From NCBI GenBank assembly GCA_965234725.1, contig CBDDUX010000063.1, positions 1 to 64,000 on the forward strand: DNA of 64,000 nucleotides, written 5' to 3'. Below the pieces are notes generated by a model. That model ran no database searches and was not told the origin of the DNA. It saw nothing but the letters and a program-made list of their open reading frames with translations. The DNA comes from Thermoplasmatota archaeon. Its GTDB lineage: Archaea > Thermoplasmatota > Penumbrarchaeia > Penumbrarchaeales > Penumbrarchaeaceae. Positions 1-64,000 of this stretch are shown piece after piece. The position numbers were made by a program, and so were the translations under genes. How positions within the stretch are numbered: the first letter of the stretch is position 1; the number at the start of each line of letters is the position of its first letter.

Positions 1-7
1 CAACCGA

Positions 8-54
8 TTTTCATCCTTATGTGTGGCCCGTAGGGTCATGAGTGCTTCTTTTTT
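8..54 (+). repeat. 3' end of a dispersed structured element (hairpin + T-tract), homologous to 27287-27330
   Basis: TTTTCATCC-TTATG-TGTGGCCC-GTA-GGGTCATG-AG-TGC-TTCTTTTTT versus TTTTCATCC-TATGT-TGTGAGCC-TTT-GGCTCATG-AG-GG-TTTTTTT. Confidence 0.65.
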
Positions 55-62
55 AATCGATA

Positions 63-998
63 TCAAGTCGTAGAAGAGTGATTTGCCGCATCCTGCATTC
101 CGGAGATGTCGAGGATCAAGGGTGCGCCATCCATGGGAACAACAACGAATTGAACATTGGATTCCGGATCCCTCAGGGCTGCAATGTATCTGAGTGAGAG
201 GATATAGTTCATCATCTCCTGGGTCATATTCTCGGATTCCCCTGCCAGGATACCAATAGATTCAGCCTGACCTAATGCAAGGATTATTGTAGCATTGGCT
301 TCGGCTTGAGCCTTCACTTCTTCCTTCTGAGCTCTGGCCCTCTCAGCCTGAAGCTCATATGTGGCGGTCTCGATATCGATCTTGGCGGAGGCTCTCTTCT
401 CGGATGCATCCAGTATCTGGGCCGGAAGATCAACATTCCTGATGTTCACGGATTCGATCACTATGAAATAAACGTCACACTTGTCCGTAACCCTCTGTTC
501 TACCATTGCCTCGAACGTGGTCCTCTTTGTATTGATCTCGTTTCCGGTCAGGTTCATATCAGCTGCGGATTTCCTTCCCTCCGATCTCAGTATGTTCTGG
601 ATAACAGTGGTCTTGTAATCCGGATTCTCCGTTCGGATGTTACCTACCTTATCCTCGGACAGATGATAGGTCACCTGGAAATCCACTGGAACATTGAACT
701 CATCCCTTGTCAGAATCGAAATGGTCTCCTCCATGGATTGAGTGTTCCACCGGATATATTCCACCTGGACGAAGGGATTTATCAATCTGAAGTCTTCATC
801 GTATTGTGAGCCTATTTCTCCTAGTCCGCTTACCACAACGGCTTTATGTCAGGCTGGAACATTTATTGCCGCCATATTCACTATGATCAACAAGAACAGG
901 AGCACTACAACCCCCACAACACCAAGGACAAAGAATTTGGATCTCTTCTTAGTGAGATTGTCGATATCCACGAAATCACCTATCTTCTTTTCACCCAT
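63..998 (-). pseudogene. SPFH/prohibitin/band-7 family membrane protein interrupted by an in-frame TGA (849-851)
   Basis: Manual translation from ATG 998 gives MGEKKIGDF...FFVLGVVGVVVLLFLLIIVNMAAINVPA*HKAVVVSGLGEIG, continuing into the 257-aa ORF (SPFH core IESVNIRNVDLP, then a coiled-coil A/E/K tail). The stop sits at the usual Gly of VPAGH. Confidence 0.75.
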
Positions 999-1072
999 GT
1001 TGAAACCTCTATCGCATAAAAGCGGATATCCTTTATCTTTTCAGTGCCGAAAATGGGATGAGACTGTTGATC

Positions 1073-1405
1073 TTAGAACAGGTCTTTCGCACTTTCAGTA
1101 GGTGAATAGATAATCCAGTTCTTTTCCTGCCTGCCAACTATCAAACCTGCATCCCTGAGTCTTGAAAGATGGTAAGAGAGCTTGGAATCTTGTACAGAAA
1201 TGATCTCTTTGATGCAACAAACACACAAAGGTTGGACCATGAGGACCTTCAGTACCTTCAACCTGATGGGATCCGAAAGGGCTTTGTAAGCATTCGCGGT
1301 CCTCTCCAGGTCCTCATCACCCGGTATCATCTCCGATATACCCTCCAGTCCCCCAACTTTCATGACCTCTTCCTTTATCGGATCGGGTATCTCCATTCTG
1401 ACCAC
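1073..1405 (-). CDS. arsR: ArsR/SmtB family metalloregulator
   Basis: YKALSDPIRLKVL, LCVCCI (alpha3 Cys motif), SKLSYHLSRLRDAGLI; divergent from a permease. Confidence 0.85.
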   Translation of the reverse strand: MVRMEIPDPIKEEVMKVGGLEGISEMIPGDEDLERTANAYKALSDPIRLKVLKVLMVQPLCVCCIKEIISVQDSKLSYHLSRLRDAGLIVGRQEKNWIIYSPTESAKDLF

Positions 1406-1480
1406 CTATTTCAACAAATTTCAAAATAGAAATGATTATATACCTTTGAAGCATAGTCTATTTCAAAGTTGTTTGAAACG
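1406..1480. promoter_or_regulatory. Two probable ArsR operator inverted repeats in the divergent promoter
   Basis: CTATTTcaacaaatttcaAAATAG (1406-1429) and TTTCAAA-gttg-TTTGAAA (1461-1478); both sites begin CTATTTCAA. Confidence 0.55.
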
Positions 1481-1499
1481 CTTAAGGAGTATATGCGAC

Positions 1500-2576
1500 A
1501 TGATAGATATCATTTTGGAAGCACTCCTCTCTGGCCTGGGGGCTCTGGTCGATTATGTGACGAACCATACCGTGACCTGTCTGGTCCCTGCCCTCTTCAT
1601 TGCAGGAGCTATCGCTGCTTTCGTGAAGAAGGAGGCCATACTGAAATATCTTGGACCAGGTGTGAAAAGGTATATCTCCTATCCAATAGCAGCCACTTCA
1701 GGTGTGATCCTTGCAGTCTGCTCCTGCACCATACTTCCACTCTTTGCGGGAATTTACAAGAAAGGTTCAGGTATCGGACCGGCAACGGCATTTCTATACA
1801 GCGGTCCTGCTATCAATGTTCTTGCAATTTTCTACACTGGGAGTGTACTGGGATACGACCTCGGAGCCGCAAGGGCGGTAGGAGCGATCATCATGTCGAT
1901 GGTGATAGGGGTCTACATGTCCATCTTCTTCAGGGAACATGACAGAGATCTCATAAGGGATGCAAGGAAGAATCCGTTACCTCAAATGGACACTGATGGA
2001 CCTAAAAGAGCGAGATGGGTCGTACCCGCACTCTTTGCCCTCCTGATGGGGATCCTTATCATCGCTGCATCATCAATTGCCTGGATATTCAAAGGACCTG
2101 TCGTCCTCATACTCCTTGCCCTACTCGGCCTCCTTATCTGGAAGAAATTGGAAAGGGATGACCTGAGGGATTGGTGGGATGAGACCTGGGACCTTTCAAA
2201 GAAGATAGTCCCCATTCTGGTCATAGGGGCTTTCCTGGTTGGAATTATAGCATACATACTTCCTCCCGAGACCTTCACACCCCTGGTCGGAGGAGAATCG
2301 ATACTTTCCGATCTGATAGCATCCGTGATCGGAGCTCTACTCTACATGCCCACCCTCCTTGAGGTTCCCATCATAGGAACCACCTTTGGTTACCTTGATG
2401 GGAAGATGGGAGCGGGTCCTGCACTTTCTCTTCTCCTTGCCGGTCCCGCTGTCAGCCTTCCTAACATGATAGTATTGTACAAGATCATGGGATTGAAGAA
2501 GACACTAGCATACATTATAATGGTGATAATCTTTTCAACAATGGCCGGTCATATCTACGGTAATCTGATCGTTTGA
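1500..2576 (+). CDS. ArsP/DUF318 family permease
   Basis: Multi-TM; CLVPALFIAGAI, AVCSCTILPLFAGIYKKG, LLAGPAVSLP motifs; start taken at MIDIIL. Confidence 0.85.
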   Translation: MIDIILEALLSGLGALVDYVTNHTVTCLVPALFIAGAIAAFVKKEAILKYLGPGVKRYISYPIAATSGVILAVCSCTILPLFAGIYKKGSGIGPATAFLYSGPAINVLAIFYTGSVLGYDLGAARAVGAIIMSMVIGVYMSIFFREHDRDLIRDARKNPLPQMDTDGPKRARWVVPALFALLMGILIIAASSIAWIFKGPVVLILLALLGLLIWKKLERDDLRDWWDETWDLSKKIVPILVIGAFLVGIIAYILPPETFTPLVGGESILSDLIASVIGALLYMPTLLEVPIIGTTFGYLDGKMGAGPALSLLLAGPAVSLPNMIVLYKIMGLKKTLAYIIMVIIFSTMAGHIYGNLIV

Positions 2577-2591
2577 GGATGGTGAAATTAA

Positions 2592-2822
2592 ATGAAGATA
2601 GAGATACTGGGATCAGGATGTGCAAAGTGTAAGAAACTTGCTAAGAACACTGAAAAGGCTGTGAAGGAGACAGGGAAGGATGCGAAGATCATCAAGGTTG
2701 AGGACATGATTGAGATAATGGAAAGGGGTATCATGCTCACACCTGCACTTGCAGTGGATGGCAAGGTGGTCTCCACAGGCAAGGTCCTTTCCCCGAAGGA
2801 AATTGGCGATCTGTTAAGGTGA
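2592..2822 (+). CDS. Small thioredoxin-like redox protein (MTH895/Thioredoxin_3 type)
   Basis: IEILGSGCAKC...TPALAVDGKV; GGTGA RBS. Confidence 0.9.
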   Translation: MKIEILGSGCAKCKKLAKNTEKAVKETGKDAKIIKVEDMIEIMERGIMLTPALAVDGKVVSTGKVLSPKEIGDLLR

Positions 2823-3304
2823 CCAGATTAAATATCAACCATTACTTTACCTGGCCCTTGACCGAGATAGGCCTCCTGACCGTGGAAAAAGTAACGACCG
2901 ATGCTCAGCTGGTAGAAGTACACCGGATAAGGAAACTGGTGTTCATAATCGAACAGAACGTACCTTGGGATAGGGAATATGATGAGTTCGAAGGATCATC
3001 CCAGCATTTCCTGGCAATGATGGATGGTCGACCTGTCGGATGCGGAAGGATAAGACCTTACGGGAAGGATATGAAACTGGAAAGATTGGCAGTTATCAAA
3101 GAATACAGGAAAAAGGGGATCGGAAAGGTGATCATGAAGGTACTCGAAGAGGAAGCTATGAAGCATTCTCCTCGGGAATTGGTCCTCCATTCGCAGGTAT
3201 CGGCCATGGGTTTTTACAGATCATGCGGTTATACCGAAAGGGGAGTTACATTTCTCGATGCGGGGATTGACCACATGGAAATGATTAAGGAGGGCATCCA
3301 ATGA
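2819..3304 (+). CDS. GNAT family N-acetyltransferase (YjcF/ElaA-like)
   Basis: IRKLVFIIEQNVP, RLAVIKEYRKKGIG, FYRSCGY, FLDAGIDH; true start may be GTG 2882. Confidence 0.85.
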   Translation: MTRLNINHYFTWPLTEIGLLTVEKVTTDAQLVEVHRIRKLVFIIEQNVPWDREYDEFEGSSQHFLAMMDGRPVGCGRIRPYGKDMKLERLAVIKEYRKKGIGKVIMKVLEEEAMKHSPRELVLHSQVSAMGFYRSCGYTERGVTFLDAGIDHMEMIKEGIQ

Positions 3305-5094
3305 CAAGAAAGGGAAGCATCAGGGAAAGGAGTGAGATCGAGATCCCCATGAAATGGGACCTGGAGGGCATGTACGGGAATGAGGCCGAATGGGAGAGAG
3401 ACCTGAGATGGATCGAGGAAAGAACAAAGACCATTGTGGATCTGAAAGGCACTCTGAACAAACCATCGACCATTGCCGACATGATAAGGAGAACCGATGA
3501 TATATCCAGAAAGCTGGAGAAGGTATATACATATTCACACCTCAGACACGATGAGGACCTCAAGAACAGGAGATACCAGGAACTCCATGACAGGGCTGTC
3601 AATATTATGGTTAAACTCGAGACCGAGACCTCTTTCATCATACCGGAGATCCTGGAGCTTCCTATTGAGAAGCTCTCAGCCCTTCCGGAGGAAGAGGTCC
3701 TCAAGTTCGCTGAAGTACCATTGAGGGAGATGATAAGGCGGAAGGAACATTTCCTTTCCAAAGAAGAGGAGAAGCTCCTTGCAATGGTAGATGATGCTTT
3801 GGAAACCCCATCCAAGGCCTTCAAGATGCTGAATGACGCTGACCTGACCTTCCCGGTCATCCAGGACGAGGAGGGGAATGAGGTGGAGCTTTCCCATGGG
3901 AGATATATCTCCTTCATGACCTCCGACGACAGGGGTGTGAGGGAAAGGGCATTCAAAGCATTATATTCCGTATACAAGGCCCACAGGAACACCTTCACTG
4001 TCCTTCTCGAGGGTGAGATAAAGAAAAGGATGTTCAGGTCCAGGGCAAGGAAATATCCGTCCCAGCTTGCCGCATCACTTGATAGCGACGAGGTAACGGT
4101 CGAGGTCTATGGATCCCTGATAGAAGCGGTAAAAAGACATCTTCCGTCCATGTATGACTACCTTGATATCAGAAAAAGGGTCCTTGGAATAGACCAGGTC
4201 CATTTCTACGATGTATATGCCCCTCTTGTGAAGGATTTCGACAAGAGGATCCCTTATGAAGAAGCATGGGAGATCGTTACGGAAGCATTGGAACCCCTGG
4301 GAAGTGATGTCACATCGATACTTGGAAAGGCTAGGAATTCCAGATGGATCGATGTATATGAGAACAGGGGCAAACGCTCCGGAGCATATTCATCAGGATG
4401 CTATGATTCCTACCCTTACATACTCCTGAATTACGATGAGAAGGTGAATGATGTTTTCACCCTTGCACACGAACTGGGCCATTCCATACATACATACCTT
4501 TCGAACAAGAACCAACCTCATCTCACAGCGGATTACAGGATCCTTGTGGCCGAGGTTGCATCGACAGTGAACGAGAACCTGCTTCTTCACCATCTTTCAA
4601 AGATATGGACCACGAGAGAGGAGAGAGCATATCTGGTCAATCATCATCTGGACAGTTTCAAGGGAACCGTTTTCAGACAGACCATGTTCGCAGAGTTCGA
4701 AAAGGAAGTATCCGAAATAATCGAGAGAGGGGTACCACTGACGGCAGACGGTCTTTCCGAGGTCTACGGAAGGCTGAACGATGAACATTTCGGGCCCGGG
4801 ACCTTCCATGATCAGGAGATTAACCTGGAATGGTCAAGGATCCCTCATTTCTACTACAATTTCTATGTTTACAAATATGCCACCGGATTCTCGGCAGCCA
4901 CAGCGATCTCGAACGGTCTGATCAATGGAAGCCTGGACCTTGATGATTACCTGGGCATGCTTAAAAAGGGTGGTTCGAGTCCTCCACTGGACCTCCTCCG
5001 GGGGGTCGGAGTAGACCTATCATCTCCGGAACCTATTGATAAAGGTCTGACACTGTTCGATTCTCTTGTAAACGAACTTGACGGGCTTCTATGA
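3301..5094 (+). CDS. pepF: Oligoendopeptidase F (M3B)
   Basis: GKRSGAYS, AHELGHSIH zinc motif, AEVAST, WSRIPHFYYNFYVYKYATG. Confidence 0.95.
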   Translation: MTRKGSIRERSEIEIPMKWDLEGMYGNEAEWERDLRWIEERTKTIVDLKGTLNKPSTIADMIRRTDDISRKLEKVYTYSHLRHDEDLKNRRYQELHDRAVNIMVKLETETSFIIPEILELPIEKLSALPEEEVLKFAEVPLREMIRRKEHFLSKEEEKLLAMVDDALETPSKAFKMLNDADLTFPVIQDEEGNEVELSHGRYISFMTSDDRGVRERAFKALYSVYKAHRNTFTVLLEGEIKKRMFRSRARKYPSQLAASLDSDEVTVEVYGSLIEAVKRHLPSMYDYLDIRKRVLGIDQVHFYDVYAPLVKDFDKRIPYEEAWEIVTEALEPLGSDVTSILGKARNSRWIDVYENRGKRSGAYSSGCYDSYPYILLNYDEKVNDVFTLAHELGHSIHTYLSNKNQPHLTADYRILVAEVASTVNENLLLHHLSKIWTTREERAYLVNHHLDSFKGTVFRQTMFAEFEKEVSEIIERGVPLTADGLSEVYGRLNDEHFGPGTFHDQEINLEWSRIPHFYYNFYVYKYATGFSAATAISNGLINGSLDLDDYLGMLKKGGSSPPLDLLRGVGVDLSSPEPIDKGLTLFDSLVNELDGLL

Positions 5095-5095
5095 A

Positions 5096-6391
5096 TCATT
5101 GTGGTTTGTAACGTCCCCATTTCTCAAGGGACCTTCCAAGCTCCTTTGAGCTCTTGGCCCTCTCCTCAAGCGTGATGCCATCCATCCAAGCTTCGACAGC
5201 ATGCATGGCCGCAACCGCACCTGAGCGTGTACCATCCGGATGACCGTGGATACCACCACTCACAAGAAGGACCAGGTCCGTTCCGTAGATATCCATAACA
5301 TCCGGAACAAGTCCCGGATGAAGTCCTCCCGAGGATACAGGGAAAGCGCTCTTGATACTGCCCCATTCTTGTTCCATCAGGACCCCTTTCTTCCCCTTCG
5401 TAACCTTCTCACGGAGTACGTCGGCAATGGATGTGACCTCATCCTTCGATCCCACAAGCTTTCCAACCGCAGTTCCTGAATGGATCTGGTTAACACCAAT
5501 TAGCCTCATCGTCTTGGCGATGAACTGCATGGATATGCCATGTAATGGATTCCTGTCAAAAGCCGCATGCATTGCCCTGTGAGCATGAATGCATAATCCC
5601 AGGTCCCTGGTATGTTCGATGATCGATTGAACACCCGCATGTCCGACTATCACCACATCCACCATGGCATATCTGAAACCGTTCTCATGAAGAAGTTCAG
5701 CCCTTCTCTTCATCTCCTCTACATCAGCAGTGATGTTCACAAAGGCATCCTTGATCTCTCCCGTCCTTTTCTCGGCCCTATCCCTATATTTTGAAAGCAG
5801 TTCCACCCTTTTATCAAACCTGTTGAATTTGAGGGAGGTCAGGTTCTCATCATCCTTGACGAAATCGAAACCACCCATCCAGGTTTCATACCCAACCTTC
5901 GCATGTTCCAGAGCAGAGAATCCTATCTTGGGTTTTGGAACGGCTCCGGTCAAAGGTCTCTTTTCTACCTTCATCATTCTCCTGATACCTTTTATGGATC
6001 TGTTGGGTCCTTTGAATGATGAAATATATTTCCTTGGAAAGGTGACATCTATCAACCTCAGATTCTCCACACCTTTCATTCCGAATATATTGCCAGCGAT
6101 CCCGGAAAGCAGTTGACAAATGTTCCCTTTCTCCCACAGGTCCAATGGATATGACACTTTAAGGAGGTCCCCATCCATATCATAAGCGGTGGCTTGAAGC
6201 CCCTTCATCCGATCTGGTAATTGAGAAAGGGTGGTCCACGTACCGGTGGAACTTTCGGAAGCGATCCGACCGGCACTCTCCTTTCTGGACATGCCTGAAG
6301 GGGGATCGAACCGGAAAAGGACCAAAAGCTCATCATTTCCCGGCGTGTAATTTAGGTCTACGAATTGATCATACCAATCTATCTTGGCCAT
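5096..6391 (-). CDS. rbcL: RuBisCO large subunit, form III-like
   Basis: ESSTGTW, PKPKIG, GGFDFVKDDENL (carbamylation motif), HAHRAMH, HSGTAVGKL, SSGGLHP, GGIHGHP; start at MAKIDW. Confidence 0.93.
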   Translation of the reverse strand: MAKIDWYDQFVDLNYTPGNDELLVLFRFDPPSGMSRKESAGRIASESSTGTWTTLSQLPDRMKGLQATAYDMDGDLLKVSYPLDLWEKGNICQLLSGIAGNIFGMKGVENLRLIDVTFPRKYISSFKGPNRSIKGIRRMMKVEKRPLTGAVPKPKIGFSALEHAKVGYETWMGGFDFVKDDENLTSLKFNRFDKRVELLSKYRDRAEKRTGEIKDAFVNITADVEEMKRRAELLHENGFRYAMVDVVIVGHAGVQSIIEHTRDLGLCIHAHRAMHAAFDRNPLHGISMQFIAKTMRLIGVNQIHSGTAVGKLVGSKDEVTSIADVLREKVTKGKKGVLMEQEWGSIKSAFPVSSGGLHPGLVPDVMDIYGTDLVLLVSGGIHGHPDGTRSGAVAAMHAVEAWMDGITLEERAKSSKELGRSLEKWGRYKPQ

Positions 6392-6425
6392 GGTCCGTTT
6401 TATCCTTCTAATGATATTAAGGTTT

Positions 6426-6812
6426 CTACACATAACCTGTCATGTCATAGCTCATAGGTGTTGAACCCTTGTAGCATTTCTCCTTCCACTGGGCGAAGTC
6501 CACTATTGTGTTCATAAGTACCGTTTTATTCACAGCTCCAACGATCTCTCCTATGGGTTTCTTGTGGCAGAAGAACTTGAATGTAGGTACCGAACGAACA
6601 CCATAGACCATTGAAACCTCCTGATAGAGTTGAGCATTTATCCTGCAGAATTCGGCCTTCGATCCGACATTTTTGGCAAGTTCCCTGTAGATTGGTTCCA
6701 TTGCCTGGCAGTTGGGGCATGAATTCGTATAGAACTCAACGATCACCATTTGATCGCATTTGTTGATCACCTCATCGAACTGTTCTTTGTCAAGTTCTCT
6801 CACATCATTCAT
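6426..6812 (-). CDS. Thioredoxin family protein
   Basis: VEFYTNSCPNC, YGVRSVPTF. Confidence 0.85.
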   Translation of the reverse strand: MNDVRELDKEQFDEVINKCDQMVIVEFYTNSCPNCQAMEPIYRELAKNVGSKAEFCRINAQLYQEVSMVYGVRSVPTFKFFCHKKPIGEIVGAVNKTVLMNTIVDFAQWKEKCYKGSTPMSYDMTGYV

Positions 6813-6897
6813 TCAATACCCCCTGAACTATATGCTAATACTATTTTGAGCATACTTCAATTTAACTGGTGATCTGGTTATTGTTCGGGCAAAACAC

Positions 6898-7169
6898 TTA
6901 TAATGGAACAGTATTGGAAGCCCTGACACATAGGAAAAACTAAAGATTGGACGGTCAGGATGGTAGAGACCCGGTTGATGGGACCGAAGCAGTCCCACTG
7001 ATGGAATAAGAGGGCCCTTTGGCAGATCAGGATCCTTTTTTTTGCGATACCGTCTCGATACTGACCAGACCGAACAGGGAAGGTATGAGGCAAATGGTTG
7101 GAAATATCAAAGAATGTTCGACATATTCCATACCTTCCGAACCCTGTGTGGAACCAAACAGGTGATAAT
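6898..7169 (+). promoter_or_regulatory. pnp promoter (TTATAA 6898-6903), long structured 5' leader and GGTGA RBS
   Basis: Helices GGTCAG 6953-58/CTGACC 7061-66; GAGAC/GTCTC; TGGGAC/GTCCCA; GGAAGGTATG 7078-87/CATACCTTCC 7129-38. Confidence 0.55.
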
Positions 7170-9431
7170 ATGAACAAGGTCGAAAGATTCGAGACCGAAT
7201 ATGCAGGTAAAAAAGTGATAGTCGAACATGGAAAGATGGCAAACCAGGCGAGTGCCTCTGTTACAGTCCAGATGGGAGAGACGATGGTCCTCGCAACTGC
7301 TACCATGTCAAAGAAAGCAAGGGAAGGAATGGATTTCTTCCCGCTTATGGTGGATTACGAGGAAAGGTATTCCGCTGTGGGAAAGATCAAAGGTCCAAGG
7401 TTCATGAAGAGGGAGGGAAGGCCCTCCAACGAAGCTGTCCTTACTGGAAGGATGATCGACAGAGGACTGAGGCCTCTTTTCCCCGAGGGTCTGAGGAACG
7501 ATGTGCAGATAATCATCATGCCACTCAGCCTGGACAATGAGAACAAACCCGATGTGGTAGGGATCATCGCGGCAACCATAGCCCTTGAGATATCCGACAT
7601 CCCATTTGACGGACCTATAACTGGTTGCAGGGTGGGGATGGTGAACGGAGAGTACATTCTGAATCCTTCGGCAGAAGAGATAGAATTCTCCGAACTGAAC
7701 CTGGTGGCAATGGGAGATTCAAAGAGGATCACAATGGTGGACTGCGATGCCAGAGAGCTTCCGGACACCATGGTACTTGATGCATTCGACATTGCCATGA
7801 AGACAATGGGACCGATGATCAAGTTCATGGAGACCCTCAGAAAGAAGATCGGCAAGGAGAAGAAGAAGAGGGAAGACCTCCACTGGAACGCTGAGATCTC
7901 CTCCGAGGACCAGAAGGTCCTGGATAAGATCAAGAAAGCAGCGATACCTGAACTTGAGAAGTATCTTTTCAACAAACCCGTTGGTTCAAAAGGAGAGCGT
8001 AAGATAGTGATCCATGAGCTTGAAGAAAAGCTGATCACCGATCTTTTGAAAAAATACAAAAGGAAGGACATGACCCCACAGGAGACGGAATCTTACGTCA
8101 AGCGCCTCATGTCGAAGTTCTTCTTCGAGTTCATAGAAGACCAGGTGACAGAAGCAATTCTGGAGAAGGACCAGAGGGTGGATGGAAGGAAACTGGACCA
8201 GATCAGACCGCTTTCAGCAGAAGTTGGAATAATCCCTAGAAGTCATGGGACCGGTCTTTTCAGCAGAGGAGAGACACAGGTTCTCTCTTTCTGCACACTG
8301 GGTTCTCCGGGAGACGATCTCCTGGTGGAGACCATGGAGAACGATAGCAAGAAGAAGTACTTCCATCACTACAATTTCCTCCCCTTTTCAGTGGGAGAGG
8401 TGAAACCCATCAGAGGAGCTGGAAGGAGAGAAATTGGACACGGTGCTCTTGCAGAAAAGGCACTGATACCTGTCCTACCCAGCCATTCGGAATTCCCATA
8501 CACGATCAGGGTCGTTTCCGAGGTGATGGGATCCAACGGTTCATCCTCAATGGGTTCTACTTGCGGTTCCACCCTTGCGTTGATGGATGCGGGAGTTCCC
8601 ATCAGGAGACCAGTTGCCGGAATGGCAATGGGACTTGCTTCCAACGGAAAGAAATGGAAGGTCCTGACGGACCTCCAGGACCTGGAGGACGGAAAGGGAG
8701 GAATGGATTTCAAGTTCACTTCCACAGAAGAAGGGATCACCGGCATTCAGATGGATACCAAAACACCTGGTCTCACCATTGACATCATCAAGGCCACTTT
8801 CCCACAGATGAGGAAGGCGATTTCAGAGGTCCTCGAAGTGATGAAAAAGGCTATCTCCGCACCAAGGGAGGAGCTCTCAGAGTATGCACCCAGGATCATC
8901 TCTCTTACAATCGATCCGGAAAAGATCGGAGATGTCATTGGACCTGGAGGCAAGATGATCAGGTCCATGTGCGAGGATTTCGAGGTCCAGATAGATGTGG
9001 AGAATGACGGTACCATAATGATCACATCTGATAGTTCCAGCAATGCGAAACTTGCGGAGAAGAAGATCAGGTCCATCGTCAGAACGCTTGAAGTGGGTGA
9101 TATCTTCGAGGATGCAGAGGTTGTAAAGATCATGCCATTCGGAGCTTTCGTCAAATTGACAGAGAAGGTCGATGGACTTCTTCATGTCTCGGAGATCGAA
9201 TGGGGTCATGTAGACAAAGTCACCGACAGGGTCCAGCCAGGAGACAGGATCAGGGTCAAGGTCATCGCTATCGACAGGGGTAAGGTCGAGGTCTCGATGA
9301 AAGCTCTCCTTCCCAGGCCAGAGGGTGCCAAGGATTCCGTCCGAAGGCCTCCAAGGAGAGGACCTCCAAGGGGAAAACCCCAATCCCACAGAGGGAACTC
9401 CAGCAGACCGCCAAGGTCAAACCGAAATTGA
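7170..9431 (+). CDS. pnp: Polyribonucleotide nucleotidyltransferase (bacterial-type PNPase)
   Basis: DFFPLMVDYEE, KREGRPS, DRGLRPLFP, HGTGLFSRGETQ, RREIGHGALAE, SNGSSSM, DMDFK-like GMDFK, KH (IGPGGKMIR), S1 (FGAFV...DGLLHVSEI). Confidence 0.97.
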   Translation: MNKVERFETEYAGKKVIVEHGKMANQASASVTVQMGETMVLATATMSKKAREGMDFFPLMVDYEERYSAVGKIKGPRFMKREGRPSNEAVLTGRMIDRGLRPLFPEGLRNDVQIIIMPLSLDNENKPDVVGIIAATIALEISDIPFDGPITGCRVGMVNGEYILNPSAEEIEFSELNLVAMGDSKRITMVDCDARELPDTMVLDAFDIAMKTMGPMIKFMETLRKKIGKEKKKREDLHWNAEISSEDQKVLDKIKKAAIPELEKYLFNKPVGSKGERKIVIHELEEKLITDLLKKYKRKDMTPQETESYVKRLMSKFFFEFIEDQVTEAILEKDQRVDGRKLDQIRPLSAEVGIIPRSHGTGLFSRGETQVLSFCTLGSPGDDLLVETMENDSKKKYFHHYNFLPFSVGEVKPIRGAGRREIGHGALAEKALIPVLPSHSEFPYTIRVVSEVMGSNGSSSMGSTCGSTLALMDAGVPIRRPVAGMAMGLASNGKKWKVLTDLQDLEDGKGGMDFKFTSTEEGITGIQMDTKTPGLTIDIIKATFPQMRKAISEVLEVMKKAISAPREELSEYAPRIISLTIDPEKIGDVIGPGGKMIRSMCEDFEVQIDVENDGTIMITSDSSSNAKLAEKKIRSIVRTLEVGDIFEDAEVVKIMPFGAFVKLTEKVDGLLHVSEIEWGHVDKVTDRVQPGDRIRVKVIAIDRGKVEVSMKALLPRPEGAKDSVRRPPRRGPPRGKPQSHRGNSSRPPRSNRN

Positions 9432-9455
9432 TCTCTCGGAAAGGATAGGATCTAG

Positions 9456-9490
9456 AATGGGAGGATGGGGATCTCCCCCCTCCTCCCATT
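9456..9490 (+). terminator. Stem-loop after pnp
   Basis: AATGGGAGGA/TCCTCCCATT 10-bp outer stem plus inner GGGGA/TCCCC. Confidence 0.55.
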
Positions 9491-9550
9491 GAATCCTCAT
9501 AACATTTTTATAATTCTAACATGTGGCCCACTGATATAGGAGATGAAAGG

Positions 9551-10357
9551 ATGGAGAAGGATAACTTCGACCACATCGTCGAGGCCAGAGAGGTCGTCAA
9601 GATATACGATACAGGTAGTGTTAAGGTCAATGCTTTGAGGGGGATAGATCTCAAGGTAGGGAAGGGTGAGATGGTTGCTATAATGGGACCTTCCGGATGC
9701 GGCAAGACCACATTACTCAACTGCCTTTCAGGACTTGACGACGTAACATCAGGATCGGCCTTGATAGAAGGGACGGACCTTGCAAAGATGAAGGATAATC
9801 AGAGGACCGAATACAGGGCAAAGAACATGGGATTCGTTTTCCAATTCTACAATCTTCTCCCGGTCCTGACCGCTGTTGAGAACGTTGAAATGGTACTTCT
9901 CCTGAGTGGTGTCAGGCCCAAAGAGGCCCGCAAGAAAGCAGAAGAAGCATTGGCTGTTGTAGGTTTAAAAGGATTGGAGAAGCACAGACCTTCCCAGCTC
10001 TCAGGTGGACAGAGGCAGAGGGTTACGATGGCCAGGGCCCTTGTGAACGAACCAAAGATCGTCTGGGCCGATGAACCCACCGGAGATCTGGATAAAGCGA
10101 ATTCCAACGATGTCATGGAATTGATGAAGGACCTGAACCGCAGGCTCAAGATGACATTCGTCATCGTCACTCACGATCCTGATGTCGCCTCCAAATGCAG
10201 AAGGATCATCCACATGGAGGACGGTCTCATAGTGAAGGATGTTCCGATCACAGCAAAGGGAGCGTTAACACATCCCAGAGCTGGCGAATACGAGGGCAGA
10301 AGGGAACAGGACCTGGGTGCGGCCAAGATTTCCTTGGAGCAGAGAGCTTCACTTTGA
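9551..10357 (+). CDS. ABC transporter ATP-binding protein (LolD/MacB-like)
   Basis: [27 protein letters not shown]. Confidence 0.95.
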
Positions 10358-10398
10358 TCGGGGGTGTTCTTCTGGTCTCATTTAGAAAGACATTGAGC

Positions 10399-13300
10399 AT
10401 GGTATCCGAGATCGGTCTGACAATTTTCCTATTCATTCTGGTACTGACAGTAATTCTTGGTCTGTATGTTGTCCCTGGCCAAATGAAACCATTGATCACC
10501 ATGTTGGCCCTGTTCTTCCTGGTCATTACACTGTTTTGGATTGGCATCCTGGCGGTTCTTCACAGATTGCTCTTCAAGATGGGGCTCAGGAACCTGGTGA
10601 GACACAGAAGCGACACTATCATTGCGATCCTGGGATTCATGGTGGGGACATCGATCATCTGTTCATCCATGGCCATCGGTGACACCATGTCATCGATGAT
10701 CGAGGACCTTGTTTACGACTCCTATAATTTAACTGATGAATACATGGTAATAAACGATGCCAACGGCGAACCTCTGGACATCAACGGAACATTTGCTACG
10801 AGGATGTCAGATATTATCTGGTCACTTCAAGATGAAGACCTTGTGGACGGAGTGTCATGGGAGTACACCCATCAGGTATCTGCCATTGACATGAGTACCA
10901 TGCTGTTCGAACCTGTCATTACATGCAGGGCCCTGAACCCTGGAACATACAATGCTTTCGGATCACTAAGGTCCGGAGGGTCTCAGCTTGATTATAACCT
11001 GGGCCCCGGCGAGGTATATATGAGCAAGGACCTGAAAGAGAAACTTGAGTCCAATGTGGGAAGCGTTGTGACGGTCTCCACAGGGCCCAATACCTACAAT
11101 TTCACCGTGAAAGCGATCGTGGATGAAGAAGGCAGGGCCAAAAGTCTGGGTGGAGCAGGCCTCTACATGGACTTTCGATCGATCTGGGACCTTGCGAACG
11201 TGACACCAGAAGAAGAAGGTCCGGTCGGATCCGACAGGGACTGGAAGGGTGGAGTTTACAATATCCTCTATATCTCCAATACAGGAGGGAGAGTTGGAGG
11301 TGGCGACCTATGTCCGGATGTAATGGACAGGCTGGAAGAGGAATTCGGTTCGATCGAGCACCCCCTTGGTCCTTTGATGGAACTGAGCATCACAGCCAAC
11401 AAGAAGGAGAGCGTAGATAATGCGATCCAATCCTTTGACATGTTCACCAAATTGTTCCTGGTCCTTGGCACCTTCACAATAATTGCAGGAATAACCCTTA
11501 TCATCAATATCTTCGTCATGCTTTCAGAGGAGAGGAAGGAGGAAATGGGGATCTCTAGAGCAGTGGGAATGCGAAGAAAGGACCTGAGACTTACCTATCT
11601 ATTCGAAGGTCTTGTCTATTCGACCGTATCATCGTTCATCGGGGTGATATTGGGTGTCCTATCCGGTCTGGGAATGATCTGGGGTATGCAATCCATATTC
11701 GATTCTTTTGGAGCTGGTGGATTGGACCTTCTGGGCAACTATACGGTCACTCCCTTTTCTCTGGTCCTTAGCTTCATTGCAGGCTTCACCATCACAATTA
11801 CCACCACGCTTTTCATTACCAGAAGAGTGGCCAAACTGAACATAGTCTCCGCGATAAGGAACACTCCGATACCAAAGAAGAGACCCTATCTTGTCAAGTT
11901 GAGCCAGGAGATATGCGGTGTATATGATGTCAAGACTTGCTCCGGGGATGACTCGGCACTATCAAAGGTCCTCCAGTATCTGTTCGACAAGATGACAATA
12001 CTTGGTTTCATGTCAATAATGATCGGGATCCCGCTACTGGTCCTGGGTGTCATGATCAAGCAAATGGCACCCACGAGCCTGGGGATCTCATTGATGCTGA
12101 TCGGAATTGCGCTTGTCATCAAATACTTCACAAATGAAAGGATCACTTATTCGATCGCAGGTATCCTTGTCCTCCTGTTCTGGATCGTTCCCCTTCCCAT
12201 TTTCAATGATTACTCCGGGAACCTGGAGATGTTCATCCTTTCCGGTATCTTCATGGTATCATCGGCCGTTCTTCTCCTTGTCTGGAACACAGATATAATC
12301 CTCTGGGTGGTCGAGAAGGTAGTGACATTAATCGGAGCTTCTCCCGCAGCCATCAAAACAGCTATCTCCTATCCGATAAAGAAGAGGTTCAGGACCGGTG
12401 TTACGATATTCATGTTCGCCCTGATCATATTCACCATCACCGGGATGTCCATGATCGTTCACATAATGAGTGTCAACATCGAGAGTTGGGAGGAGACCAT
12501 CGGAGGCGGATACAATGTCATAGGTGTTTCAAATGTAGGTATAGATAACATCGAACAGGCGACCCTGGAAGAGGAATCCGTCATTCCACTTGACATCAAA
12601 GTGCATGACAGGATCGACTGGAATAGAACGATCTCCATTTCCGTAGGCATACTTTCCATTAACTTATCCATCTCATATCAAGGAATGACATTTGAGAACG
12701 AGATGATCTCCCAATGCGCGGGTGTTGGGTTGGATTTCATAGAGAGGAACACGTATGGTTTCTCTACCGTGGATTGGGACCTTGTTTACCCGGAAGGCAG
12801 TAAGGTCAAAGATGACCGGGATGTCTGGACCGCTCTGATGAACGATCCGGACTATGTGGTCCTTGACGGATCCATGGGGGGAGATAGTCCTTTCGGTCCC
12901 GCTGGAGGAGGAGGGGGCCTTCTCGATGTAGGAGATGTGATTGAACTAAAAACAGTTGACGGGACCATTCACAACAAGACCATCATTGGGTTCACCGAAC
13001 AGATGGCGATCTACGGTGTCTTCATGTTCAATGAGACAGCGGCTTCCCAGTTCGGTGTGACCGAGAAGAAGGTCCATCTGATAACTGTCAAGAGCGGAAA
13101 TTCAGATAATGAGGTAGCCAACGACCTGAAGAGGGTCCTATTGCGATACGGAATGTTTACTTTCATCGTTTCGGATATCATAGATCAGATCCTGGAAGCC
13201 CAGAATGCTTTCTTCAATCTGTTCAACGCCTTCCTGTCCCTGGGGTTGGTCATCGGGGTGATCGGACTCAGCATAGTCACGTTGAGGGCCGTATATGAAA

Positions 13301-13605
13301 GAAGGCACGAGATCGGCATGATGAGGGCAATTGGCTTCAAGAGGAGCTCTGTTGTTTGGTCCTTTATGGGAGAGTCCGCATTCATCGCCGGGTCAGGATT
13401 ACTGCTTGGTACGGTCCTGGGGATCATCCTGGGATGGATGCTGTGGAGGGATTCCTTCGGCGAGACCATGACCGAGTTCGGGGTTCCATGGGCCAAACTG
13501 CTCGGGATAGTGTCTCTGGCATTCGGAGTGGCTCTGCTTTCCTCCATACCACCTGCACTCAAAGCTGCCAGGGTGGTACCTGCAGAAGCACTAAGATACG
13601 ATTAA
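10399..13605 (+). CDS. FtsX/MacB-like ABC permease with two permease modules
   Basis: EERKEEMGISRAVGM and YERRHEIGMMRAIGF motifs, C-terminal PAEALRYD; start uncertain (ORF open from 10195). Confidence 0.9.
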   Translation: MVSEIGLTIFLFILVLTVILGLYVVPGQMKPLITMLALFFLVITLFWIGILAVLHRLLFKMGLRNLVRHRSDTIIAILGFMVGTSIICSSMAIGDTMSSMIEDLVYDSYNLTDEYMVINDANGEPLDINGTFATRMSDIIWSLQDEDLVDGVSWEYTHQVSAIDMSTMLFEPVITCRALNPGTYNAFGSLRSGGSQLDYNLGPGEVYMSKDLKEKLESNVGSVVTVSTGPNTYNFTVKAIVDEEGRAKSLGGAGLYMDFRSIWDLANVTPEEEGPVGSDRDWKGGVYNILYISNTGGRVGGGDLCPDVMDRLEEEFGSIEHPLGPLMELSITANKKESVDNAIQSFDMFTKLFLVLGTFTIIAGITLIINIFVMLSEERKEEMGISRAVGMRRKDLRLTYLFEGLVYSTVSSFIGVILGVLSGLGMIWGMQSIFDSFGAGGLDLLGNYTVTPFSLVLSFIAGFTITITTTLFITRRVAKLNIVSAIRNTPIPKKRPYLVKLSQEICGVYDVKTCSGDDSALSKVLQYLFDKMTILGFMSIMIGIPLLVLGVMIKQMAPTSLGISLMLIGIALVIKYFTNERITYSIAGILVLLFWIVPLPIFNDYSGNLEMFILSGIFMVSSAVLLLVWNTDIILWVVEKVVTLIGASPAAIKTAISYPIKKRFRTGVTIFMFALIIFTITGMSMIVHIMSVNIESWEETIGGGYNVIGVSNVGIDNIEQATLEEESVIPLDIKVHDRIDWNRTISISVGILSINLSISYQGMTFENEMISQCAGVGLDFIERNTYGFSTVDWDLVYPEGSKVKDDRDVWTALMNDPDYVVLDGSMGGDSPFGPAGGGGGLLDVGDVIELKTVDGTIHNKTIIGFTEQMAIYGVFMFNETAASQFGVTEKKVHLITVKSGNSDNEVANDLKRVLLRYGMFTFIVSDIIDQILEAQNAFFNLFNAFLSLGLVIGVIGLSIVTLRAVYERRHEIGMMRAIGFKRSSVVWSFMGESAFIAGSGLLLGTVLGIILGWMLWRDSFGETMTEFGVPWAKLLGIVSLAFGVALLSSIPPALKAARVVPAEALRYD

Positions 13606-13627
13606 TGAAAAGTTTTTGGACCTGATA

Positions 13628-13975
13628 TCACAGGTCCAATGAATTTTCCCAGAGACCGTGTATATTGCAGTAAGATGTTGCTACAATGGATTTGAAGTCT
13701 CCCAGATTCACATGGAAATCAGCCGATGGCTCTGTATATGATGGTGAGAAATTGGCCTTTCCAAGGTCTATGACCATTCCGTTCTGCTTCACTCCCACAA
13801 GCTGTGCCCATGCAATGTGATGTTCGATTGTATTCGGATGAGCGACAGTTTTTCCAACAATGATCCTAACAAGGTCCTTTCCGCCCTTTCCATCTCCCTT
13901 GCATATCTCCAGCTCCGGAACGTGCTTCTCTTTTCCCTCGCTTTCTCCACTCTTGTATATCTCACATGTATGCAT
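13628..13975 (-). CDS. sor: Superoxide reductase (neelaredoxin/1Fe-SOR)
   Basis: EKHVP, HPNTIEHHIAW, YCNIHGLW iron ligands. Confidence 0.92.
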   Translation of the reverse strand: MHTCEIYKSGESEGKEKHVPELEICKGDGKGGKDLVRIIVGKTVAHPNTIEHHIAWAQLVGVKQNGMVIDLGKANFSPSYTEPSADFHVNLGDFKSIVATSYCNIHGLWENSLDL

Positions 13976-14133
13976 CTTATCACCTTTTTGGGTCCAAGGC
14001 CCTCTTCCAAGGCCTTTTCTTGTTCCTGTAACAGTTGGAGATGCAATAAACCTGTTGATTACCCATATGCCTGAAATGTTAAAGGTACACCGATCCCCTC
14101 AATCTTTTATTATCACCTGAGGAATACCCCATC

Positions 14134-15540
14134 ATGGACAGAAGGATCCTTATCGGGATTCCTGCGGCTATCATTGCCCTCGCCCTGGTCTCTGTCGTTG
14201 TGATCAATGCCGATTCACTACTAGGCAGCGATGATGGATCCGTGTTCCTGATCGATTTCGATCATCAGATGGCCGGCAACCATGTTAAGGAACTCGTGAA
14301 GTGGGGGCCGAGGATGACAGGTTCGGAAGCTGAGTTGAAAGGAGCAGAATATATTGCTGCTCAATTCCAGGATGCCGGTCTGGAGGACGTGCATATCGAA
14401 GAATTTCAGGTTCCCATGTTCGAGGTAGTGGATGCCAAGGTCTCGCTTGTGGAATATTACAACCGTTTAAAAATACCAAGGCCCATGGGAAATGAAGTTG
14501 CTTTCGAGCATATCAAGGATTTCGTCCTTCAAGGATATTCAGGATCCCTGAATTGGGGTGATTTCAGGGACGATATGAACGTGGCCCTGATCGGAAATGG
14601 CACCGACCCTGAATCCTTTACAGATGCAAGGGGAAAGGTCTGTTTTGTCCAGCAAACAGCAGATACACCTGGAAATTCCGATCTGTATTTCCATGCATAT
14701 CAGGCAGGAGCTCTTGCCATCGTCCTTCAGAACACATGGAGAGGCAAGGAGTTGGGTTACCTCCCCATGTTCAAGACCAACCAGAATCCGGTGAACTACG
14801 ATCAGTATCCTGACATCCCGTTCTTCATGGTATCGAAGGACATGGGCGATCAGATACTGGACAGGACGAATGACCTTGGATACAAGCTCAGGATAGATTT
14901 TGACGTCAGGATAGGAACCTATCCATGCAGAGTTGTAGTAGGGGACCTGAAAGGAAAGAGCGATGATGGGATGATCATCTTCGGTGCCCACCATGATACA
15001 TGCTACAATACCATCGGAGCCGTGGATAATACCGTTGGACCGGCCACACTGATCGAGATCGCCAGGGGAATGGCAGGACATACACCTGACAGCACCATCA
15101 GGTTCACCACATATGGAGGTGAGGAGGAAGGCCTCTTCGGGTCCACCGAATATTACAATGCTCACGAGGCTGATTTCCAAAAAAATGTGGACCTCTACAT
15201 CAATTTCGACATGGCTCATGTGGACCCGGATACCAACAGCTTCACGATCACCACCACGATCAATTCGTCAATATCCCGTTTGAAGGACATCAAGAAGGAA
15301 CTCCTCAAAGCTGAACCGGGCCTTGAAGAGTATGAGATAGATGTTATCTATGATGATATGAAATGGGCTGCCTCAGACCACTGGGCTTATGTAAATGATG
15401 GACATGATGCCATGGGAGGCTGGGGTTCCGGATGCATTGAATACCATACGTACAAGGATGACCTCTCCCACCTGAACGCTGAATCCCTCCAGATCGGTGG
15501 AAGGATCCTTGGAAGCTATGCTTTGATGGCAGCTACCTGA
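14134..15540 (+). CDS. Membrane-anchored M28 metallopeptidase with PA domain
   Basis: N-terminal TM; GAHHDT, GAVDN, GEEEGLFGS, NFDM, ASDH, YHTYKD. Confidence 0.9.
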   Translation: MDRRILIGIPAAIIALALVSVVVINADSLLGSDDGSVFLIDFDHQMAGNHVKELVKWGPRMTGSEAELKGAEYIAAQFQDAGLEDVHIEEFQVPMFEVVDAKVSLVEYYNRLKIPRPMGNEVAFEHIKDFVLQGYSGSLNWGDFRDDMNVALIGNGTDPESFTDARGKVCFVQQTADTPGNSDLYFHAYQAGALAIVLQNTWRGKELGYLPMFKTNQNPVNYDQYPDIPFFMVSKDMGDQILDRTNDLGYKLRIDFDVRIGTYPCRVVVGDLKGKSDDGMIIFGAHHDTCYNTIGAVDNTVGPATLIEIARGMAGHTPDSTIRFTTYGGEEEGLFGSTEYYNAHEADFQKNVDLYINFDMAHVDPDTNSFTITTTINSSISRLKDIKKELLKAEPGLEEYEIDVIYDDMKWAASDHWAYVNDGHDAMGGWGSGCIEYHTYKDDLSHLNAESLQIGGRILGSYALMAAT

Positions 15541-15576
15541 ATTCCTCCTCAATATCTATAATTATAATGATTTCCA

Positions 15577-16371
15577 TTGTTGAACGGGGGTTCTGATTTG
15601 AATAAAGATGATGATGGAATATTTAAAAAACTGAGAGTCTTCAATCTCGTCATGGCGGTCCTGCATTTTCTTCAGGGTTTGTTAATGATCGTCATAAGCA
15701 ACGATTTCACAATAACCGTCACCAGAGGTTTCCTTGATTTCGACCCGATCACGGAGAGGCTCTATCCCGACACCGCTGATGTGATAGATATCAGGCTAGG
15801 GCCCTTGATAGCTTCTTTTCTGTTCCTCTCCTCATTGGCCCACCTGCTCATTGGGACCGGTCTTTTCAAGAGTTATGTCAAGGACCTAAAAAAGGGGATG
15901 AACAGATTCCGCTGGTACGAATACTCCCTCAGTGCTTCGTTGATGATCGTTGCTATCGCCATGCTCACAGGCATCTATGATGCAGGGACCCTGATCCTGA
16001 TCTTCTTCATGAACATGATGATGATACTTTTCGGACTCAGGATGGAGGTCCACAACCAGGGAAAAAAGAAGCTCGACTGGGACCCGTTCATTTACGGATG
16101 CATAGCAGGGATCGTTCCCTGGATCGCCATAGGGATCTATCTGATTGGTGCAGGGGGAGGTGATGGAGGACCTCCAGATTTCGTCTATTACATATACATC
16201 TCTCTTGCGGTGTTCTTCAATTGTTTCGCCATCAACATGGTCCTTCAATACAAGAAGGTCTGGAAATGGAGGAACTATCTGTTCGGAGAAACGATCTATA
16301 TCATTCTCAGCCTGGTAGCCAAATCCCTTCTTGCATGGCAGGTCTTTGCAGGAACCCTCAGGCCGGGATGA
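15577..16371 (+). CDS. heR: Heliorhodopsin
   Basis: 7 TM; LHFLQG, SLAHL, NRFRWYEYSLSASLM, YIILSLVAKSLLAWQVF (retinal Lys in SxxxK). Confidence 0.95.
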   Translation: MLNGGSDLNKDDDGIFKKLRVFNLVMAVLHFLQGLLMIVISNDFTITVTRGFLDFDPITERLYPDTADVIDIRLGPLIASFLFLSSLAHLLIGTGLFKSYVKDLKKGMNRFRWYEYSLSASLMIVAIAMLTGIYDAGTLILIFFMNMMMILFGLRMEVHNQGKKKLDWDPFIYGCIAGIVPWIAIGIYLIGAGGGDGGPPDFVYYIYISLAVFFNCFAINMVLQYKKVWKWRNYLFGETIYIILSLVAKSLLAWQVFAGTLRPG

Positions 16372-16451
16372 TAAAAAAACTCCAACCCAAGTAAGAAAAC
16401 CATGCTTGAACTGATAGATGTTAAATATGGAGGTCATGGTTCTCATCGAAG

Positions 16452-17258
16452 ATGGCAAAGCTATCAACCTTCAAAGGCAGGAAGGTCCTCATAACCGGTG
16501 GTTCCTCAGGCATCGGTCTGGCAACAGCAAAGGCCCTTTCAGCCAAGGGAGCAGAGGTCCTGATCACCGCCAGGGATAGAACGAAATTGAAGAGAGCGGG
16601 GAAGGATGTTTCGGGTATCATCTCCATATATGTTTCTGATGTTTCGGACCTGGAAAGTGTAAAAGAGCTTTCAAAGGAGATCGAAAAAGATCATGGAAAG
16701 ATAGACATTCTCATCAATTCAGCCGGCATCGTCCATCCTGCCAGGTTCCAGGACCAGACCTTTGAGGAGCTCTCAGCCCAGATCAATATCAACCTGATGG
16801 GAACTATTTTCGTAACGAAAGCAATTCTTCCATTGATCAGGACCCCTGGACACATCGTAAATATCTCATCAGTTGTGGGATTCATTGGTTTATATGGATA
16901 CACTGCCTATTCCGCTTCCAAGTTTGGCATCTTAGGATTTTCCGAAGCTCTTAGAATGGAACTGGAACCAGACGGGATAGGGGTTTCCGTCGTTTTCCCA
17001 CCGGATACCGACACTCCACAACTGGAATTGGAGAACAGGACCAAACCACGAGAGCTCAAGTCCATTTCGAGCAGTATAAAACCGATATCACCCGAAATGG
17101 TTGCTGACTCCATTACGAAAGGGATCATTTCAGGGGATTTCCTCATATTCCCAGATGGAGGTTCACGATCAACATACATCGCCTCACGAATGGCAGGTCC
17201 ACTGGTCCGGTCATGGATGGACAGACAGGTAAGGAGATCAGGAAAAGGGAATGATTGA
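16452..17258 (+). CDS. SDR oxidoreductase, KDSR-like subgroup
   Basis: TGGSSGIG, NSAG, YSASK, VVFPPDTDTPQLELENRTKP. Confidence 0.88.
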   Translation: MAKLSTFKGRKVLITGGSSGIGLATAKALSAKGAEVLITARDRTKLKRAGKDVSGIISIYVSDVSDLESVKELSKEIEKDHGKIDILINSAGIVHPARFQDQTFEELSAQININLMGTIFVTKAILPLIRTPGHIVNISSVVGFIGLYGYTAYSASKFGILGFSEALRMELEPDGIGVSVVFPPDTDTPQLELENRTKPRELKSISSSIKPISPEMVADSITKGIISGDFLIFPDGGSRSTYIASRMAGPLVRSWMDRQVRRSGKGND

Positions 17259-17988
17259 TATGGAAAGACCCTTAAAACAAGTGATAATCGTGGTTGTCGT
17301 TATCCTTCTGATCACTGTCTTGACAGCAGGCATTATAGTCCAACGTAAAGCAGGGGGGGCAGGTGCCGATGTGGGTCTGATAAACCTTACAATCGATGGT
17401 GAAAATGCGAATATATCCGCCGAGATCGACATAACACCCGCCGTGGACCAGGACGGAACCGATCTGAAACTTGACATCGGAGACCCTCCGATAAGACTCG
17501 ATTACAGGGGTGATCACATCTCGGCCTCTTTGACAGAGAATGATTTCAGGGAATTGGTGGAAAGGGAGGATGTCAACATCACAGGGAAGGTAAAGACCCG
17601 ATTGATCGGCCCTCTGGACATGACCTTTCGGATCAAAGAAAAGGTGAATATATCCTTCATCCACGAGTTATCCGAATCCATGAACGTTACCAATGTCACC
17701 GTCAAATTCTTCCCGTTCTCGGATCCTGTGATCAACTTCGATATCCAAGCAAACGTTTCATCGGATTTCCAGCTGAACATCACCAATACCAAGGCCAAAT
17801 TGACCTCACCGATCCGGGTTTTCGATGCCAATATCAGGAACCTCCATTTTCGTACAGGCGAAGGTGGACATGCTGAAATATCCATCCCCCCCCTCAATCT
17901 TCTTGGATTGGCGCTCTACACGAGGGGGATAATGGTCGAAGCGTGGGGGATCATGATCCAGGTCGACATCCCACTTTTCAGTGGATGA
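17251..17988 (+). CDS. Hypothetical membrane-anchored protein
   Basis: N-terminal TM and beta-rich body; overlaps upstream stop. Confidence 0.65.
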   Translation: MIDMERPLKQVIIVVVVILLITVLTAGIIVQRKAGGAGADVGLINLTIDGENANISAEIDITPAVDQDGTDLKLDIGDPPIRLDYRGDHISASLTENDFRELVEREDVNITGKVKTRLIGPLDMTFRIKEKVNISFIHELSESMNVTNVTVKFFPFSDPVINFDIQANVSSDFQLNITNTKAKLTSPIRVFDANIRNLHFRTGEGGHAEISIPPLNLLGLALYTRGIMVEAWGIMIQVDIPLFSG

Positions 17989-18718
17989 AAAGTCCTCCGT
18001 TTATATCCAGAGTGGCACCTGCGATATATGAGGAGAGGTCTGAAAGCAAGAATATCACAGGACCTGCCATCTCTTCAGGAGATCCTATCCTTCCAAGAGG
18101 GACCCCTTTTATCCTTTCCCTTCTCTTTTCGGAACTGTCCCCTGCAAGGATATCTGTGTCCACATATCCCGGTGCGATGGAGTTCACTCTTATCAAGGGT
18201 GCCAATTCAAGGGCAAGTGAACGTGATAGACCCAGCATACCTGCCTTGGAGGCCGCATAGTCGGCACCAGAGGCCGATCCCCTGAATGCGAGCTGAGACG
18301 ACACCATGACTATGGACCCATGGTCCATCAAGGGAAGAGCGGACTTCACGGTATTGAAGGCTCCTTGAAGATTGATCTTCAGTGTCCTTTCCCAGCTGTA
18401 GGAATCCAGTTCAGAGAAGGATGATCTGGCATAGATACCTGCATTGACCACCAATCCATCCAGTTTCTTCAATGTGGTTTTCTCGATGAAATCCTTCATC
18501 GCGACCTTGATCTCATCCTTTTTCGATGAATCAGCTTTGAAAGAATGACAGATATCTTCTCTCCCTTCCACAATTTCTTTGGCATCGATATCAGAATTAA
18601 GATAAGTGAAACCAGTAACGGCACCTTCTCTCAGCCCTGCTTCCACAATAGCCCTTCCAATACCCCTGGAACCACCTGTAACGAACAAACTCTTCCCATC
18701 AAGTATACCCTGTTTCAT
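17978..18718 (-). CDS. SDR oxidoreductase (FabG-like)
   Basis: TGGSRGIG, VNAG, YAASK, VNSIAPG, DINGG. Confidence 0.9.
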   Translation of the reverse strand: MKQGILDGKSLFVTGGSRGIGRAIVEAGLREGAVTGFTYLNSDIDAKEIVEGREDICHSFKADSSKKDEIKVAMKDFIEKTTLKKLDGLVVNAGIYARSSFSELDSYSWERTLKINLQGAFNTVKSALPLMDHGSIVMVSSQLAFRGSASGADYAASKAGMLGLSRSLALELAPLIRVNSIAPGYVDTDILAGDSSEKRRERIKGVPLGRIGSPEEMAGPVIFLLSDLSSYIAGATLDINGGLFIH

Positions 18719-21700
18719 TCCATCTCCTCGTTGTATGGATTCACTTCACCGCAAAAAGGGCATTCATCTCTGGTAAACGGGTATACATTGGAGCATTCCG
18801 GACATTCCACAGCATCATCCGGATCCAATTCCTCTCTGATGGACCATTCCTCCTCCACTCCATTCCCCCTCTTTGAACGGTAACCCATTACAACAAATAG
18901 AACACCCATTAAGGCAAGGAGGAAGACCAGGACCGAGATCAGAAGGACCAGCCACCAAGGAATTTCGATATCACTACCGCCTTTCCCATTATCCACCAAT
19001 GGATCTGAATCCATTTGATACTCCTTTAGATTGGATCGGCCATCACCATCGGGATCCTCTTCGGCATCCGTTGGGTCCTTGGGATCAAAGCCATATTTTA
19101 TCTCCCAATCATCGGGCATACCATCACCATCATCGTCATCGTCCAGATGATCGAATATCTCATCCCCGTCTGTATCCAATGGTATCGAAGAACTTGAAAG
19201 GGGATCCGTCCCAGCTTCGATCTCCAATTCATCGGGGAAACCATCACCGTCATCATCAAGGTCGGCATTGTTCCCGATCCCGTCCCCATCCGTATCCAAC
19301 CACTCCAGAGGATCCGATGGGAATACATCCACGATATTGGTATAACCATCCGAATCTGAATCCAGTTCAGGGTCCAGGAGAGAAACGATTATGATATCCT
19401 TCAGGACCTCTGTGGTTCCCAGGGGGAAGTTCAATATGTTGGTCTGGGACGAATAATTGATCCCCAGTACCTGGGAATAATTACCATTCCAATGTGAAAG
19501 GACCCTGCTGGAACTCCCCAGAACATCACTGTTGAAAAGTGACAACTCCACAGATACCAGGATATATCTGATGTTTTCAATATTTCCTGTCAACCTGAAA
19601 GAAAGTAATTTGACCTCGTATTGACCGCTTGGATCACCAGGAAATGTGTCGGTCAGGAGTAAGATATCGACAATCCTGTGGTAGGTGATCTTCACCTTGA
19701 GCTTCCCACCATATCCATCGATGGTCTTCTCCTTTTCAAGATCCGGAATGTAAAGATCGAAGGTTTCGGTCAGGTTACCCAGGTTTCCATCAGAACATGA
19801 AAAGGAATATAGGTGATCTCCAGGACCTGGTCTGATCTCAACGGAATATAGGATCCCGAGGACTGGATCGTGAGGAATTGGCATCATTGGGGAGAGATTG
19901 TATTCCATTCCATCAAGTAAGAGGATGATCTCTGAAGGCAGGTCTCCATCGATGTCGGTGAAAAGGACCTCGAAACGGAAGAGATCATCATCGATCCAGG
20001 TATGGTTGGGGGCAGTTAGGGTCGGAGGATCGTTCAAGGGAAGTACAGTGACGTAGATGGTCCCTGAGATCGTATTGTTCCTGGAATCCCGTAAAGTAAC
20101 TGTGATCGATCCTGAACCGTTGACATCCCGCAAGGAGGAGATATTGAGTATCGTTCCGTTCTGTGAAACAGCGAATACCTGTTCTTCTGCCTGCTTTACC
20201 TCGATACTGACAGAGACAGGATCATCCTTGTCCGGATCATCGAAAAAGGGAGAGATATCCAAGATCTCAAATGTGTCCTCATCGATCACGACCTCGGGAA
20301 GAGGACCCGTGAAAAAAGGAGGATAGAATACAGGTTCGAAAAAGACATCAACATTCTTGGTGATGTTGGTCCTTCCATCTGAAACGGTAAGATTGACGGA
20401 CATCTCAGGTTGTGTACCATCTCCAAAGAGGAAGACAAATGACATGTTCCCCCTGTCGAAAGTGACATTTTGCGGATCTGTTGTGGAGACAATAAGGCTT
20501 TCATAAGGAGTATCCTCATCCTTGATATCCACCAAGAGGTCCAGAGGAACATCCTCAACCACGTAGAGAAGAGTATACGGAAGCAGGAACTTCGGAGGAT
20601 CATCCCTGAACACCACTGTCACATTCATCGAGTATGACCTGGTATCATAACCGTCGGAAAGGTTGATGAAAACCCTCTCGCTTTCCAGATCCTGGTCCTC
20701 GTAAACAAAGACCAACTCTCCATGAACACCATCAAACCAGACATTTTGTGAGGTAATATTGATGTCCACACTACCAGCATTGTTACGATCAAGTAAATTG
20801 GATTGGAGGACCATGTATTGGTCCTCATATGCAAAGAAAGACCCCGGAATATTGGTCATCTCCGGAGGCCAGGAGTACTGGACATTGGAGTTGAACTGAT
20901 AATTGCCAACAACGGATATCGATCTGTTATTGTAATGGGTGAAGGGCATATCCCTCATCACGATCAAGTATCGACCCGTAGAGGGGTCCTTTCCACTTGA
21001 ATTATAAGTGAATCCTCTGAGAAGTGTCATAGGGACCTGACCTGTCTCGTTGACATAATGGTTCATTTGATCCATACCATAACCATCTCGGATGGTTACC
21101 TCCACATCTCCCCGGAGAACACCTTCTTTATCCACCACGTTCAATGAAGCATACGCAAAGGTTTCGATCTCGGAGAGACCATCCTTTATCAGGAACGTTG
21201 TATCATCGAATGTGGTATTGGATAAGGAAAGACTGGAGCCTCCATCCAGAACTGCCGTAATATTAGTAAGGGAGAATGTGGAGTTCCTCACATAAACCTC
21301 TGAAGAAGTTGAATTAATGGTCTCTTTTGCACCGATCACAGAGGTACTTTCAAGGACTGCCTTCCCACCGTTGATCCTGATTCCCTTCCAAATACCAATT
21401 GAAGGGGGTCCAATGGATCTCAGGGTCACCGTACCGTTTTCCGATCCCACGGACAACTCTCCTTCCACGAATAATCCCCCGCTTTGTCCGAAATCAACCT
21501 CCACACCGGATGTGATCTCAAGTTCCACCCCTTGAAACACCATTATCGTTCCATTAACGATATAGGGAGATCCCGAGGGGTCCCAAATAGTATTGGTAAC
21601 GATATCCTCCTCTACATATGAACCAGGCTGGGGTCCGCTTCCCTTTGATGATGGAATGATATTCAAGAAAGGAAAGACCAGGAGGAAGATTATCATTATT

Positions 21701-21732
21701 TGGACGAAACGAAAGATATTCATGCATCGCAC
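18715..21732 (-). CDS. Large surface protein: beta-helix-like N-terminus, cadherin/Ig-like repeats, TSP3-like DxDxDG repeats, TM, cytoplasmic Zn ribbon
   Basis: Signal peptide; WDPSGSPYIV; NDPP motifs; DTDGDGIGNNADLDDDGDG; TM; CPEC...CPFC. Confidence 0.85.
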   Translation of the reverse strand: MRCMNIFRFVQIMIIFLLVFPFLNIIPSSKGSGPQPGSYVEEDIVTNTIWDPSGSPYIVNGTIMVFQGVELEITSGVEVDFGQSGGLFVEGELSVGSENGTVTLRSIGPPSIGIWKGIRINGGKAVLESTSVIGAKETINSTSSEVYVRNSTFSLTNITAVLDGGSSLSLSNTTFDDTTFLIKDGLSEIETFAYASLNVVDKEGVLRGDVEVTIRDGYGMDQMNHYVNETGQVPMTLLRGFTYNSSGKDPSTGRYLIVMRDMPFTHYNNRSISVVGNYQFNSNVQYSWPPEMTNIPGSFFAYEDQYMVLQSNLLDRNNAGSVDINITSQNVWFDGVHGELVFVYEDQDLESERVFINLSDGYDTRSYSMNVTVVFRDDPPKFLLPYTLLYVVEDVPLDLLVDIKDEDTPYESLIVSTTDPQNVTFDRGNMSFVFLFGDGTQPEMSVNLTVSDGRTNITKNVDVFFEPVFYPPFFTGPLPEVVIDEDTFEILDISPFFDDPDKDDPVSVSIEVKQAEEQVFAVSQNGTILNISSLRDVNGSGSITVTLRDSRNNTISGTIYVTVLPLNDPPTLTAPNHTWIDDDLFRFEVLFTDIDGDLPSEIILLLDGMEYNLSPMMPIPHDPVLGILYSVEIRPGPGDHLYSFSCSDGNLGNLTETFDLYIPDLEKEKTIDGYGGKLKVKITYHRIVDILLLTDTFPGDPSGQYEVKLLSFRLTGNIENIRYILVSVELSLFNSDVLGSSSRVLSHWNGNYSQVLGINYSSQTNILNFPLGTTEVLKDIIIVSLLDPELDSDSDGYTNIVDVFPSDPLEWLDTDGDGIGNNADLDDDGDGFPDELEIEAGTDPLSSSSIPLDTDGDEIFDHLDDDDDGDGMPDDWEIKYGFDPKDPTDAEEDPDGDGRSNLKEYQMDSDPLVDNGKGGSDIEIPWWLVLLISVLVFLLALMGVLFVVMGYRSKRGNGVEEEWSIREELDPDDAVECPECSNVYPFTRDECPFCGEVNPYNEEME

Positions 21733-21988
21733 CTGAGGGATTTCAGATGGTCATGTTCGTATTTAATCCTTCCAGAAACCTAAAATTCAAGGTATAGATC
21801 TGGAATTAACATACCAGGTGGACTGTAATTGATACTGGACCATGGGAAATGCTTTTATATCTCGAAAAATCGAGGACAGATAAAATATATAAATACCTGT
21901 GGATAGGTCAGGTGCAGTTACTACAGGGTTCGGAAGAAAGGTTATATCCCATCCTGTAACTCGGAAATCACATATCGGAGGTCGGCAT

Positions 21989-24900
21989 ATGCCATATAAG
22001 ACACAGATTGCATCCTTGGCCCTTGTCATGATGATGACAGCTTTTGGACTTATCCTCCCATCTTCTAATGGTGAGGATATAGATTATTTCATGAACGATT
22101 CGATGATCACAGAGGACACGGTTGTCCTCAAGGGAGATGGAAGCGAAATATATGACTCTCACATGTTCTTCCAGATCGAGAGAAATGTACCCATTTCCTC
22201 AGCGGGAATGAAGATAAGCTCTCAAAACACCGAAGATGGCCCCTGGATCAAGGAACCATCAATTGATATAGGGGCGGATTCGAATTTGGATTGGTCCTTC
22301 GCCGGAACCGGATACGGTGATTTCGGGAGGAACTATGCATTCTCGGATGATAGTGTACTGAAGACCAATACATATACAGGTGCTCAGAACCAGATGCTTG
22401 GAAGTATCATCTTACCTGCCGAGGCCGATGTGATATCCGGAGAGATGTCAATAAAAGGAAGGTTCGATGCCAAGATCAGCAACATGAAGACCGTGGCAAA
22501 CGCTGGTCAGATCAACTATGCACCACAATGGGTTGAAATCGGTGACCTCGATGGGGATGATCTTAATGATGCATTGGTCTCAACGGGTGCCAACGGTGAC
22601 CTTTATACTTACATACAAGAAATCAGTGGTCAATACATAAAGACCAAGCTTACTAACCCCTCAACCTACAATGACTATGTTATTTATGATGTTAACAAAG
22701 ACGGAGCAAACGATATAGTCTTCTCTACCTCGAACGGCATCTACTGGGTGGCAAATTCCGGATCCGGTTCATTTTCCTCCACCTCCTCTCAGATGACCTC
22801 ATCTTTTACTCCAAACTTCCTGGGACTTGTGGATGTGGATGGTGATGGTGAGGATGAGATCGTCGGAGCCCTTTCATCATGGTCCTGGCCAACGACAAAG
22901 GTCGTGATATCATACCTGAAAAGGGCATCCGGTTCCACCTTCAACCTATGGCCTTTGTTCAACACTGGAAGCGGTTCAGGATCGGTGACACTACTCAATA
23001 TCAAGTTCGGCGATTGGAACAATGATGATTATATGGATGTGTTCGCAGCTTATTCAGACAGGAACGTCTATGTGTTCGAAAATCCCGCCTATTCAGGATA
23101 TTACAGCGATATTTCAAATATCACCTTCAAGTCAAAATGGGCTGCGACAAAGGTCTTTCAATCCGCCTATTCTATTCAAGGATGGGATGTTGGTGATGTG
23201 GATAATGATGGGAATGCGGATATCGCAATTGCTCCAGCCAGTGGTTACAACACGGATATCCATTACTATAACAACAAGGGAACAGGTACCTGGACCAGAT
23301 ACGATATCGTATCCTATTCCATATCCTACCCCAAGGATGTTACAATAGTCGATCTGAACGGGGATGGCAACCTGGATATCTTCTTCGCCGCAGGGAACTA
23401 CTACTACTACAACAACATAGGATGGTGCAAGAATGGCGGGAATCCCAACAAGAGCAACTGGAATTCTTATACCCTGATGTCCGGCCATGATGATTCTGGT
23501 AGTGCAGCATTCACTGGAGATGTTGATTCCGACGGATACATTGACACGGGATATTTCTTCACCTCCAACAGACAGATAATCGTCTGGAAGAACTCTAACC
23601 CGCACGATGGGTCCAATATCGAAGCTGGATTCATCGAGGACGGCGGTCTTGCCCAGGTGAGTGACCTGGTTAGAGTTGATATGGACCTGGACGGCGATGA
23701 CGATTTTCTAATAACAGCCTTCAGGAGCGGGACAGTTGGATGGTACGAGAACGATGGGACCCCCTTTGCAGATGATTGGCCCTTCTACAGGATCAATGGT
23801 GTCATAGTTGCAGGAGCAAAGGAGGTGGCTTACGGTGATATCGACAACGATGGAGATCTGGACGTTGCTGTCACCGCTTACAGTATGGGAAGGATCATGT
23901 GGTTCGAGAACCCCGGCAATCCTAAGAGCACATGGAAATACCACTATGTGGGATCCATGACCTATGCACTCGGCTGTGGACTCGGAGATATGGACGAGGA
24001 TGGCAATCTGGATATAATCGTGTCTGCAGGGTATTACTATGCCGATGGTATCAGGATGTACAGTGCATCGGATCCTTACGGCAGTTGGTCCTCCTATTCT
24101 GTCGCTAGTTCCGTTTCCTACTGTGGAGCTATAAATATAACAGATATGAACAGGGACGGACACCTTGATGTCCTTGTAACGGTGAACGGATATTCCGGAC
24201 AGGCGAATATCTACAGGAACCCCCTTCCGGGAAAGAACCCAAAATCGGGACAATGGCCATCGATCGCAGCTGTCTCAGGCCTCCAATATCCATATGAGGT
24301 TCTACCTGTAGATATAAACGATGATGGTAATCTGGATGTTGTGGTGTCTTCCAATTATGGTGGGATCAAGTGGGGTCAATGCCCCTCGAATGCGAACTCC
24401 ACAGGTGGATGGTCCTCGTACACAATGGACAGTTCAATCAGCTATCCCTGGGGTCTGGATGTAGCTGATGTCGACAATGACGGATACGATGATGTCTTTG
24501 TAACATGCCATTATTGGTGGGCCACAGGAACCTATTCCTATGCTAGAGGTGTTTATTGGCTTGAGGAGACCGATGATCCATATTCCCCATGGATGAAAAG
24601 GACCATCGACACCACCATGAGAGAAACATACGGCATATCTGTATGTGATATGGATGAGGACGGTTCCCTTGAGATCTACGCCCTATCCATGTTCGATGAT
24701 GATTTCAAATACAACCAGCCTACACTGAACTACCCGTCCAATATCAGGGTGGATCTGGCCTCTGATAACATTGTTGACTTCCAGACCACAGGCCATCTGA
24801 GGGGTGACCTTGAAATTGACATTGGAACACAGATCCAAAACATAATTGATACAAAACCATCATCGGTCAGACAGTTCAAGGACAGTTATGGCAATCCTAT

Positions 24901-27052
24901 GATGGAGATGGACATAAACCTTTATTCAGCCTCTCTTGGAAGACTGACAGGATACGGGTTCGATATCAGGTATAATCTTACAGTTGATGTCGACAATAAT
25001 GGGAAGATCAAAGATTCGATCAACAGACTTATCCCTGATTACAATGACCCCCTTGCCCAACCCCTCAGGATCTACATCACTTTCAAGGGCAAGTCAGAAG
25101 GGTCCGCGGTGATCTCGGACCTTCACCTTGAATACAATGCTCCACCCAAACTGGCCAAACCCCTTCCAACAATTCTCAAGGTCGATGAGAACAGTGTCAA
25201 GAAATTCACCATGGACCTTTCAGAATATTTCAAGGATGATTATGACCCGCCCAATCTCCTCAATTACAGGGTAGAGACCACCGGATTGAACAAGGAAAAG
25301 GTCAATGCTTATGTTGAGGATGGAACAAATGTCACCCTTGATTCCCGTATCGATGACGATTTCGACAGGGACACGAAAATGAGGATCATAGTAACGGACA
25401 ACGGTGGACCTGGTGGAGCCTCCTCCAGGGATTATATCTCAAAGGAGATCACGATCGATGTCATTCCGGTGGATGATCACCCAGTAAGAGGGAATCAGAC
25501 ACTTCCATCAAGGTTGATAAGCTATGAGGGTGAAGAGGATGTCATGGTCCTTGACCTGAACACCCTTAACCTTTTCGAGGACCCTGACGATCCCCTGGGA
25601 ACCGGGCTGCAATACTACTTAGTGGTGGACCCGGGTGATCAGGACCCCAGGGACCTCAGTAATGTTACAGTGAACCTGAGGAGTGGAAAGATCTTTGTCA
25701 CCAGTAGTGGTGACTGGACCGGAATGAACATTCCCATAAGGGTTTGGTGCTATGACAACAATCTCATACAACCTGATTTCGACCCTTACCATGATACTTT
25801 GTTGGATATAATCAACATCAACGATCCTCCCACATGGAAGGTCCTACCAGACCTATCATTGAACGAAGATGAAAGTGAGGATGGTGCTTTCGACCTGACC
25901 CCGTTCGTTATGGATATCGATAGTGATCCAAGCAGGGACCTGGTATTCAAAATACTCTCTCAAACCAATTCCACCTATTACCAGATCTCTCTGGACCCGT
26001 TGGATTCATCCAGGGTGAACCTTCATTCCAGGATCCCGAACTGGAATGGATGGGTAACTGCCACCATCGAGGTTTCTGATGGCGAATATACTGCCATTAC
26101 AACACTTCGGTTGGAGGTAACTCCACTAAATGATCTACCGATCCTGACGATCACCTATCCCATGGAGGATGCCTCCCTGGAAGAAGGACCGATATCGATC
26201 CAAGGCGATGCCTATGATGTGGAGGGTATAGACAGGGTGGAGGTCACATATTATGGGAAGACGACAATCCTGAAGGGGAAACGGTCCTGGGGAGAGACCC
26301 TTGAACTTCCCGAAGACGTAGATATCACCGAGATAACCTACGATATTCCCATCGTGGTTACCCTCTATGATCTCAATAATGCAAACGTAACCCAGACCGT
26401 TCATATTACCATGCTTCCTGCTTTGGACCAGGAGGATACTGATCCCGACAGGGATGGTTATCCGAATTCCAGGGACGACTTCCCATATGATCCATCGGAA
26501 TGGAAAGACTCTGACAGGGATGGACTTGGAGACAACTCAGATGCATTCCCCATGAACCAGGAATGGCAGTATGACACAGATAAGGATGGTATCGCTGACA
26601 AGGCCGACGATTGGCCGTTCGACCCGGCCAACGATCCAACCGATCATAAACCAAAGACACAGAAGACTGAGGAGACAAACTGGACCGTCCCCATATTGTT
26701 CTTCATCCTTGCAATCGTTATTGCAGTACTTGCGATCCTTTCACTCATTGCCTTCATGGGAAAGAGGGCCGCATCCAAGGACCCAAAGAAAGCAGTTGAG
26801 TTCTATAAGAAGCAGGAGAAGAGAAGGGATCTGGTCCGGAAGTATTCCGGAAGAGATAAGCTGGAAGAGGTCCTTACAAAGACCCATTTCAATACTGAAG
26901 ATAGCTTTGGAAGACCAACGGCATCCCCCTCTCCAATGCCTCTTCCCCAGTCAGGTAGAATGAACCTGCCTCCACCCAATATGATGCAGCCATCGAGGGC
27001 TCAACTCCCACCACCTGGAAGCAGACTCCCACCCCCACCTCAAAGAAGGTAA
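21989..27052 (+). CDS. FG-GAP/VCBS-repeat surface protein (paralogue 1)
   Basis: Signal peptide; many GDxDxDGxxD repeats; cadherin-like NDPP domains; TSP3-like repeats; TM; Pro-rich tail; GGAGG RBS. Confidence 0.88.
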   Translation: MPYKTQIASLALVMMMTAFGLILPSSNGEDIDYFMNDSMITEDTVVLKGDGSEIYDSHMFFQIERNVPISSAGMKISSQNTEDGPWIKEPSIDIGADSNLDWSFAGTGYGDFGRNYAFSDDSVLKTNTYTGAQNQMLGSIILPAEADVISGEMSIKGRFDAKISNMKTVANAGQINYAPQWVEIGDLDGDDLNDALVSTGANGDLYTYIQEISGQYIKTKLTNPSTYNDYVIYDVNKDGANDIVFSTSNGIYWVANSGSGSFSSTSSQMTSSFTPNFLGLVDVDGDGEDEIVGALSSWSWPTTKVVISYLKRASGSTFNLWPLFNTGSGSGSVTLLNIKFGDWNNDDYMDVFAAYSDRNVYVFENPAYSGYYSDISNITFKSKWAATKVFQSAYSIQGWDVGDVDNDGNADIAIAPASGYNTDIHYYNNKGTGTWTRYDIVSYSISYPKDVTIVDLNGDGNLDIFFAAGNYYYYNNIGWCKNGGNPNKSNWNSYTLMSGHDDSGSAAFTGDVDSDGYIDTGYFFTSNRQIIVWKNSNPHDGSNIEAGFIEDGGLAQVSDLVRVDMDLDGDDDFLITAFRSGTVGWYENDGTPFADDWPFYRINGVIVAGAKEVAYGDIDNDGDLDVAVTAYSMGRIMWFENPGNPKSTWKYHYVGSMTYALGCGLGDMDEDGNLDIIVSAGYYYADGIRMYSASDPYGSWSSYSVASSVSYCGAINITDMNRDGHLDVLVTVNGYSGQANIYRNPLPGKNPKSGQWPSIAAVSGLQYPYEVLPVDINDDGNLDVVVSSNYGGIKWGQCPSNANSTGGWSSYTMDSSISYPWGLDVADVDNDGYDDVFVTCHYWWATGTYSYARGVYWLEETDDPYSPWMKRTIDTTMRETYGISVCDMDEDGSLEIYALSMFDDDFKYNQPTLNYPSNIRVDLASDNIVDFQTTGHLRGDLEIDIGTQIQNIIDTKPSSVRQFKDSYGNPMMEMDINLYSASLGRLTGYGFDIRYNLTVDVDNNGKIKDSINRLIPDYNDPLAQPLRIYITFKGKSEGSAVISDLHLEYNAPPKLAKPLPTILKVDENSVKKFTMDLSEYFKDDYDPPNLLNYRVETTGLNKEKVNAYVEDGTNVTLDSRIDDDFDRDTKMRIIVTDNGGPGGASSRDYISKEITIDVIPVDDHPVRGNQTLPSRLISYEGEEDVMVLDLNTLNLFEDPDDPLGTGLQYYLVVDPGDQDPRDLSNVTVNLRSGKIFVTSSGDWTGMNIPIRVWCYDNNLIQPDFDPYHDTLLDIININDPPTWKVLPDLSLNEDESEDGAFDLTPFVMDIDSDPSRDLVFKILSQTNSTYYQISLDPLDSSRVNLHSRIPNWNGWVTATIEVSDGEYTAITTLRLEVTPLNDLPILTITYPMEDASLEEGPISIQGDAYDVEGIDRVEVTYYGKTTILKGKRSWGETLELPEDVDITEITYDIPIVVTLYDLNNANVTQTVHITMLPALDQEDTDPDRDGYPNSRDDFPYDPSEWKDSDRDGLGDNSDAFPMNQEWQYDTDKDGIADKADDWPFDPANDPTDHKPKTQKTEETNWTVPILFFILAIVIAVLAILSLIAFMGKRAASKDPKKAVEFYKKQEKRRDLVRKYSGRDKLEEVLTKTHFNTEDSFGRPTASPSPMPLPQSGRMNLPPPNMMQPSRAQLPPPGSRLPPPPQRR

Positions 27053-27069
27053 ATACCTGTTTACCCTCG

Positions 27070-27120
27070 ATCGGGTGTTGGACAATCACCAACACCCGAT
27101 TCTATTTCTTATTTTATTTT
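27070..27120 (+). terminator. Hairpin plus T-rich terminator
   Basis: Perfect 12-bp stem ATCGGGTGTTGG/CCAACACCCGAT followed by T-rich run. Confidence 0.7.
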
Positions 27121-27139
27121 TCGAACATATCACCTTTTT

Positions 27140-27330
27140 TGTATGAAAAATCATGATAGCAGGTTGTAATCCTTTTTCATACACCCGCAAAGCAGTGTCT
27201 CTAATTGACGATCTGTTTTGCTGGGTTTCGAAGTCACATAACTTATTTGATTGACGAGAGTGACTTACGAAAAAACCCGCTTAACATTTTCATCCTATGT
27301 TGTGAGCCTTTGGCTCATGAGGGTTTTTTT
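27140..27330 (+). ncRNA. Candidate structured ncRNA or dispersed element (four consecutive hairpins ending in a T-tract)
   Basis: TGTATGAAAAA/TTTTTCATACA; GCAAAGCAG/CTGTTTTGC; GGGTTTCGAAGTCAC/GTGACTTACGAAAAAACCC; TGTGAGCC/GGCTCATG + T7; second copy of the 3' part at 8-54. Confidence 0.45.
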
Positions 27331-27518
27331 ATTGAATATTACCTTAATAATTACCTATATCCAAGGTATCTCTCCATCTGGACATTGTTATCTGTACCCA
27401 AAAGCCTTAAAAGAATGGAAAAGTTGTCCCCATAGAACTTTTATATATTTTTTATCCATCTTGGTAACAATTGCGGGTTTCAGAACTTGCCAGTGTCCAT
27501 TAGAACGGATGTGATGAT

Positions 27519-30500
27519 TTGCGAATGAGTAAAACTATACCGATCGCCTTGATCCTGCTATTGATGACCTTCCTGCCACTGATCGATCTTGAGATCTCAG
27601 GCGAGCAGACATCGGAGTTCTATGATAACAGTAATAATCCCCTGGCTGGAGGGCCTGTTGAATTTCCAGGAGGAGAGGGCCTCGATGTAGAATACTATTT
27701 CAAAGTAGGAAGGAACGTCCCGATCTCAGAAGCATATCTCAATATCTCTACCTATAACTCCCACCTCGGCATGGCCCCCCTTGAGCCTTACGTGGATGTG
27801 GGAGTGGATTCCAATCTGGAATGGGAGTTCAAGGGAACCGGTTACGGCAAATTCGGACAGCTGGATTCATTCTCAGATGATAGATCACAGGTTTCCATAT
27901 CTTACGGGTCAAATGGTGGATCGGATTCCTCCACCCATGTATTGATCCCAAGGGATTCAGAGGTCATCGATGGCAGTATCGATGTCAGAGGAAGGTTCCA
28001 GGACCCATCCAATATACCAATTTCCACATATACGATCGAAAAAGACCCTTCCTCTTTATCCATGGACGGCTTCGCAATGGAAAAAGGCGACATCGATGGA
28101 GATGGTGATATCGATGTTGTCGTAGCTGATACCAGGAATTCCAGGATCGTCTGGATCGAGAACCCAGGAGACAATGATGGTGATTGGAACCTGAATGTGA
28201 TATATTCCGGTTCTGACACCACCAACTGCTATTCCATTGATGTTGGTGATATCGATGATGACGGGGACCTTGACGTTGCAGCCACTTCCTACTCAAGGGG
28301 GTATGTCATGTGGTTCAGGAACGACAATGACGGGTCTACATGGACGAGGTATCGGTTCAGGACAGGATTTACTTATGCTGGCAGGGTCCGTTTAGCGGAT
28401 ATGGACCAGGACGGGGATCAAGATATCGTGGTAGCCTCCTGGTACAATTATCTCTATTACAGGGATCCATTCCTCTACTGGTTCGAGGCTCCTGAGAATC
28501 CTAGTACAACATCAGGATGGACCGCTCATACCATTTCCGCCTCTCCCTATTATTATATGTACACCTATTCTAGTATGGATATTGGATATCTAAACGACGA
28601 CGATTATCCTGACATAGTGCTCTCGACATATCCAAGATACTCATACTACGGCAACAACTTTCTCCATACCTATATCAATCCCACAACCACAAGTGGAACA
28701 TGGAAAAAGACGATCATCGACTCCAACGCCCAGCAGATCTATTCCGTTGATATTGCAGACATCGATGAGGATGGTGACGATGATATTGTGGCTGCTTGCT
28801 ATGGTGGTAATTCAATAAAATTGTACGATAATGTCAACAACGCAAGCTCATGGACTGAGAATACTCTTGTGTCCTTCACCAGACCTACATATGTTCTGGT
28901 AGAGGACATGAACGATGATGGTAAGCTTGATATACTAGCTGGAGGGGGGTCCGGAGTCTATGATCTTGCTGTCCTTCATCAGGGAACTTCATCCACAAGT
29001 TTCACAAAATATTCCATAACCACCAGCCTGATAGATCCAAGAGCCTTCACCCCTTTCGATATGGATGATGATGGCGACCTGGATATGATGGCTGCCGGAA
29101 GATCAGGCTCTCAACTGGTCCTAATAAATACTACCGACAAATCAACTCCAAGCCACGAGATAATCTGGCTGGCCGATGGCGGAGTGAAGGACATCAGGGG
29201 AATGGATTATCTTGACATGGATGGCGACGGAGATCTGGATGTGTTATTCTGCGGTTATGGTACCGGTTATGTTGGTTGGCTGGAAAATGACGGGACACCA
29301 TTCAGCGGGGCCGGAGCGATCCATAAGATAGGAAGTATAGGCAACCCCATAGAGACCATGGCAGCCGATGCAGATGGGGATGATGATATGGATGTTTTCG
29401 TCCTTAGCTCCGGTGGAGTGGTCCTCTGGTTTGAGAATACAGGGGCAATATACTCTACATGGCCCAGTTCAATAATAGGTACGGGGATCCCTAGCGCATA
29501 TTCAATGTATGCCGGTGATTTCACCGGAGATGGCAAAGCTGATGTCGTTACAAGTTCTGCGACAGGATACAGCAACGGGCAGATCAGACTTTATAAGAGC
29601 CCTTCCGATCCGAAAACGACATGGCCCCGGAATTACATTGCAAGTTCCCTTTCATATCTCAAACGGATCTGGGCAGATGATATGGACCTCGATGGTGACC
29701 TGGATGTACTTGCTGTCATGGGAGCTTACGGTTCCGGGACTGTTGTCTATTACAAGAATCTGGTGGAGATCAAGGACCCGATGAGCGGAACCTGGGGTGC
29801 TATTCAAGTTGGAGGAGGGCTTTACTATCCTGAAGATGTGAAGACCATAGATATCACTGATGATGGCTACCCGGATGTAGTAGTTACAGGATCATATTAT
29901 TATTCAAAGGTCATGTGGTTCCAGAACCCGCTGGGAAAACAGGTATCCTCTTGGACCTCCTACGTCCTATATTCTAGTGCTTACACATGGAGAATAGGTG
30001 TCGGTGATATCGGGAATGATGGATATGCGGATATCATTTTCAATATAGGTTCTACTTCCTCTCCAAGTTCAATATACTGGTTGGAAGAAGGAGTGGATTA
30101 CAGACAGAATTGGAATCTCAGGGCTTTGGGCGGATATTCAGGGACTTGGGCACTTGGAATAGTTGACCTTGAAGGAGATGAAGTACCGGAAATACTGTCA
30201 ACCTCCAGGTCCCTTGATGAGATCAGGGCCTACAGATTGAACGCAGTCTTCCCTAGCGGTATCGGACTGGATGTGGGATCCGATTCATCTGTATCCGATT
30301 GGGAGAATTCTGGCTCACTGAAAGGGGCCAAAACCGTGAATATCAAGGATTATCTCCAATCCACTGTTGATAGTGAACCTAACTCCGTATCTATCAAAAA
30401 AGATACATGGGGGACCAATATGCTGGACATCCCCATTGAACTATCTTCCACATCCTCTGGCAGGGTCCAGATGGAGGATATCCATATCAGATACAATGCC

Positions 30501-32600
30501 ACTGTCAGGATAGATCAGGATGGTCAGAGGAATCCACTTAAGGATGCGATCAACCGCCTGATACCAGATTATGTAGATGATGAGGATACAAAATTGAGAA
30601 TTTATGTGGGTGTAGGGGCCAGATCGGAGGGCATGGCATATATTAGCGACCTTCATGTGGAATACAACGCCATCCCCAAACCGGCCAAGCCAATGGAGGA
30701 GCTAAGACTCAAAGAAGATGAGAAGAAGAAATTTGATTTCGACCTCAGGGATTACTTCAAGGACGATTATACCGCACCTCAGGACCTGGAGGTAGATATC
30801 AAACTTACCGGGTCAAAGGCTGATATGGTGGATGTGGAGATAGTGAATGGTAAACTGTCCATTGATGCCAGCATCTCCCCGAATTTCTACACCAGGATGT
30901 CGGAACCATACGATATCTATGCCATATTTTCGGTTACAGATGACGGTGGACCGAACGATGTTCCCTCAAGGACATATGTTACGAAACCCTTCCCCATAAT
31001 CGTAGAGCCTGTCAACGATGATCCTGTTGCCACAGGTCAGAAACTACCAGATCTTTACGCCTGGGAGGGTGAGACCACGATCGTCGTTGATCTGGCAGAC
31101 TACGAGCTGTTCATGGATGTCGATAATGATCCGATCCTCTACGATATTTTCATACCTCCCCCAGAGGAGATCCCCGGATACAATGAAACAGCTGATCTTG
31201 ATGTCAAACTCAGGGGTACTGAAATTGAGGTGTACCTGAATGAACTTTCTGATTGGACTGGAATAATCCCACTCAAGATCTACGGAACAGACGACCACCA
31301 GTTCAACATCTATCAGACACCAAATGTCAAAACGAATATAATCATCAACAACACAAATGACCCACCCCATTGGACAGAGATCCCCTCTATAACATTGGAG
31401 GAGGACAGGCCAATGAATAGGATCATGGAGCTCACCCAGTATATCTGGGATATAGATTCAGGTCCATCTGACCTTCTGGTTACCATCGATGATTATACTC
31501 AAAAATCATTTGTAACCTTTACACTGGAGCACCTGATGAGCGGTCAAACCTACATCAACTTCAAGCCAAGGGTCCAGAACTGGTACGGATCATCCACAAT
31601 TACGGTGAGTGTCAGTGATGGTGACTTCATAGATGCGATCTCCTTTGACGCAACAATTATGCCCGTGAACGACCCTCCATCTATCACAATACTCGAACCA
31701 TCAGAGAATCAGAGAGTAGAACCTGGTCCCTTCTCCATAGTAGGGGAAACTAAGGATGTAGAGGGAATTAAATGGGTGGAGATCCTCTTCGAGGACGAAT
31801 GGGTCAAGGCTATTGGAAAAACCTCATGGGGTCTGACCCTGATGGCTCCTCAATACAATCAGATGAAAGAGGGCATCCCCATTCAGGTGAGGGTCTTTGA
31901 CGGTGAGGATTACGCCTATGGATATGTGAACATCACCATCCTGAAATACATACCCACAGAGTTGTTCGATACTGACAATGATGGATATGATGACATCCTT
32001 GATGATTTCCCGTTCGATCCCTCTGAATGGAAAGATAGTGACAGGGATGGAATAGGTGACAATTCCGATCCTTTCCCCGAAAATCCTGCATGGAAAACCG
32101 ATTCAGACAAGGATGGTTTTGCAGATGCAGCGGATACAAATATCTTCGATCCAGAACTCTGGAATGACAACGATGGGGATGGAAGGAACGACCAGGACGG
32201 ACCCATAAAGAACAGGAACGCTAGTCCGAAAGAAGAGGATGCCACCTGGTTCTGGCCGATATTCCTGTTCGTACTCGCGATCTTGTTCGCCATTCTATCG
32301 ATCCTTTCCCTTGTTGCATTCATGATCAAGAGATCGGCCTCCAAGGATCCGAAGAAGATGGCAAGGTTCTACAAGTTCGAACAGAAATGGAGAGATGCCC
32401 AGAACGTCCTGATCGAGAAGGGACCTTTCGCTAATATGAGTGGAAAGGTTTCTGATACCGTGTCGCAAACAGGCCCAACACCATCTCCAACACTTTCCGG
32501 ACCTTCTCCTGTAAGGTCTCCATCACAGGTCGGATCCGGAATATCCAGGCCCGGTCTTCCTCCGGGTAACATGAGACCTCCGATCAACAATAGACCTTGA
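27519..32600 (+). CDS. FG-GAP/VCBS-repeat surface protein (paralogue 2)
   Basis: Same architecture as 21989-27052; shared GTGYGxFG, INRLIPDY, ISDLHxEYNA, SEWKDSDRDG and ASKDPKK blocks. Confidence 0.88.
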   Translation: MRMSKTIPIALILLLMTFLPLIDLEISGEQTSEFYDNSNNPLAGGPVEFPGGEGLDVEYYFKVGRNVPISEAYLNISTYNSHLGMAPLEPYVDVGVDSNLEWEFKGTGYGKFGQLDSFSDDRSQVSISYGSNGGSDSSTHVLIPRDSEVIDGSIDVRGRFQDPSNIPISTYTIEKDPSSLSMDGFAMEKGDIDGDGDIDVVVADTRNSRIVWIENPGDNDGDWNLNVIYSGSDTTNCYSIDVGDIDDDGDLDVAATSYSRGYVMWFRNDNDGSTWTRYRFRTGFTYAGRVRLADMDQDGDQDIVVASWYNYLYYRDPFLYWFEAPENPSTTSGWTAHTISASPYYYMYTYSSMDIGYLNDDDYPDIVLSTYPRYSYYGNNFLHTYINPTTTSGTWKKTIIDSNAQQIYSVDIADIDEDGDDDIVAACYGGNSIKLYDNVNNASSWTENTLVSFTRPTYVLVEDMNDDGKLDILAGGGSGVYDLAVLHQGTSSTSFTKYSITTSLIDPRAFTPFDMDDDGDLDMMAAGRSGSQLVLINTTDKSTPSHEIIWLADGGVKDIRGMDYLDMDGDGDLDVLFCGYGTGYVGWLENDGTPFSGAGAIHKIGSIGNPIETMAADADGDDDMDVFVLSSGGVVLWFENTGAIYSTWPSSIIGTGIPSAYSMYAGDFTGDGKADVVTSSATGYSNGQIRLYKSPSDPKTTWPRNYIASSLSYLKRIWADDMDLDGDLDVLAVMGAYGSGTVVYYKNLVEIKDPMSGTWGAIQVGGGLYYPEDVKTIDITDDGYPDVVVTGSYYYSKVMWFQNPLGKQVSSWTSYVLYSSAYTWRIGVGDIGNDGYADIIFNIGSTSSPSSIYWLEEGVDYRQNWNLRALGGYSGTWALGIVDLEGDEVPEILSTSRSLDEIRAYRLNAVFPSGIGLDVGSDSSVSDWENSGSLKGAKTVNIKDYLQSTVDSEPNSVSIKKDTWGTNMLDIPIELSSTSSGRVQMEDIHIRYNATVRIDQDGQRNPLKDAINRLIPDYVDDEDTKLRIYVGVGARSEGMAYISDLHVEYNAIPKPAKPMEELRLKEDEKKKFDFDLRDYFKDDYTAPQDLEVDIKLTGSKADMVDVEIVNGKLSIDASISPNFYTRMSEPYDIYAIFSVTDDGGPNDVPSRTYVTKPFPIIVEPVNDDPVATGQKLPDLYAWEGETTIVVDLADYELFMDVDNDPILYDIFIPPPEEIPGYNETADLDVKLRGTEIEVYLNELSDWTGIIPLKIYGTDDHQFNIYQTPNVKTNIIINNTNDPPHWTEIPSITLEEDRPMNRIMELTQYIWDIDSGPSDLLVTIDDYTQKSFVTFTLEHLMSGQTYINFKPRVQNWYGSSTITVSVSDGDFIDAISFDATIMPVNDPPSITILEPSENQRVEPGPFSIVGETKDVEGIKWVEILFEDEWVKAIGKTSWGLTLMAPQYNQMKEGIPIQVRVFDGEDYAYGYVNITILKYIPTELFDTDNDGYDDILDDFPFDPSEWKDSDRDGIGDNSDPFPENPAWKTDSDKDGFADAADTNIFDPELWNDNDGDGRNDQDGPIKNRNASPKEEDATWFWPIFLFVLAILFAILSILSLVAFMIKRSASKDPKKMARFYKFEQKWRDAQNVLIEKGPFANMSGKVSDTVSQTGPTPSPTLSGPSPVRSPSQVGSGISRPGLPPGNMRPPINNRP

Positions 32601-32697
32601 GAGGTCCATTTCGAGAAGCATCAAAATCCTAAATAGGAGAAAGGGTCTTACCAGATTCACCGTGGGTTGTCCGCCACGCCTGGGGGTGTCTGTTCTG

Positions 32698-33222
32698 TTG
32701 CTCGATGAACTTGTGGAATGTGGAGCTTTGAGATTCGGGGATTTTACCCTTACATCAGGAAAGAAGAGCAGATATTATGTTGATATAAAGAAAGCCTCAT
32801 CCAGACCAGAAGTTCTCAGCAAGATAACAGAGGGCTTCCACGGATTCCATATCGAATGTGACCGTGTTGCAGGTGTTGAACTGGGAGCAGTCCCTTTGAT
32901 CGTTGCCTTCTCTTTGAAAACAGGTGTTCCCTTTGTAATAGTACGGAAAACCGGAAGGGAGCATGGTACAAAAAGGAGTCTGGAAGGAGAGATCAAGAAA
33001 GGGGATAGGGTCTTGCTTCTCGAGGATGTGGTCACAAGCGGTGGTTCTGTTGTTCAGGCCATCGATAGAATAGAGGAGGAGGGAGGACAGGTCGTATCCG
33101 TTATAACTGTTGTTGACAGAGAGGAAGGAGGAACTGAAAAGGTTGCGTTGAGAGCTCCTTTCAACGCCCTGGTCAAAGCTAGAGACCTCCTTGCTGAAGC
33201 AGATAAACTAGAGGTTGGTTAA
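32698..33222 (+). CDS. pyrE: Orotate phosphoribosyltransferase
   Basis: FGDFTLTSGKKSRYYVD, LLEDVVTSGGS PRPP motif; TTG start after GGGGGTG RBS. Confidence 0.95.
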   Translation: MLDELVECGALRFGDFTLTSGKKSRYYVDIKKASSRPEVLSKITEGFHGFHIECDRVAGVELGAVPLIVAFSLKTGVPFVIVRKTGREHGTKRSLEGEIKKGDRVLLLEDVVTSGGSVVQAIDRIEEEGGQVVSVITVVDREEGGTEKVALRAPFNALVKARDLLAEADKLEVG

Positions 33223-33240
33223 CCTCTGGAAGGGGATCAT

Positions 33241-34524
33241 ATGAAGGTTCTGATAATAGGAGGGGGCGGAAGAGAACATGCATTGGCCTGGAAGATCAGA
33301 AAATCCAGATGGGTCAACAAGGTCTATTGCGCCCCGGGAAATGCAGGGATCTCAAAGGTAGCCAGGTGCAAGGACATTGCTGCTACGGATATTGAGGGGC
33401 TACTTGCCTTTGCAAAGGAAGAGAACATCGACCTAATCATCGTCGGACCTGAACAACCCCTATCGATGGGTATAGTTGACCGATTCCAGGAGGAAGGGCT
33501 GAAGATCTTCGGCCCCACCAAGGCAGCTGCACAATTGGAATCCTCCAAGACATTTGCAAAAGAGCTAATGGAAAAATATGGTGTACCAACTGCCATGTCC
33601 AGGACATTTAATGACCTTGACCTGGCCAGGAGATATATCAAAGATACTGGGGGCCCCCTTGTTGTCAAGGTTGACGGATTGGCAGCAGGTAAGGGAGCCT
33701 TTCCATGTGATGATGAACTCGAGGCCCTGGATGTCATCGATGAGATAGAGAAAGGTCTTTTCGAGAAGACCGGGTCGAAGGTCTTGATAGAGGAATATCT
33801 CTATGGTGAGGAAGCATCCATCCTAGCATTCTCTGACGGAAAGCATATTATCCCCCTTGAATCCGCTCAGGACCATAAAAGGGCTTTCGACAATGATGAA
33901 GGACCCAACACGGGTGGAATGGGTGCTTATTCTCCCGCTCCAGTTGTCACAGAGGACATCGCATCAAGGGTCTATGATGAGATCCTTGTCCCAGTTGTGA
34001 AAGGTATGGCCTCGGAGGGTACTCCTTACAAGGGCATCCTCTATGCAGGCCTGATGATCACCGAGGATGGGCCTAAGGTCATAGAGTTCAACTGCCGATT
34101 CGGCGACCCGGAGGCACAGGCGGTAATTCCCCGCATGGCCACGGACCTGATCAAACCGATCATGGCTTGTTGTGATGGAACACTTGACAAGGTCAAGTTC
34201 CGCTGGTCAAAGAACAAATGCGTATGTGTTGTCCTTGCATCGGGTGGTTATCCAGGAATCTACAGCAAGGGTTTTACAATAAAAGGTCTTGAAAAATTGG
34301 ACGTGATGGAGAATATTATTGCTTTCCATGCAGGCACAGGTTTCGATGGAGAGCTTAATACCATTACAAGTGGTGGCAGGGTCCTTGGTGTATGTGGTTT
34401 GGGTCCCACGATCAAGGATACCATCAATATCACTTACAAAGCTGTGAAGAAGGTAGAGTTCGAAAACTGCTTCTTCAGGAAGGATATTGGCAAGAAAGCC
34501 ACATACCATCTTGATGGAATGTAG
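33241..34524 (+). CDS. purD: Phosphoribosylamine-glycine ligase
   Basis: GGGREHALAW, QDHKR, GPNTGGMGAYSP, EFNCRFGDPE. Confidence 0.97.
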   Translation: MKVLIIGGGGREHALAWKIRKSRWVNKVYCAPGNAGISKVARCKDIAATDIEGLLAFAKEENIDLIIVGPEQPLSMGIVDRFQEEGLKIFGPTKAAAQLESSKTFAKELMEKYGVPTAMSRTFNDLDLARRYIKDTGGPLVVKVDGLAAGKGAFPCDDELEALDVIDEIEKGLFEKTGSKVLIEEYLYGEEASILAFSDGKHIIPLESAQDHKRAFDNDEGPNTGGMGAYSPAPVVTEDIASRVYDEILVPVVKGMASEGTPYKGILYAGLMITEDGPKVIEFNCRFGDPEAQAVIPRMATDLIKPIMACCDGTLDKVKFRWSKNKCVCVVLASGGYPGIYSKGFTIKGLEKLDVMENIIAFHAGTGFDGELNTITSGGRVLGVCGLGPTIKDTINITYKAVKKVEFENCFFRKDIGKKATYHLDGM

Positions 34525-34531
34525 ACCTTAC

Positions 34532-37156
34532 CTACTCTTCATCATCCGTTCCGGATGTAGTTAACTCATCTCTCTTCTTCCTTGAAATGGCCATTATGAC
34601 GATCATGACAATTATCACCACCAACACAATGCTGGCTATTGCAACGAAGATAAGAATATTATCATCACCGTCGTCGTTATCGTCATCATCACCAACATGA
34701 CCAATGAGAACGGATATCTCTGCTGTCTCTTCATCCGATCCCAGCAATATTTCCCCATCCTTCTCTATCCAGGCATTGTAAGTCAGATGAGTGTAGGTTT
34801 TAAGGTCTACCTCGGATGCGTCCGCCCTGTATTTTCCTATCTCGTACATATCCAGGACCAGAGGGAACGGCAGCCCGCATGCGGCGTTCTCTCCATAGTC
34901 ACATGGCAGGATCCTTGCTTTGACAATAGCACCAGGTGGAACATTTGAGGCCTCCACAAAGATATACAGGATCTCTCCATCCATTTCCATATAGACATTA
35001 TCGATGGATGGATCTTCAGAGGTGTCAGGTAACTCTTTCGGAGTTGCTATGACCACAACACTCCATCTAAAGAAGTGACCCGATGAATTGATATCTATAT
35101 GGAAGGAGTAGGTACCATTCGCTGTATCAGGAACCTCAACGGTCAGGGAGACATTGTCCCAGAACCTTACCCTTGTACTATCAAGCGATCCGTTCTCAGC
35201 AACATCTCCTGAAAATGTAACATCATATTCCAGGTCACCCAATTTAACATCTCCCAGGGTGAGATTCCATCCCTCAGGGAGGTCCGGTGTGGAGATAGTG
35301 TAGATGATATCATCGAATGGAGAATCATCGAATTGGAACCTTTCAATAGTAAGGTTGACCAGTTCCTCACCAGGGGAACCTATCCTGAGAAGGTCGCTGC
35401 CCTCCTTTATATAGACCTCAGGTTCTGCTCCAGGCAGGTAAGATGTAGACTGGAGGACCTTCCCCATATCATCGTATAGAACAGCAACAATACCTTCACC
35501 TTCATTAGGTAAGGGGATCGAAAAGTGGACAGCATTTCCAGGAGATAGATCAGAAATGGGTCTTGTCGAGATCGTCTCCAGGAACCGATGAGCGATCGGG
35601 ATGCCCTCCATATTCCTCATATTGGAGTGGGTCTCCACACGCTGGACCTGAAGGATCCCTGAGATGTCCTCCGTATATACCGATCCCAGACCAAGGGAGA
35701 TATTCAACGATTCGGTCTCGGTTGTGATCATTATGTCTACGGGTGGAGTGTCCCTTGCAGAGGCATTCTCGATCATGGAAATTAAATCAGTACGCATACT
35801 GCCATCCAAGAAAGATTGTTCATCTCCGCCTTTCATCCTATCGTAAGTGTGATCAACGAACATGTCCGGAGTGGACGTAACACCAAGTTCGGTCGCTTTT
35901 GCCTGGGATGGAACATCGTCATAGACATACATTATGAAATCGAAATCGAGGATATTCTCATTATACAGCCTCTCAAGGGCCTCCTCCACATAAACGCAGG
36001 GACCGCATGTCGTCTGGGTGAACATCTCGACAAGGACCCTGTGATCCTCCCAGGTCGGAGGATCCCTGATGGTTATGTTTATCACAACAGGGTCGTAGGG
36101 TTGTCTGTAGATCTCGGGGGCTTCCTGGTCGTATTCCACAGTGATCGTAACTGTATAATCATCTGGAACAGATGTGTTGAAGAGAACTGAGCTTCCGAAT
36201 CCGGCATGGGGAGCAAGGTCCACCTCTGATTGAACTTTCTGATCCTCCCTACCGGTTATATTCACGATGACGGTTACATTGAAGGCTGTTCCGGTACCTC
36301 TGTTATTAACGGAGAAATCAATGGTGAGATTTGCTCCTGTGTAGAATTCATATGGATCAGCAATTGGTATATCCTCACCATCATTCCCGAGATCAGCGGT
36401 AAGCTCCATATCCGGAATGGGCCACGAATTGACGGTAACTTCCCATTCTTCATATGCCATCATACCATCCTTATCCACTGTAAGGTTCAGAGTATAGGAT
36501 CCATCGGAGGGAATGGAAACAGAAAGACTGAATTCTCCCGCGATATCGGTCGTTGTTGTATTTTCTATAGCTTCCCCGTCAACGGTCAGGTTGACTTTTG
36601 CTCCTGTGACATTCTCATCAAGATCATCTTTTACCTTCCCTGATACAGTGATCGTTTCGTTAGGGTATACTGTCGTACTGTCAGCATCAGCATCTACAGT
36701 AATCATCGTTGCCTTTCTGACAACTGTGACATTAAGTTCATGGGAATCCAGATCAGCAGGGTATATGAACGATCCGCTCGATCCATAATCAACAAAGAAA
36801 TGAAAAGAATAGAGAAGAGCAGGTTCCGTAGTTCCGTACCCACCACTGGGAATGAAAGCGTAGAATGTCCCTCCGTCCCCTGAATCGGTCATGGTGATCG
36901 GCGCCTCGCATAAACCTCCGGTTCCATCCATATTGTTATGGCATACCTGCATATCGATCCCAGTGATCGCTTCATCTGCAACTAAAAAGGTTGCAGATAC
37001 GTTGATTTCATCTTCAAAGGATGGATCCTCCGGATCAAATGCCACCGAAGAGAAAACCGGAGGAGCAGCCTCTGAATCTCCAGTTATCAATATTCCACCT
37101 GCCATTGACAGGATCAAGATCGAAAGGACAAGAAATGCATCACCCTTGCGTAACAT
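34532..37156 (-). CDS. Surface protein with Ig-like domains and an Omp28-like thioredoxin-fold (CGPC) domain, C-terminal TM
   Basis: Signal peptide; VLVEMFTQTTCGPC...STPDMFVD; acidic linker, TM, basic tail. Confidence 0.75.
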   Translation of the reverse strand: MLRKGDAFLVLSILILSMAGGILITGDSEAAPPVFSSVAFDPEDPSFEDEINVSATFLVADEAITGIDMQVCHNNMDGTGGLCEAPITMTDSGDGGTFYAFIPSGGYGTTEPALLYSFHFFVDYGSSGSFIYPADLDSHELNVTVVRKATMITVDADADSTTVYPNETITVSGKVKDDLDENVTGAKVNLTVDGEAIENTTTTDIAGEFSLSVSIPSDGSYTLNLTVDKDGMMAYEEWEVTVNSWPIPDMELTADLGNDGEDIPIADPYEFYTGANLTIDFSVNNRGTGTAFNVTVIVNITGREDQKVQSEVDLAPHAGFGSSVLFNTSVPDDYTVTITVEYDQEAPEIYRQPYDPVVINITIRDPPTWEDHRVLVEMFTQTTCGPCVYVEEALERLYNENILDFDFIMYVYDDVPSQAKATELGVTSTPDMFVDHTYDRMKGGDEQSFLDGSMRTDLISMIENASARDTPPVDIMITTETESLNISLGLGSVYTEDISGILQVQRVETHSNMRNMEGIPIAHRFLETISTRPISDLSPGNAVHFSIPLPNEGEGIVAVLYDDMGKVLQSTSYLPGAEPEVYIKEGSDLLRIGSPGEELVNLTIERFQFDDSPFDDIIYTISTPDLPEGWNLTLGDVKLGDLEYDVTFSGDVAENGSLDSTRVRFWDNVSLTVEVPDTANGTYSFHIDINSSGHFFRWSVVVIATPKELPDTSEDPSIDNVYMEMDGEILYIFVEASNVPPGAIVKARILPCDYGENAACGLPFPLVLDMYEIGKYRADASEVDLKTYTHLTYNAWIEKDGEILLGSDEETAEISVLIGHVGDDDDNDDGDDNILIFVAIASIVLVVIIVMIVIMAISRKKRDELTTSGTDDEE

Positions 37157-37215
37157 GAAAGCTGATTGTGATTGCTTCAAGATAAGTTTAACGTGAAATA
37201 CAGTACCAATAATAT

Positions 37216-37252
37216 AAAAAATAAAAAAAAAGCCCACCCCGGAGGGTGGGCT
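37216..37252 (-). terminator. Bacterial-style intrinsic terminator
   Basis: Minus strand AGCCCACCC-TCCG-GGGTGGGCT then long T run; C(UCCG)G is a UNCG tetraloop. Confidence 0.8.
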
Positions 37253-37281
37253 GGAGTATGGGAGGCTTATCGTTCTTTCAA

Positions 37282-38385
37282 TCAGAGACCATCGTTGTCT
37301 GAATCCTCGACATGGCCGTCGGTGGAGTCACCGCCGCCGGTCTCGACACCATCGATAAGCATGTCATTGTCGGTATCCCAGTCATTGGGATCAAGACCAA
37401 GGGCCAACTCGGCGTTGTCCCAGAGACCATCACCATCGGTGTCAGGGTTGTTGAAGTCGGTTCCCATGGCCATCTCGTCGGTGTCGGTTATCCCGTCACC
37501 GTCGTCGTCCACATTACCGTCACCATCACCATCACCGTTACCTCCCTGTGCCGGACCACTGCCAGCTCCGCCGGAATCTCCGCCGCCATTACCGCCGCTG
37601 CCAGTCCCGTCATTGTCGGAATCGGTGAGATGTCCATCGGTGGAGTCACCGCCGCCGGTCTCGACACCATCGATAAGCATGTCATTGTCGGTATCCCAGT
37701 CATTGGGATCAAGACCAAGGGCCAACTCGGCGTTGTCCCAGAGACCATCACCATCGGTGTCAGGGTTGTTGAAGTCGGTTCCCATGGCCATCTCGTCGGT
37801 GTCGGTTATTCCGTCACCATCGTCGTCCACATTACCGTCACCATCACCGTCGCCGTTGCCTCCCTGAGCAGGGCCATTACCTTCTCCACCGGAATCTGCT
37901 CCACCATTGCCGCCGCCGCCAGTTCCGTCATTGGAGAAATCCCAGGGCCAGGAATCATCAGGATCAAGCATTCCGTCACCATCGGTGTCGGGGTTGTTGG
38001 GATCAGTGGGTCGATAAACGTTCTCACCGGTCTCACTGTCTACACCAGCAAGTCTGAAATATTCATCATAGTTCAGATAGGGGACCTCGACCTGAGTTCC
38101 GGTGGCGAACTCTTCACCACTGAAATAATCAAAATCATCATCTGCATCTGCGGGATCCGTGGGGTCAAGTGAATTGTCAACTTCCCATCCATCGGGAAGA
38201 CCATCGCCATCAGTGTCCCAGTTGTTGGGATCGGAACCTGCCACAAACTCATCGAGATTGTTCAACCCGTCCATATCCGGATCGAAATCCCAGTCATTCC
38301 CCTTCAGGGGATTCAATGCTACAGCCATACCCATGATAGCTGTAAGTCCAAGCATGATTGCCAGACCAATTACTAGTTTCTTCAT
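37282..38385 (-). CDS. Secreted Asp/Gly-rich protein with TSP3-like (DTDGDG) Ca-binding repeats
   Basis: Signal peptide, repeated DTDGDGLxD motifs, no anchor, GGAGG RBS. Confidence 0.85.
   Translation of the reverse strand: MKKLVIGLAIMLGLTAIMGMAVALNPLKGNDWDFDPDMDGLNNLDEFVAGSDPNNWDTDGDGLPDGWEVDNSLDPTDPADADDDFDYFSGEEFATGTQVEVPYLNYDEYFRLAGVDSETGENVYRPTDPNNPDTDGDGMLDPDDSWPWDFSNDGTGGGGNGGADSGGEGNGPAQGGNGDGDGDGNVDDDGDGITDTDEMAMGTDFNNPDTDGDGLWDNAELALGLDPNDWDTDNDMLIDGVETGGGDSTDGHLTDSDNDGTGSGGNGGGDSGGAGSGPAQGGNGDGDGDGNVDDDGDGITDTDEMAMGTDFNNPDTDGDGLWDNAELALGLDPNDWDTDNDMLIDGVETGGGDSTDGHVEDSDNDGL
37297..37932 (-). repeat. Intragenic 2 x 318-bp (106-aa) tandem duplication
   Basis: GGTGGAGTCACCGCCGCCGG at 37321 and 37639; protein cores identical. 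Confidence 0.9.
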
Positions 38386-38587
38386 TTCAAAGCCTCCATT
38401 TACTATCTACAAGATACCATTCGCTGTTTATGATATATATAGCTTTTGAAACGAACGCTGAACAGAATCCTGAAAAATGAGATCGAGGACATGAGAGAAA
38501 AAATGAAATAATCACATTTTTAATATATAAGAAATAATCTTATATTATAATCTTAAATAATATTTAAATGAAATAAAATAATTGGGG

Positions 38588-38616
38588 AAAAAAGATCCGG
38601 AGTTTATTCCCGGACC
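38588..38616 (-). terminator. Hairpin + U6 terminator after the wHTH gene
   Basis: Minus strand GGTCCGGG-AATAAA-CTCCGGATC-TTTTTT. Confidence 0.55.
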
Positions 38617-38647
38617 TTGATCCCAATCGAAAATAGATCCTTCCGAT

Positions 38648-38986
38648 CTAACTTGAAAGAAGTGGATTCCAGCTGAGTTTCACAGGAGCATCTGTCCTGT
38701 CCATCTCAAGTGTTACCCTTAGTTCATTGTTGTAGAATTCTACGTAGAAACCCCTTACAAGCGATGTATACCTGGTTACCCTCTTACCGTAAGAGGTCAG
38801 CTTCCTATCGAGAGGAGCGATCAACCCGGAGATCTCAAGCTCCTTGATCTTCTTGTAGGTACCTGCAAGCGGTGTTCCCAGATCTATCGAGAGCTCCTGC
38901 GCGGTGCAGGGTCTCTTCTGAGTAGCGGCTATTATCTTGAGTGCATTCCCGTCGGACAATATCTTGGATGTCTCGAGTATCTTCAT
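38648..38986 (-). CDS. Winged-helix (ArsR-like) transcriptional regulator
   Basis: TAQELSIDLGTPLAGTYKKIKELEISGLI...GKRVTRY. Confidence 0.8.
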   Translation of the reverse strand: MKILETSKILSDGNALKIIAATQKRPCTAQELSIDLGTPLAGTYKKIKELEISGLIAPLDRKLTSYGKRVTRYTSLVRGFYVEFYNNELRVTLEMDRTDAPVKLSWNPLLSS

Positions 38987-39127
38987 GGTTATTTTCCCCC
39001 GTATGTGCATACATATACATACTTGCATATATATGTTTCGTCATATGCATGAATATTCATAGATGTTGATATATGCTATATGGAATTTTCGCGGGTTTTT
39101 TACCCTCATATACCCCTTCAAGGGTCA

Positions 39128-39625
39128 ATGAAGGCCGGATCGAAGGGGAAAAACGGGTTTGTTGTCGATGAAATGCTTTGGAAACTGGGGAGGTTCCTCA
39201 GGATAGCTGGCTTCGATACATTGATGCCTCGACCGACCACTGATGAGGAGCTTGCAAAGATCTCCATGGATGAAGGTAGGGTCCTGCTCACCAGGGACAA
39301 GGACCTTTCGAACAGGAATGATGTGATCTCATTCAGGATCAGGGAAGAACACCTTGTTGATCAGTTAAAGGAACTTAAAGATGGACTCGATCTAGGGTTA
39401 TTCAAGAGAAATGGATCAAGATGTCCTTCCTGCGGGTACATTCTTCGATCCAAGATGAAAGAGGAATTTGGACAGGACATACCTTCCGGCATACCTCCAA
39501 AGGTTTTCGATAGGATCGATATGTACTATGTATGTACAAAATGTGGGAAGTCATACTGGAGGGGAAAGCACTGGGATGGGATATCCAACGTTCTAGATAA
39601 GTTCGACCTTCTTCCGGACCAATGA
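39128..39625 (+). CDS. Mut7-C RNase domain protein (PIN-like + Zn ribbon)
   Basis: FVVDEMLWKLGRFLRIAGFDT, RVLLTRD, RCPSC, CTKCGKSYWRGKH. Confidence 0.9.
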   Translation: MKAGSKGKNGFVVDEMLWKLGRFLRIAGFDTLMPRPTTDEELAKISMDEGRVLLTRDKDLSNRNDVISFRIREEHLVDQLKELKDGLDLGLFKRNGSRCPSCGYILRSKMKEEFGQDIPSGIPPKVFDRIDMYYVCTKCGKSYWRGKHWDGISNVLDKFDLLPDQ

Positions 39626-39664
39626 CTAGACCCAAAGATTATTCTATATCGTACCATTAGCAAG

Positions 39665-40462
39665 TTGGAAAATGGATCGGAGCAGATGATCGTCGACGAG
39701 ATGACCTACAGAGAGATCTACAACGATCTCAGACATTACGAGGACATTGACAGACTCTATAAGAGATATAAGAGGTCAAAGAAGTACAGCTGGGAATTCT
39801 TTCTGGTAGTATATACCCAGAGGGCCATCAGGGATGTGACAGCTAACTTCCAGAGGGTCAAGTCCAAGTCAAGGGCCCTTCAGAATAAATGGAAGAAGGG
39901 AATATCCCTCTTGGAGATATCACAGGAGCTCGATTTCTCACCTGTGATGACAGCGTTCATTATACTGACAAGCCAGGAATACGGTAGGACCGGATTCAGG
40001 AAAATGATCAATGATCCAGGTTCCGTGGAGGACAAACGACTCTCAAGAGAGCTCAGGGAGATAAGGGAAAAGGATCCTATCTATTCACCTGAGGGCAACG
40101 AGGTCCAGAGGAAGAGGGGTGTGAAAGGGGAAGCAATCCTGAAGACATGGCTTGACAGGCAAGATGTGAAATACAAGCGAGAGGAGGACCTGAGAGAACA
40201 GGGGGGCAAGACACCTGATTTCCTGCTTGAGAAAAATATATACTTCAGGGGGGAAGAGGTGAACTGGATAGAGTCAAAGGGATCCTTCGGCGATCTCCGA
40301 GAGATCAATAAGAACCTGAAGAAACAGCTAAGGTCCTACAGAGAGCTATTCGGTCCTGGAATGGTGGTGTATTGGTTCGGTGTGGTCGATGATGCACCAG
40401 TGGAAGAGGGGATCGTCATCGAGACCAGAGAGGTGCTTGACGATCATTGGGATTTCGATTGA
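39665..40462 (+). CDS. C15orf41/CDIN1-family PD-(D/E)XK nuclease
   Basis: GVKGE, KTPDFLL, WIESKGSFGD, QLRSYRELFGPGMVVYWFG. Confidence 0.85.
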   Translation: MENGSEQMIVDEMTYREIYNDLRHYEDIDRLYKRYKRSKKYSWEFFLVVYTQRAIRDVTANFQRVKSKSRALQNKWKKGISLLEISQELDFSPVMTAFIILTSQEYGRTGFRKMINDPGSVEDKRLSRELREIREKDPIYSPEGNEVQRKRGVKGEAILKTWLDRQDVKYKREEDLREQGGKTPDFLLEKNIYFRGEEVNWIESKGSFGDLREINKNLKKQLRSYRELFGPGMVVYWFGVVDDAPVEEGIVIETREVLDDHWDFD

Positions 40463-41097
40463 TCATTTTCTAATTTGTATCTGATGATACTATTCTTGAG
40501 TTCATCCATGGTCCTTCCCTCGATTATCTCATAATCATGGAACTCCACCCTATCCTTATCCTTTAAAAGGGATGCAAGGTCAAGCATCATTCTGATCCTA
40601 CCCTCCCGATCCATGGGGAGAGACTTGTTGGGATCCACTTCCCCTCCTTGGAGTGGTATGAAAAGGAGTAGGTGTATATCTGGTAGCGCTTTCAGGACAT
40701 ACCAGGCCATCTCGGTCACCAGGTCAGCATCTACATCACCGGAGACAATGAAGGTCCCTCTGGAAGGATCGAACTCAATTACCCTGAGAACAGATGAAGG
40801 TGGTATCTCCTTCTCGGTCAAGACCTTGAACTGGATGAAACCATCGATAGACCTCATGCAGATGGAAGATGCGGATGGGATCACGACTCCTTTTTCCTTT
40901 ATGCTTTCCATAAGTTCGGACATCCTGTCCATTACCGGAATGTCCGGAGGTCTAACTGCCACCTTCATGGTGGAGTTGTTGAGAGATAAAGGTCCGGGAG
41001 GTGCAAGTCCCTGTCCGGGATCCAACTTCATGATATCTCTTTTCATTTCAACACTCAGGAACATTTTGAATAATAGCAGGAATGACAGATAGAGCAT
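40444..41097 (-). CDS. Hypothetical protein
   Basis: About 200-aa ORF directly downstream of nrdJ; start uncertain (about 41046). Confidence 0.55.
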   Translation of the reverse strand: MLYLSFLLLFKMFLSVEMKRDIMKLDPGQGLAPPGPLSLNNSTMKVAVRPPDIPVMDRMSELMESIKEKGVVIPSASSICMRSIDGFIQFKVLTEKEIPPSSVLRVIEFDPSRGTFIVSGDVDADLVTEMAWYVLKALPDIHLLLFIPLQGGEVDPNKSLPMDREGRIRMMLDLASLLKDKDRVEFHDYEIIEGRTMDELKNSIIRYKLENDQSKSQ

Positions 41098-43343
41098 CCA
41101 TCCTGATATACAAGGGAGTTACCGCATTCCGGACAGACACCCACAATTATCCCATCATCATCTGAATGAATATCATCACCATTGTCCTGATCAGAATAGA
41201 ATTCAAGGGTGGGTGCAGTTGTCCTCTCCTCTTCTATGGAGGGGGGTTGACCCATAAGATACTTCTCCATTGCCCTTGCCATCCCATCCGGGCATGAAAG
41301 GACCGCTTCTTCCGCCATACCCAGGGGAGCGTTCTTGGGGTTTGGACACCTGATACCTTTCAATTGTTTTACGATCTGCCACGGATCGACCCCGGACCTC
41401 ATTGCCAGAGAGGCCTGCCTTGCAAGGGCCTCTATCTGTGCAGCTGCACAGCCTCCGCCCTTCCCCAGGTTGGCGAACATTTCGAACGGACCGAACCTGT
41501 CAGCATTGATCGTCACATAGAGAGCACCGCAACCAGTATCCACCCTCCCGGTTACACCCTGGATGATCTTTGGTCTTTCCCTGGGTTTCAGGACACCCGT
41601 GTCCATACCTGTCTTCTTCTTCTTTATGGTGGACAGGACCTGTTCCTCTCTAGAACCGTCCCGGTATATTGTAACTCCTTTACAGCCAAGTTCATATGCA
41701 AGCATATAGACCTTCTTCACATCTTCCTTCGTGGCCTCATGGGGAAAGTTCACTGTCTTGGAAACCGCATTGTCAGTGTACCTCTGGAAGGCCGCTTGCA
41801 TCTTGGTGTGCCATTCAGGAGTTATATCATGAGCGGTCGCGAAGATTGTCTGGTACTTCTCAGGGACTGATTGGATCCCTCGGACGGTTCCCTTATCGGA
41901 AATCTTTTGCATAAGATCCTCACTGAAGAAACCCTCTCTTATCGCCACTTCTTTGAAGTAGGAATGGGCCTCCACCATCTGTGTCCTGTCCATTACGGTC
42001 CTTTTGAACACAAGGGCAAAGAGAGGTTCAACACCGGATGAGGCTCCTGCAATGATTGATATAGTACCTGTTGGTGCAATTGTGGTTGTGGTGGCGTTCC
42101 TTATGGGTTCCGCCCCTTTTTTATCGAAAATGGAACCCTTGAAGTTGGGAAAAGGACCCCTGACCTTGGCCAGTTCCATTGACATCTTTGTGGATTCCTC
42201 CTTGATGAAGGACATGACCTCATTTGCCATCTCCACAGCTTTCTCGGAATCGTAGGGAACTCCAAGTTTGAACAAGAGATCGGCCCACCCCATTAAACCA
42301 AGCCCTATCTTTCGGTTTCCCTTGGTATTCTCCTCTATTTCAGGAAGAGGAAAATTGTTCATATCGATCACATTGTCAAGAAAATGAACGGAATTTCTTG
42401 TCACTTCCCTGAGTTGGTCCCAATCCAATTTCCCGTCCTTGACCATGACAGATAGATTGACAGAACCCAGATTGCACGATTCATAAGGCAGAAGGGGTTG
42501 TTCTCCGCAGGGATTGGTGGACTCTATCTCCCCCACATGAGGGGTTGGATTGTCTCTGTTGATCCGGTCTATGAACACTATCCCGGGTTCTCCGTTCTTG
42601 TGAGCCTGATTGACAATTAGTTCGAAGATCTCCGGAGCGGATTCTTTACCAACATTCCTTCTATCCCTGGGATTGACAAGATCGTATTCTCCTCCATTCT
42701 TCAGGGCATCCATGAATTTATCGGTCAATGCAACGGAGATGTTGAAATTGTTCAGTTTCTTGTTATCATCCTTTGCAGTGATGAAATCCCTGATATCCGG
42801 GTGGTCCACTCTGAGAATTGCCATATTAGCTCCTCTTCGGGTCCCACCTTGTTTGATCACATCAGTTGCAGAATCGAAGACCTGCATGAAGGATATGGGA
42901 CCTGAAGAGACGCCCTTGGTGGATTTCACAAGATCGTTCTTCGGTCTTATCCTGGAGAAAGAGAAACCAGTCCCACCTCCGGATTTATGGATCATTGCTG
43001 TATGTTTTACCGTCTCGAAGATACCGGGGAGGGAATCTTCTATGGGGAGAACGAAACAGGCCGATAACTGCTGGAGTTCCCTTCCTGCATTCATAAGTGT
43101 CGGGGAGTTTGGTAGGAATTCCCTGTTGATCATCATATTATAGAAAACCTCAGCGGTAGCGTCCAAATTCGCCTTCTTGTCATAAATGGTGTCCGCTTTT
43201 GCTATATTCTCTGCTACCCGGAAGTACAACTCCTTCGGTGTTTCCACAACTTTCCCGGTGTCGTCCTTCCTCAAGTACCTTCTCTTCAATACTGTTAGTG
43301 AGTTCTCGGTGAGATTGGGTTCCCTGAGCCGTTCGATATTCAT
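41055..43343 (-). CDS. nrdJ: Class II (adenosylcobalamin-dependent) ribonucleotide reductase with C-terminal TSCPD/Zn domains
   Basis: PNSPTLMNAG, LSACF, TNPCGEQPL, CNLGS, TIAPTGT, YRDGSR, TGCG, C-terminal CPEC...CHSC. Confidence 0.95.
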   Translation of the reverse strand: MNIERLREPNLTENSLTVLKRRYLRKDDTGKVVETPKELYFRVAENIAKADTIYDKKANLDATAEVFYNMMINREFLPNSPTLMNAGRELQQLSACFVLPIEDSLPGIFETVKHTAMIHKSGGGTGFSFSRIRPKNDLVKSTKGVSSGPISFMQVFDSATDVIKQGGTRRGANMAILRVDHPDIRDFITAKDDNKKLNNFNISVALTDKFMDALKNGGEYDLVNPRDRRNVGKESAPEIFELIVNQAHKNGEPGIVFIDRINRDNPTPHVGEIESTNPCGEQPLLPYESCNLGSVNLSVMVKDGKLDWDQLREVTRNSVHFLDNVIDMNNFPLPEIEENTKGNRKIGLGLMGWADLLFKLGVPYDSEKAVEMANEVMSFIKEESTKMSMELAKVRGPFPNFKGSIFDKKGAEPIRNATTTTIAPTGTISIIAGASSGVEPLFALVFKRTVMDRTQMVEAHSYFKEVAIREGFFSEDLMQKISDKGTVRGIQSVPEKYQTIFATAHDITPEWHTKMQAAFQRYTDNAVSKTVNFPHEATKEDVKKVYMLAYELGCKGVTIYRDGSREEQVLSTIKKKKTGMDTGVLKPRERPKIIQGVTGRVDTGCGALYVTINADRFGPFEMFANLGKGGGCAAAQIEALARQASLAMRSGVDPWQIVKQLKGIRCPNPKNAPLGMAEEAVLSCPDGMARAMEKYLMGQPPSIEEERTTAPTLEFYSDQDNGDDIHSDDDGIIVGVCPECGNSLVYQDGCSICHSCYYSKCS

Positions 43344-43511
43344 TTCCTGCCACCATCCTTCCTGAAAGTGTACCCTAAGAGGTCTATAAACCCGGAGCGC
43401 GGACCGCCCCCATCTCCCCGACAGATAGGAGCTGCCCAAAAAGTAGCCGTTCCAATACCCAGGCACACCTTCCGGAACCGGTAAATTCTACGATGGAAGG
43501 AGCGATTATAA
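43344..43511 (-). promoter_or_regulatory. nrdJ promoter (TTATAA 43506-43511) and GC-rich structured leader
   Basis: Minus-strand helix GAAGGUGUGCCU/GGGUACACUUUC encloses three small hairpins. Confidence 0.5.
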
Positions 43512-43662
43512 GGATGATTGACAGTGGACCAAAAGTATTTTGCGAACACAATGAATCAATTGATGATTGGGGTGTTTTGTGGGGATTTTTCCACATTTTC
43601 GGAATGGGGTAGAAAAGAATATATTATTAGTTGGACAAGTAGTGAGTACCTGGTGAGAAGGG

Positions 43663-46104
43663 ATGATCGCATCCAACGAACGAAGAAGGGCCAAGTATAT
43701 CGGCAGGAAAGATGAGCTTGACCTTCTGAACCAAATCCTAGACGAGGTCCGATCCGGTAAAGGAAGGCTTGTCCTTGTTGCTGGTGAGGCTGGGATAGGA
43801 AAGACCAGACTCATCCAGGAAATGAAGGAACAACCTAATTTCTCCGGATTCAACTTCCTTATAGGTAGATGTCTTTATTTCAAGGATACGGACATATATC
43901 TTCCTTTCAAGGAGATGTTCACCCAGTATTCGAATATCATGAAGGACATGAATGCAGAATCCCCATTCTCCCCAAGGATGGGAGACCAGCGTTATGACAT
44001 GCTGACATCTCCTGATGGAGATTTCTTACCCATGTCACTAATCCCGGCTGAGATAGACCAGCCAGCACCAGAAGAGGATGAGATGCGGGTGGAGGGGTTG
44101 CTTGAGTTCGATAAACTATCCGATTTCATTTTCAAATTTTCAAAGAGAGGACCTCTTTGTCTTTTCATTGACGATCTTCATTGGGCCGATCCTCCATCAA
44201 TAAAATTCCTCCAGTATCTGGCCCAGAATATTCTGGACCAAACTATTCTAATAATCTGTACATACAGACCTGAAGACCTTTTCTGCGGTGAGGATGCACC
44301 TCATCCTCTTGCGGAACCCTTGAAGAGGCTATCAAGGGACAAACTGTATGTTCCGGTAGAGCTCAAACAGCTCTCAAGGGAAGAAACGGATAAACTACTG
44401 CGGAACATACTCGAGATAGAGAAGGTTCCTCCTACTTTCAGTGAACTGATATTCTCAAGGACCTCTGGTAACCCCTTCTTCGTAGAGGAGGTCCTGTATT
44501 CTCTGCTTGAACGGAATATAATCGATCCACTGACCCCTGATTGGCATAAGAACATAGATCCAGATACGATTTCTCTTCCAACGACGCTCAGGGATATCAT
44601 TCTCAGGAGGATGCATTGGCTCCAGGCCAATTCCATCGCCGTCATCAGATTATCCTCGGTCTCATCCGGGACAAGGATCACTTTTGAAGTGATCAAGGAT
44701 GCATTGAAGATGACGGACGAGGAAGTGCTGGAGGCTATTGAGGAGCTTGTTCAGGCAAAATTCCTCAAAGAGGTCAAGGAGGATGAAAGCTATGAGTTCG
44801 AGAACCCTGTTATTCAAGAGGTCATCTACTCGGAACTCAATCACAGCAGAAGGAAGTTCCTCCATACAAAGATGGCAAATGTCCTAGAGGCTAGATTCGC
44901 CCAGAATCCCTCTCACTGGGGAAATATCGGCATTCATTTCTACAAAGGAAAGGAATACGAAAAAGCCCTCCATTATCTGATCAATGCATCCACCTATTTC
45001 CAGAAGGTATCACCACACAAAGCCCTGGAATATCTGCATATGGTACTTTTCTGCATTGAGAAGCTCCCTCAATCGGATTCGGTCAAGGACCAGAACCTGA
45101 AGGTACTTCTGGAGATCTCCAACCTATGCCTTAAGATCTGGGATTGGGACCGTTCAAAGGAATTCGCTGAAAAAGCATTGAACCTTGCTACAGTGATCCG
45201 GAGACCAGTTGAAAGGTTCAAGGCCAAGGTCAATATAGGTGAGATCCTCAGGTTCAAGGGAGAATTCGATAAGGCCCTTGCCATATACCAGGATATCATC
45301 TCATCCACAGGTGATGAGGACTCGGAATCATTCGCAAAGGCTTACATGGGGATCGGCTATGTGAAATGGAAGAGGGGAGAGTTCCCCAGGGCTCTTGAGA
45401 TGTTCTCCAAATCCCTGCAATATGCGAAATTGGAAAACAATCTCAACACCATTGGTACCCTATACATAGACATTGGGAACGTCTTCAATCATAGAGGTGA
45501 CATGAAAAAAGCCATCGATTACTACACCAGGGGCATCAGACATCTGGAATCATACGGCAATATCATAGAAGCATCCAGAGGATACAGTAACATGGGTGGA
45601 GTTCACCTTCAACTTGGGGAGATGGAAGAGGCCGAGAAGAACCTGGATATGGCCATCAAGAAGGCAAAGGAGCAGGGTAGGCAGGAACCATGGTGGCCCA
45701 TGATACTCAAGATCAAGCTGAGAGCCCTGCAGAACAGATTCAAGGAAGCTGATGATGCATTCGAGAGGGTATCCGAGGACCTGAAGGGAAAGGACGATCA
45801 GGTCGGTCTTGCATCTTCTTTGATGTATGTCGGTCTATCAAAGACAAGGGAAGGTAAGTATGAAGAGGGAGAGACATTCCTTGTCAGGGCAATATCCATT
45901 TTTGAATCTCTCACAGTTCCGTTCGATCTTGCCCGAACCAAGGATCTATTAGGTGACCTCTATATGAAGAACTCGAAGTTCGATGAGGCAAAGACCTTTT
46001 ACAGTGAATCCTACCAGGCATTCAAGGAGATAGGGGCAAAAAGATATGCAGAAGAGGTCCGTGGAAAGCTCCTTGAATTAAGGGGTGGAGACGGATATAT
46101 TTAA
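43663..46104 (+). CDS. STAND-like AAA ATPase with TPR repeats
   Basis: IGRKDEL, GEAGIGKT, FIDDLHWAD, TSGNPFFVEE, C-terminal TPRs. Confidence 0.88.
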   Translation: MIASNERRRAKYIGRKDELDLLNQILDEVRSGKGRLVLVAGEAGIGKTRLIQEMKEQPNFSGFNFLIGRCLYFKDTDIYLPFKEMFTQYSNIMKDMNAESPFSPRMGDQRYDMLTSPDGDFLPMSLIPAEIDQPAPEEDEMRVEGLLEFDKLSDFIFKFSKRGPLCLFIDDLHWADPPSIKFLQYLAQNILDQTILIICTYRPEDLFCGEDAPHPLAEPLKRLSRDKLYVPVELKQLSREETDKLLRNILEIEKVPPTFSELIFSRTSGNPFFVEEVLYSLLERNIIDPLTPDWHKNIDPDTISLPTTLRDIILRRMHWLQANSIAVIRLSSVSSGTRITFEVIKDALKMTDEEVLEAIEELVQAKFLKEVKEDESYEFENPVIQEVIYSELNHSRRKFLHTKMANVLEARFAQNPSHWGNIGIHFYKGKEYEKALHYLINASTYFQKVSPHKALEYLHMVLFCIEKLPQSDSVKDQNLKVLLEISNLCLKIWDWDRSKEFAEKALNLATVIRRPVERFKAKVNIGEILRFKGEFDKALAIYQDIISSTGDEDSESFAKAYMGIGYVKWKRGEFPRALEMFSKSLQYAKLENNLNTIGTLYIDIGNVFNHRGDMKKAIDYYTRGIRHLESYGNIIEASRGYSNMGGVHLQLGEMEEAEKNLDMAIKKAKEQGRQEPWWPMILKIKLRALQNRFKEADDAFERVSEDLKGKDDQVGLASSLMYVGLSKTREGKYEEGETFLVRAISIFESLTVPFDLARTKDLLGDLYMKNSKFDEAKTFYSESYQAFKEIGAKRYAEEVRGKLLELRGGDGYI

Positions 46105-46120
46105 TAAATTCTAACAACAA

Positions 46121-46202
46121 GTTCAAATCCGGCTCCACCCAGAATACTATCATTAAATGAGATGTAGTTACATCGATAGTATAATAGGCGCCGGGAGCCG
46201 GA
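46121..46202. repeat. tRNA-Ser 3' fragments: inverted 16-mer (46121-46136) and direct 16-mer (46187-46202)
   Basis: GTTCAAATCCGGCTCC is the reverse complement of 46307-46322; GGCGCCGGGAGCCGGA equals 46300-46315. Confidence 0.8.
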
Positions 46203-46298
46203 CATTCGTAAAAAAGTAAACCCAAGTGATTCTGATCACTTTTTTACTTGCCAGTGATTAATTATTGATTACACGGCTCCCTTTGATTAGAAAATAAA

Positions 46299-46383
46299 TG
46301 GCGCCGGGAGCCGGATTTGAACCGACAAGGGTTGCCCCAGCGGTTTTCGAGACCGCCGCCGTACCAGGTTGAGCCATCCCGGC
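46299..46383 (-). tRNA. tRNA-Ser(CGA), CCA encoded
   Basis: GCCGGGA/TCCCGGC-G-CCA acceptor; GCGGT-CTCGAAA-ACCGC anticodon arm; long variable arm; GGTTCAAATCC T-loop. Confidence 0.95.
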
Positions 46384-46802
46384 GTTTAGATTTGCGAATG
46401 CACCAGAAACGGCTCAACCTGGTTGACCCGAAGGGTCATTATACCAGGTCGGAGTGTCGAAGGCACTCCCATCCGTGAACGGAATTCCCGAAGGGAATTG
46501 GGTTCTGAGCTATCCCGGCGTTTAGATTTGCGAATGCACCAGAAACGGCTCAACCTGGTTGACCCGAAGGGTCATTATACCAGGTCGGAGTGTCGAAGGC
46601 ACTCCCATCCGTGAACGGAATTCCCGAAGGGAATTGGGTTCTGAGCTATCCCGGCGTTTAGAATTGCGAATGCACCAGAAATAGCTCAACCTGGTTGACC
46701 CGTAGGGTCATTTTACCAGGTCGGAGTGTCGAAGACACTCCCATCCGTGAACGGAATTCCCGAAGGGAATTGGGTTCTGAGCCATCCCGGCGTTTAGAAT
46801 TG
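46371..46802. repeat. Tandem array of 3 x 136-bp hairpin-rich units plus a partial fourth, overlapping the tRNA 5' end
   Basis: GAGCYATCCCGGCGTTTAGA at 46371, 46507, 46643 and 46779 (period exactly 136). Confidence 0.95.
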
Positions 46803-46844
46803 AATGAAATTTGCTACGGCGGGTAAGGGGATGAAGTTAAAGGG

Positions 46845-46852
46845 TTTAAAAA
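46845..46852 (-). promoter_or_regulatory. Probable TATA box for the array + tRNA-Ser transcript
   Basis: Minus-strand TTTTTAAA about 55 nt upstream of the first GCCGGGATGGCTCA. Confidence 0.5.
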
Positions 46853-46989
46853 GGGTTTTGGTCAGGTTCGGCCCTACCTCCATTAATATTCTGGACCTCC
46901 CGAGGATAAAACAATACTATGCTCAATATATTTCTGTCCTTAGTAAACAATATTAACATGGATCAAGTTCCCATCACTGGGTGTGAACA

Positions 46990-47202
46990 ATGAAAGGTGG
47001 ATACGTCATCATGGGGATATTCCTCATGGCAACCTCATTTTAATTTCCACTTGGATATCTGATACTTGATCTACTATCATTGGGTATTCTTACCGTATTG
47101 ACACTAGGATTGGATTGGGTTTGCTGCTGTGGATTGAATTCACTTCTCTTCATTATCGGCATGGTTCTCTTTATCGTCGGTCTTGTAAAAGGTAAGGATT
47201 GA
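46990..47202 (+). pseudogene. Small hydrophobic membrane protein with in-frame TAA (47041-47043)
   Basis: MKGGYVIMGIFLMATSF*FPLGYLILDLLSLGILTVLTLGLDWVCCCGLNSLLFIIGMVLFIVGLVKGKD; GGTGTGA RBS. Confidence 0.5.
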
Positions 47203-47230
47203 GGATCAAAATACAGACGTTCTCTTCACT

Positions 47231-47566
47231 TTATGCATACATCATTTCATCGTCATGTTCATCCTTCATCAGGATCTCTTTCTTCTTCTTACGATCCCTA
47301 TCCTTGGATTTGTGCTTTACAGCCTTCCTCTGGGTCTCGTCACGACCAAGGAACGTGAAATCGAACCTGTTCATCCTGATGAACATCTTGTCAGGGAGCC
47401 TTTCTAACTTTATCCATCCCCTTGCCTCCATGCTTTTCAATGTCCTTGCCACATCCCTCGGAGACAAACCAGTCCTTTCGATCACTTCTCTGTCATCGAT
47501 AGGATATCTCTCAAGGATCACCCTCAGGATCTTTGCCTCTATGGACTTGGAATTCACCTGGACCAT
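47231..47566 (-). CDS. Small winged-helix protein
   Basis: TGLSPRDVARTLKSMEARGWI; start at MVQVNS after GGAGGGTGA RBS. Confidence 0.75.
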   Translation of the reverse strand: MVQVNSKSIEAKILRVILERYPIDDREVIERTGLSPRDVARTLKSMEARGWIKLERLPDKMFIRMNRFDFTFLGRDETQRKAVKHKSKDRDRKKKKEILMKDEHDDEMMYA

Positions 47567-47570
47567 ACTG

Positions 47571-48758
47571 TCACCCTCCCTCAATTGAGAAAGGACCTTT
47601 GATAACATCAAGGGGAGCATTGGTCTTGATAATGGTGGGTGAGAACCTGCTTCTTGACCATTTGTGTCCAAACCTCTCGATGAATTTTGTTATGGTCTCT
47701 ATTGATGGGGGAGAGGTCTTGTAATAGCTGGCAGTCTCGTTGATGTCGAAACCTCCAGGAGGAAGGGTCTCTTCGGTGATAGCATACCTGAGAATCCTAT
47801 CTATTGACCTCTTGCTTGCTATCCAATCACCCAGACGATCCTCAAGAACTGACCTGCATTCTTCACAGAATTCTATGTCTGCAAGGGAGCCGGTCCAGAC
47901 AGGTCCCATCAATTCCCCTCCGATGATATTCCTGAGAAGCTCATGTGGACTTGCAATAACCTTCGGAGGACCTGGAGGATCGTTAATGAGCCATCCTACC
48001 GAATCAAGGCTCAGATCAGCCTTTTTCGCACCTCTATCAACTCGAAGATATCCTCTTAAGAAATGATCTGATGAATAAAACAGCAGAGGATGGATGGAGA
48101 TCTCGAAGGATGCCGCCAAACGGGCAATATACCCGAGAAGGACCCGGCAGCCCATTTCCTGCATGAAATCGGTCCTTCCGACTTCCACTCCATATCTTCT
48201 CCTGGCCACCCGAGACACAGATCCGGTCAGGGCGGCAGTATCAGTAGCAGTTACAGCAAGTATGCCACCCTTTCTAAGGGAAAGGAGTGAATTCTGCAAG
48301 AATGGGACCGGACTGCCATATGGGTCCACATCGATGTAATGGAATCTGCGAGTCCCGCAAAATCCATTCAGGTCTCCCCAATGGAAAGCAACTCCCACAC
48401 CGTTCTTTGTAGCTAGGTTCCTTGCACTTTCTATCGAATCACCTTTCAGATCCACTCCGGTTATTGAAAGGTCAAGATCTTTGACACCGAGCTCCATAGC
48501 GAACCTTACGGCCCTTATTCCAGAGCCAGTGAGGCCGTCCAGGATATCGATGATACCACTATCCCCGAATCTTCCGGTGTCAATGAGGGTCTGCATGACA
48601 ACAACAGAGAGATCTCGGTTTTGGACCATTGCAGGATTGTAGAATACTGGCGCTTTCGAACCAGGACCTTTGCTTCCTCCTGTAGGTGGAGCAATCAGTT
48701 CCACCAAACCCTCTTTCCGAGAATCTGCAGTACCGTTCGATCCGGATACATCTGCCAT
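47571..48758 (-). CDS. trm1: tRNA (guanine26-N2)-dimethyltransferase
   Basis: VFYNPAMVQNRDLS, DGLTGSGIRAVR, DVDPYGSP, LAVTATD, GPVWTG, IKTNAP. Confidence 0.92.
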   Translation of the reverse strand: MADVSGSNGTADSRKEGLVELIAPPTGGSKGPGSKAPVFYNPAMVQNRDLSVVVMQTLIDTGRFGDSGIIDILDGLTGSGIRAVRFAMELGVKDLDLSITGVDLKGDSIESARNLATKNGVGVAFHWGDLNGFCGTRRFHYIDVDPYGSPVPFLQNSLLSLRKGGILAVTATDTAALTGSVSRVARRRYGVEVGRTDFMQEMGCRVLLGYIARLAASFEISIHPLLFYSSDHFLRGYLRVDRGAKKADLSLDSVGWLINDPPGPPKVIASPHELLRNIIGGELMGPVWTGSLADIEFCEECRSVLEDRLGDWIASKRSIDRILRYAITEETLPPGGFDINETASYYKTSPPSIETITKFIERFGHKWSRSRFSPTIIKTNAPLDVIKGPFSIEGG

Positions 48759-48846
48759 GTGGTGTTATCGAATGTATGGTTGATAACCTTTACATCGAAA
48801 CATTGAATATGTATGATCAAATGGCATCTGTGCAGAAGGAATCCAC

Positions 48847-49659
48847 ATGAGCAATATGACATCGAATGGGTCTTCCGGGACCGAAGAGGGACCAAAGGGA
48901 AAGATAGGCCACACAATAGCGGTAATGAGCGGAAAGGGAGGGGTGGGAAAATCCACCATCGCAACGAACTTGGCAGTCTCATTATCAAGGAAGGGAAAGA
49001 AGATTGGAATAATCGATGCAGACCTGCATGGGCCGGATATTCCGAAAATGCTCGGACTTGAGGGAGCATTTCCAACAGCGGATGAAGATGGGAAGATGAA
49101 TCCAATAATCGTAAACCCCACGCTTTCAGCGATATCTATGGGATTTCTTCTGGAATCGGATGACCAGCCGGTCATCTGGAGAGGACCTCTTAAGATGGGA
49201 GCAATAAAGCAGTTCATTAATGATGTGAACTGGGGCGACCTCGATTTCCTAATAATAGATCTACCTCCGGGGACAGGTGATGAAGCGCTTTCCGTCGCTC
49301 AGTTGATCCCTGAGAACTCCAACGCGATCATCGTTACCACCCCCCAAGAAGTAGCACTCCTCGATTCAAGGAAAGCTATCAACTTCGCAAAGAAGCTGGA
49401 TATGAAAGTATTGGGTGTGGTTGAGAATATGTCAGGAATGGTCTGTCCTCACTGCGGGGAAAGTATCGACCTCTTCGGAAGGGGTGGAGGAAAGAGAGCC
49501 GCGAAAGAACTGGATGTGCCATTTTTGGGTGATGTACCCATCATTCCATCCATGGTCGAGTCAGGAGATAGAGGGAAACCAGCTGTCTTGGACCAAGGTA
49601 TTGCATCCACCTCATTGGAGAGGATCGCCGTAGCCGTCCTTGAGAACATAGAGAATTGA
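48847..49659 (+). CDS. mrp: Mrp/NBP35 Fe-S carrier ATPase
   Basis: [33 protein letters not shown]. Confidence 0.95.
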
Positions 49660-49660
49660 T

Positions 49661-49972
49661 CTAAGCGTACTCTCTCCATGTGTTCTTACACTTGGTGCAA
49701 CGATAAAACCTGGTGGTTGCCTCATCAGCTGACCTTGTCTGCCTTAGATGCCAGTAAGCCCCTATGTTACCACATTTGGGACACATGACACTATCATCTA
49801 TAGGCATGGTATCCAGGTCCTCGAATACGGGTACATCACTGAGATCCTCTTCAAGCTGGGTCCTTACCGGGACCTCAACCGAACCGTCTATTGGTTTATC
49901 GAACCCGCATCGAGGGCATAACAATCTCTCTCCTTCCGGTCTCAGAAGTGATTTGCAGCTTGGACAGAACAT
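49661..49972 (-). CDS. tfs: Transcription elongation factor TFS
   Basis: MFCPSC...CPRC, CPKC...QTRSADEATTRFYRCTKC. Confidence 0.95.
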   Translation of the reverse strand: MFCPSCKSLLRPEGERLLCPRCGFDKPIDGSVEVPVRTQLEEDLSDVPVFEDLDTMPIDDSVMCPKCGNIGAYWHLRQTRSADEATTRFYRCTKCKNTWREYA

Positions 49973-50107
49973 GGGTGACACTCCGATTGTATGCTTAAGT
50001 CCGATGGATGTTTTGGATAAATACTTTTTCCAACCAAGGAATACTGGTTCCAATACGATAAAATATCAGTATACTGATGAATGTGACCACACAACGGGGA
50101 TCGGATC

Positions 50108-50305
50108 ATGACAGATTCTAGCGGGTATGTTACCTGTCCAATTTGCGGGAAGGGAATGCTTCTTCCGGTCATGATTGGAGCGGGAGAGGACAGGGATGTC
50201 AAATACAGATGCACGGAACCATCCTGCGGGATAAGGTTCGATAGACACGGATATGAACGGTTCGACGAATCCGTCCAGGAATGGAAAAGAGAGGAGGCGG
50301 GATAG
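50108..50305 (+). CDS. Small Zn-ribbon protein
   Basis: CPICG...CTEPSC. Confidence 0.65.
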   Translation: MTDSSGYVTCPICGKGMLLPVMIGAGEDRDVKYRCTEPSCGIRFDRHGYERFDESVQEWKREEAG

Positions 50306-50540
50306 ACTGTTCTTCCAAGATCCAGTATTGGAAACCCATGTCCTATCGGATCAGAAACCGATCCTGAAGAGGACAGGGATACTCTGCTCCCACTGCCATA
50401 AGGAGATCAGAGGGAAACTCCACAATCTGGGGAACCGGTTCTATGACGATTACTGCTGGTCTCTGAGGTATATCCTCGAAGCACAGGAATCCGAGATGGA
50501 GAGATACCAGGAAATGCGGAAGAAGATGGACAAAGGATAG
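50253..50540 (+). CDS. Small hypothetical protein, possible Zn finger
   Basis: CSHC...DYC; start uncertain (probably about 50307 after GGAGG). Confidence 0.5.
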   Translation: MNGSTNPSRNGKERRRDRLFFQDPVLETHVLSDQKPILKRTGILCSHCHKEIRGKLHNLGNRFYDDYCWSLRYILEAQESEMERYQEMRKKMDKG

Positions 50541-50627
50541 AACTGACATGTTCCTCATGGCCAATTGTTTTATATCTCCCTTCCATTGTTTCAGAAATAT
50601 GGTCGGGATCGAAGGTAAGGTGCTGAC

Positions 50628-51155
50628 ATGAAGGTTGTAATAGAGAATATGATCGCTTCATGTGCCGTGGAGGGTGACCTCAATATTGCCGAGGTTGGAG
50701 CGGATCTCCCGGGGGCCAGATATCAACCTGAGGTTTTCAGAGGGGTTACCGTCATAAGAGAGGATCCCGGATACAAATCCTTCATAATGGAAGATGGGAC
50801 CATCAAGTTCCATGGACTGACATCGGAGGAGGGCTTGAACGATGCGCTCAAGGACCTCCTATCGGAACCTAGCTTGAAGGGAGTTCGGTTAAAAGACCCT
50901 TTAAGCATTCAGGAGATAATAGCATCAGTTGACCTAGGTGGACCAGTGGATGCTAAATTGATATACGAAGAGTTCAAGGATGACGGTGTGATCTACGATC
51001 CGTCTGAACTCCCGGGATTCATCCTCAGTGTCGGGAATTCAGGGATCGAGGTACTCATTTTCCCGGAGGGGAAGATCATTACAAGAGGGGCCAAGGACAT
51101 TATGAACGCCGTATCCTCCCTCCAGATGGTACATGGAAGGATATCAGAGAGGTGA
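50628..51155 (+). CDS. Divergent TATA-binding-protein-fold protein
   Basis: Two TBP repeats: IENMIAS...YQPEVFRG...G and IQEIIAS...YDPSELPG...LIFPEGKIITRGAK. Confidence 0.8.
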   Translation: MKVVIENMIASCAVEGDLNIAEVGADLPGARYQPEVFRGVTVIREDPGYKSFIMEDGTIKFHGLTSEEGLNDALKDLLSEPSLKGVRLKDPLSIQEIIASVDLGGPVDAKLIYEEFKDDGVIYDPSELPGFILSVGNSGIEVLIFPEGKIITRGAKDIMNAVSSLQMVHGRISER

Positions 51156-51162
51156 TCACCCC

Positions 51163-52020
51163 GTGATCAAGGGTCTTCCGGTGCTAGATGCCCATATCCA
51201 CCTGGACCCAAAGGGAACTCCTGTTGAGGCTGTTACCAGGTTCAAAGAGGCAGGAGGATCACATCTTATTGTTGTTCATAAACCATACCATCACCTCAGT
51301 GAGACGACATCAGAAGAATATGAAAGGTCCTTCCAGACGACTATCGAGATGTGTGATCTTGCCAGGAGGAATGATGTCTTAGCCTGGTGTGTCGTCGGTC
51401 CATACCCCGGAAGTCTGCCCTATCTTGCAAAAAAAGTAGGTCTGGAGGAAGCGGAAAGTATCCAGATGACTGCCCTTGAAACAGCCTTCGATCTTGTGGA
51501 TGAAGGAACTGTGTTGGGGATCGGTGAAGTGGGAAGGGTACATTTCATGGTGGATGATGAGACTCAAAACGCTTGTGACAGGGTCCTTAAAAAGGCGATG
51601 AAAGGAGCATCTGTAAGGAGCTGCCCGGTGATCCTTCATACTGAATCACCCGGAGATAATCCGGACCTATACCGGCATATTGCGGAACTTGCCGATCTTG
51701 CCGGTCTCCCTAGACACAGGGTCGTTAAACACTACTCCGGTTGGGAGGGAGCGGTACCTGAGATTGGGCTGGGCATATCGATCTCGATGCAGGCCAGGAA
51801 GAAGAACATTGAGGTCGCATTGGAAAAGGGGCTTGACTTTCTCCTTGAGACCGATTATATAGATGAAAAGGAGAGACCGGATGTTGTGATGCCACCCGAT
51901 ACCGTTCCGAAAAAGATATCCTGGGCTTACAGAAAAGGAATTATCGACCTAGAAATTCACCGAAGATTGATGGTGGACATCCCCAGGGAAGTCCTTGGTA
52001 TAGAAACAAAGGAGGATTGA
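51163..52020 (+). CDS. TatD-related amidohydrolase/DNase
   Basis: DAHIH, IGEVGRVHF, ILHTE, VVKHYS, LLETDYID. Confidence 0.88.
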   Translation: MIKGLPVLDAHIHLDPKGTPVEAVTRFKEAGGSHLIVVHKPYHHLSETTSEEYERSFQTTIEMCDLARRNDVLAWCVVGPYPGSLPYLAKKVGLEEAESIQMTALETAFDLVDEGTVLGIGEVGRVHFMVDDETQNACDRVLKKAMKGASVRSCPVILHTESPGDNPDLYRHIAELADLAGLPRHRVVKHYSGWEGAVPEIGLGISISMQARKKNIEVALEKGLDFLLETDYIDEKERPDVVMPPDTVPKKISWAYRKGIIDLEIHRRLMVDIPREVLGIETKED

Positions 52021-52164
52021 GCGGTTCTCCCAAGCAGATATACTTTTCCTGAAAAGCCAATCAATTTTTGTCTGGCCATAAGCAAATAATAAATACCATT
52101 CGAACGTTTTGAATTTAGAGTCTTCATCTTGCAGGTGAAGTGATTAATAAACAGGGGGCCAGAC

Positions 52165-55100
52165 ATGGTAAACGAATCGTCTTCTCACAAATGGAGAACG
52201 AGTCTTTTCGGAAAAATGATGATCATAGGGGTATGTGGCATCCTAATGGGTGCAATACCCATGACAGCAGCCGTCAGAGAGGACCTGCAGCAGGTCTATG
52301 ACCGGAAGATAACCACTTCCGGTGCATTAACGGGGTGGAACCTGACCAAGATAGGTGATATCAACGGAGATGGTTCAGTGGATTACGGAATGGGGTCTCC
52401 GGGTGAGAACAAGGCCTACGTATTCTTCGGTCCCCTTGCCAATAACTTCAATCCCGCATCCACAACCACCGGATGGGTGATTTCAGGACCATCGAATTCC
52501 GATTTTGGATGGGATATCCAGGGTATTGGAAACTATGATGGAGATCAGTATGACGATCTCATTGTTGGTGCACCAGGTGTAGACAAGGCCTATATCTGGA
52601 AAGGCAGGTCAAGTGGAGTTTCGACATCATATACTTCCGCCAACCTTCAGATAAACGGGACGGACGGAGAGATGTTCGGCCATTCTGTTTGCGGGCTGAA
52701 CTATGATGGAGATGAGGGGTGGTTCGCGGCTGTCGGTGCACCCATGAACATCCATTTCCTGGAGGATGTGGGAGACTATCAGTCCGGTGCCGTTTTCATG
52801 TTCAACCTTACGGCATTTTCAACATTCCCCTCCAAATATATGGAATCCTCCAATGCCAATTTCACTTACACAGGAGACGTTTACAGCGGGAGGTTCGGGC
52901 ATATCGTCAGGAACGTTGGAGACCTCAACTATGATTCCATCGATGATCTTGGAATGGGTGATCCGTTCTATTCACCCTCCGGATATACTGACAAGGGAGC
53001 TTTCTACTTCCAATTCGGTAAGAATGTCCTTGCGGAACCTCCTCAGAAGTCCACATCAGATCTCGATGGGATAATATCTGGTAGAAATCAGTCCAAATTC
53101 GGTTGGTCCGCAAAGGGACTGGAGGATGTAGGTGGATCATTTGAGGACGATATCATGATTGGAGCTCCTTATGAGGGAGAAGGAAAAGCCTTTTTATTCT
53201 TCGGAGTGAACGGATCTTTCCCAAGTAAGGACCTTGCAGGAACGGATACACCGGATAATGAATTCAACGGGACCAATCCCGGAGATCTGTTCGGTTGGTC
53301 ATTCGATAGGACCATGATCGCCGGGACCACTTTTGCTCTCTCGATATCAGCTCCAGGTTATGATAATGGGACGAAAGTGGATGCAGGTGCGATTTACAGC
53401 TTCTGGTCCTGGTCAGGCCAGGAATCAGCTGATAATGCAAAGAGTGCATTCATCGGAGAAACTGCCGATGAAATGCTGGGATATTCACTCTGCGAGGTGA
53501 ACTACACTCTAAGCAATACAGGTCCCGTAAGGGTGATAGGGATACTGGCTTCCTCACCTTTCTACGGATCTACCAATGGGGGAAGGATCCAGATTTTTAA
53601 AAGGAACCAACTGCCCGAGCTCAGCCCTGTGAACATCAACTTTAAACATGGTAACCCATCAACGATATTCACGATCACTGTGGAATATTCCGACCCGGAT
53701 AATGATGCTCCGGCCTATGTCAAGGTCGACTTCTTCTATGACCAATCCGGTGACAACCTCGCCAAGACGGTTACACTCAACAGGGTTTTCTCGGACACAG
53801 ATCCCTTTTCTGTTGGTGTTACCTATGAGTCAATGACAACACTTCCAAATTCCATAAGAAGGGATTCTCCGAATGCAAACCTGTATCTCATAGGCTATAC
53901 CCGGGCAGTCCGTGGCTCGATCTCAATGGTCTTCTCAGGAGTCATTGTGCCTGGTCCCGAGGTAGATGGGATCATCCCATCAGCAGCTGACAACCTCAAT
54001 GTCATTGGATGGGACACACTCCCCGAAGAGGATCTCATTGAAGGAAGCTTCAAGATATCCTGGGAATGGCCCGAGGACGATGATGGAACTCTTTCTTCTG
54101 AATACAGTAGAAAGGTGAGCAAGCTGGAGATAAGGTATTTCCAGGGAAATGTGACAATGACCAATAGCAATTGGGATAATGCGGTGAGTTACATTACATT
54201 CTCCAGTTCCACGGAGTTAAAGAACCCCTTTGCAAACCAGCAACTATTGATCGGAGCAGAGGATGAGACCATCAAACCGTTCCTCTACTACTCAGTGGCC
54301 ATGAGGGCTTATGACGAGGAAGATAATGAAGGCAATGTATCCGCAACCCTCACCACTCAGGCATACTGGAGAAGACCAGAAATACCCGGACCTTGTGAGA
54401 GTGTGGATATATTCGATTACAAAGGTCCGGACAACATGGGTGATGATGGAGGCAAGCTTTTGGTCCAATTCACACCTCCGAACCTTGCGGTTCCCATGGA
54501 TATCTCATATTATGAGGTGTTCGTTACCGAGGCAGAGGGATTCGATCTGGACAATCTTTCTGACTACAACAAGATCGATTGGGAACCGGACATGATAATT
54601 ACCAAAGTAAATGAGGAGGCTTTCTACAACACGACATTTATCCTGGATTCCTATCATGGCGGGGACCTCCTTGACGGTGGTTATTATTATGTTGCCATCG
54701 TCCCTGTCAATTGGCTGGACCAGCATTCCAGGATCGTCACCTGGTCTGACCCGGAGATAGAGGTCAAGATCATCAACGACAACCTTTCAGCTATAGCAAG
54801 GATCAAGGGCGTTTCGGGAACATCCATCAACGGGGAGGCAAAGATCAGGGTTACATGGACCCCAACAACCGATACCAAGTTCACAAGATATGAGATCTAT
54901 GGCCAATCCTTCTCCTATACCAATATCGATGATGCGGTTAAACTTGCAACGATCACAGAAAGGGGCCTTACGGAGTTCATCGTAGGGGATATATCAGGAA
55001 CTCCAATTTCCCAGGCACATCTCTATTTCTTCACGGTACTTGTTATGGACCACAACGACCATATTGATACGGCCATAGATGATGACAATACCGTAAGAAG

Positions 55101-56871
55101 TGTGAAATACATCAACCCAGACTCCAACATCGCTGAACAGATAAAGGGAGTCTCCATGATGGATGTTCCAAACGACGGTGGCGGTGTCCTCACACTATCA
55201 TGGTTCAGGACATTCGCACAGAACTTCTGGCAGTACAACGTCTATTTCAGCGATGAGCCGATCATGGACATCAGCACCCTTGATCCAATATCAATGATCA
55301 CAAACAAGCAGAAGACCGACCTGTTGATAGAGGAATACGATGGTGATCCACTTGTTGACGGAACTGATTATTACGCAGCTGTAACCATAGTCGACTGGGA
55401 CCTCGAGGAGAACCTCTTCGTGGACGATAATAATTCGGCATCGGCCCAATCGATCAACCAGTCCGATTTCGAGGCTCCCGGGACCTATCCTGGTAACGTG
55501 AAGCAATCAGGGGATCTGACAAATACCGAATTCACCGTCTCCTGGGACCCCATTTCCATCGATCAGATACCAGATTTCAGCCATTACCTGGTCACGGTAT
55601 CAGGACCCAAGGGTACTGATAAGTTTATTGTCGAGGGAGGAATTGGAACATCTTCTTTATTGGTAGACAGGTTGACCAGGGGAACAAAGTACTATGTCAA
55701 CGTCTCCATAGTTGACGATAACGGAAACTTCGGACCCGGATCACCATCTATCGAGATCACAACCGCTGGAGCCGACCAACCTCCAATGGTTGTTAAGATA
55801 ACGGTCACCATTGGGGAAGATCTCTACAATCTCAACAATACGGAGGAGGTCGATGTCGACCTGAATGATTATTCAGTGATCTATTTCACCGGAGAGGGTA
55901 GTGATGATTATACTGTCAGTTCCAGACTTCTCTATTCCTGGAATTTAACACTGCCCTCCGGAGAGTCTGTGGAGAAGACATCATACGCATTCGATCTGGA
56001 CCTCTCTGAAACAGGAACATATTCCATCAAGTTGGTCGTCACTGACCAGGCTGGGATGGAATCCGAGGATTTCATTATCACAATAAAGGCAGAAAAACCC
56101 GGTGAGACCACGACCACACCCATATTCCTTATCATAATCATTGTAATCGTGGCAATCATCCTTGCTATTGTGGTCGTTCTGTTCGTTCTATTCTCTGGAA
56201 GCAGGTCCCAGAGGAGTCAGAAGCTTGAAGAATACAAGGATAGAAGACAGAACATCGAGTCTATGGAACCCATCTATGCCAACCTTCCCACCTGGACATG
56301 TGACTGCGGGACGACCTCTGTCACACTCATCGAGAACGCCTACTGTAATTCCTGTTATCAATCCCACGAGGCCGTTCCGATAGATGGTATCGATACATAC
56401 CTCATGGAACACGATCTGGTCCTTGCGGAGATGAAGATCGTCGTTACACCTGGCTGGCAGGGACAGGATGTTGCAAAGACCGATGCGGCAATGGACCTGG
56501 ATAGGAGGAAGAAGAGGGCCATGGATGCTCTTAACGAGGAGTATGCCCCATGGCTTCAGGGTACAGAATACGAGAAGGAACTCGAGAACCTGCCAAAGGA
56601 AGGCATGGAAGAACCAGAAGGGCCCAAAGTGGATAAACTCCATCACGATGGAGCTATCATTCCAGGTCAGATGCCTCCATCCGGACCCATCCAGCCCCAG
56701 GTAGGAGGACCTATACAGCCTCAGGTGGGAGGAGGACCTATAAGACCAATGGTGGGTGGTCAACCAGGACCTGTTAGACCTCCAATGGTTCAGCAGCAAG
56801 GAGCTCCAGGACCCAGACCTCCGATGCCTCAGGTTGGTCTCAATCAACAAAAGCCACCCCAAAATCCCTGA
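52165..56871 (+). CDS. Integrin-alpha-like FG-GAP + FN3 + PKD surface protein with TM, Zn ribbon and Pro/Gln tail
   Basis: FG...GDxNGD...VGAP repeats; FN3 W...Y signatures; YSWNL/YSIKLVVTD PKD; TM; CDC...CNSC; PQVGGP repeats. Confidence 0.85.
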   Translation: MVNESSSHKWRTSLFGKMMIIGVCGILMGAIPMTAAVREDLQQVYDRKITTSGALTGWNLTKIGDINGDGSVDYGMGSPGENKAYVFFGPLANNFNPASTTTGWVISGPSNSDFGWDIQGIGNYDGDQYDDLIVGAPGVDKAYIWKGRSSGVSTSYTSANLQINGTDGEMFGHSVCGLNYDGDEGWFAAVGAPMNIHFLEDVGDYQSGAVFMFNLTAFSTFPSKYMESSNANFTYTGDVYSGRFGHIVRNVGDLNYDSIDDLGMGDPFYSPSGYTDKGAFYFQFGKNVLAEPPQKSTSDLDGIISGRNQSKFGWSAKGLEDVGGSFEDDIMIGAPYEGEGKAFLFFGVNGSFPSKDLAGTDTPDNEFNGTNPGDLFGWSFDRTMIAGTTFALSISAPGYDNGTKVDAGAIYSFWSWSGQESADNAKSAFIGETADEMLGYSLCEVNYTLSNTGPVRVIGILASSPFYGSTNGGRIQIFKRNQLPELSPVNINFKHGNPSTIFTITVEYSDPDNDAPAYVKVDFFYDQSGDNLAKTVTLNRVFSDTDPFSVGVTYESMTTLPNSIRRDSPNANLYLIGYTRAVRGSISMVFSGVIVPGPEVDGIIPSAADNLNVIGWDTLPEEDLIEGSFKISWEWPEDDDGTLSSEYSRKVSKLEIRYFQGNVTMTNSNWDNAVSYITFSSSTELKNPFANQQLLIGAEDETIKPFLYYSVAMRAYDEEDNEGNVSATLTTQAYWRRPEIPGPCESVDIFDYKGPDNMGDDGGKLLVQFTPPNLAVPMDISYYEVFVTEAEGFDLDNLSDYNKIDWEPDMIITKVNEEAFYNTTFILDSYHGGDLLDGGYYYVAIVPVNWLDQHSRIVTWSDPEIEVKIINDNLSAIARIKGVSGTSINGEAKIRVTWTPTTDTKFTRYEIYGQSFSYTNIDDAVKLATITERGLTEFIVGDISGTPISQAHLYFFTVLVMDHNDHIDTAIDDDNTVRSVKYINPDSNIAEQIKGVSMMDVPNDGGGVLTLSWFRTFAQNFWQYNVYFSDEPIMDISTLDPISMITNKQKTDLLIEEYDGDPLVDGTDYYAAVTIVDWDLEENLFVDDNNSASAQSINQSDFEAPGTYPGNVKQSGDLTNTEFTVSWDPISIDQIPDFSHYLVTVSGPKGTDKFIVEGGIGTSSLLVDRLTRGTKYYVNVSIVDDNGNFGPGSPSIEITTAGADQPPMVVKITVTIGEDLYNLNNTEEVDVDLNDYSVIYFTGEGSDDYTVSSRLLYSWNLTLPSGESVEKTSYAFDLDLSETGTYSIKLVVTDQAGMESEDFIITIKAEKPGETTTTPIFLIIIIVIVAIILAIVVVLFVLFSGSRSQRSQKLEEYKDRRQNIESMEPIYANLPTWTCDCGTTSVTLIENAYCNSCYQSHEAVPIDGIDTYLMEHDLVLAEMKIVVTPGWQGQDVAKTDAAMDLDRRKKRAMDALNEEYAPWLQGTEYEKELENLPKEGMEEPEGPKVDKLHHDGAIIPGQMPPSGPIQPQVGGPIQPQVGGGPIRPMVGGQPGPVRPPMVQQQGAPGPRPPMPQVGLNQQKPPQNP

Positions 56872-56888
56872 AAACTATCTAAATTGCT

Positions 56889-56920
56889 GCGGGGAGTTAC
56901 CCCTCCCCGCCATTTTTCTC
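56889..56920 (+). terminator. Hairpin plus T-run terminator
   Basis: GCGGGGAG/CTCCCCGC then ATTTTTCTC. Confidence 0.65.
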
Positions 56921-56968
56921 TTAACTTATCTATATTAGAAGGCAATCCTAGAGCGAGGAATGTCCTAA

Positions 56969-58072
56969 ATGGCCACCATTGAAGAGCAGATCAAAGAGGT
57001 CGAAGACGAGATCTTCAATACTCAAAAGAACAAGGCCACAGAGCATCATATAGGCAAATTGAAGGCAAAGATGGCAAAACTAAGGGCACAGCTGGAACTG
57101 CACCGGACAAAATCCTCCGGAGGTGGAAAGGGTTTCTACATCAAGAAGGCAGGAGATGCCACGGTTGCCCTTGTAGGTTGGCCATCGGTTGGGAAATCAT
57201 CCCTCCTCAATAAGTTCACAGGATCCAAGAGTGAGATCGCTGCATATCAGTTCACCACTTTAGAGGTCATTCCAGGCATCATGGAATACAAAGGGGCAAA
57301 GATCCAGATACTGGATATGCCTGGTATCATCAAAGGGGCTTCGAAGGGGAAGGGTAAAGGCAAGGAGGTCATCGCGGCTGCCAGGAATTCGAATATCATC
57401 CTACTTATGGGGGATGTCTTCAATTACAGGACCGATATCCTTGAGAGGGAACTCTACGATGCTGGCATACGACTTGACCAGAAGAAGCCCAATATAACCT
57501 TCACACATTCCGACAGGGGAGGAATGGTGGTCAGGTCCACTGTGGAAATTACAAAGATGACAGAGGACCAGATCATTGAGATCGTCAGGGCCTATGGTCT
57601 GATATCCGGAACGATCGTATTCCGTGAAGATGTGGAACCGGACAGACTTGTTGATTTTCTGGCAGGGAATCGAGTTTACATACCTTCCATTGTGGTTATC
57701 AACAAGTTCGACCAGGCATATACCAATGTAAAAGAGAATATCCGCAAATACTGCAAACGTGACTGGCTGGAACTATCTGTGGAAAGCGGACAGGGGATGG
57801 AGGAGTTGAAGGAGATGTTATTCCAGTTTCTGAATTTCATCAGGGTATATCTGAAACCCCATGGCAGGGCCGCTGATATGGAGGAACCCCTGGTGATAAT
57901 GGGAGGTTCCACGGTTCAGACGGTTTGTGAGCACCTTCATAGGGATTTCGTTGAGAACTTCAGGTTCGGGAATGTATGGGGTCCTTCGGCGAAGTATCCC
58001 GGACAGGCGGTAGGTCTAACTCATAAGATGAAGGATGGTGACGTTCTTTCGATAATAGTGAGAAAGAAGTGA
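56969..58072 (+). CDS. drg: DRG/OBG family GTPase with TGS domain
   Basis: KNKATEHH, GWPSVGKS, FTT, DMPG, NKFD, C-terminal TGS. Confidence 0.95.
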   Translation: MATIEEQIKEVEDEIFNTQKNKATEHHIGKLKAKMAKLRAQLELHRTKSSGGGKGFYIKKAGDATVALVGWPSVGKSSLLNKFTGSKSEIAAYQFTTLEVIPGIMEYKGAKIQILDMPGIIKGASKGKGKGKEVIAAARNSNIILLMGDVFNYRTDILERELYDAGIRLDQKKPNITFTHSDRGGMVVRSTVEITKMTEDQIIEIVRAYGLISGTIVFREDVEPDRLVDFLAGNRVYIPSIVVINKFDQAYTNVKENIRKYCKRDWLELSVESGQGMEELKEMLFQFLNFIRVYLKPHGRAADMEEPLVIMGGSTVQTVCEHLHRDFVENFRFGNVWGPSAKYPGQAVGLTHKMKDGDVLSIIVRKK

Positions 58073-58139
58073 AATTGAACCTTTCAACCATAAAGATTAT
58101 CATATCTTCTTCAGTAGTTCCATTGAAGGAAGGGGACAC

Positions 58140-59090
58140 ATGGAAGAAGACGACAGGATCTATGATGTGATCGTCATTGGAGGAGGACCAGCCGGTACCT
58201 CCGCTGCTATTTATACCTCGAGAGGAAAGTTGGATACGATCGTTATCGATAAGGACATCGGACAGGGAGCCATGGGTGGAGACCACCTTGTTGCCAACTA
58301 TCCTGGATTCCCTGAGCCAATGAAGGCCGAGGAGATCCTCAAGAAGATGAGAGAGCAAGCTGAGAACCTGGGAACGGAGTTCTTACAGGACAAGATCATC
58401 TATACGGATTTCAGGAAGGAAATGAAGGAGATCTCCACGCCATCCAGGAAGATCAAGGGAAGGACCATCGTACTTGCTACGGGTTCAATGGGAAGGGAAC
58501 CTTCTATTGAAGGAGAAGGGATGTTCATTGGAAGAGGGGTTGCATACTGTGCAATCTGTGACGGAGCTTATTTCGAGGGGAAAAGCGTAGCTGTGATAGG
58601 TCAGGTGGACAGGGTCCTGGAAGAGCTGGAAATGATCGAGAAATATGCCAGTAAGATATATTTCCTGTCTCCAACGGGAAAGATATCCGATAAGGACCTC
58701 CATAAGCTATCAGGTATCAAGGGTCTTTCAACACTTCCGGGACATAAGATCAAAAAGATACTCGGATCAATGAAGTTCGAGGGCCTTTTACTTCAGGGTC
58801 CTGACGGGGAAGAGAGACTGGAGGTGGATGGGGTCTTCGTATATCTTCAGGGGAATAATCCGGTTACCGATTACCTTGTAGATACTGTCGAAAAAGGTGA
58901 CAATGGCTGCCTCAAGGTTGATGAGATATCGATGGAGACCTCCATACCCGGGATCTATGCTGTAGGAGATATCAGATGCAAACCGCATAGACAGATATCC
59001 ATCGCTGTCTCAGATGGATGCAGGGCTGCCCTTTCTGCTGACAGATTCATAAAAGGAAAGGAAAAAGCAGGTTCCCAGTGGGGGACCTGA
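58140..59090 (+). CDS. trxB: Thioredoxin reductase-like flavoprotein
   Basis: GGGPAG, NYPGF, ATG, GVAYCAICDG, YAVGD; NADPH-binding motifs degenerate. Confidence 0.88.
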   Translation: MEEDDRIYDVIVIGGGPAGTSAAIYTSRGKLDTIVIDKDIGQGAMGGDHLVANYPGFPEPMKAEEILKKMREQAENLGTEFLQDKIIYTDFRKEMKEISTPSRKIKGRTIVLATGSMGREPSIEGEGMFIGRGVAYCAICDGAYFEGKSVAVIGQVDRVLEELEMIEKYASKIYFLSPTGKISDKDLHKLSGIKGLSTLPGHKIKKILGSMKFEGLLLQGPDGEERLEVDGVFVYLQGNNPVTDYLVDTVEKGDNGCLKVDEISMETSIPGIYAVGDIRCKPHRQISIAVSDGCRAALSADRFIKGKEKAGSQWGT

Positions 59091-59180
59091 TATCGATAAA
59101 GAGCCCACATAACTGTACTTGCACCAATAACAATTAAAAAGGGAAAGGACCCTGATTGATAATAGCGGGGGTAATTCCTA

Positions 59181-62100
59181 TTGAGAGGAATAGTTGTAAT
59201 GGTCCTTGTGTTCTTACTCTCATTTCCAATCAATATTGTATCCGGAGAAGATGAAGGCCGGGAGAGGGTCATTCAAGAATTTTCAGAAAGTCCTCCGATA
59301 GGATCCTTTCCGCCAACCACTATTGACGGTGATGATCAACTTGCCACCTTCATAAGCAATAATAATTTCACAGGGAATGGGACGGAGGAGGACCCTTTCA
59401 TTATTGGTGATCGAACCTTTGATGTCACTAATTCCAGCTTTGGCCTTTACATCTCAAACATTACTACCTTCTGTTTTAGAATTATTGATTGTTCATTTGA
59501 AAATAATGATCCAAACAATCTATCGATTTTACCAACAGGACTGATAATCAAAAAATGCAAGAACATCAATATCAACAATTGTTCTTTCAGGGGAAATGAG
59601 AATGGGTTATTAGAAGACATGAACTCAAATATAAAGATAATAAACTCCACATTCGAAGATCTATCTGGACATGGTATCTTGGGTTTTTCTGGAACCAAAG
59701 GTATTGATTTCGATGGTTGTTCATTTACCAACTGCCTAAATGGGATCAATATGACCGTATCCAAGTTCAATATCAGAAACTCCACTTTTAGGAATAACAG
59801 GGAATACGGAATATTTTCCAGATCGATCCTTAGAGATTCAACGGTATTTGATTCTATTTTCCTGGAAAATGAAATTGGGATCGAGATCATTGATCATACA
59901 TACTTTGAAGCAAAATGCAGAATTAGTAACAATTTATTCGCCTTTAATAACGGATACGGAATTTATTCCATAGAAGATTCAAGGATTTTCAATAACACGT
60001 TCATCGAAAACAATAACCAGTCCGGACAGCTAATGAATGGATCTTCACAAGCATTGGGATTCTATGATTCCCCTTATTGGGAATTCAAAGGAAGAGGCAA
60101 CTTCTGGTCCGATCATAACCTAACCGATTCGAATTACGATGGTGAAACGGATAATCGCTACCGTCTTGATGATATCTATTCAACGAGTTACGATGAACAT
60201 CCTCTCTCATATGTCCCTCAAATAGGTATCCCGGATTTCAGGATATTTACTGGTAACTCTGAGGTAGAGATCGAGATAATAAATTGGACTGAATTCAATT
60301 TCTTTGATCATATAGGATTCAGAATTTACAGGTCAGAGGACCTCATCAACTGGACACATGTAACTGACCTCCCCCTCCCCATTACAGAATACACGGACAA
60401 GACCGTTTGGAACGATCACACCTACTATTACAAAGTGACATGCCTCGGGAAGCTTCAAGGTTACGACTGGGTCGGGGAGGGGTTCAGAGGTCCTATCCTG
60501 AACGAGACGCCGAATGGGAAAGCATCCGAGATCACATTCCTTTTCCCGGTCCATGGGATGGTATACGGTGTGGAAGATATTCTGGTCACATGGACGGTCG
60601 TGGATGACCAGGACCGCCTTGAAAGCGTAGAGATCAGTGTCAATGGATTAGATTGGCAGCCCTATTACAATAATTCTTTTCTTATGAAAGGCCTTACGAA
60701 CGGGACCTATTCTTTTGGAATAAAGGCCCGGGATGAAGCAGGCAATACCGCAGAGAAATTCATTTCTTTCACCATTGATATGGATGATCCCATAGTGGAG
60801 ATCCTCAATCCGCTTCCCGGGTCCTACATCACCGAGACACCCTTCAAGATCGAATGGAGGATCTTTGACCCCACTACAGAGATCATGGGGATGAGCCTTA
60901 TCGTTGACGGATCAAGCGTATCCGTTGATCTCGGAGATGAAAGCCTGACATTGGACTTGAAAGACGGCAGCCATAGAATAAATCTTGAAGCATGGGATAT
61001 TAACTTAAGGAGAAGTGGGGCATATTCGAATTTCATCGTTGATACCGTTCCACCGATGATCAATATCATCTCCCCGAAATGGAATGAAGTTGCAGGACCA
61101 GGATCCCTTGATCTGGAATACGAGGTATCTGATATTACATCAGGTGTGGATTATGTGCTTTACAGGATCGATAATGGGAACTGGCACCAGGCAAAGAGCG
61201 AGACCGAGATCGATACTTCCAAATTGAACCATGGAGAGCACAAACTGGAGCTCCTTGCGGAGGATATTGCAGGGAACATCGGATATGACCACATCAGATT
61301 CATGATCGACAGGAGATCGCCTTCAATCACAATATACCATCCAGTTAATGGTTCCAGGATTAACAGATTGATAGATATCAGAATGGATTGGGAAGCCGAA
61401 GATAAGGAGAGTGGATTGGACCTTTTAAGGATCGATTTCGATAATACCAGCAACCACATGATCATCGAGGACCCCGAAATAGGTCATTGCTTCCTCTATT
61501 TCTCCGAAGCAGGCCCTCATACTATCAAGGTGACCCTCTTTGACCTTGCAGGTAACAGTGATACCGAGTTGATCGATATCTTCATCGATATTACAGCACC
61601 ATTCATCAGAAGTGTCAATCCCCATGGAAATGATGTTCCCACATCATCATACTTCACCATCCTGTTCAGTGAATTGATGGATGAGACCAGGACTGTAATC
61701 TCGATCTCCGGTGTCAACAGCCATGGTTACTTCACAGGACCTATGTACAATTTGTTTCCAGATGGTGACCTTGAAACGGACACAAGATACACTCTGCTTG
61801 TCAGGGGATACGACCTTGCAGGGAATGAATTGACCCTGCAGGAGGTCTCCTTCACCACATGGAAAAAAGGTACTGTTCACGGAACTGTCAGAGAAAAGGA
61901 TGGTGATCCGATACCCCATGTTTTTGTGAATGTGACCGGGGAGGAGCTGGAGATGGAAACCGATCTTGGGGGTAATTTCCAATTCGATCTGGTTCCAGGA
62001 TCATATGAGATCAGGTTCTTCCTGACGGATTACAAGTCATACAAGATAGAAGTGAACGTTGAACCAGATGGGGATACTATCATGGGGGATATCCTGCTGG

Positions 62101-62351
62101 AAAGGATAGGTTCATCAGATGAAAATACGAAAGGATCGGATGGTAGATGGATAGTCCTGTTCCTCCTTCTGGTGATCGGAGGTCTTCTGTCAACTGGCAC
62201 TTTCTTGTTCTTCTACATCAACAAGGGAAAGGATGAATCAGTTGAATTGGAGAGCAAAGAAGATGATTACCTCGTTCAAAGAGGAGATGATCCGGATGAA
62301 TACATCAAGCACGAGGGTAATATCGAAGAGGCTAAAAGGGACCTATGGTGA
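59181..62351 (+). CDS. Surface protein: parallel beta-helix (NosD-like), FN3, Ig-like repeats, carboxypeptidase-regulatory-like domain, TM
   Basis: GNGTEEDPFII, NNxxGI repeats, GNFWSD, DxAGN...DxxxP repeats, C-terminal TM. Confidence 0.85.
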   Translation: MRGIVVMVLVFLLSFPINIVSGEDEGRERVIQEFSESPPIGSFPPTTIDGDDQLATFISNNNFTGNGTEEDPFIIGDRTFDVTNSSFGLYISNITTFCFRIIDCSFENNDPNNLSILPTGLIIKKCKNININNCSFRGNENGLLEDMNSNIKIINSTFEDLSGHGILGFSGTKGIDFDGCSFTNCLNGINMTVSKFNIRNSTFRNNREYGIFSRSILRDSTVFDSIFLENEIGIEIIDHTYFEAKCRISNNLFAFNNGYGIYSIEDSRIFNNTFIENNNQSGQLMNGSSQALGFYDSPYWEFKGRGNFWSDHNLTDSNYDGETDNRYRLDDIYSTSYDEHPLSYVPQIGIPDFRIFTGNSEVEIEIINWTEFNFFDHIGFRIYRSEDLINWTHVTDLPLPITEYTDKTVWNDHTYYYKVTCLGKLQGYDWVGEGFRGPILNETPNGKASEITFLFPVHGMVYGVEDILVTWTVVDDQDRLESVEISVNGLDWQPYYNNSFLMKGLTNGTYSFGIKARDEAGNTAEKFISFTIDMDDPIVEILNPLPGSYITETPFKIEWRIFDPTTEIMGMSLIVDGSSVSVDLGDESLTLDLKDGSHRINLEAWDINLRRSGAYSNFIVDTVPPMINIISPKWNEVAGPGSLDLEYEVSDITSGVDYVLYRIDNGNWHQAKSETEIDTSKLNHGEHKLELLAEDIAGNIGYDHIRFMIDRRSPSITIYHPVNGSRINRLIDIRMDWEAEDKESGLDLLRIDFDNTSNHMIIEDPEIGHCFLYFSEAGPHTIKVTLFDLAGNSDTELIDIFIDITAPFIRSVNPHGNDVPTSSYFTILFSELMDETRTVISISGVNSHGYFTGPMYNLFPDGDLETDTRYTLLVRGYDLAGNELTLQEVSFTTWKKGTVHGTVREKDGDPIPHVFVNVTGEELEMETDLGGNFQFDLVPGSYEIRFFLTDYKSYKIEVNVEPDGDTIMGDILLERIGSSDENTKGSDGRWIVLFLLLVIGGLLSTGTFLFFYINKGKDESVELESKEDDYLVQRGDDPDEYIKHEGNIEEAKRDLW

Positions 62352-62353
62352 GA

Positions 62354-63028
62354 TCACTCGTATTCCACATACATATCAGTAATGAGGACCGTATTGACGG
62401 GCCTGTCATTTGAATCTGTCTGGGTCTCAGCGATCCTGTCTACTACATCCATTCCACTTACAACCATTCCGAATACGGTATGTTCACCATCGAGATGGTG
62501 TGGTTCATTCTGACCCTCACCCTGGACAATGAAGAACTGGGACCCTGACATCCTGGTCTCTCCACCTCTCTTTGCCATGGAAATCGCTCCCCTGACATGG
62601 GTCAGACCGTTATCGGTCTCAGGTTCAATGGTGTAACCTGGTCCGCCTGTTCCATCACCGTTTGGGTCACCGCCCTGTAACATGAAATCCGGGATGACCC
62701 TGTGGAATGTGAGTCCATCATAGAAACCCTGCTTACAGAGTTTCTCCATATTGGCACATGTGATTGGGGCCTTGTCCTCGTTCAGCGCTATTTTGATGGT
62801 ACCATATCCGCTGACCTTGATATAGAGGAAGGGATCACCCTGGTCTACGATCTGTTCATCCAGGAACCTTCCGTTATCATCCGGGAGGTCCTCTGTAGTG
62901 AAGATGAAGAAATTGGCGAATACAAGACCCAATACAAGGATCAGTATCGCTCCTCCAAGGATCATCAGTGGTATCAGATCGTTGCCACCTTGTCGGTCCT
63001 TCAAGATCATTCTCTTCATTATAATCAC
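62354..63028 (-). CDS. Membrane-anchored cyclophilin PPIase
   Basis: [38 protein letters not shown]-terminal TM. Confidence 0.93.
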
Positions 63029-63936
63029 CTCACGATAGAGTTCATTATCACCTTGAATACCAAGGTTCTTCCAGAGACCTCGCGGTTGAAATCAATTGTT
63101 ATGATCCCTCCCACGTTTGTGACGATCCCTGTTGGTGGTTCCTGTCCCTGATTGGCCTCAGTAGCCTTCTTGGCCCATACCGGGTCAAGGAACATGATAT
63201 CCGGGAATAATACCGGTTGGGTAGTATCTATCCCATTGATATCGTGTGAAAGTGTTATCACATTCCTGGAACTGGATATATCAGAAACGGTCACATTCCA
63301 GTTGAACTTCCCATAGACACCCTCATAAGCAGGCTGGTTAAGGATAGTAACGGTATCAGGGTCCTGCTCGATTATCTTGACTTCCCAGTCCCAGAAGGGA
63401 TGCATGAAGGATTCCTGAGAAGCAGGATCGATATTTGGGAAGCGAACCTTGAATTCATCTGCAGGGATATCCTCTCTTAAGGGAATAGAGGTCTTTGAAG
63501 ATATGTTGATTTTGAGCTCAGGAAGAACATCACCGTATCCTTCTTTGGGTGGAACTGTTATGTATTTGATGGATCCCACTGTCATCCCGAGGACACCTTC
63601 ATCAAATCCCTTGATCATCTGGCCGGAACCGATCGTGAATGTGAGATCATCATATGTGTCCCTGACCGTGAAAGCAGAAGCCTTGGGAATGGACTCGTTA
63701 CGGGCATCTTCTGGTATTGTTGTATCGAACAATGCCCCTAACTCTCCCCCGGAACCTAGGAAACGACCGGTATAATCAACGGATACCTCATCGCCTTCCT
63801 TGGCCAAAAGTATCTCATCTTCCTTCTTGTCGTTTGATTCGCGCTCATCCCACCAGGTAAGGAAGGCAAGCCCACCAACCATGAATAGAGCAACGACAAC
63901 GGCCCCGATGCAGAGAGTTTCATCTTTCATTTTCAA
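63025..63936 (-). CDS. Membrane-anchored FKBP-type PPIase with large flap insertion
   Basis: [33 protein letters not shown] ... [15 protein letters not shown]-terminal TM. Confidence 0.88.
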
Positions 63937-64000
63937 ACACCTTGAATTGAGCGAGGTTCAGGGATATAACCATACCTCGTCTATCTTCTCCATGTCCATT

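What the first reader, a model, noticed from the sequence alone, without database searches (positions are those of the whole stretch)
7170..9431. Complete bacterial-type PNPase in an archaeal chromosome
Seen: full PH1-alpha-PH2-KH-S1 PNPase with catalytic motifs intact, preceded by an archaeal TATA box and GGTGA RBS, using the AGA/AGG-rich codon style of its neighbours, on the same stretch as TFS, Trm1, DRG and form III RuBisCO. Established: archaea are generally described as lacking PNPase and using the Rrp41/Rrp42 exosome, or RNase R in halophiles. Inference: an old, ameliorated transfer that may replace or supplement the exosome. It also has an Arg/Pro-rich C-terminal tail that could be a disordered RNA- or partner-binding segment.
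Basis: partly seen in the sequence, partly recalled or inferred. Interest (0 to 1): 0.75.

Follow-up and report, generated by a model that had tools for sequence, protein, structure and literature searches.

The report
Bacterial-type PNPase inherited in Thermoplasmatota archaea
An archaeon of the Thermoplasmatota carries a complete, well-conserved copy of PNPase, an RNA-degrading enzyme that textbooks say archaea lack, and a whole group of related archaea shares it, apparently acquired long ago from tiny CPR/Patescibacteria-type bacteria.

Summary
Window 7170-9431(+) encodes a 753-aa canonical PNPase (TIGR03591 836.5 bits against a cutoff of 525; PH1-alpha-PH2-KH-S1). All catalytic and RNA-channel residues are intact, and a 41-aa Arg/Pro-rich tail is predicted to be disordered. 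The contig is archaeal (TBP, TFS, Trm1, DRG, type III RuBisCO).

It is not a chimera. An independent assembly (L001) is collinear over 11 aligned gene pairs on both sides of the gene. Codon usage matches the neighbours, and dN/dS is 0.05.

It is not unique. 119 other 90%-identity clusters at 57-88% identity form one clade. Of the 15 that carry an organism name, 14 are Thermoplasmatota and some lie on 3.5-5.2 Mb contigs.

In trees this clade sits inside Patescibacteria (CPR) PNPases. An AU test rejects holding all CPR-type rows together without the archaea (p about 1e-6). Whether the archaea are sister to, or nested within, the Buchanan-/Falkow-/Uhrbacteria-type subgroup is unresolved (p 0.49).

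Best reading: one ancient CPR-to-archaeon transfer, ameliorated and then inherited vertically, giving a working phosphorolytic 3'-5' exoribonuclease and tailing enzyme. Whether it replaces or supplements the exosome could not be tested. Nine full-text searches found no paper reporting an archaeal PNPase.

The parts
7170..9431 (+). PNPase (pnp) coding sequence, 753 aa plus stop
   Evidence: ORF. TIGR03591 836.5 bits against cutoff 525. PDB 8zaw_A E 2.4e-182. Foldseek best hit 7ogm_L E 1.9e-66, TM 0.68/0.74.
7209..7802 (+). First RNase PH domain: PH1 (residues 14-145) plus RNase_PH_C (residues 148-211). It contains the channel loop KGPRFMKR (residues 74-81).
   Evidence: Pfam PF01138 and PF03725. 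Loop alignment.
7803..8156 (+). All-alpha linker domain (about residues 212-329)
   Evidence: Weak Pfam PF03726 match, 18.1 bits against cutoff 24.6. AF2 model helices 199-227, 245-267, 274-295 and 303-333.
8157..8858 (+). Second, catalytic RNase PH domain (about residues 330-563). It holds R419/R420, H424, S458-460, D507, D513 and K515.
   Evidence: Second RNase_PH stretch. Rrp41-model match over residues 330-563. Residue mapping.
8898..9071 (+). KH domain (residues 577-634)
   Evidence: Pfam PF00013, E 1e-09.
9087..9299 (+). S1 domain (residues 640-710)
   Evidence: Pfam PF00575, E 3.3e-16.
9306..9428 (+). Basic Arg/Pro/Gly-rich C-terminal tail (residues 713-753), predicted to be disordered
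   Evidence: Composition. pLDDT below 50 at 723-747 and 750-753. A tail of 30-145 aa is present in 123 of 123 clade rows.
7161..7165 (+). GGTGA Shine-Dalgarno-like motif, 4 nt before the ATG
   Evidence: Sequence. Conserved in L001.
6898..6904 (+). TATA-like TTATAAT inside a conserved block. It is a candidate promoter for a long leader or for a separate small transcript.
   Evidence: Conserved between the window and L001. Function is inferred only.
7036..7043 (+). T8 run at the end of a conserved block. It could be an archaeal terminator or attenuator.
   Evidence: Sequence. T7 in L001. Not found by the bacterial-type terminator scan.
7077..7138 (+). Conserved inverted repeat, GGGAAGGTAT (7077-7086) and ATACCTTCC (7130-7138), around a variable 43-nt stretch in the 5' region
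   Evidence: Both arms are conserved and the loop is variable against L001. The pairing appears in the MFE and centroid folds, but the energy z-score of -0.78 is not significant.

Best explanation
The gene encodes a functional, canonical polynucleotide phosphorylase.

**Inferred from homology.** It assembles as a ring-shaped homotrimer. Single-stranded RNA 3' ends are captured by the S1/KH cap and threaded past the channel loop (F78-M79-K80-R81). The second RNase PH domain then shortens them phosphorolytically, releasing NDPs. This uses Mg2+ bound at D507/D513/K515 and phosphate bound at S458-460. In the reverse reaction the enzyme adds heteropolymeric A-rich tails.

**Shown here.** The gene is resident in the genome of a Thermoplasmatota archaeon. 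It belongs to a deep clade of PNPases found almost only in Thermoplasmatota-labelled genomes. That clade arose from within the PNPases of CPR/Patescibacteria bacteria. The simplest history is one ancient bacterium-to-archaeon transfer, followed by amelioration and vertical inheritance under strong purifying selection.

**Inferred only.** The basic, disordered C-terminal tail is conserved in composition across the clade and present in weaker form in the CPR relatives. It most likely provides extra non-specific RNA affinity or a docking site for a partner.

**Open.** In the cell, PNPase would provide the 3'-5' phosphorolytic decay and tailing role that the Rrp41/Rrp42 exosome has in other archaea. 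Whether it acts alongside the exosome or in its place is not known.
For: **Family membership**
- Scores are far above the curated cutoffs and the domain set is complete.
- PDB sequence matches go down to E 2.4e-182. The model (pLDDT 77.8, pTM 0.74) matches solved PNPases at TM 0.6-0.9.
- Catalytic residues are invariant or conservatively substituted in 123 of 123 clade rows.

**Resident, not an artefact**
- L001, an independent assembly with a PNPase 86% identical, is collinear with window 63-16371. I aligned 11 gene pairs, at 64-86% amino-acid identity, on both sides of the gene.
- L002 keeps the PNPase-ABC ATPase-permease order.
- Codon usage is host-like: GC3 z 1.48, AGR z 0.95, likelihood z +1.11 against 35 genes.
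- dN/dS against L001 is 0.052, within the neighbours' range of 0.030-0.072.
- Archaeal markers on the same contig: TBP, TFS, Trm1, DRG and type III RuBisCO.

**Clade**
- The 119 best hits other than the window's own record are 57-88% identical. Fifteen carry an organism name: 14 Thermoplasmatota/Thermoplasmata/Proteinoplasmatales and 1 '[Eubacterium] cellulosolvens'. P0020, P0044 and P0052 lie on contigs of 4.23, 5.16 and 3.58 Mb.
- FastTree on 343 rows puts all 123 clade rows in one clade with support 100.
- IQ-TREE with LG+C20+F+G4 on 80 rows puts the 25 archaeal rows in one clade (100*). That clade lies inside a 59-row clade (99*) that is otherwise CPR-type. Seven classical bacteria fall on the other side (96*).

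**Origin**
- The AU test rejects holding all 48 non-archaeal, non-classical rows together (delta lnL 130, p 9.7e-7).
- Six of the 20 nearest representatives I looked up carry an organism name, and all 6 are Patescibacteria: Uhr-, Abawaca- and Gracilibacteria, Paceibacterota and 2 'Patescibacteria group'.
- Shared derived characters: a one-residue insertion in the channel loop (present in 122 of 123 archaeal-clade, 73 of 73 CPR-locus, 51 of 140 unbiased representative and 0 of 7 classical rows), and GGMDFK instead of GDMDFK (123 of 123, 73 of 73, 4 of 140 and 0 of 7).
- Identity to classical bacterial PNPases is only 37-46%, against 46-56% to the CPR loci.
Against: - Activity, trimer formation and any role of the tail are inferred. 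Nothing was assayed, and a trimer exceeds the size limit of the complex predictor.
- The exact sister group is unresolved. Holding the 34 Buchanan-/Falkow-/Uhr-/Magasanikbacteria-type rows together without the archaea costs only 1.5 lnL (p-AU 0.486).
- I chose the groups for both AU tests after seeing a first tree.
- The CPR loci were retrieved with patterns that include TD[LI]QD[LM]ED.
- Only 14 of the 119 clade hits carry archaeal names. The earliest-branching subclade (P0082, P0106, P0113, P0119) has none, and one of its members carries a bacterial label.
- AF2 confidence is low at residues 49-58, 67-84 and 383-422, which include the channel loop and part of the active-site approach.
- L003 and L004 have different gene neighbourhoods that are not diagnostic of either domain by Pfam.
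Confidence: 0.8

Rival explanations
1. Assembly or binning artefact: a bacterial (CPR) fragment was joined into an archaeal contig, or the contig is not archaeal.
For: The gene's nearest non-archaeal relatives are CPR bacteria, which commonly share sediment and groundwater samples. One clade member carries a bacterial label (P0082).
Against: - L001 is collinear on both sides of the gene, and L002 on the downstream side, in independent assemblies.
- There is no compositional break.
- Clade members lie on 3.6-5.2 Mb contigs labelled Thermoplasmata.
- TBP, TFS, Trm1 and DRG lie on the same contig.
- The clade is separated from every CPR row by a stem of 0.33 substitutions per site.
Confidence: 0.02
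2. Ancient vertical inheritance: PNPase was present in an early archaeal ancestor and was lost everywhere except this Thermoplasmatota clade.
For: The clade is deep and under strong purifying selection.
Against: - The archaeal clade is nested within bacterial (CPR) diversity rather than sister to all bacteria. The AU test rejects the tree that keeps the CPR-type rows together (p 9.7e-7).
- It shares two derived characters with CPR subgroups.
- Published surveys describe no archaeal PNPase (PMC2723993 passage; PMC7144898 Figure 7 legend).
Confidence: 0.03
3. Reverse or multi-step direction: the Buchanan-/Falkow-/Uhrbacteria-type CPR group obtained its GGMDFK-type PNPase from these archaea, or both obtained it from a third, unsampled lineage.
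For: The AU test cannot tell whether the archaea are nested within or sister to that CPR subgroup (p 0.486). The two groups share GGMDFK, which only 4 of 140 unbiased representatives have.
Against: - The successive outgroups of the joint clade are themselves CPR wherever they are named: Paceibacterota, Abawacabacteria, Gracilibacteria and 'Patescibacteria group'.
- A CPR ancestor for the joint clade therefore needs one transfer. The reverse route needs two.
- The loop insertion is widespread in CPR-type representatives outside the joint clade (51 of 140).
Confidence: 0.07
4. The enzyme is retained for a role other than bulk RNA decay, for example mainly as a tailing polymerase, an sRNA or ribosome quality-control factor, or a DNA-repair helper. 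The exosome would remain the main 3'-5' decay machine.
For: - Exosome subunits are recorded for most genomes of other Thermoplasmatota orders in published tables: the Rrp42 row in the Thermoprofundales table of PMC9585477, and Rrp42, Rrp4 and K11600 in PMC9287336.
- Thermoplasma acidophilum has a solved exosome (PMC11201974; search listing and abstract only).
- Coexistence is therefore plausible.
Against: Nothing here speaks against it. It refines the best explanation rather than contradicting it. Catalytic residues for phosphorolysis are all conserved.
Confidence: 0.35

Closest known systems
Bacterial PNPase (Pnp; TIGR03591/NF008805; E. coli b3164; solved structures such as 3GCM, 7OGK, 4AM3 and 8ZAW)
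   Same: - Same five-domain order and the same fold (TM 0.6-0.9).
- Same metal-binding, phosphate-binding and channel residues.
- Scores above the equivalog cutoffs.
   Different: - Only 37-46% identical to classical bacterial enzymes.
- One extra residue in the channel loop (KGPRF against PGG-F), IDRG[LI]R instead of IDRPIR, and GGMDFK instead of GDMDFK.
- A 41-aa basic tail where E. coli has a 20-aa acidic, Ala-rich one.
- The host is an archaeon.
- It is not next to rpsO as in E. coli. Here it diverges from thioredoxin and lies upstream of an ABC transporter.
PNPases of CPR/Patescibacteria, as labelled by submitters: Buchanan-, Falkow-, Uhr- and Magasanikbacteria. Their assignment to one CPR class is recalled and was not tested.
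   Same: - They are the closest non-archaeal relatives, at 46-56% identity.
- They form a joint clade with the archaea (99*).
- They share the loop insertion and GGMDFK.
- Most have G/R-rich tails: 67 of 73 are at least 15 aa long.
   Different: - The archaeal clade is separated by a long stem of 0.33.
- It has an invariant G at the IDRG position (123 of 123 against 11 of 73).
- Its loop has P rather than S (KGPRF against KGSRF).
- Its tails are more basic: R+K 32% against 21%.
Archaeal exosome (Rrp41/Rrp42 hexamer with an Rrp4/Csl4/DnaG cap)
   Same: - Same RNase PH fold and the same phosphorolytic chemistry.
- Equivalent catalytic Asp/Asp/Lys, as stated in PMC2723993.
- The same expected cellular role, including heteropolymeric tailing (PMC1635327 passages).
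   Different: - In the exosome, the subunits are separate polypeptides of about 250 aa and the cap proteins are separate.
- Here a single chain fuses both PH domains with KH and S1.
- It scores 114.7 bits on the Rrp41 model against a cutoff of 318.7, so it is not a member.
RNase R of halophilic archaea, the known precedent of a bacterial-type 3'-5' exoribonuclease serving an archaeon
   Same: An archaeal lineage uses a bacterial-type exoribonuclease. In Haloferax it is essential, and the exosome is absent (PMC1635327 passages).
   Different: RNase R is hydrolytic, belongs to the RNR family and does not add tails. It is unrelated in sequence to PNPase.
GpsI, the actinobacterial guanosine pentaphosphate synthetase/PNPase (TIGR02696)
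   Same: Same architecture, with a full-length match.
   Different: 576.3 bits against a cutoff of 1106.75, so it is not a member of that subfamily.

Membership tests
PNPase (polyribonucleotide nucleotidyltransferase, TIGR03591) | Full-length match above the curated equivalog cutoff | tested here: met
   TIGR03591 836.5 bits against 525.05, residues 11-712 on profile positions 2-688 of 689. NF008805 833.7 bits against 471.
PNPase (polyribonucleotide nucleotidyltransferase, TIGR03591) | Domain order RNase PH 1, alpha-helical linker, RNase PH 2, KH, S1 in one chain | tested here: met
   Pfam finds two RNase_PH stretches, RNase_PH_C, KH_1 and S1. The alpha domain is below cutoff (18.1 against 24.6), but it is helical in the model.
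PNPase (polyribonucleotide nucleotidyltransferase, TIGR03591) | Metal-binding Asp/Asp/Lys, phosphate-binding Ser triplet and His of the second PH domain (E. coli D486, D492, K494, S437-439, H403) | tested here: met
   D507, D513, K515, S458-460 and H424 in the window. They are invariant in 123 of 123 clade rows, except S460, which is S in 122 and A in 1. Roles come from PMC2723993 passages.
PNPase (polyribonucleotide nucleotidyltransferase, TIGR03591) | Aromatic/basic channel loop (E. coli FFRR 77-80, R83) | tested here: met
   F78-M79-K80-R81 and R84, with a one-residue insertion before the loop. Loop roles come from PMC2723993 passages.
PNPase (polyribonucleotide nucleotidyltransferase, TIGR03591) | PNPase fold | tested here: met
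   AF2 model with pLDDT 77.8. The 50 best Foldseek PDB matches are all PNPases, with E down to 1.9e-66 and TMt 0.69-0.92.
PNPase (polyribonucleotide nucleotidyltransferase, TIGR03591) | Homotrimeric ring | not testable with these tools
   Three copies of the core exceed the 1000-residue limit of the complex predictor, so I submitted no job.
PNPase (polyribonucleotide nucleotidyltransferase, TIGR03591) | Phosphate-dependent 3'-5' RNA degradation and NDP-dependent polymerisation | not testable with these tools
   This needs a biochemical assay.
Archaeal exosome catalytic subunit Rrp41 (TIGR02065) | Stand-alone RNase PH subunit of about 230-250 aa scoring above the equivalog cutoff | tested here: not met
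   114.7 bits against a cutoff of 318.7. The match is the internal PH2 domain (residues 330-563) of a 753-aa chain.
GpsI/PNPase of actinobacteria (TIGR02696) | Score above the exception-model cutoff | tested here: not met
   576.3 bits against 1106.75.
Thermoplasmatota PNPase clade (defined here) | Groups with the 57-88% identical set to the exclusion of all bacterial rows | tested here: met
   Support 100 in FastTree (123 rows) and 100* in IQ-TREE (25 rows). The window's nearest rows are P0003, L001 and P0007.

The most novel reading that the evidence does not exclude
A deep, species-rich clade of Thermoplasmatota has adopted a CPR-derived PNPase, carrying a basic disordered tail, as its phosphorolytic 3'-5' RNA decay and tailing machine. 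In at least part of the clade it has displaced the Rrp41/Rrp42 exosome. This would be the first archaeal lineage with bacterial-type PNPase-based RNA turnover, and a second independent case, after RNase R in halophiles, of an archaeon replacing the exosome with a bacterial exoribonuclease. The conserved long upstream region (TATA-like box, T-run, conserved hairpin arms) might then be an autoregulatory leader analogous to the bacterial pnp leader.
Probability: 0.2. Interest if true: 0.75.

Novelty: new member of a known kind. Interest (0 to 1): 0.5.

Why it matters
Reviews and structure papers state that archaea have no PNPase and rely on the exosome, or on RNase R in halophiles (PMC2723993, PMC7144898 and PMC1635327; passages read).

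- **A correction to that generalisation.** A large, old, vertically inherited PNPase clade in Thermoplasmatota contradicts it.
- **A donor hypothesis.** It points to a rare informational-type gene transfer from CPR bacteria into archaea.
- **A testable question.** One can now ask whether PNPase and the exosome can coexist in one cell, or whether one displaces the other.
- **A practical point.** Annotation pipelines already call these genes, so presence of PNPase should not be used as a flag for bacterial contamination in Thermoplasmatota bins.

Tried and rejected
**1. Chimeric assembly.** Rejected by synteny, composition and the size of the clade.

**2. TTG start at 7098.** Rejected. The frame is not conserved upstream of ATG 7170 in L001.

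**3. A structured RNA or known RNA family in the 357-nt upstream spacer.**
- Rfam at gathering thresholds found only the tRNA.
- Rfam at E<=1 found only a chance-level viral pseudoknot match, 15.5 bits against 34.
- Fold z-scores of +1.63 and -0.78 are not significant.
- The L003 and L004 upstream regions do not align.
- This is left as an unexplained conserved region.

**4. Bacterial sigma-70 promoter and intrinsic terminator scan.** Nothing meaningful turned up near the gene.

**5. Resolving the exact CPR sister group.** The AU test was inconclusive (p 0.486).

**6. Naming anonymous relatives.** In three cluster look-ups (30 proteins), 6 carried CPR names, 1 carried a bacterial name inside the archaeal clade, and the rest carried none.

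**7. Literature.**
- Nine full-text searches found no paper reporting a PNPase in archaea.
- The three hits for the phrase 'archaeal PNPase': in PMC2723993 the phrase occurs in 'no known archaeal PNPase' (passage read). The other two (PMC5416783, PMC8284320) I saw only as search listings.

**8. Supplements of three Thermoplasmatota genomics papers.**
- They hold no K00962 or 'polyribonucleotide' entry, but they do list exosome subunits.
- These cover other orders and do not settle co-occurrence in this clade.

**9. Exosome, RNase R and aRNase J content of this genome.**
- Not testable. Only 64 kb is available.
- None of the 55 window ORFs I scanned is a stand-alone RNase PH protein.

**10. Trimer prediction.** Not attempted, because of the size limit.
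Full report

Yes. Window 7098..9431(+) is an open frame. The ATG at 7170 gives a 753-aa protein and is the likely start, for three reasons:
- The 86%-identical homologue in L001 aligns from exactly this codon.
- A GGTGA motif at 7161-7165 is conserved.
- The sequence upstream differs by 2-nt gaps that break the frame.

The public protein set holds this protein in a form starting at the TTG (P0001, 777 aa). That form is probably 24 codons too long.

Pfam finds two RNase PH stretches, RNase_PH_C, KH_1, S1 and a sub-threshold PNPase alpha domain. NCBIfam places it as a full-length equivalog of PNPase: TIGR03591 836.5 bits against a cutoff of 525.05, and NF008805 833.7 against 471. It falls below the cutoffs for Rrp41 (114.7 against 318.7) and for actinobacterial GpsI (576.3 against 1106.75).

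Twenty-six distinct PDB PNPase sequences match over most of their length, with E from 2.4e-182 to 4e-110; a 27th matches only the KH-S1 part. An AlphaFold2 model built on a 28-sequence alignment has pLDDT 77.8 and pTM 0.74. It matches solved PNPases only, among the 50 best hits.

**2. Are the catalytic motifs intact?**

I aligned the protein with E. coli PNPase, fetched from the K-12 record, and took residue roles from passages of PMC2723993.

| E. coli residue(s) | Role | Window residue(s) |
|---|---|---|
| D486, D492, K494 | Metal ligands | D507, D513, K515 |
| S437-439 | Phosphate site | S458-460 |
| H403 | Active-site His | H424 |
| R398/R399 | Active-site Arg pair (role recalled, not from the passages read) | R419/R420 |
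| FFRR (77-80) | Channel loop | F78-M79-K80-R81 |

Across the 123 rows of the archaeal clade these positions are invariant or conservatively substituted (F/Y, K/R). There is one S-to-A exception and one gapped row.

**3. Is the contig archaeal and the gene resident?**

The window encodes these archaeal markers:
- TBP (50628-51155)
- TFS (49661-50053, minus strand; Zn_ribbon_TFIIS plus RPB9 ribbon)
- Trm1 (47571-48758, minus strand)
- a DRG-type GTPase (56969-58072; MMR_HSR1, its extension, and TGS)
- type III RuBisCO (5096-6433, minus strand)
- a heliorhodopsin (15577-16371)

L001 comes from an independent assembly labelled 'uncultured Thermoplasmatales archaeon'. It is collinear with window 63-16371 in this order: band-7 protein, permease, GNAT, PepF, RuBisCO, thioredoxin, PNPase, ABC ATPase, FtsX-type permease, superoxide-reductase-like ORF, M28 peptidase, heliorhodopsin. 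The eleven pairs I aligned are 64-86% identical in amino acids. L002 (72% identical) keeps the PNPase-ABC ATPase-permease order.

PNPase composition and codon usage lie within the spread of 35 other window genes:

| Measure | PNPase | Other genes | z |
|---|---|---|---|
| GC | 0.501 | 0.476 ± 0.020 | 1.25 |
| GC3 | 0.594 | 0.528 ± 0.045 | 1.48 |
| AGA/AGG share of Arg codons | 92% | 80% | 0.95 |
| Synonymous-codon likelihood | – | – | +1.11 |

dN/dS against L001 is 0.052, with saturated dS (1.7). The neighbours with computable values range from 0.030 to 0.072. A chimeric join is therefore excluded for practical purposes. The gene is under strong purifying selection.

**4. How widespread is it?**

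The word-indexed search scored 8000 candidates. The best 119 hits, apart from the window's own protein, are full-length PNPases at 57-88% identity. Fifteen carry an organism name:
- 14 are Thermoplasmatota, Thermoplasmata or 'Proteinoplasmatales SG8-5'.
- 1 (P0082) is labelled '[Eubacterium] cellulosolvens'.

Three lie on contigs of 3.58, 4.23 and 5.16 Mb. The locus is therefore one member of a large family of archaeal PNPases that annotation pipelines already name.

It returned only four archaeal loci (L001-L004: 86, 72, 64 and 62% identity). It does not enumerate the archaeal distribution.

**5. Where did it come from?**

*Identity to other groups.* After the four archaeal loci, the 76 next-best loci of that scan are 46-56% identical. 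Forty-three are labelled Patescibacteria or candidate phyla of the CPR (Buchanan-, Falkow-, Uhr- and Magasanikbacteria). Twenty-six are TPA MAGs labelled 'uncultured Gammaproteobacteria', two of them chromosomes of only 0.93 and 1.00 Mb. The other seven are five plain 'bacterium' MAGs, one 'Bacillota' and one 'Planctomycetota'. Classical bacterial PNPases are 37-46% identical. The exhaustive search of 1.84 billion cluster representatives gave 26,599 hits at E<=0.001. Identity there declines smoothly from 53%.

*Overview tree.* A FastTree tree of 343 rows comprised:
- 123 archaeal-clade rows
- 73 full-length bacterial loci from the scan
- 140 anonymous representatives
- 7 classical bacteria

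I dropped four partial loci (L002, L044, L074, L075), P0001, and proteins outside 620-900 aa. The tree places all 123 archaeal-clade rows in one clade with support 100. That clade sits inside the CPR-labelled rows.

*Reduced tree.* An IQ-TREE analysis under LG+C20+F+G4 (quick search, SH-aLRT) used 80 rows: 25 archaeal, 30 of the 73 CPR-type loci, 18 of the 140 representatives and 7 classical. I chose these after seeing the first tree. The result:
- The archaeal clade has support 100* and a stem of 0.33.
- It lies within a 59-row clade (99*) that is otherwise CPR-type.
- Its sister is a Buchananbacteria-type group (93), followed by a Falkowbacteria trio (88).
- The classical bacteria form the other side (96*).

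*Naming the nearest representatives.* Of the 20 I looked up, 6 carry organism names. All 6 are CPR: Uhrbacteria, Abawacabacteria, Gracilibacteria, Paceibacterota and two 'Patescibacteria group'.

*AU tests.*
- Keeping the 34 rows of the inner CPR subgroup together without the archaea is not rejected (delta lnL 1.5, p 0.486).
- Keeping all 48 CPR-type rows together without the archaea is rejected (delta lnL 130, p 9.7e-7).

*Shared sequence characters*:

| Character | Archaeal clade | CPR loci | Unbiased representatives | Classical |
|---|---|---|---|---|
| One-residue insertion in the channel loop | 122/123 | 73/73 | 51/140 | 0/7 |
| GGMDFK instead of GDMDFK | 123/123 | 73/73 | 4/140 | 0/7 |

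The four representatives with GGMDFK are consistent in number with the four that fall inside the 59-row joint clade in the tree (P0121, P0122, P0123, P0125), but I did not check their identity. The second character lies next to one of the retrieval patterns, so for the loci it is partly by construction. The representatives are unbiased.

*Conclusion.* The most economical reading is a single transfer from a CPR/Patescibacteria-type bacterium into an ancestor of this Thermoplasmatota clade.

**6. The C-terminal tail**

The window's tail (residues 713-753) has 10 Arg, 2 Lys and 9 Pro in 41 residues. It is modelled with pLDDT below 50.

| Group | Tail length | Composition |
|---|---|---|
| Archaeal clade (123/123 have a tail) | 30-145 aa, median 48 | R+K 32%, G 16%, P 13% |
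| CPR loci (67/73 have at least 15 aa) | median 43 aa | R+K 21%, G 16% |
| Classical bacteria (7) | median 15 aa | Mostly acidic; Collinsella is basic |

The tail therefore predates the transfer in a weaker form and became more basic in the archaea. A role in RNA binding or partner docking is inferred only.

**7. Expression signals**

PNPase diverges from a thioredoxin gene across a 357-nt spacer (6813-7169). The spacer is 81% identical to L001 overall. Identity is concentrated in four blocks:
- one containing TTATAAT (6898-6904)
- one ending in a T8 run (7036-7043)
- the two arms of an inverted repeat, GGGAAGGTAT (7077-7086) and ATACCTTCC (7130-7138), around a variable stretch
- the GGTGA-ATG region

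The arms pair in the predicted folds, but folding energies are no better than those of shuffled sequence. Rfam has no match. The more distant loci L003 and L004 do not align.

That would imply a leader of about 240 nt containing a T-run, or else a separate small transcript. This remains unexplained.

**8. Mechanism**

From homology, the protein should form the PNPase trimer. It should thread 3' ends through the channel loop to the PH2 active site and remove nucleotides with phosphate, or add them from NDPs. In other archaea the exosome performs both reactions, and tailing correlates with its presence (PMC1635327 passages).

Shown here: family membership, intact residues, selection, residency and phylogenetic origin. 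Inferred: activity, oligomeric state, tail function and cellular role.

**9. Exosome question**

This could not be answered. None of the 55 window ORFs I scanned is a stand-alone RNase PH protein, but 64 kb is a small sample.

Published tables for other Thermoplasmatota orders list exosome subunits in most genomes and contain no K00962 entry:
- Thermoprofundales: PMC9585477, supplement searched.
- Lutacidiplasmatales and relatives: PMC9287336.
- The supplements of PMC9239135 hold none of the search terms.

Thermoplasma acidophilum has a solved exosome (PMC11201974; search listing and abstract only). The phylum's default is therefore an exosome. Coexistence in this clade is at least as likely as replacement.

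**10. Novelty**

The established view is that there is no archaeal PNPase:
- The Figure 7 legend of PMC7144898 (2020) assigns PNPase to bacteria, and the exosome or RNase R to archaea.

Nine full-text searches found no paper reporting PNPase in any archaeon. The library lacks most subscription journals, so this is not proof of absence.

The enzyme itself is an ordinary PNPase. What is new is its host domain, the size and age of the archaeal clade, and the CPR affinity. I rate it a new member of a known kind, with moderate interest.

**11. Limits**

- The taxonomic labels are the submitters' own.
- Only 14 of 119 clade hits are named archaeal.
- The earliest-branching subclade (P0082, P0106, P0113, P0119) has no archaeal label, and P0082 carries a bacterial one.
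- The trees come from quick searches. I defined the AU-test groups after seeing a tree.
- The GTDB scan was pattern-limited and truncated.

Noticed in passing
window 6813-7169: The 357-nt spacer upstream of PNPase is conserved in blocks with L001. The blocks are a TATA-like TTATAAT (6898-6904), a stretch ending in T8 (7036-7043), and inverted-repeat arms at 7077-7086 and 7130-7138 around a variable loop. It could be a long regulatory leader with an attenuator or a small RNA gene. There is no Rfam match, the fold energies are not significant, and it is not alignable in L003 or L004.
   Followed up: partly
window 15577-16371 (+); L001 19247-20020: A heliorhodopsin gene (NF038020, 349.7 bits against cutoff 100). 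It is 86% identical and syntenic in L001.
   Followed up: no
window 21899-27052, 27519-32600, 52165-56871 (+): Three very large ORFs (1717, 1693 and 1568 aa) have no NCBIfam match at E<=1e-5. Other large ORFs nearby (18715-21732, 34532-37237, 59181-62351) carry adhesin or Ig-like repeat domains. They are probably surface proteins.
   Followed up: no
P0082, with P0106, P0113 and P0119: The earliest-branching subclade of the 'archaeal' PNPase clade has no archaeal label. P0082 is a RefSeq protein labelled [Eubacterium] cellulosolvens, on a 22-kb contig. It is either a mislabelled or contaminating archaeal contig, or a bacterial holder of this PNPase type. No DNA context was available to decide.
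   Followed up: partly
L006, L008, L010, L013, L030 and other TPA loci; L016; L046: Many MAGs labelled 'uncultured Gammaproteobacteria', and one each labelled Bacillota and Planctomycetota, carry PNPases that nest among Falkow-, Buchanan- and Uhrbacteria rows. Two of them are complete chromosomes of only 0.93-1.00 Mb. The labels are probably generic or wrong, and the organisms are probably CPR.
   Followed up: partly
window 7098-7169; P0001: The public protein record for this gene starts at the TTG at 7098 (777 aa). Comparison with L001 indicates that the true start is ATG 7170 (753 aa).
   Followed up: yes
window 39080-39625 (+) and 51133-52020 (+): Two other nuclease-family genes lie in the window: a Mut7-C RNase-domain protein (PF01927, E 3.3e-34) and a TatD-family hydrolase placed directly after TBP.
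   Followed up: no
window 9521-10357 and 10195-13605 (+): The ABC ATPase and the FtsX-type permease ORFs overlap by 163 nt as listed. The L001 permease ORF is 60 codons shorter, so the real permease start is probably downstream of 10195.
   Followed up: no
window 5096-6812 (-): Type III RuBisCO and a thioredoxin form a pair that overlaps by 8 nt and is transcribed away from PNPase. The arrangement is conserved in L001.
   Followed up: no

Follow-up and report, generated by a model that had tools for sequence, protein, structure and literature searches.

A probable threefold tandem amplification of a 5′-leader module at tRNA-Ser(CGA) in a Thermoplasmatota clade, with a tentative role in tRNA maturation

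Tandem repeats that take in part of a tRNA gene are known from the rtT region of E. coli tyrT, where the repeat unit includes terminal nucleotides of the tRNA and lies 3′ of the gene, carrying its 3′ end. The array described here, which precedes a tRNA-Ser(CGA) gene in a 64-kb stretch of DNA from a Thermoplasmatota archaeon (the whole stretch is called the window below), resembles tyrT in that its units include terminal nucleotides of the adjacent tRNA (nt 1-14 at the start of a 136-nt unit on the 5′ side, nt 69-84 at the end of a 113-nt unit on the 3′ side) and in that the repeats appear to share a transcription unit with the tRNA; the 113-nt 3′ repeat (46186-46298) even has the tyrT layout. 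It differs in that the main array precedes the tRNA, includes its 5′ end together with an antisense copy, is predicted to fold on itself and belongs to an archaeal host. A coding role, which we rejected, is also implausible here, with a period of 136 that is not divisible by 3 and a longest open stretch of 74 aa of 142. Archaeal pre-tRNA leaders are usually regarded as short and disposable, and at this locus a long structured leader seems to have been built from the tRNA's own 5′ end in both orientations.

An archaeal precedent for the use of a tRNA 5′ half is the integrase of pTN3 (SSV family). As far as the available portions of the two reports describe it, attB corresponds to nt 2-44 of tRNA-Leu (41 bp shared), the reconstituted tRNA ends up at a distance from its promoter, and the enzyme catalyses integration, excision and inversion (PMC5495485, PMC8371274), with a preference for tRNAs that read rare codons (PMC8371274). 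Going by those portions, the likenesses are an intact tRNA preceded by direct repeats of its 5′ part, inversions, a less-used codon in both cases and, here, a repeat of ~31 nt (spacer plus nt 1-14) that bounds each unit. The differences are that the 39 window ORFs include no integrase, that there is no ~41-bp att block at tRNA nt 2-44, that the repeat consists of nt 1-14 (to 22) plus leader, that the interior is 105 nt of structured non-coding sequence and that antisense copies sit inside every unit.

Two further systems bear on what such a structure might do or how it might arise. Designed leader hairpins gate RNase P cleavage; in the part of that report available to us, these riboswitches are synthetic, ligand-controlled and sequester the leader (PMC8925977). 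The proposed likeness is that structure in the 5′ leader would decide RNase P access; by contrast with the constructs as presented there, the array is natural, its arm would tie up nt 1-22 of the tRNA itself and the sense decoys would lie upstream. Inverted triplications are also known (PMC4689423), and template switching is reported to create and maintain hairpins, so that changes from one Watson-Crick pair to another are possible without selection (PMC8794818). The available parts of these two reports treat them as general mutational products, and the array shares with them the sense-antisense-sense order, the perfect palindromes and the seemingly compensatory changes (PMC4689423, PMC8794818), while differing in that it is bound to one tRNA gene across distant lineages and in that one version is conserved well above its flanks.

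Layout of the array and its promoter

ARAGORN finds one tRNA gene in the window, and its Rfam score (47.7 bits) lies well over the gathering score of 29. The order on the minus strand is BRE/TATA-like motif, units A, B and C and tRNA-Ser(CGA) (46383-46299), with unit coordinates phased from the tRNA-like G1. The features are as follows.

46845..46861, minus strand: BRE/TATA-like motif CCAAAACCCTTTTTAAA, 70 nt upstream of unit A, a putative promoter in view of its recurrence in relatives
46792..46806, minus strand: end of the native leader, CATTCAATTCTAAAC, a 15-nt copy of the inter-unit spacer (from the sequence)
46656..46791, minus strand: unit A, 136 nt, 7 differences from B and C, antisense arm at 46673-46695 (model R1, 165.4 bits)
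46520..46655, minus strand: unit B, 136 nt, antisense arm at 46537-46559 (model R1, 166.5 bits)
46384..46519, minus strand: unit C, 136 nt, identical to unit B, antisense arm at 46401-46423 complementary to tRNA nt 1-22 (model R1, 166.5 bits)
46299..46383, minus strand: tRNA-Ser(CGA) gene with encoded CCA, followed by TTTATTTTC (ARAGORN; Rfam RF00005, 47.7 bits)
46186..46298, minus strand: 113-nt downstream repeat, made up of the trailer and a sense copy of the tRNA 3′ end (46187-46202, tRNA nt 69-84; repeat search)
46121..46136, minus strand: tRNA nt 62-77 in antisense, spanning the T loop, the T stem and the 3′ strand of the acceptor, with TTGTTGTT after it (repeat search)

Each unit opens with the first 14 nt of the tRNA, GCCGGGAT(G/A)GCTCA, and continues with ~55 nt that hold two hairpins. 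After the second hairpin comes ACCTGGTA, which is tRNA nt 15-22, then a third hairpin, the 23-nt antisense arm ACCAGGTTGAGCCGTTTCTGGTG and, as the end of the unit, a 17-nt spacer CATTCGCAAATCTAAAC; every unit is bounded by a direct repeat of ~31 nt consisting of the spacer and the first 14 tRNA-like nucleotides. Tandem Repeats Finder reports a single array (46370-46802, period 136, 3.2 copies, 97% matches, score 803), and a repeat search gives a 161-nt repeat in three copies of 100, 99 and 94% identity. The 36-nt unit core occurs three times in the 64-kb window, each time inside the array (expected 0), and GCTCAACCTGGT occurs four times, once in sense within the tRNA and three times in antisense, against 0.25 expected. 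The array of 136-bp units on the 5′ side of a tRNA-Ser and the anatomy of the unit stand as the preliminary description had them, and its partial fourth unit is the 15-nt spacer copy upstream of unit A. The hairpin module is real and unusual, since one copy has been kept in a distant relative (L045, below).

Units B and C do not differ at any of 136 positions, and this is the observation that would suit an assembly artefact in which one or two units were wrongly expanded. Unit A differs from them at seven positions, which means that at least two units are real, and tandem copies also occur in independent assemblies (two 113-nt units in L013, two modules each in L102 and L098). We consider a false copy number very improbable. 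The best reading is that the amplification is recent; taken from the sequence, the identity of B and C would also imply an amplification that is very recent and possibly unstable, a point against the reading favoured below. Identical units together with 31-nt direct repeats at their boundaries look more like amplification in place than like repeated insertion. The suggestion that a mini-element had repeatedly inserted itself at the tRNA 5′ end is not supported in that form, as a pattern search and model R1 located no further copy of the unit in the window beyond the array, nor any in the 112 loci that were fetched.

Several other identities were examined and set aside. The units are not tRNAs or tRNA pseudogenes, as none matches RF00005 at E values up to 1. 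A CRISPR array is excluded by the repetition of whole 136-nt units without a variable part, and the 39 window ORFs contain no Cas, integrase or transposase domain, in agreement with the preliminary description. An intron with a bulge-helix-bulge was rejected because the 3′ boundary would fall inside a continuous helix, no 3-4-3 bulge is found by inspection and the tRNA gene is already intact; removal of a whole period would rebuild the tRNA. K-turn and C/D-box motifs were not seen by eye in the window or its relatives, and the sole snoRNA-like Rfam match (44278-44359, E 0.88) lies inside a TPR gene and is probably due to chance. No Rfam family was found for the unit, and neither there nor in the literature searched did we find a counterpart to the 5′-end sense/antisense design, which had been called unfamiliar at the outset.

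Each of 10 among the 11 related loci has a single occurrence of the promoter-like motif; it sits 50-76 nt ahead of the first module, or ahead of the tRNA in loci that lack one. Among the seven module-bearing clade loci it lies upstream of the first module in six, and none was matched by regular expression in L080. Downstream of the motif's own T5, neither leader nor array contains a run of four or more T. Between the regulator gene and the promoter lie 380 nt for which the fetched loci contained no homologue.

Conservation and turnover among relatives

A single homologous unit, which scores 135 bits with model R1, separates promoter and tRNA in a distant Thermoplasmatota relative, L045, whose neighbouring proteins are 46% (Trm1), 61% (TPR) and 77% (RNR) identical to those of the window. 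Of the aligned unit columns, 101 of 121 (83.5%) are identical, and one stretch of 39 nt is the same in both; the flanks reach 44.2% and 49.1%, and shuffles 49.3%. The closing stem is retained in L045 with different letters (UACCGG/CUGGUA). Conservation so far above background in a distant relative would not be expected if the array were a neutral by-product of DNA rearrangement, in which fold-back or template-switch errors at a palindrome-rich tRNA gene made triplications at both of its ends that unequal crossing-over later expanded: with flanks at the shuffled baseline, a neutral relic should have decayed.

Other comparisons are kinder to the neutral explanation. A module with sense copy, hairpin and antisense copy stands between promoter and tRNA in seven of the 11 clade loci (window, L045, L064, L019, L102, L080 and, in degenerate form, L017), and it is missing or displaced in the other four. 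Three have none (L043, L109, L111). The closest relative, L013, with a TPR protein 83% identical, keeps hairpin 3 and the antisense arm upstream of the promoter motif, so that the module is dispensable and not always in the transcript. Copy numbers also vary, with 0, 1 or 3 modules upstream, and the 113-nt downstream unit has one extra copy in the window and two copies in L013. Module interiors are unlike between lineages, which speaks against a common functional core, and the type-2 modules look patched together from short tRNA pieces in both orientations, as where GACGGTC (nt 27-33) stands beside antisense nt 25-16. In favour of a leader module, on the other hand, the antisense arms track each genome's own tRNA, as with ACCAGATTGAGC in L013 (tRNA T16). 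In the window, identity between sense copies and tRNA is confined to nt 1-14; in relatives it extends over nt 1-22. The direct repeats, made of leader and tRNA 5′ end, measure 31 nt in the window, 42 nt in L064, L019 and L102, 29 nt in L080 and 35 nt in L090.

Similar modules recur at tRNA-Ser(CGA) genes: 14 of 108 loci carry a sense or antisense copy of at least 9 nt of tRNA nt 1-26 within 300 nt upstream, where 2.8 were expected, and similar 5′ modules are present in DPANN-like loci. After masking, a copy of an own fragment within 400 nt was found at 23 of 104 tRNA-Ser(CGA) genes and 15 of 272 other tRNAs, a weak comparison as the other set is mostly bacterial; before masking, this control was confounded by bacterial tRNA clusters. 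In L074, one of four tRNAs has a module, and it is the Ser-CGA. On the two-register reading taken up below, the design would recur at this tRNA in both Thermoplasmatota and DPANN-like archaea. Recurrence of similar modules at the same gene in two distant archaeal groups counts against the neutral explanation. The codon read by this tRNA suits it, with UCG making up 10.6% of serine codons (144 of 1358 in 35 ORFs). Such structures could be tolerated because RNase P would remove any leader and because the C34 tRNA is, we presume, probably partly redundant with the UGA isoacceptor.

Predicted folding and a possible gate on maturation

The seven differences between unit A and unit B (unit positions 9, 57, 79, 89, 109, 110 and 129) break no helix: three are unpaired, one turns a mismatch into a U-A pair and three belong to the set that pairs 8/9 with 109/110. 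The claim that unit differences are consistent with structure is right for two of three junctions (antisense A with sense B, antisense C with the tRNA) and fails at antisense B with sense C, which has an A x C mismatch. In the distal antisense arm, all four departures from the perfect complement give G.U or U.G pairs on the tRNA strand. Both the intact helices and this wobble-only degeneracy are awkward for neutral origin. Hairpin 3 can be compared in four distinct sequences, in which 47 of 48 cells pair and three of 12 pairs have changed on both sides; 0 of 500 shuffles reach its covariation score, a result from only four sequences. The inner hairpins are perfect Watson-Crick palindromes whose compensatory changes go from one Watson-Crick pair to another. 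Such palindromes, with no overall strand bias, are what template switching would leave, and if the locus is a footprint of that kind it cautions against taking compensatory changes in palindromes as proof of RNA function. Weighing both sides, we regard neutral origin as somewhat unlikely.

Two observations were considered as RNA signatures and dropped. In register, the supposed UUCG tetraloops are 3-nt UUC loops (UAC in unit A) on perfect palindromes, and folding energy shows no consistent preference for a strand: of 15 modules, 6 fold better as the sense strand and 9 as the opposite one.

For one array period, offset by 2 nt from the G1 phasing of the units, the computed folding energy is -50.5 kcal/mol (z -3.3, matched by 0 of 200 shuffles), and for the 552-nt precursor it is -234.1 kcal/mol (z -8.9, 0 of 100). 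The predicted unit fold contains the acceptor-like closing stem GCCGGGA/UUCUGGU followed by G that had been proposed, with GCUCA/UGAGC continuing the stem and CAUUC after the G; it offers, in silico, an acceptor-like stem of 7 bp from G1, coaxial to ~12 bp, with an unpaired 3′ tail, as would suit a mimic of an RNase P substrate. Predicted pairings of the antisense arm are mutually exclusive (1:2 and 2:3) in the manner of an attenuator, with computed energies of -14.9 to -18.3 kcal/mol for the unit's own sense copy, -14.9 to -20.2 for the next sense copy and -36.8 for tRNA nt 1-22. This last pairing, by which the final antisense tract meets the real tRNA 5′ end with one bulge, was rightly anticipated in the preliminary description. 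The minimum free energy structure of unit C plus tRNA (-105.6 kcal/mol) uses it, as compared with -89.3 for a closed unit next to a cloverleaf, and in these models the last antisense arm out-competes the cloverleaf.

These predictions suggest a mechanism. The module would have originated when the first ~22 nt of the tRNA gene were duplicated in sense-antisense-sense order, and unequal recombination or slippage between the ~31-nt direct repeats that bound the units could later have expanded it. Transcription from the conserved BRE/TATA promoter would make the array a single long leader of the pre-tRNA. Pairing of each antisense arm with its own unit's sense copy would give a closed, acceptor-like stem and leave the tRNA free; in the alternative register, each arm would take the next sense copy downstream and the last arm tRNA nt 1-22, which would block the acceptor and D stems and hence recognition by RNase P. 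With two alternative partners for each antisense arm, the sense copies would act as decoys, and the net effect would be that maturation of a minor-codon tRNA is throttled or gated. RNase P would finally remove the leader and, as each unit starts with the tRNA's -1/+1 context, might release the units as well.

Threefold tandem amplification of a tRNA-Ser(CGA) 5′-leader module in one Thermoplasmatota clade, combined with such gating of maturation, is the reading that we favour, tentatively and at slightly less than an even chance for the whole. Its parts differ in strength. An amplified, lineage-conserved leader module is very probable. Judging from the modelled pairings, an effect of the module on maturation as RNA is possible, if somewhat doubtful, and it is rather unlikely that such an effect would be a selected regulatory function. 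The idea of co-transcribed tRNA-mimic RNAs that may gate maturation is partly supported, in that it fits the anatomy, the promoter motif, the conservation in L045 and the predicted fold; the units are not themselves tRNAs by ARAGORN or Rfam. If the arm does compete with the cloverleaf, the locus would offer a natural example of tRNA maturation under the control of a leader, a kind of control that is so far known mainly from designed constructs.

The 3′ side of the tRNA and traces of recombination

The repeats downstream of the tRNA mirror those upstream, with sense copy, antisense copy and tRNA on the 5′ side and tRNA, antisense copy and sense copy on the 3′ side. On both sides an inverted copy stands between two direct ones, as in an inverted triplication, which agrees with the neutral explanation. 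Of nine clade loci that have downstream sequence, eight carry sense copies of the tRNA 3′ end from the T loop on and seven an antisense copy of at least 11 nt; the two 113-nt copies of L013 are 96.5% alike. On a further extension of the gating idea, the leader would be a cis switch with two registers, a zipper in which either all modules are closed and the tRNA is free or every arm moves on by one register, with tRNA nt 1-22 locked by the last of them; copy number would serve as a tuning knob for RNase P maturation, with a mirror module on the 3′ side. We think this improbable.

Between conserved neighbours, L045, L019 and L064 have the tRNA cassette in the orientation opposite to that seen in the window, L013, L080, L043, L111, L017 and L102. 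Inversions of this kind, together with the precedent of the pTN3 integrase, as far as the available text of those reports goes (PMC5495485, PMC8371274), and the rare-codon preference (PMC8371274), raise the alternative that the repeats are footprints of a recombinase or miniature integrative element whose attachment site is the 5′ part of tRNA-Ser(CGA). The direct repeats would then be att duplications, the antisense copies and cassette flips inversion products and the 105-nt interior an element remnant. Direct repeats of 29-42 nt do approach att size, the 3′-end sense copies downstream in eight of nine clade loci are in keeping with this, and the sense copy in the L045 unit has an A7 that matches the window's tRNA and not the G7 of its own. 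Set against it, the window ORFs encode no integrase or transposase domain, and only 393-538 nt separate the conserved neighbours in L043, L045, L080 and L013, so that no element fits. No distant att copy was found within 5 kb on either side in any clade locus, and blastn of array plus tRNA against phage and plasmid collections gave no match. The interiors are also consistently small and structured, unlike random deletion remnants, and the repeat in the window covers only tRNA nt 1-14. The recombinase explanation is in our estimate quite improbable. Should a mutational or recombinase footprint nonetheless be the right answer, the locus would preserve, within a short stretch, the traces of sense-antisense-sense duplication, of tandem amplification and of a tRNA cassette that was inverted repeatedly.

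The neighbourhood suggests one more explanation, in which the palindromes act as DNA, for example as operators for the neighbouring winged-helix regulator that form a roadblock between promoter and tRNA. A winged-helix gene (HTH_24, MarR_2, TrmB) adjoins the cassette in every relative with enough sequence, and hairpin 1 is a perfect palindrome of 17 bp, AATTCCC TTC GGGAATT, that is the same in the window and L045. Against this, the other module types have different palindromes, the orientation of the regulator gene relative to the cassette flips among relatives and the tRNA-derived arms are left unexplained, and we hold an array of protein-binding sites to be highly improbable. The mirrored 3′ arrangement, the modules in relatives, the cassette inversions and the archaeal precedent of an integrase with a tRNA 5′ half as attB all come in addition to what the preliminary description contained.

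The tandem array upstream of tRNA-Ser(CGA)

A single tRNA, tRNA-Ser(CGA), was called by ARAGORN in the window, and the sole array reported by Tandem Repeats Finder (46370-46802, period 136, 3.2 copies, 97% matches, score 803) overlaps its 5′ end. A repeat search of the window returned three 161-nt copies with identities of 100, 99 and 94%. The three 136-bp units of the preliminary description are borne out, and its partial fourth is a 15-nt copy of the spacer that lies upstream of the first unit, so that a ~31-nt direct repeat (spacer plus tRNA nt 1-14) bounds every unit. Phased from the tRNA-like G1, the features are:

46791-46656, minus strand: unit A
46655-46520, minus strand: unit B
46519-46384, minus strand: unit C
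46299-46383, minus strand: tRNA-Ser(CGA) (ARAGORN; Rfam 47.7 bits, gathering score 29)

Each unit opens with tRNA nt 1-14 followed by ~55 nt holding two hairpins, continues with ACCTGGTA (tRNA nt 15-22) and a third hairpin, and ends with a 23-nt antisense arm, ACCAGGTTGAGCCGTTTCTGGTG, and a 17-nt spacer. Units B and C show no differences over 136 nt and unit A is variant at seven positions (9, 57, 79, 89, 109, 110 and 129). The unit core occurs three times in the window with 0 expected, and a D-loop 12-mer four times with 0.25 expected. The unit could not be accommodated as a tRNA, since no Rfam family was matched at E up to 1 and ARAGORN called one tRNA in the window, nor as a CRISPR, since 39 ORFs of the window encode no Cas domain; the earlier remark that neither integrase nor cas genes lie nearby agrees with the lack of integrase, transposase or Cas domains among these ORFs. 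The intergenic region is 1127 nt long in the window versus 393-538 nt in relatives, to which the 408-nt array and a ~380-nt stretch (46850-47230) that separates the winged-helix gene from the promoter of the tRNA add about equally. The loci of the relatives gave no homologue of the latter stretch, whose plus strand has short reading frames of hydrophobic character, broken by an internal stop, at ~46990-47204.

Conservation and variation among related loci

Relatives were sampled by a genome scan anchored on the tRNA D loop and anticodon arm, which gave 112 loci and from which the window's own genome was absent. Judged from blastn and neighboring proteins, ten loci join the window's clade (L013, L017, L019, L043, L045, L064, L080, L102, L109 and L111), all of them from metagenome-assembled genomes titled Thermoplasmatota, Thermoplasmata or Thermoplasmatales. 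Gene order is kept (ribonucleotide reductase, AAA-TPR protein, tRNA, winged-helix gene, Trm1, TFS). L013 is closest to the window (identity 83% for the TPR protein, 88% for ribonucleotide reductase, 64% for Trm1), and L045 and L080 are distant (TPR 61%, Trm1 46-49%). A BRE/TATA-like motif (CC[GA]AAA followed by T/A-rich sequence) occurs exactly once per locus in 10 of the 11 loci, preceding the first module (a set of sense copy, hairpins and antisense arm), or the tRNA where the module is absent, by 50-76 nt, which supports the proposed position of the array between promoter and tRNA. No T runs of at least 4 occur in the leader and array 3′ of the motif's own T5. Across the clade, the BRE region (TTGACCGAAA) is similar to the T loop and stem of the tRNA read in antisense. 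L045 has 11 nt of exact antisense identity (ATTTGAACCGA), located ~195 nt 5′ of its tRNA and overlapping the TPR stop codon and BRE; the similarity could be due to chance.

One unit lies in L045 at the same place as the array, scoring 135 bits with R1, our model of the unit; beyond the array and L045, an R1 search of the window and the 112 loci gave only a weak match in L013 (21.7 bits, E 0.018). Compared from the sense copy to the end of the antisense arm, unit A agrees with its L045 counterpart in 101 of 121 aligned columns (83.5%), and one stretch of 39 nt is identical, while flank identity is at the shuffled baseline (49.3%), with 44.2% for the promoter-to-unit linker and 49.1% for the 100 nt 3′ of the tRNA. 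The closing stem of the L045 unit is kept with different letters, and its sense copy has A7 as in the window's tRNA, L045's own tRNA having G7. Four different sequences (window A and C, L045 and L013) keep the hairpin 3 pairing, with 47 of 48 cells paired and 11-46% pairing in slid controls; both sides changed in 3 of 12 pairs, and the covariation score of these four sequences was reached by none of 500 shuffles. Sense-antisense-sense duplication coupled with unequal crossing-over, a neutral origin, explains the architecture on both sides of the tRNA but leaves the 83.5% conservation of the unit in L045 unexplained.

Other clade modules argue against function in that their interiors vary between lineages. 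In L064, L019 and L102 the direct repeat measures 42 nt, 20 from the leader and the rest tRNA nt 1-22, and the ~88 nt that it encloses contain two other hairpins as well as tRNA nt 25-16 in antisense; L102 has an additional, degenerate copy, and the sole module of L017 is degenerate. In L080, a 29-nt repeat bounds a 133-nt interior, which has short blocks in common with each of the two other module types. In the 20 nt that precede its tRNA, L080 also has a second promoter-like motif, CCGAAAAATGCTAA, which resembles the promoter of L013 and is only ~6 nt from the tRNA; this suggests that the duplicated segment once held the promoter. It also weighs against function that modules are absent from 3 of the 11 loci (L043, L109 and L111) and displaced in the closest relative, L013, where only hairpin 3 and the antisense arm are found, upstream of the promoter motif; that arm agrees with L013's own tRNA (T16).

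Predicted alternative pairing and possible regulation

One array period, offset by 2 nt from the G1 phasing, has a predicted fold of -50.5 kcal/mol (z -3.3), and the 552-nt precursor one of -234.1 kcal/mol (z -8.9). The pairing proposed earlier between the last antisense arm and the tRNA 5′ end is upheld: unit C arm with tRNA nt 1-22 is predicted at -36.8 kcal/mol by nearest-neighbor energies, which leave tertiary contacts and modifications out of account. When unit C and the tRNA are folded together, the minimum-energy structure (-105.6 kcal/mol) contains this pairing, and in it the unit C sense copy is free to pair with the tRNA 3′ acceptor strand; the alternative fold, a closed unit plus cloverleaf, is at -89.3 kcal/mol. 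Unit differences had also been described as consistent with structure, which holds for arm A (..GCTAT..), fitting the next sense copy (ATAGC), and arm C (..GCCGT..), fitting the tRNA (ATGGC), and fails for arm B, which meets an A x C mismatch. The distal antisense arm departs from perfect complementarity by four substitutions, and each of them, read on the tRNA strand, yields a G.U or U.G pair, a modest hint of RNA-level constraint. Against function, folding energy favors the tRNA strand in only 6 of 15 modules, with no overall bias, and the palindromes of the inner hairpins are perfect and their changes run from WC to WC, a pattern that template switching is reported to be able to produce (PMC8794818). 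The identity of B and C likewise points to a very recent and possibly unstable duplication.

The anatomy, the conservation, the place 3′ of a promoter-like motif that is itself conserved, and the alternative pairings at the level of prediction are established, and we propose that the array would be transcribed as one long pre-tRNA leader. Given these pairings, the chain sense A-antisense A-sense B-antisense B-sense C-antisense C-tRNA could zip in two registers, with upstream sense copies serving as decoys for the antisense arms and the tRNA escaping RNase P recognition in the shifted register. According to one report, designed leader hairpins gate RNase P (PMC8925977). Throttling of tRNA-Ser(CGA) by such a leader is conceivable because UCG, at 144 of the 1358 Ser codons counted over 35 ORFs, is a minor codon. 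The finding belongs with tRNA-linked repeats and structured pre-tRNA leaders, as a variant. The nearest known layout is the E. coli tyrT-linked repeat, which shares a tandem unit containing a tRNA end; those repeats lie 3′ of the tRNA without antisense copies, whereas the window array is 5′ with an antisense copy in each unit. No description of sense/antisense 5′-end modules in archaeal pre-tRNA leaders was found in the literature covered by our non-exhaustive search.

The 3′ side, inversion and other lineages

The 3′ side mirrors the 5′ design:

46121-46298, minus strand: 3′ mirror design, also downstream of the tRNA in L013, L045, L064, L019, L080, L111 and L043

The tRNA is followed by TTTATTTTC in the window, and most clade loci have, in order, an antisense copy, hairpins and the tRNA 3′ end repeated in sense orientation. 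Of the nine loci having downstream sequence, seven have tRNA nt 62-78 copied in antisense over at least 11 nt, with TTGTTGTT after it, and eight have the sense copy. A tandem unit of 113 nt, closing with the 3′ end of the tRNA, has one extra copy in the window and two in L013 (96.5% alike). The cassette, from promoter to 3′ modules (window 46104-47231, compared with L045, L019, L064 and L109), is co-directional with the winged-helix gene in the window, L013, L080, L043, L111, L017 and L102 and convergent in L045, L019 and L064. L017/L102 and L019/L064 have identical tRNAs and the same conserved neighbors but opposite orientations, which indicates that the cassette was inverted more than once. 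A recombinase origin of the repeats and inversions has precedent in pTN3-like integrases, reported to use tRNA nt 2-44 as attB, to reconstitute the tRNA apart from its promoter and to catalyze inversions (PMC5495485, PMC8371274). However, the unit failed as an integrative element, with no integrase among 39 ORFs of the window, no element, and no distant att copy within 5 kb on either side in the clade loci; the intergenic space is only 393-538 nt in relatives, and phage and plasmid collections gave no match.

Copies of tRNA nt 1-26, sense or antisense and at least 9 nt long, were found within 300 nt upstream in 14 of the 108 tRNA-Ser(CGA) loci with enough upstream sequence, versus 2.8 from shuffles. 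The non-clade loci among them are L027, probably a chance match, and L047, L072, L074, L090 and L098. The latter five appear DPANN-like, their tRNAs resembling those in Woesearchaeota and Nanobdellota records, under the record titles Nanobdellota (L090), Methanosarcinales (L047, L098), Undinarchaeales (L072) and Binatia bacterium (L074). Each has tRNA nt 1-9 to 1-16 upstream, then a hairpin, and an antisense stretch closes the module in L047, L074 and L098. The two divergent modules of L098 have sense copies both identical to the tRNA at 13 of 13 positions, and L090 has an 86-nt tandem unit 3′ of the tRNA. The three other tRNAs of L074 have no module and have TATA boxes ~26 nt upstream. In another scanned locus, L007 (~5001-5100), the T-loop region of tRNA-Ser(CGA) is broken by ~13 extra nt (GGTTCAAAT...ATCCTG), which looks like a non-canonical intron or an insertion.

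Elsewhere in the window, a 777-aa ORF (7098-9431, plus strand) has two RNase PH domains, KH and S1, a polynucleotide-phosphorylase-like layout in otherwise archaeal-looking surroundings (TBP, TFS, Trm1). A heliorhodopsin (15577-16371, plus strand; Pfam E 2e-102) and a RuBisCO large-subunit homologue (5096-6433, minus strand) are also encoded.
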